Shown here in pieces: positions 1 to 64,000 of a DNA stretch of 64,000 nucleotides. Under the pieces are notes generated by a model. That model saw nothing but the letters and a program-made list of their open reading frames with translations. It was not told where the DNA came from and ran no database searches. Source of the stretch: Selaginella moellendorffii (lineage: Eukaryota; Plantae; Lycopodiophyta). Within the stretch, counting starts at the first letter, position 1; every line of letters begins with the position of its first letter. Both the position numbers and the translations under genes were made by a program. The stretch spans positions 1,255,879 to 1,319,878 of the forward strand of contig NW_003314313.1 of the NCBI RefSeq assembly GCF_000143415.4. The letters are read 5' to 3'.

Positions 1-955
1 AGCTCCTCCCCCTTCTCTGCATCCACATTGACAGTGGCTGGAAGAAGAATGCAATTCCTCGCCTGTTCAGAAATGCACAACAATTAGAGCTGACAGATGA
101 AAAGCTAGCAGCTGGAAATAACGTGAGGCCACACGCCATTCACCACTGCATCAAATGTCTTGAGGCTGCATCCTAAGATGGCGTGAGGCTACATGCCATC
201 TGTAACCGGACTACACTCGAGAGCCCAATCGGTGCATGCCAATGTTGCTACTGAATGGCATGTGGCCTCATGCCATTTTCTACTTGGCCTAAAAGACTTA
301 CCATTTGAAGCCGAATGGAAGCGTGACAACCGGACTCGCTGGCGAATGTGCACTGTGTGTGCAGCGGATCGTAGCAGCAAGGCTACTCTGCCACTTACAG
401 TTGGAGAGTGGCGCTGAAATCTCCCGGGACGCCAAGTGGGCTGCGTGTGGGTGGCGGAGTGGGCGGCGGAGTTGGCGGCAAAGTTACAAACTGGGTGTGT
501 CTTGAAGTGGACGCCGATGCACACGAGCGCGATGCGAGCGCGAGTGTGATGCAAGCGCGAGTGGACGCCGATGCACACGAGAAACCTATAGAGAAGTGGG
601 AGCGCGAGTGGGAGCGCGATGTGAGCGCGAGTACGAAGCAAAATGCAAAACCTAACCTCACACGCGCGAAATGTCACGACGGTTGGTAATCCCACCACGT
701 CATAATTCCTCGGACTTGGGCGCCACCATTAATTTCTGGATCGGCGCGCGCATGCGTGAAATCCAAAGGAAATCCGCAACGTCATCATTCCTCGGACTGC
801 ATGCACGCGAAATCCAAAAGAAAGATCATGATTGGGATATCATTTAATACCCTCACTATATTTATACCATGCATGATTGGATATTCCAAAGCATCTTGTA
901 TTTCCAAAAATGCCAGATGTTCAGCTAAATAAATTGTCAGAGGATTTGATGTGAC

Positions 956-2379
956 GTTCAAGCGTGTGGGCTCATGCAATTTTGATCCCAAAAAATGCAC
1001 CAAAAAATGCTCGGCGTCATCTGGCGTTATCTCTTGAATGGCGTGGGGCCGCATGCCATTTTCAGGAGCACATAGGAGTATATTCCTAGAATATTCTGAC
1101 ACGCGCGAGATTGTTTTGAGTTTCCTGGAGATCCAACCGTTAGATCGCAACTAGATTTTACAGAATGGTATACAATGTCCTTCTTGATGACCCTGCAAAG
1201 AAGCATCTCGATCGGACACCACATGAGACCACATGAGCCTTACAATGTTTCAGGGGCATTTGCCATAGATCCGACCGTTATTTTGCTCCAAGATTCTACA
1301 GTTTGGTGTGCATTGACCTTTCCATCGACACTGCAAAGGGACATCACAATCAGATGCGGGATCACAAGAAACCAACTTCACTAACTCTGGTTTCACCAAG
1401 ATCTACGTAAGGAGTTATGAAATAAAAGGACCCTCTCTATTGAAATGTGTTTATGGTCCTAGGGGCATTGTGACATATCAAAGGATTTTGCATCAAGTTC
1501 TGTATTTGCATGNNNNNNNNNNNNNNNNNNNNNNNNNNNNNNNNNNNNNNNNNNNNNNNNNNNNNNNNNNNNNNNNNNNNNNNNNNNNNNNNNNNNNNNN
1601 NNNNNNNNNNNNNNNNNNNNNNNNNNNNNNNNNNNNNNNNNNNNNNNNNNNNNNNNNNNNNNNNNNNNNNNNNNNNNNNNNNNNNNNNNNNNNNNNNNNN
1701 NNNNNNNNNNNNNNNNNNNNNNNNNNNNNNNNNNNNNNNNNNNNNNNNNNNNNNNNNNNNNNNNNNNNNNNNNNNNNNNNNNNNNNNNNNNNNNNNNNNN
1801 NNNNNNNNNNNNNNNNNNNNNNGTTCAAGCGTGTGGGCTCATGCAATTTTGATCCCAAAAAATGCACCAAAAAATGCTCGGCGTCATCTGGCGTTATCTC
1901 TTGAATGGCGTGGGGCCGCATGCCATTTTCAGGAGCACATAGGAGTATATTCCTAGAATATTCTGACACGCGCGAGATTGTTTTGAGTTTCCTGGAGATC
2001 CAACCGTTAGATCGCAACTAGATTTTACAGAATGGTATACAATGTCCTTCTTGATGACCCTGCAAAGAAGCATCTCGATCGGACACCACATGAGACCACA
2101 TGAGCCTTACAATGTTTCAGGGGCATTTGCCATAGATCCGACCGTTATTTTGCTCCAAGATTCTACAGTTTGGTGTGCATTGACCTTTCCATCGACACTG
2201 CAAAGGGACATCACAATCAGATGCGGGATCACAAGAAACCAACTTCACTAACTCTGGTTTCACCAAGATCTACGTAAGGAGTTATGAAATGAAAGGACCC
2301 TCTCTATTGAAATGTGTTTATGGTCCTAGGGGCATTGTGACATATCAAAGGATTTTGCATCAAGTTCTGTATTTGCATG
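956..2379. other. Assembly gap (1513-1822) flanked by a near-identical 557-bp duplication
   Basis: 956-1512 is repeated from 1823 (offset 867) directly either side of an N run; probably a contig-overlap artefact. Confidence 0.75.
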
Positions 2380-3528
2380 TTTATCAAGCTACTGAATTGC
2401 TAAACCCTAAACCCTAACCATAAACATGTGGCAAATGCTGTGTGAAGAAAGATGCCCTTTCTAGGCAAATGCTGTAAGAGGCAGATGCCGAGCAGATGTA
2501 TCTCAGGCTAGCGAAGGGGACAAACGAAAGCTAGCTATAAACATGACGGGATGCAAATAGATTACTAGGCTGGTCCTACGAAAATCAAAAACCATAATTG
2601 AAAACATTGAAAATGCAAAAAGAAAGGTTTATAATATTTTTGAATTTTAAGCAACCAAATGAATGTAAGTAGGGCATGTGTTTGTAAGTTTAAAAATGCC
2701 TCAACCACTTAAATTCCCAAGTAAATAAAGCTGTTTCTATTTTTGGTACAGGTAAACTTTATAGCGTGTGGGCTTATGCAATTTTGAACCCAAAAATGCA
2801 CCAAAAAATGCTCGACTAGCATTATTCTTTGAATGGCGTGTGGCCTTATATTGCCATAAATGGACGTACACACATAGCATAATTATTCCTTTACACGGCG
2901 AATAATCTTGGCGCGGATCGCTGACATGGCATGGCAAAGTTCGAATCACTGACATGGCACAGCTGGATCGAGGCAAGTTCAACCTCCGACAGCAAAGTCT
3001 AGAAGCTACTCAGTTTGAAATTTGTCAGAGGAATCATAAGATCTGGTTTGTCAGAGGATTTGATGTGACGTTCAAGCGTGTGTTATTTTTGAATTCTCGA
3101 ACTCATTCCTAGGTCTATCATTTTTGTGCGCCGTGTTCTTGGTTCCGCTGAGTGCAGTGAGCGCTGCTTGTGTAAGCGGCGTTGTCAGCTGTGGTTTATG
3201 CGTCTACAAGCGGTTGCAGCATTGCTAGCGCCATTGCGAGCGGCAGTTTATGCGAGTGGCAGTTTGTGTGAGCGGCGCTACGAGCAGTTGCGGTGTTGCG
3301 AGCGGCGCTACGAGTAGTTGCGGTGTTGCGAGCGGCACTATCTTTGGTGTGGCTACCGCTTCCTCTTGATATTCGGCACTTGTGCTTCCTGGTATGTTCA
3401 CTATGGAATGGTTTAGGACCACATTTAGAAATGGCATGAGGCCACATGCCATCTTGGGCCCTTGCAATTTCATGGCTAGCGTATTGTCATGTATGTTTTT
3501 ACTTGCCTGCAGCTATGTGTATATCAAG

Positions 3529-3720
3529 ATGGCATGAGGCCTCATGCCATCTTTGGCCCCTGCTAACCTATTGCCATATTCCTTTTGCCTTGCTGCAACT
3601 GTATATATTTTTGTATGGGTGACTAGTCACACACACAAAAATATATACAGTTGCAGCAAGGCAAAAGGAATATAGAAACAGGCTAGCAGGGGCCAAAGAT
3701 AGCGTGAGGCCTCATGCCAT
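3529..3720. repeat. 192-bp loopless inverted repeat (foldback)
   Basis: Symmetric about GTGACT|AGTCAC (3624/3625); both arms end in the 22-bp palindrome. A second perfect 36-bp palindrome centred on GGTACC lies at 3710-3745. Confidence 0.9.
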
Positions 3721-3899
3721 TAGTGGTACCACTAATGGCATGAGGGCTCATGCCAATTTTGTGAATGCGAAATTTCACGTGGGTGTCAATAGCATGTTTG
3801 AATAATGGCATGTGGCCTCATGCTATTTGGTATGTTATGATTTAGGCCATTCTCCAATCATTTTTTGTATGGTCTTAACTTCTTTTCTGCACTTTCAGA

Positions 3900-6708
3900 A
3901 TGGCCTTCAGGGTTGGGGAAAAGGTTTACATTTTGAGTGGTGGGAAGAGAGTTGCAAAAGGGACCCTTGTGTCTATGGATCGGAACTTTGTTATACACTG
4001 TCAAAGGCTTGGGGAAGGCAATGCTACTGTATCAGTAGAGACTGTCTTCGATGGGAATGTGGTTGCTATTGAACGAGGAGAGATGGTCGTCGGGGTAAAT
4101 GTTGTTGTTGCCTTGAAAAATCTGCAGAAGAAAGCAGATATTGGGGACAGCGCAAGTGCGATGCATGTTCCCTCCGTGGATCTTAAGAACCGTGCTACAT
4201 GGATTCAGGCAAAGGTGTTTCTAAACAACCCCGAGGGGGAGGTGGTAGCTGAGGGCTTAGCCACAGTTGTCGATCCAAGAGATGCGGTTGCTAATCAAGA
4301 ATTGGGCTGGGATGATATTGGAGTTGCGATTTTAGAGGTTGTTGACATAAAAGAAAACAGTCTGACTATTGGAAGCATTGTGCGGTGGAAATTGAGGCAT
4401 TTAGTGTTTGAGAATGTGAAGGATTCACAATCAAACACCACTACAACTGATGACAGAACATCTCTTCATGGGAAAAGAAAGTACACCTTCCTACAGCGCA
4501 GCCAAAGGGATCTGAGCAACGAACCGAAAAGGCAGAAAATGGCGATGGAGGTTCGAATGGTCTCGACAGTTGCTTGTTGCAAGAGGAGGTGCTGTCAACA
4601 TGCTGATTGGGATGCTATTGAAGAGGAGAGAGCAAGATACAAGACATTGTCCTGGAAGGCAGCTCGCAATTTTGTGTATGAGGCATTACGGTCATCTGTT
4701 GATGCTTCAGAACATCAGGTGGGGGGCATGGTCTTCCAGAGGGGTTTGGTCTGCATGAAGGCATGGAGAATCATTTATGGAGTCCCTCGAAGCACATTCT
4801 ACAGAATCAAAACTGAGTTCGAGGAACAAAGGGTTCAACAGGCAGTCCATGGGAACGACGGTACGCACAAAACCAGGGGTCATGTTGTATATGGAGAGGC
4901 AATCTTCAAGAGGTTTGTCGAGACATGTAGCGAGCAGCAACCACATAAAACCCGCCTCTTGGAAGATGGAACACGAGACACCCAACGAGTTCTCCCTTCC
5001 ATGTATACCAAGGGGGCCATATTGGAAGATGTGAATTGGGAACTCCAGAGTAATGGCTACAGGAAGCTGAGCCAATCTAGATTTAGTAGATTGTGGAGCA
5101 ACAGGTTCAGGGATGTGAGTATAGGAAAGTACTCTAGCTTTTCAAAGTGTGACGAGTGCACTGCTATCAAAATGGCTTTGTCAAAGAATTCTTGCAGCTC
5201 TCAAGAGCGAGAGACGTTGGTTAGAAGGCGGCTCGACCACAACATCGAGCAGAGAAGCTGCAGGACTGCATATTATCATAACAGGATTCTCTCCATGGAG
5301 AGACCTGACTCTTACCTCTGCATCATCCACGACAAAATGGACCAGAAAAAGACGTGCTTACCTCGACTCAATCCTGCCCCCAAGGCAATCTCTTCATCCA
5401 TGCAGCTGCCTGTGTCTCTGTTTGGCATAATCGCTCATGGGCATGGTGCCCAGAACTATGGGAACTTCTTTGTACCTCTATGGGGTGGCGGGGGTGCAAA
5501 CATGATGATTGCGTCCCTAGCAAAACACTTAAGGTCTCTGCAAAGTGCGCAGACTGAGCTGAACGGCCAACCCTTGCATAAGGCCCTTGTCGATCGAACC
5601 CCATACAGGGTTCAGCTGGAGGAGGAGCAAAGGCTTGCAGTATCGCGTGGGGCCCCATACCATCCCAGTGAATATGTTGGCCATCAGATTGTAGGGTTAT
5701 CACGTGAGGCCTCATGCCATTCCGACGAGGCTGGTCGCCCGGTGAATGCACAGCCTCATCCAAACGAAGCAGAATCTCAAGGAAGTTCTTGTGGCCGATG
5801 TGGCCTTCCACCCCATCTTCTGCTCCAAACAGACAATGCTGGCAGTGAGAACAAAAACATGTACGTCTTCGCGTACTTGGCGATGCTTGTTGCCAAAGGC
5901 ATATTTGAAACGGTTACACTTGGCTTTCTCATGGTTGGGCACACTCATGAAGACGTCGATGCCATGTTCAGTCACCTGGCAGAGTCCCTCCGGCGATCCA
6001 ATGTCCTCACCCTCCCACAACTCTACGATGAATTCCAAAATTGTATCAAAGGCACTGTTGAAGCTGCACTTGTGACAGAGGTTCTAGACTTTAAGGGGTT
6101 TGTAAGAGGCTACATCAGGGACGGATCCGAAACGCTGATTGGCCACTCCAAGCCTCTTCAGTTTCATTTCAGCATGCGTGACGGTGCTCCAGTGATGAGG
6201 TACAAGATGAGAGAATGGGACACAGTGTGGCTGCCAGTGGACGGCATTGAACTCTTCAAGAGAGATCCCATAACTGGGGAACCTATGATTCCTCAGGGTT
6301 CCCCACGGCCGATGCACCCGGATGGACTCAAAGACCAGGAAAGTATAGTGGCCGGGATTAGACAGCATATTGCCTTCTGGAAGAGGGGGTTGGTGTTTGG
6401 TGGAGAATCCTATTTTAAGAGGTGCAAGCCTTTGCTCGAATACTGGGAGAAGATTATATCTGCTATCCAAAATGGGCCGGTTGTATATGAAGAATTGGAA
6501 GAGTCCTTTTGGCCAGAACCCAGAGCACCAGATAGTAGCGGAACAATGTCCTCTGGAAATGCAGTGACAGATAACGATGTTGAGGATCACTATTGTGGGC
6601 CGAGGAACAAGAAGCCGGATTCAGCATTCAATCCAGTACAGGTCTGCAAAGGAATGGTCGTGCTTGTCAGACCCAGTAATAAAAAACAAATGATATGTGT
6701 GGGGCGCT
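3900..6708 (+). CDS. DDE/DDD transposase-like protein (Sola1/DUF7869-like), 5' part; interrupted by LTR element A1
   Basis: 937-aa ORF with IIHDKMDQ, LQTDNAGSENKN and FLMVGHTHEDVDAMFS motifs and a CxxC (KCDEC). A splice acceptor tttcag lies just before the ATG. Family assignment is from remembered motifs, not a search. Confidence 0.75.
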
Positions 6709-6919
6709 TGTGAGACACAAAATCTCTAGGCCCCAAAGTGGAGCTGGAAGGGCGCCACATGGTAGTGGCCGAAGCGAGAGCCAAACGAGCGTAACACGTT
6801 TGGACCAAAAGCTCCGACTTGAAAAGTCAAGAGCGGGAGTGGAACTCCCAACGAAGTGCTCGAGGAACGAGCACGAAGCGAACAAAAGGCGAGGCTCCAA
6901 AAAGGGACCAAAAAGGACC

Positions 6920-7478
6920 CGAAATGGAGTCCGAGATGGAGTCCGAGATGGACCCGAGATGGACCCGAGATGGAGTCCGAGATGGAGACCGAGATGGAGT
7001 CCGAGATGGACCCGAGATGGAGTCCGAGTTGGAGTCCGAAGTGGAGTCCGAGATGGAGTCCGAGATGGAGTCCGAGATGGAGTCCGAGATGGAGTCCGAG
7101 TTGGAGTCCGAGGTGGACCTGAGATGGACCCGAGTTGGAGTCCGAAGTGGAGTCCGAGATGGACCCAAGATGGAGTCCGAGATGGAGTCCGAGGTGGACC
7201 CGAGATGGACCCGAAATGGAGTCCGAGATGGAGTCCGAGATGGACCCGAGATGGAGTCTGAGATGGAGTCCGAGATGGAGTCCAAGATGGACCCGAGATG
7301 GAGTCCGAGATGGAGTCCAAGGTGGACCCGAGATAGACCCGAAATGGAGTCCGAGATGGACCCGAGATGGAGTCCGAGATGGACCCGAGATGGACCCGAG
7401 ATGGAGTCCGAGATGGAGTCCGAGATGGAGTCCGAGATGGAGTCCGAGATGGAGTCCGAAGTCAAGACCGAGACCGGA

Positions 7479-7509
<31 letters not shown>

Positions 7510-7626
7510 TCGGGACCGAGACCGAGACCGAGGCCGAGGCCAAGACCGAGCCCGAGCCCGAGTCCGAGTCCAAATCCGAATCCGAGTCCGAGTCCGAGTC
7601 CGAGTCCGAGTCCGAGTCCGAGTCCG
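6920..7626. repeat. LTR minisatellite: 11-12-bp GAGATGGA(GT/C)CC units followed by 6-bp GAGACC/GAGTCC units
   Basis: Directly visible; present in every family A LTR with variable copy number. Confidence 0.95.
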
Positions 7627-8671
7627 GAGCCTGAGAGGGTGAAAGCCCAAAGCGTTCGTCTCCCAGACCCTAGGGGGTTTGGTGAGCTCCAAAAGTATAG
7701 TAGGGGGAGGACTGCAGTGGAGCCAGTTTGGCCAGGAAAGGCCAGTTTGGCCAGGAAAGGCCAGTTTGGCCAGGAAAGGCCAATTTGGCCCAGGAAGGCC
7801 AGACCCAGTGTTGGGTGATGAACTGACCACTGGGAAGTCCAAGACTAGAGTGAATACGGACCGACAAGCGGGGTAGCTTGGTGAAGTGTTCAAGAGCCGG
7901 CTCTAGTTCCCCCGGGAGATCGACTGGCCGATGCTCCCAATCCAAGTGTGGGTGGCACTACCTACTTGGATACCAGGCATGGCTCAACAGAACCTCGCTC
8001 TAAGCCCATGGCTAGAGCACCTAAAGGCGAAAGGCGGGGAGAGTACCCAGGTGGCTCGCGTAAGGCCACGGTGTTCGGAAATGTTGTCCCAAAGGCCTAG
8101 ACTGTGGAAAGGAAGAGGAGCAGTCCTCTGGGGTAGTGACCAAGGACACAGTCGTGTGGTGAGGAAGTCCCAGAGGACCATGGGACTTAGTGGTCGGGCC
8201 TGTGGGCCTCGATCCAGTGGCAGTGTTGGCAAACACGGCCAAGGGCAGAAAGGGACTTGGTAGGAACTGACAAAGGGACTTTGGGGAAGGCGATTCCCCA
8301 GGTCTGTGGGCATCTTAAGGATGCTAAGGAGTGGATCTAGGATGACCACTCGTGGACAGATGGCCCAGTCTTGGAGAGACGGGATGGTGATGCAAGTGGT
8401 ATTGGACCACTAGTGCAGCAAAGGTGAATGGGCATGGCCTTAGCGTAACGGGCCGAGATGTCAGTGGTACCTTTGGGTGTCGGTCTTGGGACCGGACACG
8501 TGGAGCACTTGGACCAGGTGCAAGTGTTGAGTGGCATGGATGCCATTCTTGGGGCTAGCAAGTCCCAAGTCCTGAATTGGACTGATGGAGGTTGTGAATG
8601 AGACTCCTCCAAGTGGTCAGAGGTGTGGTTAAGTGACTAAAGTAAAATGGAAAAATTAGTCGCTTACAACT

Positions 8672-8683
8672 TGGTATCGGAGC
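8672..8683 (+). promoter_or_regulatory. Primer-binding site, tRNA-iMet type
   Basis: TGGTATCGGAGC lies 3 nt after the LTR end and has one mismatch to canonical TGGTATCAGAGC. Same PBS at 24133-24144(-), 33588, 48925, 58301(-) and 60456. Confidence 0.9.
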
Positions 8684-11600
8684 CGTTCCTTAGTCCGACT
8701 TTTATTGGTGCTCAAGTATATCACCACTAGTGTTGGCATCGGAAGGTCCGAGGAGTGGGCCTATCCTTGAGGAGTAGCAAGTCGGGAAGACATGGCTCTC
8801 CATTACAATTCATGTGTGAACTTGTAGACGAGGTGGTGGATAGAAAAGGGCCAATAATGGAACGACTTTGGGATCTTGGGAACAGTGCAAGGTTTTCCTC
8901 ATTGAGTTGAGGATGTGATCCGGATGAGCATTTGTTTCAGCAAATTGGCTTAGGTTGTTGTGGTAAACAACTAAAGTTGGGATCACGGGAAAGATAGAGA
9001 CTCCAAAACAATAAAGGAGTCACAAGATTATCCTCATATAGTTGAGGTTGGTGCTCATGAATGTGAGACAAAAGGTAATGACCGTGGAAGGTCAAATACA
9101 GAAGAGGACTCAAGTCCTTGAAATGGTGGCCGGGGCTACCTCTAATAAATGCTGGAACAACCCAAGGAGTTGGGGGTGTATTAAGTGGATGAGTTGGTAT
9201 TCTCATCACATGGATAAGTAGTCCTAAGGGGCAAAGGTTGCCCCCAGAGAACAAAATCAAGTTTCGGAGTAACACTTCTGAAAATAGTCCTTTTGAGTAG
9301 GACCGGAATGCAAGATGTGTATTCCAGTGAGCTAGTGCCTCACAAGTAGGACCTTACGGGTCGGTGGATTAACCAAGTCCAAAACTGCTAGACGACTCAA
9401 GTAGAGTCCTAAAAAGGACTGAATGAAGCATTTGGACTGAGGTGCGTTGTACCCCACAAAGGATGGGGGGGGATCATAGGATCCAAGGATGAGAACAGAG
9501 AGTATCTCATCGATGGCAAAATGTGCCATGCTAAAGTTATGGGAGAGGTGTTCCCAGAAGAAAACAACTTTGACATAAAGTTGTGTGTGACCTCTATGGG
9601 GCAGTGCTAACAGATGGTTGGCATGAGAAAGAGCGGTGTTGGTCTTGGCAAAGACTTAGACACGAAGGGAAATGTCATAGAGGTAGGCTCGTGGAGCTGA
9701 TGGTGTGGAGACACCAAATGTGCCAAGGTGTGATACCTTGAGGCTATGTTGGTGGGTTCATGAGAACCCCTTGCCAAAGGAATCCCAATGGAAATGGGAA
9801 TGGCATAGCCTAAGCTGCAGAGCATGCAGTTGGAGTGTGGTGACCCAGATAGTGATGGAGGTGTGAAAGCACCAAGCAATGAGTTGTAGGACTTGACAAC
9901 TATGAGGCAACTAAGCAAGAGGTGCAAAATAACTGATTAAACGGGTAGAAGGTAGCTACCCAAGACTTCTAGTATAGGGAAGTCGAATATACCCTTACGG
10001 GGGATAAGTTTCTTATGTTGCGATATAGTAAGTCAATGTCATAAAAGGAAATACTCATTGTCAAGAAAGCCATCATTGTGACACCCGAACACTCTAGAAC
10101 ACCAGAAGGTGGTGTTTGATATCGCGAGGGCAATGGATAAAGCCTAAGGGACTAAGTCCCTAGCGAATGATGGATAGAAGGTGCTATCCAAATGTCCAAG
10201 GTTGAGAAGACAGGAGAGGACTGTCTACCCAAGTTGGACAAAGCCAAAAATGGAATTTTGGCAAGGCTAGTGATGGGCATGTAAAGGCCCATAAGCAACA
10301 ATGTAACCCCAGTGTGTGGGATTATAAGCTGAGCATACCCGGATTGAGGAACCACTCCCTGGGCTATTGGGTAGGTTCATCCCTAAGAATACTTGCTAAG
10401 GCATGCTAGAAAGTGCAAAGCTATCCTCTTGGTCTGGAGGAGAATGACCGAAGGAAAGGTGTGAAGCCAAAGGCAAGTAGTGTTGGGATGGAACTGAACC
10501 ATAGAAATCAAAGGGCATATCCAACAGTGGTTATGAAAGTTGGGAGTGGAGAATCAAGAGGGTGCTCGAGGATGTTGTTGCTAGCAACCGTGATGCTATG
10601 GAGAGTCTAAAATATGGAATTGTCCATGTTAGACTATATGGCAACTATAAAGCTTGCGAAAGGGGAGGCCTTAGCAAGCTGAGGGACAGAGTCCCTTCAA
10701 AGTTCCCAAAGACGATTCTAGGTGGCGTAGTACCTAGAAAGGCCAAGTGTAAATGGTTCATGGAACGCGCGAAATTAGAGTGGCGCAGCAGAAGCGTGGT
10801 CTTGAAGCTTGCCATGAGGCAAGGTTATCAAGGTTAGGGGAGTAGTTCCCGAGTGTTCAAAGAGAGGGCTTTGAACGAAAGTCGATGGTCAAGGACTTTC
10901 ACGCTTACGCAGGAACCATGTTACAATGGTCGGAGGACTTGCCAAGTGAGATTGGCACGTCGGGGGAACAAAGACCCTAGTTGAAGGTGATATCTTCAAA
11001 AAGGGTGGGCCGGGGGGCCGAGCATGGAGGAGTCCATGCATGATCATAGACATGTCAAGTGAGAGGACTTGGCAGTGTGGAGGAACTAGGTTCCTAAGCT
11101 GTGATCTGTAGCGCGCTTTAAAAATAGGTTGGTGCACCGGCGTGGGGAGTCACGCTAGGCATCTAGTGTGATGCCGTCCGTAGATGCATATACGGAGGTT
11201 GGGTTCGAGTCCCGACCCTCTAGTGCTTGGGTTCGAGTCCCAAATCACTAGGGCGTGGTGATGGTTTGGAATATGAGGACACTCATATTTCGGTGGTCAT
11301 GGACTCTCAGTGGGGAGACTGGTTTGGGCACACCGCCAAGCGAGGGATGCCTCGGAGTCGTGATGCACGGTTAGATTGCTTAGTGTGAAAGCTCAGCATA
11401 TCTAACTTGAACACTTTGGTGCAAGTGGCACCAAGGTCGTGGTGAGTGAGATGGGGACACCTAATCTCAGTTGCTATGAACCCTTGGCCGTAAGGGCTAG
11501 CTTGGGTGCACCGCCAAGTGTGGGGGATGCCCCCGGGGTTATAGTCAACAACTTGGAGGTCTGGAAGACCAAGTACCTCTTGGCAACTCTGTTAAGGTGC

Positions 11601-13510
11601 CAAGGTGAGATCACTAGGTGATCTTATGGCCAGATAAGGACGAGGTCCTTGGTTGGCTAAGGAATGAAGTTCCTGGTTCAAAATGTTGAAATTGAACTGT
11701 TTAAGGTGGTATGGCTTGGTCGTGATAACCAAGTGGGAAGAGCACCTAAGGGAAATAAACTATGTCCGTGCGATGGCATAGTGAGTCCGAGGAAAGTAGT
11801 CTCTATAAAAGACCCATGGGAGGGTCACGAAGTTGGGCCGTGGATAGAGCCCATAGCAGAAGATGCTAAAGAGACGTACTAGGGGTGAACATCCTCCGGA
11901 CTTGGCAAAGAAGAGTCTTTGCTATGGAACAGAAACAATACCTCAAGGAGGGAGGTAGAGATTCGATGTTGCTTGGTGCAACGATCAACGGATAGGAGCA
12001 AAAGATGAGTGGCCAAGATAGGGCCGTGGAATCCATTGGAAGGAATCCAAGTGACAAAGTTAGGCGAGGAACACTAATGTGTTGGACGCTAACGAGTTGC
12101 AGGAAAGGAAGTGTGTTTCCAAGGAGGGATTCCGAAATGCTCCGATTTGGCAAAAGTGGAAGCTCCAAGGGAGGGAGCGGTAAGGTAGCCAAATGATAGG
12201 GCCATGAACAGCCCTAGCACAAAGCATGATAACTGGAACTTTGGCACGAAATAGAAGAGAGGATGATGGTGCCCTCGAGTAGAGAACTTCCTAGGATGGG
12301 AAGTGGAGTTGCACAAAAGGTGCAAGGCAAGGTGTCGGAGACACCTAGGAAATCGACTCCAAGAAGTCAAAATTCAAAGTTCCAAAGTGCAAAGGTTATA
12401 TCGATGGAAATTGAGACTACTCGAGAAGGAGTAGTGGGATTGACTTAGAGAAGGGTCTCTAAGAGGTTTAGCGAGAACTAAACCAATAAAACGAGAGAAC
12501 CACTATATGTGGTCCAATCAGTCTCTAAGTTGGAAAGACTACCCTCCTTAGAGGATATGCAAAAGGCATGGTGAGCCTTCAATGTCCAACCATTGACGAA
12601 TATGGAGAAGGCATGGTGAGCCTTCAATGTCACACCATTGACAAATATTGGCTACGCGCCAAGGATGGAAATGGTAACACATGCGGGTGTTACTTTATAA
12701 AATGGTTCACCGTTCGATGAGGACATCGAACTTCGTCTATGGGTGGTGGAGTTGTGAGACACAAAATCTCTAGGCCCCAAAGTGGAGCTGGAAGGGCGCC
12801 ACATGGTAGTGGCCGAAGCGAGAGCCAAACGAGCGTAACACGTTTGGACCAAAAGCTCCGACTTGAAAAGTCAAGAGCGGGAGTGGAACTCCCAACGAAG
12901 TGCTCGAGGAACGAGCACGAAGCGAACAAAAGGCGAGGCTCCAAAAAGGGACCCAAAAGGACCCGAAATGGAGTCCGAGATGGAGTCCGAGATGGACCCG
13001 AGATGGACCCGAGATGGAGTCCGAGATGGAGTCCGAGATGGAGTCCGAGATGGACCCGAGATGGAGTCCGAGTTGGAGTCCGAAGTGGAGTCCGAGATGG
13101 AGTCCGAGATGGAGTCCGAGATGGAGTCCGAGTTGGAGTCTGAGGTGGACCTGAGATGGACCCGAGTTGGAGTCCGAAGTGGAGTCCGAGATGGACCCAA
13201 GATGGAGTCCGAGATGGAGTCCGAGGTGGACCCGAGATGGACCCGAAATGGAGTCCGAGATGGAGTCCGAGATGGACCCGAGATGGAGTCCGAGATGGAG
13301 TCCGAGATGGAGTCCGAGATGGACCCGAGATGGAGTCCGAGATGGAGTCCAAGGTGGACCCGAGATAGACCCGAAATGGAGTCCGAGATGGACCCGAGAT
13401 GGAGTCCGAGATGGACCCGAGATGGACCCGAGATGGAGTCCGAGATGGAGTCCGAGATGGAGTCCGAGATGGAGTCCGAGATGCAGTCCGAAGTCGAGAC
13501 CGAGACCGGA

Positions 13511-13541
<31 letters not shown>

Positions 13542-14705
13542 TCGGGACCGAGACCGAGACCGAGGCCGAGGCCAAGACCGAGCCCGAGCCCGAGTCCGAG
13601 TCCAAATCCGAATCCGAGTCCGAGTCCGAGTCCGAGTCCGAGTCCGAGTCCGAGTCCGGAGCCTGAGAGGGTGAAAGCCCAAAGCGTTCGTCTCCCAGAC
13701 CCTAGGGGGTTTGGTGAGCTCCAAAAGTATAGTAGGGGGAGGACTGCAGTGGAGCCAGTTTGGCCAGGAAAGGCCAGTTTGGCCAGGAAAGGCCAGTTTG
13801 GCCAGGAAAGGCCAATTTGGCCCAGGAAGGCCAGACCCAGTGTTGGGTGATGAACTGACCACTGGGAAGTCCAAGACTAGAGTGAATACGGACCGACAAG
13901 CGGGGTAGCTTGGTGAAGTGTTCAAGAGCCGGCTCTAGTTCCCCCGGGAGATCGACTGGCCGATGCTCCCAATCCAAGTGTGGGTGGCACTACCTACTTG
14001 GATACCAGGCATGGCTCAACAGAACCTCGCTCTAAGCCCATGGCTAGAGCACCTAAAGGCGAAAGGCGGGGAGAGTACCCAGGTGGCTCGCGTAAGGCCA
14101 CGGTGTTCGGAAATGTTGTCCCAAAGGCCTAGACTGTGGAAAGGAAGAGGAGCAGTCCTCTGGGGTAGTGACCAAGGACACAGTCGTGTGGTGAGGAAGT
14201 CCCAGAGGACCATGGGACTTAGTGGTCGGGCCTGTGGGCCTCGATCCAGTGGCAGTGTTGGCAAACACGGCCAAGGGCAGAAAGGGACTTGGTAGGAACT
14301 GACAAAGGGACTTTGGGGAAGGCGATTCCCCAGGTCTGTGGGCATCTTAAGGATGCTAAGGAGTGGATCTAGGATGACCACTCGTGGACAGATGGCCCAG
14401 TCTTGGAGAGACGGGATGGTGATGCAAGTGGTATTGGACCACTAGTGCAGCAAAGGTGAATGGGCATGGCCTTAGCGTAACGGGCCGAGATGTCAGTGGT
14501 ACCTTTGGGTGTCGGTCTTGGGACCGGACACGTGGAGCACTTGGACCAGGTGCAAGTGTTGAGTGGCATGGATGCCATTCTTGGGGCTAGCAAGTCCCAA
14601 GTCCTGAATTGGACTGATGGAGGTTGTGAATGAGACTCCTCCAAGTGGTCAGAGGTGTGGTTAAGTGACTAAAGTAAAATGGAAAAATTAGTCGCTTACA
14701 GCGCT

Positions 14706-15038
14706 GCATCACTGATGCAAAGGAGGACGCGGAAACTAACTCCTTCAATGTAACTGTGGAGTGGTTCAAGCCAAGTTCCGGATATACAAAGGATTGCCTA
14801 GAAAAGAGATGGGTGCTGAATCCAAGGGATCCCAGCATGAGCATATCGGTGGATAATGTTGTGCATGGTTGGATGCGGAAGCAGAGTGCCACCATCACCT
14901 TGCCAGACCATGCAAGAGATGCAGCAAGAGCATTCATAACCCGGGTTCAAGGTGAGATTCATTAATATTCCTTTACTAAGTTTCTAATGTATTTTATTTC
15001 AAGGTGAACAATCTGAATCTGAATTAGAGGAGGCATGA
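14706..15038 (+). CDS. 3' part of the transposase gene
   Basis: Removing A1 plus one TSD gives an in-frame read MICVGR-CITDAKEDAETNSFNVTVEWFKP... to a stop at 14965 (~1022 aa total). A candidate 52-nt GT-AG intron at 14952-15003 would instead give a GEQSESELEEA* end. Confidence 0.8.
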
Positions 15039-15637
15039 TGGCATGTGGCCCTTTGCACTAGTATATCTTAATACCGGTCTGAGAAATAGAATGGCATGTG
15101 CCCTCAGGCCTTTTACTAAATCACCTTTGAAAGAAATGCAAGCCTCTATGTCGTAAAAAAAAGGTACTAGAGAAATTCCTTAATAATATGAATGTTATTT
15201 AGTTTCATGAAAATACACTAAGGGTCAAATGAGTTAAATGACTTCTCCAGACTAGCAATGCCTCTTGCTACACCTTCACAATTAGATTTGTTAGAAAAAG
15301 ATAACATTGAATAATATCTAAATGTTCTCACCATTAAGTTATATGTCTGGCTAATAGGAATGACGTTCATCTTGGAAAGCTCACCACACGCTCAATGAAC
15401 AAACAAATAATGTGTGCGCGCATGCCATCGCTTTTCTTTAGCTTCAGATTCGGCTTGTTCACCTTGACAATGAGATTTATTATACAACCAGATGGACTCA
15501 GTCTGGACACAAAGTCACCGCGCTAGTCACCATGCCCCAGATATGTCTAGCCCCTGGACAAAAAACATATAATTTCACGTCATTTTCAAATACTTGAAAA
15601 TTTGTACCTAGTCCCATTTTACTGAATAAATCCCACT

Positions 15638-16220
15638 TTAACGAAATAGAGCTTCAAGGTGGATCTTGAAGGCGGACGCTGTCTCTACCACAAGTGCCAG
15701 TCCATATTCTTGCATGGAACTGCATGGAGTGTCTGTCACTTGGATGAGGATCCCCATGCATTCTTTTCTCCCACCATCTGTGTTGTACAGCCTCAGATCC
15801 TTGCCTTCCATCCCGAAAGTCCAACTGGTGAGCTCCTCTCCCTTCTCTACATCCACATTGATAGTGGCTGGAAGAAGAACGCAATTCCTCGCCTGTTCAA
15901 AAATGCACAATAATTAGAGCTGACAGATGAAAAGCTAGCAGCTGGAAATAACGTGAGGCCACACACCATTCACTACTACATCAGATATCTTGAAGCTGCA
16001 TCCTAAGATGGCGTGAGGCTACACGCCATCTGTAACCGACTGCACTCGAGAGCCCAATCGGTGCATGCCAATGTTGCTACTGAATGGCATGTGGCCTCAT
16101 GCCATTTACTACATGGCCTAAAAGACTTACCATTTGAAGCCGAATGGAGGCGTGACAATCGAGGCCGGACTCGCTGGCGAATGTGCACTGTGTGTGCAGC
16201 GGATCGTAGCAGCAAGGCTA
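15638..16220 (-). CDS. Possible spliced passenger gene of unknown function, or a relic of one
   Basis: Donor ATG|GTAAGT at 16130 and acceptor ttttgaacag|GCG near 15893 join in phase (..CHASIRLQM|ARNCVLLP..). The homologous copy lies at 1-400. No start codon was resolved. Confidence 0.3.
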
Positions 16221-18162
16221 CTCTACCACTTAAAGTTGGAGAGTGGCGCTGAAATCTCTCGGGACGCCAAGTGGGCTGCGTGTGGGTGGCGGAGTGGGCG
16301 GCGGAGTTGGCGGCGAAGTTACAAACTGGGTGTGTCTTGAAGTGGATGCCGATGCACACGAGCGCGATGCGAGCGCGAGTGTGATGCAAGCGCGAGTGGA
16401 CACCGATGCACACGAGAAACCTATAGAGAAGGTAGATGAGCGCGAATGTGAGCGTGATCACGATGCGAGCGCGAGTGTGCGAGCGCAATGCGAGCACGAG
16501 TGTGCGAGTGCGAGTACGAAGCAAAATGCAAAACCTAACCTCACACGCGCGAAATGTCACGACGGTTGGTAATCCCGCAACGTCATCATTCCTCGGACTT
16601 GGGCGCCACCATTAATTTCTGGATCGCCACGCGCATGCATGCACGTGAAATCCAAAAGAAATCCGCAATTTCATCATTCCTCGGACTGCATGCACGCGAA
16701 ATCCAAAAGAAAGATCATGATTGGGATATCATTTAATACCCTCGCTATATTTATACCATGCATGATTGGATATTCCAAAGCATCTTGTATTTCCAAAAAT
16801 GCCAGATGTTCAGCTAAATAAAGAATGGTATACAATGTCCTTCTTGATGACCCTGCAAAGAAGCATCTCGATCGGACACCACATGAGACCACACGAACCT
16901 TATAATGTTTCAGGGGGATTTGCCATAGATCTGACCGTTATTTTGCTCCAAGATTCTACAGTTTGGTGTGCATTGACCTTTCCATCGACACTGCAAAGGG
17001 ACATCACAATCAGATGCAGGTTCACTAACCCTAAAACCATAATTGAAAACATTGAAAATGCAAAAAGAAAGGTTTATAATATTTTTGAATTTTATGCAAC
17101 CAAAGGAATGTAAGTAGGGCATGTGTTTGTAAGTTTAAAAATGCCTCAACCACTTAAATTCCCAAGTAAATAAAGTTGTTTCTATTTTTGGTACAGGTAA
17201 ACTTTATAGCATGTGGGCTCATGCAATTTTGAACCCAAAAATGCACCAAAAAATGCTCGACTAGCATTATTCTTTGAATGGCGTGTGGCCTTATATTGCC
17301 ATAAATGGACGTACACACACAGCATAATTATTCCTTTACACGGCGAATAATCTTGGCGCGGATCGCTGATATGGCATGGCAAAGTTCGAATCACTGACAT
17401 GGCACAGCTGGATCGAGGCAAGGACATGATGTGACAAAGTTCAACGTCCGACAGCAAAGTCTAGAAGCTACTCAGTTTGAAATTTGTCAGAGGAATCATA
17501 AGATCTGGTTTGCCAGAGGATTTGATGTGACGTTCAAGCCTGTGTTATTTTTGAATTCTCGAACTCATTCCTAGGTCTATCATTTTTGTGCGCCGTGTTC
17601 TTGGTTTCGCTGAGCGCAATGAGCGCTGCTTGTGTAAGCGGCGTTGTGAGCTGTGGTTTATGCGTCTACGAGCGGTTGCGACATTGCGAGCGCCATTGCG
17701 AGCGGCAGTTTATGCGAGTGGCAGTTTGTGCGAGCGGCGCTACGAGCAGTTGCGGTGTTGCGAGCGGCACTACGAGTAGTTGCGGTGTTGCGAGCGGCAC
17801 TGTCTTTGGTGTGGCTACCGCTTCCTCTTGATATTCGGCACTTGTGCTTCCTGGTATGTTCACCATGGAATGGCTTAGGACCACATTTAGAAATGGCATG
17901 AGGCCACATACTATCTTGGGCCCTTGCAATTTCATGGCTAGTGTATTGTCATGTATGTTTTTACTTGCCTGCAGCTGTGTGTATATCAAGATGGCATGAG
18001 GCCTCATGCCATCTTGGGGCCTTGCAAGTTCATCACTAGCATATTGCCAATAGGTTCTTTACCTGCCTGTAGCTGTGTGTTTATCAAGATGGCATGAGGG
18101 CTCATGCCAATTTTGTGAATGCGAAATTTCACGTGGGTGTCAATAGCATGTTTGAATAATGG
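15831..18162. repeat. Copy 2 of the tandem unit, truncated just upstream of the transposase
   Basis: Homologous to 1-3808; breaks after aataatgg and joins mid-gag of B2. Confidence 0.9.
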
Positions 18163-20232
18163 AATGTTCGAGGGAATGTCCCTACCCGAAGAAGGGCAGA
18201 GCCAATATGGCCATCAAATCTGGTGAAGTCCAAACTCAGGTATGTGATCCAGTCCCTAACTCAAAGTTACTCATTACACGAGCAACTTTGGTAGAGAGTC
18301 GTTCGCGACATCTACTAGCCCTCCGAGGAAAGCTCGGAGGTAGCTTTATTAAGATCCTTACTGACACGGGTGCTTCGGATAATTTTGTGGCTGCATATAT
18401 AGTCCGGCAAGCAGGACTAACGGTGTAGCAGCTAGGCGAACCAAGGACTATAGAGTTTGTTCAATGTAGCCAAAGCACCGATGAGGTACTTCGACAAGCG
18501 AGAGTCGAAGTGGGGACTTAGAAGGTGGACATGGATTTCACTGTGTTGGACATGGCGGGATTTGACGTAATCTTTGGAATGGATTGGTTCAATCGGTTCG
18601 TGGTAGCCCTGGATGGACAAGGTAGAAACCTTGTGGTACTGGCGAATGCCCAAGGAAGAAGATCTAGGGTGGAGGCCCAGGATCTAAAGGTAGGGCAAAG
18701 CAAGGCCAAAGATTCCTGCTTAAACCTGGTGTCCACGAGAGGACAACTCACTAAAGGAACTAAGTGTAAGCCACAAATTTTTCCTTTCCAATTTGCCAGC
18801 TTACCTCGCCTATCCGACCAACTCTGCCTTGGCTTGTGCTAAGTTCCCTCGCCAAGGTTCTCGCCTATGGTGCCAGCTCCTACTTGGTTTCAGCTACTTA
18901 CTGCACGAGCAACGGAGTGTTAGCCATCCATCTACGGATTCCCAAATCTCTCCCAATCCCCCTCCCCGGGTTAGACTGGACTTAAGGTTCGGCTACACTC
19001 CCCGCAGGCACAAGCAGCCAAGCACACCAAGCCTCCAGATTCCTAACACCCCAAGGTACCACAAGGCTTGATCATGGGACCCTCTAAATCCCAAGCCTTG
19101 GGTGCAGCACTTGCTTCGGGACGTCGGGGCGAAACACCGTGGCCTAACGGCCCGGTATGGGTACCTCTACCCCCCCACTTCCATCCCGAAGGAAAGGCCC
19201 AAGCTCCCGGAAGGGCGAGGACCAATGAGCCACAAGGTACTCAAGTGGGGCACCACTCCACCTGAGCCGGGAGCACCGCAGTCGGTTTCCCTTTCGGGAG
19301 TGGGAGCTGCTCTTGAGCACTTCCTTGGATGGCCCCTCCGGCACCAGCCAAGTCCATGCTCACTCCCACCCAAGGCCCCTCGGTCCCAGTCCCAACCTCA
19401 AGTCGGTTTGGAAGCCCAACTGGAGAGTCCCTTCTAAACTGGTTCCTGGACCTCCCTATCCCTACTATACTTTTGGAACCCCCTGCAGCCCCCCCCCCCC
19501 TGGGAGACGCACGCTTTGGGCTTTCACCCCTTGACCCGTATTAGTATTTGGACTTAGTCTCTGGCTCGATCTCGGACCCGATTTCGGATCCGACTTCGGA
19601 TTTGGTTTCGGACTCGATCTCGGACTCGATCTCGGACCCGATCTCGGATTCGAACTCGGTCCCCGAGTCGGTCTTGGACTCAATTCCGGACCCTATCTCG
19701 AACTCGGTCCTAGAGTCAGTCTTGGACTCGATCCTCGACTTGGTCCCATCCGATGAACTCTTTGTCATTTCGGTCAAGCTTTTGGGGATCCTTTAGCCTA
19801 CGACATCTCGGGGAGTCGGTTCCTTACAACTCCACCACCCATAGAAGAAGTTCGATGCCCACATCGAACGTCTCGTTTTTATCCTACGACTTGTTGACCA
19901 TGTCTCCGGGGGCATCCCCCCACTTAGCGGTGTGCCTAAGTTAGCCTCCCCGGCCAAGAGACCATGACAACGGAATATAGGTGTCCCTATACTCCTCACC
20001 TCACCACGCCCTAGTATGGGGTCGGGACTTGAACCTAGCCTTGCTTTACTAGGGGGTTGGGACTCGAACCCAACCTCCGTAGAATACGTCTACGGATTCG
20101 ACATCCCTGCGGGGAGTCGGGCGTAGTGCCCTACGCCTGGTCGACCTATCCAACCCATGCTAATTAGCTTACCTTTGGCGCGCCTTCGGGTCCCAACATA
20201 TGCCATTAGCTCAACTTTGCAAACTGATATTT

Positions 20233-23200
20233 TTAATTGAATTTTGCATAAGTACATAGAGTTCTGCCTTGCAGAAATTCCTCCACTAGATCTCGAGCGT
20301 TCGCTAGATTCTCCTCCGGTTCCCATGTTGCTTCGCAGTGTGGAAATCCTCTCCACTTCACATGGAACTCTCTCACCTCGCGTCCTTGTCGCTTGCTCTT
20401 GCGCGCATTAAGGATGGCCTCGACTTCGTATTCCTCTTCCCCTTGGATAACCTCAGGTAAAGGTCTCACTTGGTCCTTGCAAAGCGGATCCTCAAAGTAC
20501 GGCTTGAGTAAGTTCACGTGGAACACTGGGTGCATCTTCCCCATCTCTCGAGGAAGTCGGAGTCGGTAAGCCACTTTACCGATTCGTGCCTCAATCTCGT
20601 AAGGCCCCGCGAACCTGCTTAAGGAACTCAAGATCAATTCATTTATAGGAATACATGCATCTTTACCTTTGGGTCAACTTTCGGCTGATCCCACTTGGTA
20701 GTCTGAGGTTCTTGGTGTTCAGCCACACCTTCTCCCCAGCTTGGAACTCTACATCTCGACGCTTCTGGTTCGCGTATTTGGTTTGCCTTTGTTGAGCCCG
20801 TTCCACGGAATCCCTCACTAGATTCCAAATGCTGAGTCTTTCCGCCGTGAATGCCTCCACTGCGGGCAACTCTCCATGATACTCGGCCACGCCGAGTTCC
20901 ACAGGACCTTCAATAGCTCGCCCATTGATGACTTCCCATGGACTCACCCCGATACTCGAATGTGGTGAGTTGTTATAACACATTTCCGCAAGTCCCAAAT
21001 GACTTACCCAATCGGTCTGGTCTCCCGAGACATAGCATCGCAAATAATCCTCCAGCTGCCTATTCACCCTTTCCGTTTGTCCGTCTGTCAAGAAGTGTTA
21101 GGGCCAACAACTTGACTTAATACCCCATACCTGTCTGTGGGTGATAGGCTGTGCTGAATTTCAACTTGGTGCGATACTGTTCCAGGAGAGACCTCCAGAA
21201 CCTACTGGTGAAGATCTTATCTCGATCTGAGATGATCTCTTCTGGTCTTCCCCGCACTCGAACCACTTGTTCGAAGAACAGCTTCGCCACACCTTCCGCA
21301 TCCACTTCCGTTGTGGTGGGTATGAAATGTGCCATTTTCGAAAATCGGTCCACCACCACGAATATCGCATCAAACCCCTCGCTTGGGGGGAGTCCCGTGA
21401 TGAAGTCTATCGTAAGACATTTCCACGGGCGATCTGGAATGGGGATGCTTTGCAACAAGCCCCCACTAGCCTTAGTCACGGCTTTTACCTGCTGACATGT
21501 TGGGCATGTCTTTACATAGTCTTGGACGTCCTTAGCCATATCTGGCCAATGGTACTTCCTTTTGAGTAAGCCCATTGTCTTGGGCACTCCGCCGTGTCCC
21601 GCAAGAGGTCCGTCATGACACTCTTCTAAGGCCACCTTCCTTAGTTCCCCTTCTGGAACATACACCCTCGTTTGCTTGTAATAGATGAGTCCGTTGTGTT
21701 CCGCATAGCCCGTTTTCTCTTCCGTTGGCAGCTCACCTCTCTGGTGAGCTTCCCGCGCCTCTAGATTCCTCAGCAACACTTCTTGTGCTAGACCATCGTT
21801 CTCATATGCTGTCCGCACATCGTCCCAGAAGGTTGCTGTTGCGCTGGATATTGCCAACCTCAAGCTCGCTTTTCGACTTAGCGCATCCGCCACGATGTTG
21901 CTCTTCCCAGGCTTGTACAGAATCTCGCAATCAAACTCAGCCAAGGCATTGGCCCACCGACCTTGTTTCCCTCTTAGGTCGGGCTGTGACAAGAAGTGTT
22001 TCGTTGCCACATTGTCCGTGTAAACCTTGAAGTGTCTCCCAAGGTAGTGTCGCCACTCCTTGAGTGCCTTGACCACCGCAAACAATTCCTTCTCGTGGGC
22101 AGGCCACTTCCGTTGAGCCTTGTCCAGCTTCTTCAAGAAGAACGCTACCGGATGGTTGTCCTGCTTCAAAACTGCACCCAACGCAAAGTCCGAAGCATCC
22201 GTTTCTACCTCAAAGTCCTTACCAAAGTCTGGTAATGCCAATACGGGAGCCTTCCTCAACTTCCCTTTGAGGTGGACGAATGCCGCCTCGCATTCTGCTG
22301 TCCATACCATCTTCCCTTTTCCTGTTTGGTCCGTTAAGGGCAGGGCTACTCTCGAATAGTGTCTGATAAACTTTCGATAGTAGTTGCATAGCCCCAGGAA
22401 CGCCCTCAACTCATGTACATTCGATGGTCGCTCCCATTCCTGGATCGCTTGGACCTTCTCCGGGTCCACCTTGAGCCCGTCCTGGCCCACCACATGCCCG
22501 AGAAACTTTACCTCTTGTTGAGCAAAGTCACATTTGCTCTCTTTAGCATACAGTTTGTGTTCCCTTAGTTTCTCAAACACCTTCGCCAAGTGTTCGGCAT
22601 GCTCCTCTAGCGTCTCGCTATAGATCAGGATGTCGTCAATATAGACGACCACGAAGTGATCCAGATAGGGTACAAAGATGTGGTTCATCAACGCCGAAAA
22701 CATTGCCGGCGCATTGCACAGCCCAAAGGGCATCACTAGAAACTCAAAGCTCCCATACCTTGTTCGACAGGTTGTCTTCTCGACATCTTCCTTGGCTACC
22801 CTGATCTGGTAGTATCCTGACCTTAGGTCAATCCTCGAGAAGTATTTTGCCTTTCCCAACCTATCGAACAGGTCCTCAATCCTTGGCAAAGGGTACTTGT
22901 TCTTCTTGGTATACTTGTTGAGCAACCGGTAATCTATGCACATGCGCATAGATCCATCTTTCTTTTTCACAAATAATACCGGCGCCCCATACGGCGACTT
23001 GCTCAACCTAACATACCCTTTGTCCACCAACTCCTCTAGTTGGCACTTGAGCTCCTTGAGTTCCTTTTCGTTCAAACGATAGGGTGGACGAACCACCGCC
23101 TCAGTGCCCTCGACCAGCTCAATCTTATGTTCTATCGGTCGTGCGGGGGGCAACCCCGCCGGTAGCTCCTCCGGCATGGTATCCTGGAATTGGTCCAACA

Positions 23201-23631
23201 CTCGCTGGATCACTAAAGGCACTTCTTCCGTTCTTGTCTTTTTGTCACTCTTCACCGAGAGTAAGCACAAAAAGGCTGCCTTAGTTCCTTTAGTGAGTTG
23301 TCCTCTCGTGGACACCAGGTTTAAGCAGGATTCTTTGGCCTTGCTTTGCCCTACCTTTAGATCCTGGGCTTCCACCCTAGATCTTCTTCCTTGGGCATTC
23401 GCCAGTACCACAAGGTTTCTACCTTGACCATGCAGGGCTACCACGAATCGATTGAACCAGTCCATTCCGAAGATCACGTCAAATCCCGCCATGTCCAACA
23501 CGGTGAAATCCATGTCCACCTTCCAAGTCCCCACTTCGACTCTCGCTTGTCGAAGTACCTCATCGGTGCTTTGGCTACCTTGAACAAACTCTATAGTCCT
23601 TGGTTCGCCTAGCCGCTGCACCGTTAGTCCT
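20233..23631 (-). CDS. pol: Pol: partial protease, RT, RNase H, integrase, chromodomain; three exons (23631-21131, 21084-20667, 20614-20233)
   Basis: YIDD; ETDASD; HHCC (ECHD..GH..CPTC); IDF..SDRD..TERVN; GPY; chromodomain [17 protein letters not shown]. The three ORFs join in frame only after removing two GT-AG segments. Confidence 0.9.
20615..20666 (-). other. 52-nt spliceosomal-type intron before the integrase GPY motif
   Basis: GTAAAG...TTAAGCAG; removal restores [12 protein letters not shown]. Confidence 0.85.
21085..21130 (-). other. 46-nt spliceosomal-type intron in the integrase core
   Basis: GTATGG...CTAAC...TTGACAG; removal restores [15 protein letters not shown]. Confidence 0.85.
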
Positions 23632-24088
23632 CCATATCGTAAAACCAATCCTCCACCACCTTATAGTCGTTCACTCCCTTGAAGACCGGTGGGGGCTTCG
23701 GTTTGTACTTGGGAACTGCCTGAGGGACTGATTTCACTTCAGTCTGTTCGACCTTGTCTGGTTTTGCCTCAGTCCCTACCGAAGGGTCTGCACCTTCTGC
23801 GCTGCCAGCATCCGCAGTCTTTCGCTTTTTCTTCCGCTTCTCGTCACGCTTTAGCTTGCGTACGAGAGTCTCTAGCAGGGCATTGGTCTGTGCCAATTGT
23901 CCTTCTAGAACGTCCAATCGATCCTTGGACGACCGAACCTCACCACCGGACTCCTGTTTGGAAGTTGCCTCACTGGAGTCCTCCTCATGCAACGATTCCT
24001 CATCCATAGCCTCCTGTTCGACCGGAGGCTCCAACTCTGGAGGAGGTTCCGTCTCCGCCTGGGTTCGCTTACGTCCTGCCCTTGCCAT
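23624..24088 (-). pseudogene. gag: Gag N-terminus, truncated by an internal deletion
   Basis: The ATG lies ~45 nt after the PBS. The ORF ends PKPPPVFKG...WFYDMED and then fuses to mid-protease sequence. Confidence 0.8.
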
Positions 24089-25609
24089 CTCCCAGCAATC
24101 CGCCTCTATCCTTCGCTAGAACTGAGGAAGAGGCTCCGATACCAAATTGTAAGCCACAAATTTTTCCTTTCCAATTTGCCAGCTTACCTCGCCTATCCGA
24201 CCAACTCTGCCTTGGCTTGTGCTAAGTTCCCTCGCCAAGGTTCTCGCCTATGGTGCCAGCTCCTACTTGGTTTCAGCTACTTACTGCACAAGCAACGGAG
24301 TGTTAGCCATCCATCTACGGATTCCCAAATCTCTCCCAATCCCCCTCCCCGGGTTAGACTGGACTTAAGGTTCGGCTACACTCCCCGCAGGCACAAGCAG
24401 CCAAGCACACCAAGCCTCCAGATTCCTAACACCCCAAGGTACCACAAGGCTTGATCATGGGACCCTCTAAATCCCAAGCCTTGGGTGCAGCACTTGCTTC
24501 GGGACGTCGGGGCGAAACACCGTGGCCTAACGACCCGGTATGGGTACCTCTACCCCCCCACTTCCATCCCGAAGGAAAGGCCCAAGCTCCCGGAAGGGCG
24601 AGGACCAATGAGCCACAAGGTACTCAAGTGGGGCACCACTCCACCTGAGCCGGGAGCACCGCAGTCGGTTTCCCTTTCGGGAGTGGGAGCTGCTCTTGAG
24701 CACTTCCTTGGATGGCCCCTCCGGCACCAGCCAAGTCCATGCTCACTCCCACCCAAGGCCCCTCGGTCCCAGTCCCAACCTCAAGTCGGTTTGGAAGCCC
24801 AACTGGAGAGTCCCTTCTAAACTGGTTCCTGGACCTCCCTATCCCTACTATACTTTTGGAACCCCCTGCAGCCCCCCCCCCCCCTGGGAGACGCACGCTT
24901 TGGGCTTTCACCCCTTGACCCATATTAGTATTTAGACTTAGTCTCTGGCTCGATCTCGGACCCGATTTCGGATCCGACTTCGGATTTGGTTTCGGACTCG
25001 ATCTCGGACTCGATCTCGGACCCGATCTCGGATTCGAACTCGGTCCCCGAGTCGGTCTTGGACTCGATTCCGAACCCTATCTCGAACTCGGTCCTAGAGT
25101 CGGTCTTGGACTCGATCCTCGACTTGGTCCCATCCGATGAACTCTTTGTCATTTCGGTCAAGCTTTTGGGGATCCTTTAGCCTACGACATCTCGGGGAGT
25201 CGGTTCCTTACACTAAGGTAGCATTTTTGTGCTTACTCTCGGTGAAGAGTGACAAAAAGACAGGAACGGAAGAAGTACCTTTAGTGATCCAGCGGGTGTT
25301 GGATCAATTCCAGGATACCATGCCGGAAGAGTTACCGGCAGGGTTGCCCCCCTCACGACCGATAGAACATAAGATTGAGCTGGTCGAGGGTGCTGAGGTG
25401 GTGGTTTGTCCCCCCTATCGTTTGAATGAAAAAGAACTCAAGGAGCTCAAGTGCCAACTAGAGGAGTTGGTGGACAAAGGGTATGTTAGGTTAAGCAAGT
25501 CGCCGTATGGGGCGCCGGTGTTATTTGTGAAAAAGAAAGATGGATCTATGCGCATGTGCATAGACTACCGATTGCTCAATAAGTATACAAAGAAGAACAA
25601 GTACCCTTT

Positions 25610-25771
25610 TGTAGTGCATGTGATCATGGGATAAGATTTGGATATACTGTCACCGTGGATCCTTGGAATCTTGGGAGATAAATGGGGATAAAATAGCCAC
25701 TAAAGGCTCTCTCATTAAGCAATTGCCCCTTTTCCAGTTGGCTTAAGGGGAGAGAGATAAGGTGCGCTACA
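25610..25771 (+). mobile_element. 162-bp solo LTR of TRIM family C inserted in B2 RT
   Basis: TGTAG...CTACA with TSD CCTTT at 25605-25609 and 25772-25776; splits KYP|LPRI; reverse-complement homologue of 39969-40130. Confidence 0.92.
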
Positions 25772-27331
25772 CCTTTGCCAAGGATTGAGGGCTTGTTCGA
25801 TAGGTTGGGAAAGGCAAAATACTTCTCGAGGATTGACCTAAGGTCAGGATACTACTAGATCAGGGTAGCCAAGGAAGATGTCGAGAAGACAACCTGTCGA
25901 ATGAGGTATGGGAGCTTTGAGTTTCTGGTGATGCCCTTCGGGCTATGTAATGCGCCGGCAACGTTTTCGGTGCTGATGAACCACATCTTTGTACCCTATT
26001 TGGATCACTTCATGGTCATCTATATCGACGACATCCTGATCTATAGAGAGACGCTAGAGGAGCATGCTGAACACTTGGTGAAGGTGTTTGAGAAACTAAA
26101 GGAACACAAACTATATGCCTAAAAGAGCAAATGTGACTTTGCTCAACAAGAGGTAAAGTTTCTCGAGCATGTGATGGGCCAGGACGGGCTCAAGGTGGAA
26201 CCAGAGAAGGTCCAAGCGATCTAGGAATGGGAGCGACCATTGAATGTACATGAGTTGAGGGCATTCTTGGGGCTATACAACTACGACCGAAATTTTATCA
26301 GACACTATTTGAGAGTAGCCCTGCCCTTAACGGACCAAACAGGAAAAGGGAAGATGGTATGGACAGCGAAATGCGAGGCAGCATTTGTCCACCTCAAAGG
26401 GAAGTTGAGGAAGGCTCCCATGTTGGCATTACCAGACTTTGGTAAGGACTTTGAGGTAGAAACAGATGCTTCAGACTTTGCGGTTTACCGGTTTTAGAAC
26501 CCTAAACCCTAAACCCTAAACCCGAGTTTGATTGCAAGGTTCTGTACAAGCCTGGGAAGAGCAACATTGTGGCAGATGCGCTAAGTTGAAAAGCGAGCTT
26601 GAAGTTAGCAATATCCAGCGTGACAAAAACCTTTTGGGATGATGTGCGGACAGCATATGAGAACGATGGTCTAGAACATGAAGTGTTGCTGAGGAATCTA
26701 GAGGCACGAGAAGCTCACTAGAGAGGTGAGCTGCCAACGGAAGAGAAAATGAGCTATGTGAAACGCAATGGACTTATCTATTACAAGCAAACAAGGGTGT
26801 ACGTTCCAGAAGGGGAACTAAGGACGGTAGCCTTAGAAGAGTGTCATGATGGACCTTTTGCGGGACACGGCGGAGTGCCCAAGACGATGGGCTTACTCAA
26901 GAGGAAGTATCACTGGCCAGATATGGCTAAGGATGTCCAAGACTATGTAAAGACAAGTCCAACATGTCAGCAGGTAAAAGCCGTGACAAAGGCTAGTGGG
27001 GGCTTGTTGCAAAGCATCCCAATTCCAAATCGTCCGTGGAAATGTCTTACGATGGACTTCATCACGGGACTCCCCCCAAGTGAGGGGTTTGATGCGATAT
27101 TTGTGGTGGTGGACCGATTTTTGAAGATGGCACATTTCATACCCACCACAACGGAAGTGGATGCGGAAGGTGTGGCAAAGCTGTTCTTCGAACAAGTGGT
27201 TCGAGTGCGGGGAAGGCCAGAAGAGATTATCTCAGATCGAGATAAGATCTTCACTAGTAGGTTTTGGAGAACTCTCCTAGAACAGTATTGCACTAAGTTG
27301 AAATTCAGCACAACCTACCACCCACAGACAG

Positions 27332-27378
27332 GTATAGGGTATTAAGTCAAGTTGGATGGCACTAACACTTCTTGACAG
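27332..27378 (+). other. Integrase intron 1, B2 copy (47 nt)
   Basis: GTATAG...CTAAC...TTGACAG at the same codon position as in B1. Confidence 0.85.
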
Positions 27379-27796
27379 ACGGATAAACAGAAAGGGTGAA
27401 TAGGCAATTGGAGGATTATTTGCGATGCTATGTCTCGGGAGACTAGACCGATTGGGTAAGTCATTTGGGACTTGCGGAAATGTGTTATAACAACTCACCA
27501 CATTCGAGTATCGGGGTGAGTCCATGGGAAGTCATCAATGGGCGAGCTATTGAATGTCCTGTGGAACTCGGCGTGGCCAAGTATCATGGAGAGTTACCCG
27601 CAGTGGAGGCATTCACGGTGGAAAGACTTTACATCTGGAATCTAGTGAGGGATTCCTTGGAACGAGCTCAACAAAGGCAAACCAAGTACGCGAACCAGAA
27701 GCATTGGGATGTAGAGTTCCAAGCTGGGGAGAAGGTGTGGCTGAACACCAAGAACCTTAGGCTACCAAGTGGGATCAGCCGAAAGTTGACCCAAAG

Positions 27797-27848
27797 GTAA
27801 AAATGCATGTATTCCTATAAATGAAGTGATCTTGAGTTCCTTAAGCAG
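27797..27848 (+). other. Integrase intron 2, B2 copy (52 nt)
   Basis: GTAAAA...TTAAGCAG at the same position as in B1. Confidence 0.85.
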
Positions 27849-29636
27849 GTTCGTGGGGCCTTACGAGATTGAGGCACGAATCGGTAAGTGGCTTACTGTC
27901 TCCGACTTCCTCGAGAGATGGGGAAGATGCACCCAGTGTTCCATGTGAACTTACTCAAGCCGTACTTTGAGGATCCACTTCACAAGGACCAAGTAAGACC
28001 TTTACCTGAGGTTATCCAAGGGGAAGAGGAATACGAAGTCGAGGCCATCCTCAATGCGCGCAAGAGCAAGCGACAAGGATGCGAGGTGAGAGAGTTCCAT
28101 GTGAAGTGGAAAGGATTTCCACACTGCAAAGCAATATGGGAACCGGAGGAGAACCTAGCGAACGCGCAAGATCTAGTGGGGGAATTTCTGCAAGGCAAAA
28201 CTCTATGTACTTATGCAAAGTTCAATTAAAATATCAATTTGTGAAGTTGAGTAATGGCATATGTTGGGACCCGAAGGCGCGCCGAAGGTAAGCTAATTAG
28301 CATGGGTTGGCTAGGTCGACCAGGCGTAGGGCACTACGCCCGACTCCCCACGGGGATTAGGGTTTAGGGTTTATCCATAGACGTATTCTACGGAGGTTGG
28401 GTTCGAGTCCCAACCCCCTAGTAAAGCAAGGCTGGGTTCAAGTCCCGACCCCATACTAGGGCGTGGTGAGGTGAGGGGTATAGGGACATGTATATTCCGT
28501 TGTTATGGGCTCTTGGCCGGGGAGGCTAACTTAGGAACACCGCTAAGTGGGGGGATGCCCTTGGAGACATGGTGACCAAGTCGTAGGATAAAAAGAGACG
28601 TTCAATGTGGGCATCGAACTTCTTCTATGGGTGGTGGAGTTGTAAGGAACCGACTCCCCGAGATGCTGTAGGCTAAAGGATCCCCAAAAGCATGACCGAA
28701 ATGACAAAGAGTTCATCGGATGGGACCGAGTCGAAGATCGAGTCCAAGACCGACTCTGAGACCGAGTTCGAGATAGAGTCCGGGATCGAGTCCGAGGCTG
28801 AATCGGAGACCGAGTTCAAGACCGAGTTCGAGACCGAGCTCGAGACAGAGTCCGAGATCCAAATCGGGTCTGAGACCGAGTCCGAGGTTGACTCCGAAGT
28901 CGAGTCCGAGATCGGGTCCGAGATCGAGCCCGAGATCGAGTCTGAGACCGAGTCCGAAGTCAGGTCCAAGATCGAGTCCGAGATCGAATCTGAGGGTTCC
29001 AAAAGTATAGTAGGGATAGTGAGGTCTAGGAACCAGTCTTGAAGGAACTCTCCAGTGGTGCTTCCAAACTGACTTGAGGTTGAGATTGGGGTCGAGGGTC
29101 CTTGGGTGGGAGTGAGCATGGGCTTGGGTGTTGCCGGAGGGGCCACCCAGGGAAGTGCTCAAGAGCAGCTCCCACTCTCGAAAGGGAAACCGACTGCAGT
29201 GCTCCCGGCTCATGTGGAGTGGTGCCCCACTTGAGTACCTTGTGGCTCATTGGTCCTTGCCCTTCCCAAGGGCTTGGGCCTTCCCTTCGGGATGGAAGTG
29301 GGGGGGTAGAGGTACCTATACCGGGCTGTGTTTCGCCCCGATGTCCCGGCGCAAGTTCTGCACCTAAGGCTTGGGATTTAGAGGGTCCCATGATCAAGTC
29401 TTGTTGTACCAAGGGGTGTTAGGAACCTGGAGGCTTGGTGTGCTTGGCTGCTTGTGCCTGTGGGGAGTGTAGCCGAACCTTAAGTCCAGTCTAACCCGGG
29501 GACGGGGATTGGGATGGATTTGGGTTGGTACAATAGGCGAGAACCTTGGCGAGGGAACTTAGCACAAGCCAAGGCAGTGTTGGTCAGATAGACGAGGTAA
29601 GCTGGCAAATTGGAAAGGAAAAATTTGTGGCTTACA

Positions 29637-30329
29637 GAACCAATCTTGAAGGAACTCTTCAGTGGTGCTTCCAAACTGGCTTGAGGTTGAGATTAGGGCT
29701 AAGGGGCCTTAGCTGGGAGTGAGCATGGACTTGAGTGGTGCCAGAGGGGCCACCCAAGGAAGTGCTCAAGAGCAGCTCCCACTCCCGAAAGGGAAACTAA
29801 TTGCAGTTCTCCCGGCTCATGTGGAGTGGTGCCCCATTTGAGTACCTTGTGACTCATTGGTCCTTGCCCTTCCTAGGGGCTTGTGTCTTCCCTTTGGGAT
29901 AGAAGTGGCGTAGAGGTACCCATACCGGGCCGTTAGGCCACGGTGTTTTACCCCGGCGTCCCGAAGCAAGTGTTGCACTTAAGGCTTGGGATTTATAGGG
30001 TCCCATGATCAAGTCTTGTTGTACCAAGGGATGTTAGGAACCTAGAGGCCTTGTGTGCTTGGCTACTTGTGCTTGCGGCTAGTGTAGTCGAACCTTAAAT
30101 CCAGTCTAACCCAGGGAGGGGGATTGGGAGAGATTTGGGAATCCATGGATGGATGGATGGCTAATGCTCCGTTGCTCGTGTAGTGAGTAGCTGAAACTAA
30201 GTAGGACCAAGTAGGAGCTGGTACAATAGGTGGGAACCTTGGCGAGGGAACTTAGCAAAAGCCAAGGTAGTGTCAGTCGGATAGATGAGGTAAGCTGGCA
30301 AATTGGAAAGGAAAAATTTATGGCTTACA
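29637..30329 (+). mobile_element. 3' portion of an older family B LTR (probable insertion target of B2)
   Basis: Repeats the LTR sequence from about 29030 to the end motif ggcttaca, and is more diverged. Confidence 0.8.
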
Positions 30330-31189
30330 GATAGTTGCAAAATCTTTAGAAATGGAGCTTTTTGCCAAGATCTATGCAATCTTACTTGCCTTGACACGTG
30401 AAAAAGACAGTAGTGGTCAAGGATTGGTGGAGCTGGATGTCACTTTAGGGGTGACTTGGAGCAGCTGGGACTTCAAAAAGTTCCCAGCATTCTAGATTCT
30501 CTTTGGAAGACCATGCATGGTTTCTCACTTTGAGGATGATTGGGAAGGGAGGATTTTTGGATTTAGTAGCAGAGACTGTTACCACAATTGGGACCAGTGG
30601 TAAATGGAGTCGATTTGGCATTACACGTGTAAGGGATCCATACATCTCTTCTCTAATTCCTGTTTTGGAACTTTGCTCCCTTAGGAGGAGGTTCGTGCCC
30701 TTTCTCTAGTCTCTATTGTAGGGCTAGGACTCTAGTGAAGATGAGCTACTACACTTGTCTTGTGTGGGAGGCAAGGTAGCACACTTCGGCCTTAAGGTTG
30801 AGGAAGTTCACACCTTTCATGGAGCTATGTGTTGGAGTACTATCACAATTGGACGTTGTTTTGGCACCAGAGGCATGTTGGTGGTGGAGCACTATATGGC
30901 AAGTCTTACAGGTCATACAGTGTAGTAGGTGGCTTCAAACTTTGCGGTGGAGTCACCTAAGAGGTGGACGGCCCAAAAGTAGCACCAGATGTTTGTGCTC
31001 GTAGCTTTGCTAGTTTCTCTGAGAGTGCACTCTCAATGTTGTTTTGATCCCTTTAGGACTAGGGTAATGTACACATATGTTTACTGAACAAAGTGCTCAA
31101 GGAATGAGCACAAAGAAATTAGTGAATGAGTCTCTAAAAAGGGACATAAGAAGGATTAATACATGGCAAGTGTCATGACCCATATCAGT

Positions 31190-31353
31190 GTCGAGATCAA
31201 GTCAGAAAAGGAGTTTGACATGGAGTCTAAGAAGGAATCTAAAATGGAGTCTAAGATGGAGTTCCAAAAGGAATCTAATATAAAGTCCGAGAAGGAGTTT
31301 GAGATTGAGTCCAAGAAGGAATCCAAGATGGAGTTCGACAAGGAGTCTGAGAT
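31190..31353. repeat. Degenerate LTR-type 12-bp minisatellite, continued at 40131-40304 (target of TRIM C)
   Basis: Decayed gagtccaagatg-like units on both sides of the TRIM. Confidence 0.65.
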
Positions 31354-31575
31354 TGTAGCACACCTTATCTCTCTCCCCTTAAGCCAACTGGACAAGGGGC
31401 AATTGCTTGATGAGAGAGCCCTTAGTGGCTATTTTATCCCCATTTATCCCTCAAAGTTCCAAGGATCGTAATCATGTGCTACACTCATGTTGACTATTGA
31501 CTAACAACCCTTACTGAGCCAAGGGGAACTAACACCTCCATTTCCGCACTGAATCTACCAATTCTAGCACTCATG

Positions 31576-34500
31576 TGTGAGACACAAAATCCCTAGGCCC
31601 CAAAGTGGAGCTGGAAAGGGTGCCACGTGGTAGTGGCTGAAGCGAAAGCCAAACGAGCGTGACCCGTTTGGACTAAAAGCTCCGACTTGGAAGGTCGAGA
31701 GCGGGAGTGGAACTCCCAACAAAGTGCTTGAGGAACAAGCACAAAGCGAGCAATAAGCGAGGCTCCAAAAAGGGACCCAAAAGGACCAACACATGACACG
31801 TGGAAGTGTCCGAGATGGGGTCCGAGATGGACCAAGACGGAGTCTGAGATGGAGTCCGAGGTGGAGTCCGAGATGGAGTCCGAGATGGAGTCCAAAGTGG
31901 AGTCCGAGATGGAGTCCAAGATGGAGTTCGAGATGGACCGAGATGGAGTCCAAGATGGAGTCCGAAGTGGAGTCCGAGATGGAGTCCGAAGTGGAGTCCG
32001 AGATGGAGTCCGAGATGGAGTCCGAGATGGAGTCCGAAGTGGAGTCTGAGATGGAGTCCGAAGTGGAGTCCGAGATGGAGTCCGAGATGGAGTCCGAAGT
32101 GGAGTCCGAGATGGAGTCCGAAGTGGAGTCCAAGATGGAGTTCGAGATGGACCGAGATGGAGTCCGAGATGGAGTCCGAAGTGGAGTCTGAGATGGAGTC
32201 CGAAGTGGAGTCCGAGATGGAGTCCGAGATGGAGTCCGAGATGGAGTCCGAGATGGAGTCCGAAGTGGAGTCCGAGATGGAGTCCGAGATGGACCGAGAC
32301 GGAGTCCGAGATGGAGTCCAAGATGGACCGAGATTGAGTCCGAGATGGAGTCCGAGGTGGAGTCCGAGATGGAGTCCGAGATGGAGTCCGAAGTGGAGTC
32401 CGAGATGGAGTCCGAGATGGACCGAGATGGAGTCTGAGATGGACCCGAGATGGAGTCTGAGAAGGACCCGAGATGGAGTCTGAGGTCGAGACTGAGACCG
32501 GGACCGAGACCGAGACCGAGACAGAGACCGACACCGAGACCAAGACCGGGACCGAGACCGAGACCGAGACCGAGCCGGAGGCCGAGACCGAGCCCGAGTC
32601 CAAGTCCGAGTCCGAGTCCGAGTCCGAGTCCGAGTCCGAGTTCGAGTCCGAGTTTGAGTCTGAGAGGGTGAAAGCCCAAAGCGTTCGTCTCCCAGACCCT
32701 GGGGGGTTTGGTGAGCTCCAAAAGTATAGTAAGGGGAAGGACTGCAGTGGAGCCAGTTTGGCCCAGGAAGGCCAGACCCAGTGTTGGGTGATGAACTGAC
32801 CACTGGGAAGTTCAAGACTAGAGTGAATACGGACCGACAAGCGGGGTAGCTTGGTGAAGTGTTCAAGAGCCGGCTCTAGTTCCCCCGGGAGATTGACTGG
32901 CCGATGCTCCCAGTCCAAGTGTGGGTGGCACTACCTACTTGGATACCAGGCGTGGCTCAATGAAACCTCGCTCTAAGCATGGGCTTAGAGCACCTAAAGG
33001 CGAAAGGTGGGGAGAGTACCCAGATGGCTCGCGTAAGGCCATGGTGTTCCGAAATGTTATCCCAAAGGCCCAGACTGTGGAAAGGAAGAGGAGTAGTCCT
33101 CTGGGGTAGTGACCAAGGACACAGTCGTGTGGTGAGGAAGTCCCAGAGGACCGTGGGACTTAGTGGTCGGGCCTGTGGGCCTCGATCCAGTGGTAGTGTT
33201 GGTGAACATGACCATGGATAGTAAAGGGACTTGGTGGGGACCAGAAAAGGGACATTGGGGGAAGGCTATTCGCCATGTCTGTCAGTCTTTGAGGGACGGG
33301 ACTGTGATGGAGGTGGTGTCAGACCACCGGTGTGACCAAGGTGAATGGGCATGGCCTTAGTGTAACGGGCTGATATGTTGGTGGTACCTTGGAGTGTCGG
33401 TCATGGGATCGGTCACGTGGAGCACTTGGACCAAGTGCAAAGGTTGGGTGGCGGGGATGCCATTCTCGGGGCTAGCAAGCCCAAGTTTGAAATAGGACTT
33501 ATGGAGGTTGTGAGTGAGACTCCTCCAATTGGTCAGAGGTGTGGTTAAGTGACTAAAGTAGAATGGAAAAATTAGTCACTTACAACTTGGTATCGGAGCT
33601 GTTCCTTAGTCCGACTTTTATTAGTGCTCAAGTATATCACCATTGATGTTGGCATTGGAAGGTCCTAGGAGTGGGCCTATCCTTGAGGAGTAGCATGTCG
33701 AGAGGACATGGCTCTCCACTCAAGTTCATGCGTGAACTTGGGCACGATGTGGTGGATAAAAATGGGCCAATAATAAAACGACTTTGGGATCTTGGGAACA
33801 GTATAAGGTTTCCTCAGAGAGCTGAGGATGTGATCCAGATGAGCGTTTGACGCAACAAACGGGCTAACATAGTTGTGGTAAACAACTATAATTGGGATCA
33901 TGGGAAAGATGTAGACTCCAAAATAATAAATGAGTCACAAGATTACCGTCATATAGTTGAGGCTAGTGCTCATAACTTTGAGACTGGAATTGATGACCAT
34001 GGGAGGTCAAATATAGGAGAGGACACAAGTCCTCGAAATGGTAGCTGAGGTTACCCTTGATAAATACTGGAACAACCCAAGGAGTTAGGGATGTACTTAG
34101 AGGATGAGTTGGTATTCTCATCACATGGACAAGTGGTCCTAAGAGGCAAAAGGTTGCCCCAAGAGAACAAATCAAGTGTCGGAGTAACACTTGCAAAGAT
34201 GGTCCTTGTGAGTAGGACCTGAATACAAGAAGTTGTATTCCAGTGAGCTGGCACCTCAAAGGTAAGACCTCATGGGTCGTCGGATGACAAAGTCCAAAAA
34301 GCTGGATGACTCCAATAGAGTCAAGGAATAATCCTAAAAGATTGATGGAAGCATTTGGACTGAGGTGTGTGGTACCCCACGAAGGATGGGGAGGATCATA
34401 GGATCCAAGGATGAGAACAGAGGGTATCTCATCGATGGCAAAATGTGCCATGCTAAAGTCGTGGGAAGGGTGTTCCCAAAAGAAAAAAAAACTTTGAAAC

Positions 34501-37500
34501 AAAGTTGTGTGTGACCTCTATGGTGCAGTGCTAACGGATGGTTGGCATGAGAAAGAGTGGTATTAGTCCTTGCAAAGACTTAGACACAAAGAAGAAGTGT
34601 CATAGAGGTAGACTCGTGGAGCCGATGGTGTGGAGACACCAAATGTGCCAAGGTGTGATACCTTAAGGCTATGTTGGTGGGTTCATGAGAACCCCTTGCC
34701 AAAGGAATCCCAATGGAAATGGGAATGGCATAGCCTAAGTTGCAGAGCATGCAGTTGGAGTGTGGTGACCCAGATAATGATGGAGATGTGGAAGCACCAG
34801 CAATGAGTTGTAGGACTTGACAACTATGAGGCAACTAAGCAAGAGGTACAAAATAATTAGTTAAACGGGTAGAAGGTAGCTATCCAAGCCTTGTTAATTG
34901 CATAAGGAAGTTGGATATACCCTTACGGGGGATAAGTTGCTTATATTGCCATATAGTAAGTCAATGTCATGAAAGGAAATACTCATTGTCAAGGAAGCCG
35001 TCATTGGGACACCCAAACACTTTAGAACACCAGGAGGTGGTGTTTGATGTAGCGAGGGCAATAGATAAGGCCCAAGGGACTAAGTCCCTAGCGAATGATG
35101 GATAGAAGGTGCTATCTAAATGTCCAAAGTGGCGGAGATGGGAGAAGACTGTCTACCCGAATTGGACAAAGCCAAAAATGGAATTTTGGGAAAGCTAGTG
35201 ATGGGCATGTAAGGGCCCATAAGCAACAACGTTAATCCCGGTGTGTGGGATTATAAGGTGATCATACCTGGATTGAGGAACCACTCCCTAAGCTGTTGGG
35301 TAGGTTCATCCCCAAGAATACTTGCTAAGGCATGGTAGAAAGTGCAAAGCTATCCTCCTAGTTTGGAGGTGAATAACCGAAGGAAAGGTGTGAAGCCAAA
35401 AACAAGAAGTAAGGGCGTAGAGCCGAACCATAGGAATCGAAGGGCATAACCAAGGTTGGTTATGCCAGCTGGGAGTGGAGAATCAAGTGGGGGCTCGAGG
35501 GTGTTGCCGCTAGCAACTGTGATCCCATGGAGAGTCTAAAATATGGAATTGTCCATGTTAGACTATATGGTAATTGGAAAGCTTACAAATAGGGAGGCCT
35601 TAGCAAGCTAAAGGACAGAGTTCCTTTAAGGTTCCCAAAGATGATTCTAGGTAGCTTAGTACCTAGAAAGGCCAAGTGTAAATGGTTCAAGGAATGCGCG
35701 AAATTAGAGTGGCGCAGCAGAAGCATGGTCTTGAAACTTGCCATGAGGCAAGGCTATCAAGGTTAGGGAAGTAGTTCCCGAGTGTTCAAAGAGAGGGCTT
35801 TGAATGAAAGTCGATGGTCAAGGACTTCCACGCTTATGCAGGAACCATGTTACAGTGGCCGGAAGACTTGCCAAGTGAGATTGGCAAGTCGGGGGAACAA
35901 ATACCCTAGTTGAAGGTGATAACTTCAAAAAGGGTGGGCCATGGGGCCAAGCATGGAGGAGTCCATGCATGATCACAGACTTGTCAAGTGAAAGGACTTG
36001 GCAGTGTGGAGGAACTAGGTTCCTAAGCTGTGATCTGTAGCGCGCTTTAAGTATAAGTTGGTGCACCGGCGTGATGAGTCATGCCAGGCATCTAGGGTGA
36101 TGCCATCTGTAGATGCATATACGGAGGTTGGGTTCGAGTCCCGACCCTCTAGTGCTTGGGTTCGAGTCCCAAATCGCTAGGGCGTGGTGATGGTTTGGAA
36201 TATGAGGGCACTCATATTTCGGTGGTCATGGACTCTCAATGAGGAGATTGGCTTGGGCACACCGCCAAGCGGGGGATGCCCCAGAGTCGTGATACACGGT
36301 TAGATTGCTTAGAGTGAAAGCTCGGCATATCTAACTTGAACACTTTAGTGCAAAAGGCACCAAGGATGTGGTGAATGAGAAGGGGACACCCAGTCTTAGT
36401 TGCTATAGATCCTTGGCCGGAAGGGCTAGCTTGGGCGCACTGCCAAGTGTGGGGGATGCCCCCGGGGTCATAGTCAACAACTTAGTAAGGTCTGGAAGAT
36501 CTAATTTCTATTGGTAGACCTATTAAGGGGTCAAGATGAGATCACTAGGTGATCTTATGGCTAAACAAGGACAAGGTCTTTATTTGGGTTAAGGAATATG
36601 ATTCCTAGTTCAAAGTGTTGATTTGAACTATTGATAAAGGTGTGGCTTGGTCAAGGTCACTAAGTGGGAAGGACACCTAAGGGAAATGAACTACTACAAT
36701 ACAATGGTATTATGAGTTTAAGAAAATAGTCTCCAGAGAAAGGCCTATGGGTGGGTCACAAGGTTGGGCTAGGAAGAGAGCCTAGAACAGTTGGGGAGAC
36801 TTACTAGGGGTGAACACCCTAGTCTGGGCAAAGCAGATCCTTTGCTATGGAACCAAAAGAATACCTCAAGGAGGGAGGTAATGATCCTATGTTGCTTGGT
36901 GCAACAATCCAAGGATAGGAGCAAAAGATGAGTGCCCAAGATAGGGCCGTGGAACCCATTGGAAAGAATCCAAGAGGCAAAGTTAGCCAAGGAACACTAA
37001 TGTGGTTGATGCTAACGGATAGCGGAAAAAGAAGTGGACTTCCAAGGATGGATTCCCAAGTGCTCCAAGTTGGCAAAGGAAAGGCTCCAAGTGAGGGAGC
37101 AACTAAGTAGCCAAAAGATAGGGCCGTGGACAACCCTAGCACAAATAATGATAAATGGAACGTAATGCCAATGGGGGCACAAAAATAGAAAAGAGGATGA
37201 GGGTGCCCTCGAGTAGAGAACTTCCTAGGAGGGGAAGTGGAGTTGCACAAAATGTGCAAGGCAAGGTGTTGGAGACACCTAGGAAATTGACTTCAAGAAG
37301 TCAAAAGTAAACGTTCCAAAGTGCAAAGGTAGATCAATGGAATCTGTGACTACTCAAGAATGAGTAGTGGAATTGAGTTAGAGAGGGTGTCTCTAACGGG
37401 TTTAGCGAGAACTAAACCAATAAACGGAAAGAACCACCACAAGTGGTCCAATCAGTCTCTAAGTTGGAGAGACTATCCTCCTTAGAGGATGGACAAGGCA

Positions 37501-39482
37501 TGGTGAGCCTTCGGGGTCAAACCATAGACAAATATTGGCCAGGTGCCAAGGATGGGAATGTTAATACCTACGGGTGTTACTTTATAAAAGGGTTTACCAT
37601 TCGATGAGGACATCGAACTTCGTCTATGGGTGGTGGAGTTGTGAGACACAAAATCCCTAGGCCCCAAAGTGGAGCTGGAAAGGGTGCCACGTGGTAGTGG
37701 CTGAAGCAAAAGCCAAACGAGCGTGACCCGTTTGGACTAAAAGCTCCAACTTGGAAGGTCGAGAGCGGGAGTGGAACTCCCAACAAAGTGCTTGAGGAAC
37801 AAGCACAAAGCGACCAATAAGCGAGGCTCCAAAAAGGGACCCAAAAGGACCAACACATGACACGTGGAAGTGTCCGAGATGGGGTCCAAGATGGACCAAG
37901 ATGGAGTCCGAGATGGAGTCCGAGATGGAGTCCAAAGTGGAGTTCGAGATGGAGTCCGAGATGGACCGAGATGGAGTCCGAGATGGAGTCCGAAGTGGAG
38001 TCCGAGATGGAGTCCGAAGTGGAGTCTGAGATGGAGTCTGAAGTGGAGTCCGAGATGGAGTCCGAGATGGACCGAGATGGAGTCCGAGGTGGAGTCCGAA
38101 GTGGAGTCCGAGATGGAGTCCGAGATGGACCGAGACGGAGTCCGAGATGGAGTCCGAGGTGGAGTCCGAGATGGAGTCCGAGATGGAGTCCGAAGTGGAG
38201 TCTGAGATGGAGTCCGAGATGGACCGAGACGGAGTTCGAGATGGACCCGAGATGGAATCCGAGATGGAGTCCGAGAAGGACCCGAGATGGAGTCCGAGGT
38301 GGAGACTGAGACCGGGACCGAGACCAAGACCGAGACCGAGACCGAGACCGGGACCGAGACCGAGACCAAAGACCGGGACCGAGACCGAGACCGAGGCAGA
38401 GGCCGAGACCGAGCCCGAGTCCGAGCCCGAGTCCGAGTCCGAGTCTGAGTCCAAGTCCGAGTTCGAGTCCGAGTTCGAGTCTGAGAGGGTGAAAGCCCAA
38501 AGTGTTCGTCTCCCAGACCCTGGGGGGTTTGGTGAGCTCCAAAAGTATAGAAAGGGGGAGGACTGCAGTGGAGCCAGTTTGGCCAGGAAAGGCCAGTTTG
38601 GCTCGGGAAGGCCAGACCCAGTGTTGGGTGATGAACTGACCACTAGGAAGTCCAAGACTAGAGTGAATACGGACCGACAAGCGGGGTAGCTTGGTGAAGT
38701 GTTCAAGAGCTGGCTCTAGTTCCCCCGGGAGATCGACTGGCCGATGCTCCCAGTCCAAGTGTGGGTGGCACTACCTACTTGGATACCAGGCGTGGCTTAA
38801 CGGAACCTCGCTCTAAGCATGGGCTTAGAGCACCTAAAGGCGAAAGGTGGGGAGAGTACCCAGATGGCTCGCGTAAGGCCACAGTGTTCCGAAATGTTGT
38901 CCCAAAGGCCCAGACTGTGGAAAGGAAGAGGAGCAGTCCTCTGGGGTAGTGACCAAGGACATAGTCGTGTGGTGAGGAAGTCCCAGAGGACCGTGGGACT
39001 TCGTGGTCGGGCCTGTGGGCCTCGATCCAGTGGTAGTGTTGGTGAACACGGCCATGGACAGTAAAGGGACTTGGTGGGGACCAGAAAAGGGACATTGGGG
39101 GAAGGCTATTCCCCATGTCTGTCGGCATCCTAAGGATGCTAAGGAGTGGATCTGGGATGATCACTCATGAACAGATGGCCTAGTCTTTGAGAGACGAGAC
39201 TGCTATGGAGGTGGTGTCAGACCACCGGTGTGACCAAGGTGAATGGGCATGGCCTTAGCGTAACGGGCTGATATGTTGGTGGTACCTTGGAGTGTCGGTC
39301 ATGGGATCGGTCACGTGGAGCACTTGGACCAAGTGCAAAGGTTGGGTGGCAGGGATGCCATTCTCGGGGCTAGCAAGCCCAAGTTTAAAATAGGACTTAT
39401 GGAGGTTGTGAGTAAGACTCTTCCAATTGGTCAGAGGTGTGGTTAAGTGACTAAAGTAGAATGGAAAAATTAGTCGCTTACA
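31576..39482 (+). mobile_element. Complete family A element A2
   Basis: LTRs 31576-33584 and 37640-39482; TSD TCATG at 31571-31575 and 39483-39487; PBS 33588-33599; PPT before 37640. Confidence 0.95.
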
Positions 39483-39587
39483 TCATGTTGACTATTGACT
39501 AACAACCCTTACTGAGCCAAGGGGAATCAACACCTCCATTTCCACACTAAATCTACCAATCCTTCCATTGTATAGACTAGCTATTCT

Positions 39588-39830
39588 ATGTGAGGTAACT
39601 AATCATCCACCCATACCGCAGTCCCACGGTGGATACCTTCGTCTGTGGATACTCCACACAAGAGGAACCATGTGAGGTAATTAGTCATCCACCTATACCG
39701 TAGTCCCACGGTGGATACCTTCGTCTATGGATACTCCACACAAGAGGAACCATGTGAGGTAACTAGTCATCCACCCGTACCGCAGTCCCACGGTGGATAC
39801 CTTCATCTGTGGATACTCCACACAAGAGGA
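39588..39830. repeat. Three 82-bp tandem repeats inside TRIM C
   Basis: Units start at 39588, 39670 and 39752. Confidence 0.9.
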
Positions 39831-40894
39831 AGGACGTACGCATGGATGCCCAATACGTACGATTTCAAATTTAGGTGTAGGAATATACCTTGCTCAAGGG
39901 TATATTATATTTTTAAGTAGCCACTAATCAATGGGAATCGAACCCATGTCATTTGCTTCGATACCAATTGTAGCGCACTTTATCTCTCTCCCCTTAAGCC
40001 AATTGGAAAAGGGGCAATTGTTTGATGAGAGAGCCTTTAGTGGCTATTTTATCCCCATTTATCCCCCAAGGTTCCAAAGATCCACGGTGACAGTATATCC
40101 AAATCTCATCCTATGATCACATGCGCTACAGAGATGGAGTTTGAGAAGGAATCTGAGAAGGAGTCCAAGATAGAGTTCAAGAAAGAGTCTTACAAGGAGT
40201 CCAAGAAGGAATTCGAGATGGGGACCAAAACTGGGACTAAGAATGAGACTAAGACCAAGACCGAGACTAGGATCAAAACTGACTCCGAGACCGAGACCGA
40301 GACCGGTTTAGGGTTTTGTATTCCTTCATGGTTGTATATATTAGGTGGATCGATGATATAGGCTATAATTTACCATGTTATGCAAAAGCAATGGCACAAG
40401 CTCATATACAACAAGAGCCCACAGTTAGAGAGCGTAATACTATATGAACTCCTCCTTTTATGGATGTAGATGCCAAGGAAGACTAAGTTTAGTTTTTTTT
40501 TAAGTCAAATTTTTTAGTGGTAATATAGAGTTTCTTCTTTGACTTATGACATTTATTTTCTTATTGAACTTATATTATTTAGCTTTTTCTTGGACTGAAA
40601 ATATGTCTTAAGTTTTGAATAGAATTGTTGGTTCGTCCCGAACCAATCATTTGAACATCAACTTTTGTATTTGGTGGATTATATTGACTTTCATTGACTT
40701 GAGCTCAACTCAAATACTACCCAAACCCATCATTTCCTTGTCAGTGATGGCTAGAAAGTGTTTGAGTTGGTAGTGCATCTACATTAGACAAAAAAATTAC
40801 CCTAACTCATTTAAGTTGATGCATTTCTTACAAAGTGTGAATATTATGAACTTTTTTAAAGTTGTTTCCTTGGCAGTGTTCTAGACTAAAGTAT

Positions 40895-41520
40895 GTATTG
40901 ACGAGGACATTGATCTTCCCTAAAGGGGGGAAAGTGTCACAAATGTGACTTTGGGTATTGAAAGTTACCTATCGGCTAGTCCTTTCAGATATTCTTTCCT
41001 TACTACCACGATGGCAAGAGGTCGATATTACTGGACTCTTTATCAATCTCTACTTAAGCTAGTTGAGAAACTAGTTATCACATGTGCACTTAGACCGGAA
41101 GGGCACTAATGAAGGAAATCCTAAATTGTCATTTAGTGAAGCATACTTGACACAGTGATGAGAAACTCATGTTGTTGACTTACACTTACTAGTGTTGAAA
41201 ACCCCTGTGATATTGAGATTGGTCCCTCAATACTCACTAAATGATAAGTTACCATATTTGCCAAACACCTTCGCTATCATACACCTTGTGTTAGTATTAT
41301 TCGGTCATAAATGTTATTTATGGAAAGTGTCTAGATCTACTTATTTGGCATATTTACGGAATGTAGAGATTGTCCTGAACACAATGGTGTTAGTCCCGTA
41401 TCCAAATTCACAATCTAGGGACATTCCATATTTAGTAAGTTTCAAGTTAATCTTAGAGACTAACTTCTGGTACTAAGGGTGGCTGAGGGTGAAAGCCTAA
41501 AGCATATGTTCCTTGAGTAT
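40895..41520 (+). mobile_element. Possible very old LTR remnant
   Basis: PPT-like aaaggggggaaag followed by TGTCAC at 40935; gagggtgaaagcctaaagc near 41486 resembles the A/B LTR motif. Confidence 0.35.
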
Positions 41521-42802
41521 AACCGACTAACCTAAGGCATAATTTAACTTCCACTTGCATGCTTATCTTTGTTTTATATTCAGCTTGGGTCTAAGCCCAA
41601 GTTCCACACTATGCTCATTGGTGGAGTACCTATATCCTTGCGTTAGACCACCGGTATGCTGAAATAGCGCCAAACTCCATTTGGCTCTGTTTTGCATGTT
41701 AATCTTATCATTAAGATGTTGGATGCTTTAGGACTATTTCAAGTCATTCCATGTTTTTGTCTTTATTCTTCTTAAGTTGTATGGTTGAGAATTGCTCTAT
41801 GCTCCGGTTCTGTCATTCCTTGGCTCCATGCTTGGGAGTTTAGCTCTATTCCTTCATTCAGTGGCCCAATGCTCTAAAACTCAAGTTCTACTCCGCTGTC
41901 CTTAGACACATGGGATGTGGCATATGGCACATGGATGGTTTAGGTACCACTTTATGGTTATTCTATGGTATGAAATACAAAGTAAAAACCACATGCATTA
42001 CAATGATCATATGTACTACACATGGAGAAGAAGGAAAAGGATAGGAGGAAGAGAAACCAGGAAGAGGAGAAGATCCAAAATGATAACATGCCCTAAGTCC
42101 ATACATACACATCTTATGTCACTCTTGTGTTCGTTATATATAAAATGACTCTTAACATATGACTTATGTTATTGGCTTGCATTTGCTAATGTTGGGATCC
42201 CTCAAGATATTGAGTCTACTCCCTCAATATTTATTAGATGATAGTTTACCATGTCTTCCTTGGTATCATCCCTAAAATAAGATTAAATAGAATATTATTT
42301 TCACAATTTGTTTCAATGGTTTTATATATAATTAGCTGAGAAATATGTTTTAAAGTATTATTTGCTATAAAAAGTGTTATTCAGATTATATTATATTAAT
42401 AATTTATTTTATTTAGTTATGGTTTTGAATTAGTAATTATTAACTACAAGTTCAATTTATCTCAAAATTTATTGATCTTTAATTATTAATAATTTGCTAT
42501 AAAATCCAAGACTTGGTATTTTCTTTACTCTAGCATTAAAATATGAGCAGCTTGTATGGATCTCACTTAAGTGTTAGCAGACAAGCATAGTTTACAAAAT
42601 AATTCATGAGAGCATTTAGGATTGGGGGCTGAACAAGGATCAGCGAATTAGGAGCATTTCTGATGAGGATAGGACAACCAAGGAGCACTAGGCCATGGCA
42701 GTTTGGCTGTGGCATCTGGCACTGCTGGCACATAGCCATGGCTGCCATGACACCCCTTTTTTTTGCTTTCTTGGCCCTTGTGTAGCCATAGTGCCATGAG
42801 GT

Positions 42803-42918
42803 GGGGACGCTAGAATGGCTCTGGAGCTGTTCGGGAAGATGCTACTTCAAGGAGGCTGTGATCCAGATGCCCGGGTCGCTGCACTCAAACCTGCACCCAT
42901 CTCATCATGAAAGAAGAA
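42803..42918 (+). pseudogene. Pentatricopeptide-repeat (PPR) gene fragment
   Basis: Translates as GDARMALELFGKMLLQGGCDPDARVAALK, a PLS-class PPR-like ALELF..M...G..PD motif; frameshifted. Confidence 0.65.
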
Positions 42919-43265
42919 CAGTGTTTCCAACCTTTTACAAAGCTGGAAATTATTTTAATCCACGAGGTTGAAGGAAAGGAAGTACTTTTAGCACCTCCTC
43001 CCTAGTACAGAGTACCAGCTCCCTGGCAATTCAGGTCAACAGCTCCACCTTGGCAGTCACAACGATGAACTTTGCTTTTTGTTCTAATGAACTTTGTTTT
43101 TTATAAACCACTATGGATAGCATTTCAAATTATAATTTTTCTTGACCCATCACAAAAAAAAAACTTTTTTTTTTTGAAAACCTTTATACCATAGTTGACT
43201 GACGAAAAGAAACGTTGAGGCATATTCCTTTTAATCACCACCGCACAATTAGGTTTAGGGCAGTC

Positions 43266-45044
43266 ATGGCAACAATCACTTGCAAAGGGAAGGCGCTGGA
43301 ATTCGGCAGTGGCTGTACGCTTGGAGCGATTCTGCAGGTTCTAGGCCGTAAGTTCGGGGAGTCCAGCGAAAGCCCCCCATGTGTGTATTCCTCTAGTGGC
43401 AAGATCTTCCTTGCCCCTGATGAACTTGTCCCTGATGGGGATTACACATACATTGGCAATACAAGTTTGTTGAATCCGTGTTGCTCTCCTTCAAGCCAGG
43501 GCTACAACGTTGTCATGGCAAGACAGATGGTGCCAGATCCGCAGGTTCTCAGCTTCATGCCTGCCACTGCAGTACCCCCATTACCGTTACAGCTGATGCA
43601 CAAAGTCTTTGGACGTTTTATCAGCGACTTGAGGGGAGAATTGCCTGATCCCACCATGGCCGACTACATGCACTTCAATGACTTGGTAACTGCCTGCTCC
43701 ACTTTCTACGACCACGAGAGCGACCTGAGGACCGAACTGCGGCAAATATGGCGGGGGTACCTCGAGGTGAACGTTGCCGACAAGATGTACACAGGTTCTT
43801 GTAATAAGCACACGACAGATCTTTGGACTTGGGATCCTCTTCACGATGCTCTTGTGCTACTTAAAGAAGTGAAGCGAGGAACATCGACGAGCCACACTGA
43901 ACCACTGATGCAGGCTGTCACCAACTACGAGCTCAACTGGAACGCAGCACGGAGGGGTGTGAAGGCGCTTATGTCTGACACCTGCTTACCAGCTCTCATC
44001 GTTCAACACATTGGTCAGCTGCTCTTAGTTGGAGGGGTTATCACGTTGCCAGCAGGTGAGCATTCCATTCATGCGGTTTTCATATACTTTTACTTTGAAT
44101 ATTCAGGTGATGGTGGTGGTGAGAAAAAGGACAAGATTTGCTATCAGCCATTGGCGTCTGCTTATCTCGCTCCGCTCCACGGACATGATGTGTCACTAGC
44201 GATGGATGGTGTGAGGACTTGCATGGCGATCAAAGCTGCAGTCGCAAGGGTGATAACTTTCTACGGGAATTGGGGCGATCGAAATTGCAAGAAAGGACCG
44301 TCCTCCAAGAGGCGTGAGCTGTTTAGGAGGAGGATTCCAGGGCTGCTGCATCGTGAAGCAGTGAAGCCGGGGGTCAGGGTGGATCTGGCGTGTGAGCACA
44401 AGCGGGTCTATATTTTGAAGAAGCCTGGAGAAGATTGTGTCATCAAGTACTGTCAGCAGGACTACGGGGCTGATGTTCATAGGGCGTGGGGTGAGGCAGG
44501 ACTTGCGCCAAAGCTTCTCTCCTTAAAACAGGTTTGGGGAGGCTGGCTTGAAGTGAGGATGGAATGGCTCCCGGAAGAAGACGGTTGGAAGCTCTTGTAT
44601 GGCCTCCCGGAGGCGGATAACCTCAGAGATGAAGTTGTTTCCAATCTGGCAAAGGCACACAAGGTTGAAGTGCGGAAGTTGAAGGGTGGAACGACTTATG
44701 GCGTCCATGGTGACATGCGGGACAGCAATGTCATGGTGAAGATGACGAATGGGCAGCTTGAGGTGCGTTTCATAGATTTCGACTGGGCCAAGGAGGAAGG
44801 CTTGCCTGGGTCGTTGTATCCCAGTTTCATCAACCATGAAGGTGTCAACTGGTCACTGGGTGTTGGGGAAGGACTGCGGATGTTGCAAGAGCATGACAAA
44901 TATCTTCTGGGACGTCCACAGGCTAAGCAAATCAAAGTGGAAGAGAAAGAAAATGATGATGAGGATGATGATGAAGATGATGATGATGAGGATGATGGGG
45001 ATAGTGACTATATGGAACCGAATAGGAAAAAGCTGAGGTTCTAA
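43266..45044 (+). CDS. Crinkler-like protein: small N-terminal header, PD-(D/E)xK REase-like domain, protein kinase-like domain, acidic tail and NLS
   Basis: First ATG at 43266; TTDLW..LLKEVK..QAVTNY; VIKY, HGDMRDSNVMV, FIDFDWA; D/E tail then PNRKKLRF. Probable in-frame 51-nt intron at 44056-44106 (GTGAGC...TTCAG). Confidence 0.75.
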   Translation: MATITCKGKALEFGSGCTLGAILQVLGRKFGESSESPPCVYSSSGKIFLAPDELVPDGDYTYIGNTSLLNPCCSPSSQGYNVVMARQMVPDPQVLSFMPATAVPPLPLQLMHKVFGRFISDLRGELPDPTMADYMHFNDLVTACSTFYDHESDLRTELRQIWRGYLEVNVADKMYTGSCNKHTTDLWTWDPLHDALVLLKEVKRGTSTSHTEPLMQAVTNYELNWNAARRGVKALMSDTCLPALIVQHIGQLLLVGGVITLPAGEHSIHAVFIYFYFEYSGDGGGEKKDKICYQPLASAYLAPLHGHDVSLAMDGVRTCMAIKAAVARVITFYGNWGDRNCKKGPSSKRRELFRRRIPGLLHREAVKPGVRVDLACEHKRVYILKKPGEDCVIKYCQQDYGADVHRAWGEAGLAPKLLSLKQVWGGWLEVRMEWLPEEDGWKLLYGLPEADNLRDEVVSNLAKAHKVEVRKLKGGTTYGVHGDMRDSNVMVKMTNGQLEVRFIDFDWAKEEGLPGSLYPSFINHEGVNWSLGVGEGLRMLQEHDKYLLGRPQAKQIKVEEKENDDEDDDEDDDDEDDGDSDYMEPNRKKLRF

Positions 45045-46668
45045 ATTGGCTCTTACTCATTGATTAAATCAGGATTAGCTTCATACCACAACTTTATTGT
45101 ATTGTCTTTAATGTTCGAGGAGTTCATCTTTACATGCACATAAGAAAAGGCCTTTTAAATCAGTCTCAAAACCTAAGAACAAGAGAGGGTTTCATGGCCA
45201 ATGTCTATACAGATTCTGTGCTTCAATTCCCAGATTTATTATCCACTAGGTGATGATCTCTTGCCCCAGCTAGCATTTACCATCTAGACTGGAAATAGTT
45301 GAAGTTGAGTTTTGATCGATGCAGTATTTATGGCATGACATGGAGATGCACACATATTCCCTTGATCCAGGTGGGAAGAATCATCAATAAGAGACACGGC
45401 TATAAAAGGAAGAGGATGACAACAGTAGTCTCATGCCTCTTGAAGCATTTAGGAATGTTTAAAATGTTTACTTGTGTAGATGAGTGTTGCACTCAGAGTG
45501 ATTTATAGAGCTTTGATTGTAGCTCACAACTGACCTTTGGAAACAGCACATCCCTAAACAATCTGTTTAACTTGCAGCTCACTAGGTTCTTGATTGGAGG
45601 AATCTATGAGATATAGAACCTCCTACCTTTGGTTTTGGCTCAGACTTTGCCAAGTCAAAACATCCAGAGTGTTCACAGGTCTGCATAGAGGGGATGTCGT
45701 TCTGGACACAGTACTACAGCCATTCTCATTGCAAGTTTAGGCCCGCTTTTGCTTCACTAGGTAGTTCTCTCTAGAGGGCAGTACATCTGGTTTTTTGTAT
45801 TAGTCCCTATAGGACATTTCCTCAAAACAACTATAGAGTTGCTGCAACCCAAATAAATTCTTTACAAGCTCCAACCTCCCAACTCTTAAGGTAAATCCCC
45901 TAGGCCAATATTATTGTTTTTTATGTCATTCTTCTATCCCTTATAAAAAAGCCATATATAGTATCCTTTAGAAGCTAAATAAGCCTTACATGAAGGGAAT
46001 CCAAAGCAATATGGCCATGGAGAAAAGATGTACAAACAACAACATTGATATTGTGATAAATGGCTATGAAAAAAAGAAAGAAATAGGCATTTTCACATGA
46101 TAATATAATTATGAACAAAAGAATGAGAATAGAGTAAATGACTCAAACCATATAACAATATGGCTATAAAACTCAATTCTCCCTCCTGAGAAATATCATT
46201 TAATTCATAACTAGAACTTAGAAATACTCTCTTCATATCATCTATAGTTTCCCATATAGCCTTATTCATGGAATATTCATTCCATTAAATCAACAACTCC
46301 CAAGTTATTTTGCAGTATAACTTCACCAACCTTTGAATAAGAAAATTGGCTAAACCAACCTTCTTAACATTAATCTCTAGGACCTGGATGATGAATTAAT
46401 CCATGACATCACTAGAGTGCAAATATGCTTTAAATTTGTTCATATAAAAAATTGGATGAATCTCTGAACTAATTGGCAAGTTTAAAGTGTAAGTAAGATC
46501 TCCTATGCACTACAAAATTATCTAGTGCTCACAATACCATAGAGATAATTTAACATTGCCACCTCCTTTCAAAGATTATTGTGCATGCAATAGCTTAAGG
46601 AAGACTTTGTCACCAACTTTATACTCTTATGAAGATGATGCTTATAAGTCAGTCTCTTCTCTCAAACA

Positions 46669-47335
46669 AGGAGGATAGCTTTGCACTTTTTACCATGCCT
46701 TAGCAAATATTTTTAGGGATGAACCTACCCAATAGCCTAGGGAGTGGTTCCCCAATCTGGGTATACTCACCTTATAATCCCACACACTAGGATTAATGTT
46801 GCTACATATAGACCTCCATATGCCCATCACTAGCTTTGCCAAAATCCCATTTTTGGCTTTCTCCAAATCGGGTAGACGGATTCCTCCCGTCTTCACAACC
46901 TTGGACGTTTGAATGGCACCTCCCATTCATCATTCGCTAGGGACTTAGTCCCTTGGGCATTATTTAATACCCTTGCGACACCAAACACCACTTCCTAGTG
47001 TTTTAGAGTGTTTGGGTGTCCCAATAATGGTCTTCTTTAGCAATGAGCATTCCCTTTACGATATTGACTTACTATATCGCAACATAAGCAGCTTCTCCCC
47101 CATAAGGGTATATCTAACTCCCTTATCCCAAAAGTATTAGGTAGCTACCTTCTGCCAGTTTAACCAATTATTTTGCACCTTTTGCTTAGTTATCTCATAG
47201 TTGTCAAGTCCTACAACTCATTGCTTGGTGCTTCCACACCTCTATCATTAACTGGGTCACCACACTCCGACCGCATGCCTTCTAGCTTAGGCCATGTCAT
47301 TCCCATTTCCATTAGGATTCCTCTGGGAAGGGGTT
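46669..47335 (-). mobile_element. Old family A internal fragment
   Basis: Diverged reverse-complement match to A1 at about 9765-10430. Confidence 0.85.
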
Positions 47336-50288
47336 TGTGAGACACAAAATCCCTAGGCCCCAAAGTGGAGCCGGAAAGGGTGCCACGTGGTAGTGGCCGA
47401 AGCGAAAGCCAAACGAGCATAACACATTTGGACTAAAAGCTCTGACTTGAGAGGTTGAGAGCAGGAGTGGAACTCCCAACAAAGTGCTCGAGGAACAAGC
47501 ACGAAGCGAGCAATAAGCGAGGCTCCAAAATGGGACCCAAAAGGACTGAGACGGAGTCCGAGATGGAGTCTGAGATGGAGTCCAAGATGGAGTCCGAAGT
47601 GGAGTCCAAGATGGACCGAGACGGAGTCCGAGATGGAGTCCGAGATGGAGCTGAGATGGAGTCCGAGATGGAGCCCGAGAAGGACCCGAGATGGAGTCCG
47701 AGGTCAAGACCAAGACTGGGACCGAGACCGGGACCGAGACCGAGATCGGGACCGAGACCAAGACCGGGACTGAGACCGAGACCGAGACCAGGACCGAGAC
47801 CGAGACCGAGGCAGAGGCCGAGACCGAGCCCGAGCCCGAGTCCAAGTCCGAGTCCGAGTCTGAGTCTGAGTCTGAGTCCGAGTCCGAGTCTGAGTCCAAG
47901 TTCGAGTCCGAGTTCGAGTTTGAGAGGGTGAAAGCCCAAAGCGTTCATCTCCCAGACCCTGGGGGGTTTGGTGAGCTCCAAAAGTATAGTAAGGGGGAGG
48001 ACTGCAGTGGAGCCAGTTTGGCCAGGAAAGGCTAGTTTGGCTCGGGAAGGCCAGACCCAGTGTTGGGTGATGAACTGACCACTGGGAAGTCCAAGACTAG
48101 AGTGAATACGGACCGACAAGCGGGGTAGCTTGGTGAAGTGTTCAAGAGCCGGCTCTAGTTCCCCCGGGAGATCAACTGGCCGATGCTCCCAGTCCAAGTA
48201 TGGGTGGCACTACCTACTTGGATACTAGGCATGGCTCAACGGAACCTCGCTCTAAGCCCATGGCTAGAGCACCCAAGGGCGGAAGGTGGGGAGAGTACCC
48301 ACGGGGCTCGCGTAGGCCCACGGTGTTCTGAAATGTTGTCCCGGAGTCCCAAATGGGGGAAAGGAGGAGGAGCAATCCTCTAGTGTAGTGACTAAGGATA
48401 CAGTCACATGGTGAGGAAGTCCCAGAGGACCATGGGACTTAGTGGTCGGGCCGGTGGGCCTTGATCTAGTGGCAGTGTCGGCGAACATGGCCATGGACAG
48501 AAAAGGGACTTGGTGGGGACTAGAAAAGGGACATTGGGGGAAGGTTATTCCCCATGTCTGTGGGCATCCTAAAGATGCTAAGGAGTGGATCTGGGATGAT
48601 CACTCATGAACGGATGGCCCAGTCTTTGAGAGACGGGACTATGATGGAGGTGGTGTCAGACCACCGGTGTGACCAAGGTCAATGGGCATGGCCTTAGCGT
48701 AACGGGCTGATATGTTGGTGGTACCTTAGAGTGTCGGTCATGGGATCGGTCACGTGGAGAACTTGGACCAAGTGCAAAGGTTGAGTGGCGAGGATGCTAT
48801 TCTCGGGGCTAGCAAGCCCAAGTTTGAAATAGGACTTATGGAGGTTGTGAGTGAGACTCCTCCAAGTGGTCGGAGGTGTGGTTAAGTGACTAAAGTAGAA
48901 TGGAAAAATTAGTCGCTTACAACTTGGTATCGGAGCTGTTCCTTAGTCTGACTTTTATTGGTGCTCAAGTATATCACCATTGACATTAGCATTGGAAGGT
49001 CCTAGAAATGGGCCTATCCTTGAGGAGTAGCATGTCGAGAGGACATGGCTCTCCACTCAAGTTCATGCGTGAACTTGGGCGCAAGGTGGTGAATAGAAAA
49101 GGGGCTAGTAAGGGAACGACTTTGGGATCTTGGGAACAGTATAAGGGTTTCCTCAGAAAGTTGAGGATGTGATCCAGATAAGCGTTTGACTTAGCAAACA
49201 AGCCAACGTAGTGTGGTAAACAACTATAGTTGGGATCACGGGAAAGATGCAGACTCCAAAACAATAAAGGAGTCACAAGATTACCTTTATATAGTTGAGG
49301 TTGGTACTCATAAATTTGAGACCAGAATTGTTGACCGTGGGAGGTCAAATACAGAAGAGGACACCAGTCCTTGAAATGGTAGCCGGGGCTACCTCTAATA
49401 AATGCTGGAACAACCCAAGGAGTTGGGGGGTGTACTTAGAGATGAGTTGGTATTCTCATCATATGGACAAATAGTCCTAAGGGGCAAAGGTTGCCCCCAG
49501 AGAACAAAATCAAAGTGTTAGAGTAACACTTGGGAAAATAGTCCTTGTGAGTAGGACATGAATGCAAAAAGTTGTATTCCAATGAGCTGGTGCCTCACAA
49601 GTAGGACCTTACGGGTCCGTGGATTAACCAAGTCCAAAACTGCTGGATGACTCAAGTAGAGTCAAGGAATGGTCCTAAAGGACTGATGGAAGCATTTGGA
49701 CTAAGGTGTGTTGTACCCCACAAAGGATGGGGGGGATCATAGGATCTAAGGATGAGAACAGAGGGTATCTCATTGATGGCAGAATGTGCCATGCTAAAGT
49801 TGTGGGAAAGGTGTTCCCCAAAAAGAAAACAACTTTGGCATAGAGTTGTATGTGCACTATGGTGCAGTGCTAACTGATAGTTGGCATGAAAAATGACTCC
49901 TTTAGACTTGGCAAAGACCTAGACACAAGTAAGAAGTGTCATAGAGGTAGGCTCGTGGAGCCGATGGTGTGGAGACACCAAATGTGCCAAAGTGTGATAC
50001 CTTGAGGTTATGATGGTGGGTTCATAAGAACCCTTTACCAAGGGAATCCTAACAGAAGTGGGAATAGCATGGCCTAAGCTGGAAGGCATGCGGTTGGAGT
50101 GTGGTTTAGGGTTTAGGGTTAAACTGGTTTAAACCCTAAACCCAGATAATGATGGAGGTGTGGAAGCACCAAGCAATGAGTTGTAGGACTTGACAACTAT
50201 GGGGCAACTAAGCAAGAGGTGTAAAGATAATTGGTTAAATGGGTAGAAGGTAGCTACCCAAGACTTCTAAATGGCATAAGGAAGTTAG
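47336..50288 (+). mobile_element. Family A element A3 (5' LTR 47336-48921, PBS 48925-48936, partial interior), interrupted by A4
   Basis: LTR termini, PBS and interior are homologous to A1. Confidence 0.9.
50103..50143. repeat. Interstitial plant telomeric repeats in opposing orientation
   Basis: ggtttagggtttagggtt...aaaccctaaaccc; other tracts at 2400-2425, 26498-26523, 28357-28372 and 40305-40317. Confidence 0.9.
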
Positions 50289-53200
50289 TGTGAGACACAA
50301 AATCCCTAGGCCCCAAAGTGGAGCCGGAAGGGCGCCACATGGTAGTGGCCGAAGCGAGAGCCAAACGAGCGTAACATGTTTGGACCAAAAGCTTCGACTT
50401 GAAAAGTCAAGAGCGGGAGTGGAACTCCCAACGAAGTGCTCGAGGAACGAGCACGAAGCGAGCAAAAGGCGAGGCTCCAAAAAGGGACCCAAAAGGACCA
50501 ACACATGACGCGTGGGAGAGTCCGAGATGGACCTGAGATGGAGTCCGAGATGGAGTTCAAAGTGGAGTCCGAGGTGGACCCGAGATGGACCCGAGTTGGA
50601 GTCCGAAGTGGAGTCCGAGATGGAGTCCGAGGTGGACCCGAGATGGACCCGAGTTGGAGTCCGAAGTGGAGTCCGAGATGGACCCGAGATGGAGTCCGAG
50701 ATGGAGTCCGAGATGGAGTCCGAGGTGGACCCGAGATGGACCCGAACTGGAGTCCGAGATGGAGTCCGAGGTGGACCCGAGATGGACCTGAAATGGAGTC
50801 CGAGATGGAGTCCGAGATGGACCCGAGATGGAGTCCGAGATGGAGTCCGAGATGGACCCGAGATGGAATCCGAGATGGAGTCCGAGATGGAGTCCGAAGT
50901 CGAGACCGAGACCGAGACCGAGACCGAGACTGAGATTGGGACCGAGACCGAGACCGAGGCCTAGGCCGAGACCGAGCCCGAGCCCGAGTCCGAGTCCGAG
51001 TCCGAGTCCGAGTCCAAGTCCGAGTCCGAGTCCGAGTCCGAGTCCGAGTCCAAGTCCGAGTCCGAGTCCGAGTCCGGAGCCTGAGAGGGTGAAAGCCCAA
51101 AGCGTTCGTCTCCCAGACCCTGGGGGGTTTGGTGAGCTCCAAAAGTATAGAAAGGGGGAGGACTGCAGTGGAGCCAGTTTGGCCAGGAAAGGCCAGTTTG
51201 GCCCAGGAAGGCCAGACCCAGTGTTGGGTGATGAGCTGACCACTGGGAAGTCCAAGACTAGAGTGAACACAGACCGACAAGCGGGGTAGCTTGGTGAAGT
51301 GTTCAAGAGCCGGCTCTAGTTCCCCCGGGAGATCGACTGGCCGATGCTCCCAGTCCAAGTGTGGGTGGCACTACCTACTTGGATACCTGGTGTGGCTCAA
51401 CAGAACCTCGCTCTAAGCCCATGGCTAGAGCACCTAAAGGCGAAAGGCGGGGAGAGTACCCAGGTGGCTCGCGTAAGGCCACGGTGTTCCGAAATGTTGT
51501 CCCAAAGGCCTAGACTGTGGAAAGGAAGAGGAGCAGTCCTCTGGGGTAGTGACCAAGGACACAGTCGTGTGGTGAGGAAGTCCCAGAGGACCATGGGACT
51601 TAGTGATCGGGCCTGTGGGCCTCGATCCAGTGGGCCTCGATCCAGTGGCAGTGTTGGTAAACACGGCCAGGGGCAGAAAGGGACTTGGTAGGAACTGACA
51701 AAGGGACTTTGGGGAAGGCGATTCCCCAGGTCTGTGGGCATCCTAAGGATGCTAAGGAGTGGATCTAGGATGACCACTCGTGAACAGATAGCCCAGTCTT
51801 GGAGAGACGGGATGGTGATGCAAGTGGTTTCGGACCACTAGTGCAGAAAAGGTGAATGGGCATGGCCTTAGCGTAACGGGCCGAGATGTCAGTGGTACCT
51901 TTGGGTGTCGGTCTTCGGACCGGACACGTGGAGCACTTGGACCAGGTGCAAGTGTTGAGTGACATGCATGCTCTTCACGCTGTTACGAGCGCCCGAGTTC
52001 TGCATGAGTGACTACGGCTCTCTGATTTCCAGGCTACAGCACAGGACCAGTTTTAAGCTAGGCTTTAATTGCTTGTCCCACGAGCATCTCATGCGGTTAG
52101 ATATAATATATATTTNNNNNNNNNNNNNNNNNNNNNNNNNNNNNNNNNNNNNNNNNNNNNNNNNNNNNNNNNNNNNNNNNNNNNNNNNNNNNNNNNNNNN
52201 NNNNNNNNNNNNNNNNNNNNNNNNNNNNNNNNNNNNNNNNNNNNNNNNNNNNNNNNNNNNNNNNNNNNNNNNNNNNNNNNNNNNNNNNNNNNNNNNNNNN
52301 NNNNNNNNNNNNNNNNNNNNNNNNNNNNNNNNNNNNNNNNNNNNNNNNNNNNNNNNNNNNNNNNNNNNNNNNNNNNNNNNNNNNNNNNNNNNNNNNNNNN
52401 NNNNNNNNNNNNNNNNNNNNNNNNNNNNNNNNNNNNNNNNNNNNNNNNNNNNNNCTTTGTCAGTTCCTACCAAGTCCCTTTCTGCCCCTGGCCATGTTTG
52501 CCAACACTGCCACTAGATCGAGGCCCACAGGCCCGACCACTATGTCCCACGGTCCTCTGGGACTTCCTCACCACACGACTGTATCCTTGGTCACTACCCC
52601 AGAGGACTGCTCCTCTTCCTTTCCACAGTCTAGGCCTTTGGGACAACATTTCGGAACACCGTGGCCTTACGCGAGCCACCTGGGTACTCTCCCCGCCTTT
52701 CGCCTTTAGGTGCTCTAGCCATGGGCTTAGAGCGAGGTTCCGTTGAGCCACGCCTGGTATCCAAGTAGGTAGTGCCACCCACACTTGGACTGGGAGCATC
52801 GGCCAGTCGATCTCCCGGGGGAACTAGAGCCGGCTCTTGAACACTTCACCAAGCTACCCCGCTTGTCGGTCCGTATTCACTCTAGTCTTGGACTTCCCAG
52901 TGGTCAGCTCATCACCCAACACTGGGTCTGGCCTTCCTGGGCCAAACTGGCCTTTCCTGGCCAAACTGGCTCCACTGCAGTCCTCCCCCTTACTATACTT
53001 TTGGAGCTCACCAAACCCCCCAGGGTCTGGGAGACGAACGCTTTGGGCTTTCACCCTCTCAGGCTCCGGACTCGGACTCGGACTCGGACTCGGACTCGGA
53101 CTCGGATTCGGACTCGGACTCGGACTCGGGCTCGGGCTCGGTCTCGGCCTCGGCCTCGGTCTCGGTCTCGGTCCCGATCTCGGTCTCGGTCTCGGTCCCG

Positions 53201-56200
53201 GTCTCGGTCCCGGTCTCGGTCTCGACTTCGGACTCCATCTCGGACTCCATCTTGGACTCCATCTCGGGTCCATCTCGGGTCCATCTCGGACTCCATCTCA
53301 GACTCCATCTCGGGTCCATCTCGGACTCCATCTCGGACTGCATTTCGGGTCCATCTCGGACTCCACCTCGGACTCCATCTCGGACTCCATCTCGGGTCCA
53401 TCTTGGACTCCATCTCAGACTCCATCTCGGGTCCATCTCGGACTCCATCTCGGACTGCATTTCGGGTCCATCTCGGACTCCACCTCGGACTCCATCTCGG
53501 ACTCCATCTCGGGTCCATCTCGGACTCCACTTCGGACTCCAACTCGGGTCCACCTCGGACTCCATCTCGGACTCCATCTCGGACTCCATCTCGGGTCCAT
53601 CTCGGACTCCACTTCGGACTCCAACTTGGGTCCATCTCGGGTCCACCTCAGACTCCATCTCGGACTCCATCTCGGACTCCATCTCGGACTCCATCTCGGA
53701 CTCCACTTCGGACTCCAACTCGGGTCCATCTCGGGTCCACCTCGGACTCCATCTCGGACTCCATCTCGGACTCCATCTCGGGTCCATCTCGGACTCCACT
53801 TCGGACTCCAACTCGGGTCCATCTCGGGTCCACCTCGGACTCCACTTCGGACTCCAACTCGGGTCCATCTCGGGTCCACCTCAGACTCCATCTCGGACTC
53901 CACTTCGGACTCCAACTCGGGTCCATCTCAGGTCCACCTCGGACTCCATCTCGGACTCCACTTCAGACTCCAACTCGGGTCCATCTCGGGTCCACCTCGG
54001 ACTCCACTTCGGACTCCATCTCGGACACTCCCACGTGTCATGTGTTGGTCCTTTTGGGTCCCTTTTTGGAGCCTCGCCTTTTGCTCGCTTCGTGCTCGTT
54101 CCTCGAGCACTTCGTTGGGAGTTCCACTCCCGCTCTTGACTTCTCAAGTCGGAGCTTTTGGTCCAAACGTGTTACGCTCGTTTGGCTCTCGCTTCGGCCA
54201 CTACCATGTGGCGCCCTTCTGGCTCCACTTTGGGGCCTAGGGATTTTGTGTCTCACAACTCCACCACCCATAGACGAAGTTCGATGTCCTCATCGAACGG
54301 TAAACCGTTTCATAAAGTAACACCCACACGGGTTACCATTTCCATCCTTGGCACCTAGCCAATCTTTGTCTATGGTTTGACATCAAAGGCTCACCATGCC
54401 TTGTCCATCCTCTAAGGAGGATAGTCTCTCCAACTTAGAAACTAATTGGACCACTTGTGGTGGTTCTTTCCGTTTATTGGTTTAGTTCTCGCTAAACCCG
54501 TTCAAGACACCCTCTCTAACTCAATTCCACTACTCATTCTTGAGTAGTCACAGATTCCATTGATCTACCTTTGCACTTTGGAACGTTACTTTTGACTTCT
54601 TGAGGTCAATTTCCTAGGTGTCTCTAACACCTTGCCTTGCACATTTTGTGCAACTCCACTTCCCTATCCTAGGAAGTTCATTACTTGAGGGCACCATCAT
54701 CCTCTCTTCTATTTCGTGCCACCTTGGGCACTAAGTTCCATTTATCACACTTTGTGCTAGGGTTGTCCATCGCCCTATCATTTGGCTATCTTACCACTCC
54801 CTCCCTTGGAGCTTCCACTTTCGCCAAATCAGAGCAATTCGGAATCCCTCCTTGGAAACACACTTCCTTTCCCGCAACTTGTTAGCGTCCAACACATTAG
54901 TGTTCCTCGCCTAACTTTGTCACTTGGATTCCTCCCAAGGGATTCCACGGCCCTATCTTGGCCACTCATCTTTTGCTCCTATCCGTTGATTGTTGCACCA
55001 AGCAACATCAAATCTCTACCTCCCTCCTTGAGGTATTGTTTCAGTTCCATAGCAAAGACTCTTCTTTGCCAAGTCCGGAGGATGTTCACCCCTAGTACGT
55101 CTCTTTAGAATCTTCTGCTATGGGCTCTATCCACGGCCCAACTTCGTGACCCTCCCATGGGTCTTTTATGGAGACTACTTTCCTCGGACTCACTATGCCA
55201 TCTCACGGACATAGTTTATTTCCCTTAGGTGCTCTTCCCACTTGGTCATCACGACCAAGCCACACCACCTTAAATAGTTCAATTTCAACATTTTGAACTA
55301 GGAACTTCATTCCTTAGCCAACCAAGGACCTTGTCCTTATCTGGCCATAAGATCACCTAGTGATCTCACCTTGGCACCTTAACAGAGTTGCCAAGAGGTA
55401 TTTGGTCTTCTAGACCTCCAAGTTGTTGACTATAACCCCGGGGGCATCCCCCACACTTGGCGATGCACCCAAGCTAGCCCTTACGGCCAAGGGTTCATAG
55501 CAACTGAGATTAGGTGTCCCCATCTCACTCACCACGACCTTGGTGCCATTTGCACCAAAGCGTTCAAGTTAGATATGCTAAGCTTTCACACTAAGCAATC
55601 TAACCGTGCATCACGACTCCGAGGCATCCCTCGCTTGGCGGTGTACCCAAACCAGTCTCCCCACTGAGAGTCCATGACCACCGAAATATGAGTGTCCTCA
55701 TATTCCAAACCATCACCACGCCCTAGTGATTTGGGACTCGAACCCAAGCACTAGAGGGTCGGGACTCGAACCCAACCTCCGTATATGCATCTACGGACGG
55801 CATCACACTAGATGCCTGGCGTGACTCCCCACGCCGGTGCACCAACCTATTTTTAAAGCGCGCTACAGATCACAGCTTAGGAACCTAGTTCCTCCACACT
55901 GCCAAGTCCTCTCACTTGACATGTCTGTGATCATGCATAGACTCCTCCATGCTCGGCCCCATGGCCCACCCTTTTTGAAGTTATCACCTTCAACTAGGGT
56001 ATTTGTTCCCCCGACGTGCCAATCTCGCTTGGCAAGTCCTCCGACCATTGTAACATGGTTCCTGCATAAGCGTGAAAGTCCTTGACCATCGACTCTCGTT
56101 CAAAGCCCTCTCTTTGAACACTCGGGAACTACTTCCCTAACCTTGATAACCGTGCCTCATGGCAAGCTTCAAGACCACGCTTCTGCTGCGCCACTCTGAT

Positions 56201-59200
56201 TTCGCGCGTTCCATGAACCATTTACACTTGGCCCTTTTAGGTACTACGCTACCTAGAATCGTCTTTGGGAACCTTGAAGGAACTCTGTCCCTCAGCTTGC
56301 TAAGGCCTCCCCTTTCGCAAGCTTTATAGTTGCCATATAGTCTAACATGGACAATTCCATATTTTAGACTCTCCATGGCATCACGGTTGCTAGCAACAAC
56401 ATCCTCGAGCACCCTTTTGATTCTCCACTCCCAACTTTCATAACCACTGTTGGATATGCCCTTTGATTTCTATGGTTCAGTTCCATCCCAACACTACTTG
56501 CCTTTGGCTTCACACCTTTCCTTCGGTCATTCTCCTCCAGACCAGGAGGATAGCTTTGCACTTTCTATCATGCCTTAGCAAGTATTCTTAGGGATGAACC
56601 TACCCAATAGCCCAGGGAGTGGTTCCTCAATCCGGGTATGCTCAGCTTATAATCCCACACACTGGGGTTACATTGTTGCTCTGGGCCTTTACATGCCCAT
56701 CACTAGCCTTGCCAAAATTCCATTTTTGGCTTTGTCCAACTTGGGTAGACAGTCCTCTTCTATCTCCGCAACCTTGGACATTTGGATAGCACCTTCTATC
56801 CATCATTCGCTAGGGACTTAGTCCCTTGGGCCTTATCCATTGCCCTCGCGACATCAAACAACACCTTCTGGTATTCTAGAGTGTTCGGGTGTCCCAATGA
56901 TGGCTTTCTTGACAATGAGTATTTCCTTTTATGACATTGACTTACTATATCGCAACATAAGCAACTTATCCCCCGTAAGGGTATATCCGACTTCCCTATA
57001 CTAGAAGTCTTGGGTAGCTACCTTCTACTTATTTAACCAGTTATTTTGCACCTCTTGCTTAGTTGCCTCATAGTTGTCAAGTCCTACAACTCATTGCTTG
57101 GTGCTTTCACACCTCCATCACTATCTGGGTCACCACACTCCAACTGCATGCTCTGCAGCTTAGGCTATGCCATTCCCATTTCCATTGGGATTCCTTTGGC
57201 AAGGGGTTCTCATGAACCCACCAACATAGCCTCAAGGTATCACACCTTGGCACATTTGGTGTCTCCACACCATCGGCTCCACGAGCCTACCTCTATGACA
57301 TTTCCCTTCGTGTCTAAGTCTTTGCCAAGACCAACACCACTCTTTCTCATGCCAACCATCTGTTAGCACTGCCCCATAGAGGTCACACACAACTTTATGT
57401 CAAAGTTGTTTTCTTTTGGGAACACCTTTCCCATAACTTTAGCATGGCACATTTTGCCATTGATGAGATACTCTCTGTTCTCATCCTTGGATCCTATGAT
57501 CCCCCCCCATCCTTTGTGGGGTACAACGCACCTCAGTCCAAATGCTTCATTCAGTCCTTTTTAGGACCATCCCTTGACTCTACTTGAGTCGTCTAGCAGT
57601 TTTGGACTTGGTTAATCCACCGACCCGTAAGGTCCTACTTGTGAGGCACTAGCTCACTGGAATACACATCTTGCATTCCGGTCCTACTCAAAAGGACTAT
57701 TTTCACAAGTGTTACTCCGACACTTGATTTTGTTCTCTGGGGGCCAACTTTGCCCCTTAGGACTACTTGTCCATGTGATGAGAATACCAACTCATCCACT
57801 TAATACACCCCCAACTCCTTGGGTTGTTCCAGCATTTATTAGAGGTAGCCCCGGCTACCATTTCAAGGACTTGAGTCCTCTTCCGTATTTGACCTTCCAC
57901 GGTCATTACCTTTGGTCTCACATTCATGAGCACCAACCTCAACTATATGAGGATAATCTTGTGACTCCTTTATTGCTTTGGAATCTTTATCTTTCCCGTG
58001 ATCCCAACTGTAGTTGTTTACCCCAACTACATTAGCCAGTTGGCTAAGTGAAACGCTCATCTCGATCACATCCTCAACTCTTTGAGGAAAACCATATACT
58101 GTTCCCAAGATCCCAAAGTCGTTCCATTATTGGCCCTTTTCTATCCACCACCTCGTCTACAAGTTCACACATGAACTGTAATGGAGAGCCATGTCTTCCC
58201 GACTTGCTACTCCTCAAGGATAGGCCCACTCCTCGGACCTTCCGATGCCAACACTAGTGGTGATATACTTGAGCACCAATAAAAGTCGGACTAAGGAACA
58301 GCTCCGATACCAAGTTGTAAACGACTAATTTTTCCATTCTACTTTAGTCACTTAACCACACCTCTGACCACTTGGAGGAGTCTCATTCACAACCTCCATC
58401 AGTCCAATTCAGGACTTGGGACTTGCTAGCCCCAAGAATGGCATCCATGCCACTCAACACCTGCACCTGGTCCAAGTGCTCCACGTGTCCGGTCCCATGA
58501 CCGACACTCAAAGGTACCACCGACATAGCAGCCCGTTACGCTAAGGCCATGCCCAATCACCTTTGCCACACTGGTAGTCCAATACCACTTGCATCACAGT
58601 CTTGGCTCTCCAAGATTGGGCCATCTGTCCACGAGTGGTCATCCTAGATCCACTCCTTAGCATCCTTAGGATGCCCATAGACCGGGGGAATTGCCTTCCC
58701 CAAAGTCCCTTTGTCAGTTCCTACCAAGTCCCTTTCTGCCCCTGGCCATGTTTGCCAACACTGCCACTAGATCGAGGCCCACAGGCCCGACCACTAAGTC
58801 CCACGGTCCTCTGGGACTTCCTCACCACACGACTGTATCCTTGGTCACTACCCCAGAGGACTGCTCCTCTTCCTTTCCACAGTCTAGGCCTTTGGGACAA
58901 CATTTCGGAACACCGTGGCCTTACGCGAGCCACCTGGGTACTCTCCCCGCCTTTCGCCTTTAGGTGCTCTAGCCATGGGCTTAGAGCGAGGTTCCGTTGA
59001 GCCACGCCTGGTATCCAAGTAGGTAGTGCCACCCACACTTGGACTGGGAGCATCGGCCAGTCGATCTCCCAGGGGAACTAGAGCCGGCTCTTGAACATTT
59101 CACCAAGCTACCCCGCTTGTCGGTCTGTGTTCACTCTAGTCTTGGACTTCCCAGTGGTCAGCTCATCACCCAACACTGGGTCTGGCCTTCCTGGGCCAAA

Positions 59201-62200
59201 CTGGCCTTTCCTGGCCAAACTGGCTCCACTGCAGTCCTCCCCCCTACTATACTTTTGGAGCTCACCAAACCCCCTAGGGTCTGGGAGACGAACGCTTTGG
59301 GCTTTCACCCTCTCAGGCTCCGGACTCGGACTCGGACTCGGACTCGGACTCGGACTCGGACTCGGACTCGGATTCGGACTCGGACTCGGACTCGGGCTCG
59401 GGCTCGGTCTCGGCCTCGGCCTCGGTCTCGGTCTCGGTCCCGATCTCGGTCTCGGTCTCGGTCTCGGTCCCGGTCTCGGTCCCGGTCTCGGTCTCGACTT
59501 CGGACTCCATCTCGGACTCCATCTCGGACTCCATCTCGGGTCCATCTCGGGTCCATCTCGGACTCCATCTCAGACTCCATCTCGGGTCCATCTCGGACTC
59601 CATCTCGGACTGCATTTCGGGTCCATCTCGGACTCCACCTCGGACTCCATCTCGGACTCCATCTCGGGTCCATCTCGGACTCCACTTCGGACTCGAACTC
59701 GGGTCCATCTCAGGTCCACCTTGGACTCCATCTCGGACTCCATCTCGGACTCCATCTCGGGTCCATCTCGGACTCCACTTCGGACTCCAACTCGGGTCCA
59801 TCTCGGGTCCACCTCAGACTCCATCTCGGACTCCATCTCGGACTCCATCTCGGGTCCATCTCGGACTCCACTTCGGACTCCAACTCGGGTCCATCTCGGG
59901 TCCACCTCGGACTCCATCTCGGACTCCATCTCGGACTCCATCTCGGGTCCATCTCGGACTCCACTTCGGACTCCAACTCGGGTCCATCTCGGGTCCACCT
60001 CGGACTCCACTTCGGACTCCAACTCGGGTCCATCTCGGGTCCACCTCAGACTCCATCTCGGACTCCACTTCGGACTCCAACTCGGGTCCATCTCAGGTCC
60101 ACCTCGGACTCCACTTCGGACTCCATCTCGGACTCCACTTCGGACTCCAACTCGGGTCCATCTCGGGTCCACCTCGGACTCCACTTCGGACTCCATCTCG
60201 GACACTCCCACGTGTCATGTGTTGGTCCTTTTGGGTCCCTTTTTGGAGCCTCGCCTTTTGCTCGCTTCGTGCTCGTTCCTCGAGCACTTCGTTGGGAGTT
60301 CCACTCCCGCTCTTGACTTCTCAAGTCGGAGCTTTTGGTCCAAACGTGTTACGCTCGTTTGGCTCTCGCTTCGGCCACTACCATGTGGTGCCCTTCCGGC
60401 TCCACTTTGGGGCCTAGGGATTTTGTGTCTCACAAAAACTTAGTCCTTTAAAATTTGGTATCGGAGCTGTTCCTTAGTCCGACTTTTATTGGTGCTCAAG
60501 TATATCACCACTGGTGTTGGCAACGGAAGGTCCGAGAAGTGGGCCTATCCTTGAGGAGTAGCAGGTTGGGAAGACATGGCTCTCCATTACAGTTCATGTG
60601 TGAACTTGTAGACAAGGTGGTGGATAGAAAAGGGGCCAATAATGGAACGACTTTGGGATCTTGGGAACAGTGCAAGGTTTTCCTCATTGAGTTGAGGAGG
60701 TGATCCAGATGAGTGTTTGACTCAGCAAACGGGCTAATATAGTTGGGGTAAACAACTATAGTTGGGATCACGGGGAAGATAGAGACTCCAAAAAACAATA
60801 AAGGAGTCACAAGTTTATCCTCATATGGTTGAGGCTGGTGCTCATGAAGGTGAGACCGGAATGGATGACCGTGAGAGGTCAAGTATGGATGAGGACACGA
60901 GTCCTCGAAATGGTAGCCGGGGCTACCTCTAATAAATGCTGGAACAACCCAAGGAGTTGGGGGTGTATTAAGTGGATGAGTTGGTATTCTCATCACATGG
61001 ACAAGTAGTCCTAAGGGGCAAAGGTTGCCCCTAGAGAACAAAATCAAGTGTCGGAGTAACACTTATGAAAATAGTCCTTTTGAGTAGGACAGGAATGCAA
61101 GGAGTGTATTCCAGTGAGCTAGTGCCTCACAAGTAGGACCTTACGGGTCTGTGGATTAACCAAGTCCAAAACTGCTGGATGACTCAAGTAGAGTCAAGGG
61201 ATGGTCCTAAAAGGACTGATGGAAGCATTTGGACTGAGGTGTGTGGTACACCACAAAGGATGGGGGGGGATCATAGAATCCAAGGATGAGAACAGAGGGT
61301 ATCTCATCGATGGCAAAATGTGCCATGCTAAAGTTATGGGAAAGGTGTTCCCAAAAGAAAACAACTTTGACATAAAGTTGTGTGTGACCTCTATGGGGCA
61401 GTGCTAACAGATGGTTGGCATGAGAAAGAGCGGTGTTGGTCTTGGCAAAGACTTAGACACGAAAGGGAAATGTCATAAAGGTAGGCTCGTGGAGCCGATG
61501 GTGTGGAGACACTAAATGTGCCAAGGTGTGATACCTTGAGGCTATGTTGGTGGGTTCATGAGAACCCCTTGCCAAAGGAATCCCAATGGAAATGGGAATG
61601 GCATAGCCTAAGCTGCAGAGCATGCAGTTGGAGTGTGGTGACCCAGATAATGATGGAGGTGTGAAAGCACCAAGCAATGAGTTGTAGGACTTGACAACTA
61701 TGAGGCAACTAAGCAAGAGGTGCAAAATAACTGGCTAAACGGGTAGAAGGTAGCTACCCAAGACTTCTTAATAGCATAAGGAATTTGGATATACCCTTAC
61801 GGGGGATAAGTTGCTTGTGTTGCGATATAGTAAGTCAATGTCATAAAAGGAAATACTCATTGTCAAGAAAGCCATCATTGGGACACCCGGACACTCTAGA
61901 ACACCAGAAGGTGGTGTTTGATGTCGCGAGGGCAATGGATAAAGCCCAAGGGACTAAGTCCTTAGTGAATGATGAATAGAAGGTGCTATCCAAATGTCCA
62001 AAGTTGCGGAGACAGGAAAGGACTGTCTACCCGAGTTGGACAAAGCCAAAAATGGAATTTTGGCAAGGCTAGTGATGGGCATGTAAAGGCCCATAAGCAA
62101 CAATGTAATCCCAGTGTGTGGGATTATAAGGTGAGCATACCCAGATTGAGGAACCACTCCCTAGGCTATTGGGTATGTTCATCCCTAAGAATACTTGCTA

Positions 62201-64000
62201 AAGCAAGATAGAAAGTGCAAAGCTATCCTCCTGGTCTGGAGGAGAATGACCAAAGGAAAGGTGTGAAGCCAAAAAGCAAGAAGTAAGGGGATAGAACCGA
62301 ACCATAGGAATCAAAGGGCATAACTAAGGTTGGTTATGCCAGCTGGGAGTGGAGAATCAAGTGGGGGCTCGAGGGTGTTGCCGCTAGCAACCGTGATGCC
62401 ATGGAGAGTCTAAAATATGGAATTGTCCATGTTAGACTATGTGGCATTTTGAAGGCTTGCAAAAAGGGAGGCCTTAGCAAGCTGAGGGACAGAGTTCCTT
62501 CAAGGTTCCCAAAGACGATTCTAGGTAGCTTAGTACCTAGAAAGGCCAAGTGTAAATGGTTCATGGAACGCGCAAAATCAGAGTGGCGCAGCAGAAGCGT
62601 GGTCTTGAAGCTTGCCATGAGGCAAGGCTATCAAGGTTAGGGAAGTAGTTCCCGAGTGTTCAAAGAGAGGGCTTTGAACGAGAGTCGATGGTCAAGGACT
62701 TTCACGCTTATGCAAGAACCATGTTACAGTGGTCGGAAAACTTGCCAAGCGAGATTGGCACGTCGGGGGAACAAATACCCTAGTTGAAGGTGATAACTTC
62801 AAAAAGGGTGGGCCATGGGGCCGAGCATGGAGGATTCCATGCATGATCACAGACATGTCAAGTGAGAGGACTTGGCAGTGTGGAGGAACTAGGTTCCTAA
62901 CCTGTGATCTGTAGCGCGCTTTAAAAATAGGTTGGTGCACCGGCATGGGGAGTCACGCCAGGCATCTAGTGTGATGCCGTCCGTAGATGCATATACGGAG
63001 GTTGGGTTCGAGTCCCGACCCTCTAGTGCTTGGGTTCGAGTCCCAAATCACTAGGGCGTGGTGATGGTTTGGAATATGAGGACACTCATATTTCGGTGGT
63101 CATGGACTCTCAGTGGGGAGACTGGTTTGGGCACACTGCCAAGCGAGGGATGCCTCGGAGTCGTGATGCACGGTTAGATTGCTTAGTGTGAAAGCTCAGC
63201 ATATCTAACTTGATCACTTTGGTGCAAGTGGCACCAAGGTTGTGGTGAGTGAGATGGGGACACCTAATCTCAGTTGCTATGAACCCTTGGCCGTAAGGGC
63301 TAGCTTGGGTGCACCGCCAAGTGTGGGGGATGCCCCCGGGGTTATAGTCAACAACTTGGAGGTCTAGAAGACCAAGTACCTCTTGGCAACTCTATTAAGG
63401 TGCCAAGGTGAGATCACTAGGTGATCTTATGGCCAGATAAGGACAAGGTCCTTGGTTGGCTAAGGAATGAAGTTCCTGGTTCAAAATGTTGAAATTGAAC
63501 TGTTTAAGATGGTGTGGCTTGGTCGTGATGACCAAGTGGGAAGAGCACCTAAGGGAAATAAACTATGTCCGTCCGATGGCATAGTGAGTCCGAGGAAAGT
63601 AGTCTCTATAAAAGACCCATGGGAGGGTCACGAAGTTGGGCCATGGATAGAGCCCATAGCAGAAGATGCTAAAGAGACGTACTAGGGGTGACCATCCTCC
63701 GGACTTGGCAAAGAATAGTCTTTGCTATGGAACCGAAACAATACCTCAAGGAGGGAGGTAGAGATTCGATGTTGCTTGGTGCAACAATCAACGGATAGGA
63801 GCAAAAGATGAGTGGCCAAGATAGGGCCGTGGAATCCCTTGGAAGGAATCCAAGTGACAAAGTTAGGCGAGGAACACTAATGTGTTGGACGCTAACAAGT
63901 TGCGGGAAAGGAAGTGTGTTTCCAAGGAGGGATTCCGAAATGCTCCGAGTTGGCGAAAGTGGAAGCTCCAAGGGAGGGAGCGGTAAGGTAGCCAAATGAT
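50289..64000 (+). mobile_element. Family A element A4: 5' LTR from 50289, interrupted by the gap and A5, LTR tail 60435-60452, PBS 60456-60467, interior to window end
   Basis: The LTR starts abruptly inside the A3 interior. Continuity across the N gap (52116-52454) is inferred, not seen. Confidence 0.7.
52455..60434 (-). mobile_element. Family A element A5 (inverted)
   Basis: 3' LTR from the gap to 54257; PPT 54258-54271; PBS 58301-58312; 5' LTR 58316-60434. Confidence 0.92.

Follow-up and report, generated by a model that had tools for sequence, protein, structure and literature searches.

When an RNA is reverse-transcribed, any introns that it carries usually disappear immediately, an effect on which the classic retrotransposition assay is built. 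LTR elements of plants have no introns as a rule, with Ogre and EVADE given as the exceptions in the accessible part of a 2025 review (PMC12786077). Ogre is a plant Ty3/gypsy element that keeps an intron in its DNA and requires splicing for the later Pol domains; it has a single intron, between protease and reverse transcriptase, and belongs to a non-chromovirus lineage (PMC6317226, PMC12786077). The descriptions of Ogre available in these two papers mention neither a splice across the primer binding site (PBS) nor an intron inside a domain. In the Ty1/copia elements EVD and BARE1, as far as the available text of the reports goes, an alternative intron over the protease ends Gag just past the junction, and the RNA pools for translation and for replication are separate; Gag-Pol is made there from unspliced RNA (PMC5580714, PMC3735527). 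A survey, again from the accessible text, found no such conserved splice among Arabidopsis Ty3/gypsy elements (PMC5580714 / PMC3735527).

Foamy viruses, as portrayed in the accessible parts of two papers, have their major splice donor ahead of the PBS, in the R region of the 5' LTR (PMC5035957), and their Pol comes from a spliced message distinct from the genome RNA. Their introns are kilobases long and skip gag, and their Gag is read from the genome RNA (PMC5035957, PMC7828637). The SM1-Galahad family of Selaginella moellendorffii, according to the available part of its description, has LTRs longer than 1 kb with a poly-G tract, TG..CA ends, a Met-tRNA PBS, a main frame that ends after the integrase core, two short downstream frames of 316 and 309 bp, the second with a chromodomain, and many deleted copies; its describers found no intact one (PMC3350952). 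The pieces are treated there as separate frames, the strings 'intron' and 'splic' are absent from the text available, and the sister family SM2-Galahad has one unbroken frame (PMC3350952). Our literature search, with most subscription papers and the repeat databases outside it, found neither introns in an SM1-Galahad-type family nor a PBS-removing intron in any LTR retrotransposon. The accessible portions of three further papers held nothing on a PBS-spanning splice (PMC2864245, PMC10309623, PMC2832683).

The element described here lies in a 64,000-nt stretch of DNA, which was analysed as a whole and is called the window. It shares with SM1-Galahad the long LTRs with a poly-G tract, the TG..CA ends, the Met-type PBS, the main frame ending after the integrase core, the deleted copies and the two short frames, which measure 318 and 309 bp here (without stop), with the chromodomain in the second. 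The inferred host agrees as well: a Selaginella moellendorffii protein shares 94% identity with a protein encoded in the window. The element thus fits SM1-Galahad, matched by published description and not by sequence. The published separate frames differ from what we found, since the pieces are exons here: a real spliced intron crosses the PBS in a family already known but misread, which also has spliced integrase introns. Unlike Ogre, the element has a chromodomain and a protease-RT-RNase H-integrase core in one open frame (Pfam). As in foamy viruses, the donor lies in the 5' LTR, upstream of the PBS; in contrast to them, a 66-nt intron drops just the LTR end and the PBS before gag, and more small introns lie in the integrase. 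A gag-skipping Pol message of the foamy type does not fit this layout, in which the acceptor precedes the gag ATG and gag and protease form one frame in the older copy described below. No env-like family was found among the scanned frames of the window (Pfam). Foamy viruses follow the same logic with a different anatomy.

The element and its two copies in the window

The younger copy, B2 (25212-18765), lies on the minus strand, as do all B2 features given below. It was inserted in reverse into B1 (18167-30329; plus strand), an older copy of its own family, within the protease-RT stretch, and the 3' end of B1 carries a tandem partial LTR. The 5' LTR of B2 (24148..25212) is 1065 bp long, has TG..CA ends and contains a TATA-like word near 24846-24856. 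The 1064-bp 3' LTR (18765..19828) differs from it by seven mismatches and one gap and carries a twin donor at 18804. A polypurine tract (19829..19840) and a 5-bp target-site duplication (18760..18764, second copy 25213-25217) were also found. The domain order protease-RT-RNase H-integrase with a C-terminal chromodomain (Pfam), together with the LTRs, PBS, polypurine tract and 5-bp duplication, is that of a Ty3/gypsy chromovirus. Judged by the 99.2% likeness of its LTRs and its intact target duplication, B2 is a young copy.

Both copies are broken. B2 retains only the N-terminal part of gag (23624..24088); a deletion near 23626-23630 took the C-terminal remainder of gag along with the active site of the protease. 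Its pol exon (21131..23625) encodes the C-part of the protease, reverse transcriptase, RNase H, the integrase zinc finger and the first part of the integrase core (Pfam, tblastn). The last exon (20233..20614) encodes an SH3-like domain and the chromodomain, through the stop (Pfam). Protein searches gave best matches of about 50% for pol and of 49% for the middle integrase exon (among 150 matches listed); they returned no match for gag among longer proteins and no near-identical or spliced protein product of the family. A further 66-nt candidate intron, GTAAGC..CAG, was noticed from the letters of the 3' UTR (20107..20172). One contig from an RNA-type run (X3, 20119-20377) crosses its donor unspliced, and the spliced form was not seen.

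The intron across the primer binding site

The original prediction was of a 66-nt intron spanning the LTR end and the PBS, and a check of the sequence found each predicted part in its place. The intron (24122..24187, GT..AG) opens with the final 40 nt of the 5' LTR, continues through a spacer of 3 nt and the PBS, and closes with the acceptor tract. Its first base, the G of the donor GAG/GTAAGC (24182..24187), is 24187 and lies within the LTR, 40 nt from the LTR end (24148). A branch-like CTTAC (24149..24153), with the same letters as the LTR attachment end, has its A 28 nt before the acceptor and may serve as the branch point. The PBS (24133..24144), which we take to be of the Met-tRNA type, is followed by a pyrimidine tract and acceptor (24122..24132, CTCTTCCTCAG) that ends at 24122, 11 nt after the PBS. 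The PBS type agrees with the available description of SM1-Galahad (PMC3350952). The first ATG of gag is located at 24088, 33 nt past the acceptor. The intron lies wholly in the 5' UTR and contains no ATG; five short upstream frames all stop before it, and the sequence of the junction indicated that splicing creates no start codon.

To gauge chance, 11,814 random anchors were placed in the window, and 25 of them had a donor matching at least 7 of 9 consensus positions within 80 nt upstream, paired with an acceptor of at least 9 pyrimidines in 11 within 33 nt downstream; the thresholds were derived from the PBS-intron site, and anchors near that site were included. Among distant relatives with a Met PBS (15 in all; 36-63% protein likeness, and no stand-in for the sister family SM2-Galahad), none had a donor and an acceptor of such strength together. 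In one intron-less relative (L001:190-260), a donor matching 7 of 9 positions precedes the PBS by 52 nt, and no acceptor follows the PBS.

Eight of 23 sequencing runs were examined: raw RNA reads of X15, X16 and X17 (about 12% of each) and the contig sets X1, X2, X3, X4 and X9. X1 and X2 come from study P1, X3 from P2 and X4 from P3; we took these four to be RNA, a guess supported by their canonical skips. The kind of X9 is not recorded, and its 379 aligned pieces behave as DNA. Contigs of X1 (24121 to 24188) and X2 (24121 to 18805) skipped exactly the 66 bases with canonical ends, indicating that the predicted junction is used; the LTR side of the X2 contig was placed on 18805, which is the 3'-LTR twin of 24188. 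The spliced form was the only form assembled in X1 and X2. Over the seven RNA-type runs, the intron was skipped in two (one study), kept in one (X3, contig 24017-24822) and uncovered in four (X4 and X15-X17). In the DNA-like X9, a piece (23976-24177) ran unspliced through the acceptor and the PBS, the PBS joint was absent, and pieces crossed each site of the PBS and integrase introns unspliced, with none of their joints. A GT..AG segment that is precisely absent from the X1 and X2 contigs and present in X9 and X3 is what a spliceosomal (U2-type) intron would give.

The junction was found in assembled contigs; the raw reads of X15-X17 gave next to no cover there or in the coding region. These reads cover a piece of the LTR (24323-24679) with fixed foreign sequence on both sides, which is an LTR fragment in a host transcript from another locus. 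Compared with B2, the spliced contigs showed about 5% divergence (31 of 609 bases in record 3 of X1), with the same variants in X1 and X2, and contigs of X1, X2 and X9 continued into gag sequence that B2 lacks; thus, the spliced RNA comes from another family member. RNA contigs of two studies ended at 24822-24825 (24822 in X3, 24825 in X1), a weak hint of the transcription start. The X3 contig that keeps the PBS looks like genome-type RNA, because it ends at this likely start site. At the other end, the contigs with the splice in X1 and X2, both from one study, stopped at 20276-20286, some 45 nt short of the stop codon of the chromodomain. The spliced message may terminate early, upstream of the polypurine tract, although contigs do not reveal where an RNA ends.

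The donor hexamer was present in all four family B LTR ends (24187, 18804, 29597 and 30290), as had been predicted. The LTR begins with TGTAAG and finishes with CTTACA, so that CTTAC is the integrase attachment end, and the donor GTAAGC and the GCTTAC of the LTR end are perfectly complementary. The two are paired in a predicted U5-terminal hairpin (24149..24187), in which the donor forms the 5' arm and faces the attachment end and the branch-like CTTAC (-12.8 kcal/mol, z -3.7, for a segment picked after the hairpin had been noticed). Folding of three distinct family B LTR ends gave z values of -3.7, -4.2 and -2.3 (40-nt segments chosen after the fact), and the 181-nt region folded whole was not significant (z -1.2). 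No notable structure was found by folding in the integrase introns or the 3'-UTR candidate intron. An LTR-end hairpin was also found in three of five folded intron-less relatives (L003, L014 and L052). In the non-coding family A of the window, the LTR end, PBS and acceptor-like tract (8622..8692, plus strand) keep the hairpin with two or three compensatory pairs, counted by eye, and GTTAAG stands at the donor position. Because the donor is the complement of the attachment end in the hairpin, its conservation proves little alone: the hexamer is there in every end, as predicted, but does not provide independent evidence of selection for splicing. The predicted hairpin offers a possible origin for the donor. 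It is also a possible splicing switch, since its stem would hide both the donor and the branch site. The hairpin does not account for the strong acceptor after the PBS.

Integrase introns and a putative Gag-ending splice

Integrase intron 1 (21085..21130; 46 nt, phase 1) contains a stop codon and lies just before the third catalytic residue. It is followed by the 418-nt middle integrase exon (20667..21084) and by intron 2 (20615..20666; 52 nt, phase 2). Both window copies retain both introns with their splice ends; in B1 they occupy 27332..27378 (47 nt) and 27797..27848 (52 nt) on the plus strand. The exons are open in the phases set by the junctions, their lengths sum to whole codons to give one open frame, and the exon pieces are colinear with intron-less relatives (tblastn). 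The site of intron 1 was uninterrupted in all 33 distant relatives with a recognisable motif there (80 loci, 47 of them unscorable).

Intron 1 was skipped in four of the seven RNA-type runs, from three studies: in contigs of X1, X2 and X4 and in one stranded raw read of X15, whose orientation is that of the sense strand of the element. It was kept in X3 and in the DNA-like X9 and uncovered in X16 and X17. Intron 2 was skipped in three of the seven runs, from two studies (X1, X2 and X4, with a short side of 28 nt in X4), and was kept in X9. These results indicated that the integrase introns, on which the original prediction had relied, are real and spliced. Unspliced RNA cannot give active integrase, because intron 1 brings a stop before the third catalytic residue. 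Since the integrase introns need splicing yet persist in DNA, message and template must be different molecules, regardless of the PBS intron. In all three RNA-type runs that covered both, the PBS intron and integrase intron 1 were in the same state (spliced in X1 and X2, kept in X3), which fits coupling and is not phasing.

Direct repeats of 5 nt and 4 nt flank the ends of intron 1 (21085-21130) and intron 2 (20615-20666), respectively, possibly a trace of gain by staggered-break repair or insertion. Short telomere-like TTTAGGG runs at deletion or replacement points in retroelement copies (26485-26525, about 28350-28375, and 50105) look as if they were break-repair filler.

In X1, X2 and X3, loose contig ends link the gag terminus with sequence immediately beyond the active site of the protease. 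By eye, these ends would define an alternative intron of about 157 nt (18240..18396 in B1, plus strand). In B1 the skip starts at a CAG/GTATGT donor, and Gag would stop two codons later, much like the Gag-ending splice of EVD and BARE1. The splice remains putative, because it was read by eye and B1 has no AG at the acceptor; the joint was not called by the aligner. In X3, the Gag-ending junction was accompanied only by the contig that keeps the PBS, so some spliced RNA may keep the PBS; that contig may also derive from another copy or from DNA. We considered the B2 deletion as a retro-copied form of this splice and rejected it: its end lies about 20 nt from the putative acceptor, and its start is far upstream, at a short microhomology.

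A proposed division of the RNA between translation and replication

An RNA without a PBS cannot be tRNA-primed, as is established for retroelements. We propose, with a probability of about 0.6, that splicing of the PBS intron divides the RNA of this family into messages that serve only for protein and unspliced genome RNA, which is the sole primed template, and that new copies inherit the introns for this reason. Transcription would begin near 24825, and most of the RNA would go to the spliceosome and lose the PBS intron. A further splice over the protease active site would yield a Gag-only message. RNA that retains the protease segment and has both integrase introns removed would encode the full Gag-Pol of about 1557 aa, a length calculated from the published frame of 1295 aa and 266 further codons (SM2-Galahad, the sister without introns, has 1577). 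Where the LTR-end hairpin hides donor and branch site, the RNA would stay unspliced and keep its PBS and attachment end. This RNA, encoding an integrase cut before the third catalytic residue, would be packaged and primed, and each new copy would inherit the introns, with integrase acting always in trans. In this scheme new copies inherit every intron because only RNA that has escaped splicing keeps the PBS and is primed.

Co-packaged spliced RNA without a PBS could still donate intron-less sequence by template switching. Rare intron-less DNA copies are possible, because contigs drop rare variants. The original prediction held that only unspliced RNA can be primed and that the integrase introns persist for that reason. 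It stands in that the intron is used, PBS-less RNA is unprimable and DNA contigs keep the introns, and its further steps, that every integrase-spliced molecule is PBS-less and that PBS loss is the cause of the persistence, are more tentative. It had also held that PBS splicing forces the proteins to act in trans; this applies to full-length integrase, but the integrase introns alone require it and the PBS intron is unneeded.

A stronger form of the proposal is tentative, and we would sooner doubt it than accept it. The element would carry a gene-like set of four or five small introns, message and genome would be fully separate, and the hairpin, by its folding, would send each RNA to one of two fates, PBS-less message or template. 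Translated RNA would then never be copied, pol introns would accumulate at no inheritance cost, and the donor-less non-coding relatives would make all of their RNA as template.

The PBS splice might be real and a by-product of the LTR end, whose hairpin arm must read GTAAG, a splice donor; its use would be partial and independent of the other splices, and the integrase introns would persist through another packaging or export signal that selects the unspliced RNA. The exact complementarity of donor and LTR end speaks for this explanation, as do family A, which keeps the hairpin through compensatory pairs yet lost the donor, the hairpins of intron-less relatives, and the spliced Gag junction of X3 with its PBS-keeping contig. 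It leaves unexplained why a strong acceptor stands between the PBS and the gag ATG, and it sits poorly with the spliced form being the only one assembled in X1 and X2 and with the missing donor-acceptor pair in all 15 distant relatives. We regard it as unlikely. A role in expression, with PBS loss secondary, is improbable as the main explanation: the intron would aid export or translation, or its U1-binding donor would block polyadenylation in the 5' LTR. Its position entirely in the 5' UTR, with the start codon unchanged, is consistent with such a role; in the accessible parts of the papers, foamy viruses depend on their donor to express Gag (PMC5035957), and early termination in EVD is blocked by U1 (PMC5580714). 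An expression role gives no reason for bracketing exactly the PBS and does not account for the inheritance of the integrase introns. It and PBS removal are not mutually exclusive.

The spliced RNA could also come from one dead or host-tamed copy, in which the introns are old lesions that the host splices, while the family moves with the proteins of its intron-less sister. This fits the 5% divergence of the spliced contigs from B2, with variants shared by X1 and X2, the damage in both B1 and B2, and the accessible report that no intact SM1-Galahad was found (PMC3350952). We consider it very improbable, since both integrase introns are shared by B1, B2 and the DNA contigs and, to judge from the published layout, belong to the family consensus as well; in addition, splicing restores one exact frame through the chromodomain, and B2 appears young.

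If the proposed division of RNA by PBS splicing holds, it bears on several questions. A family with spliced integrase introns needs a way to stop its messages from being copied, and a mini-intron over the primer site is a direct candidate. The element is a natural system for asking how one element splits its RNA between translation and replication. Elements annotated as having a broken integrase can be spliced and active. The arm of the LTR-end hairpin would be a ready-made donor, suggesting a route by which such a switch might arise repeatedly.

Family A is a non-coding LTR family with LTRs of about 2 kb and a 4-kb interior (6709-14700, 31576-39482, 47336-51979 and 52455-64000 of the window). 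It has the PBS, polypurine tract, LTR end and 3'-UTR blocks in common with family B, and five PBS-bearing copies in the window against one of family B. A tblastn comparison with two relatives found no pol remnant in it, and it has no sense frame of more than 110 codons. The original prediction also had action in trans favour parasitic non-coding families, which is a conjecture: family A is non-coding, the more abundant of the two here and devoid of the donor, but non-autonomous LTR families are common in intron-less systems as well. Two other frames were noticed in the window. The window protein mentioned above is a single-exon frame of 613 codons (43203-45044), and the Selaginella protein that it matches is a hypothetical one labelled kinase-domain; the frame had no Pfam match and no other homolog. 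A 944-codon frame with DUF7869 (3879-6713), interrupted by a family A insertion, is possibly part of another mobile element.
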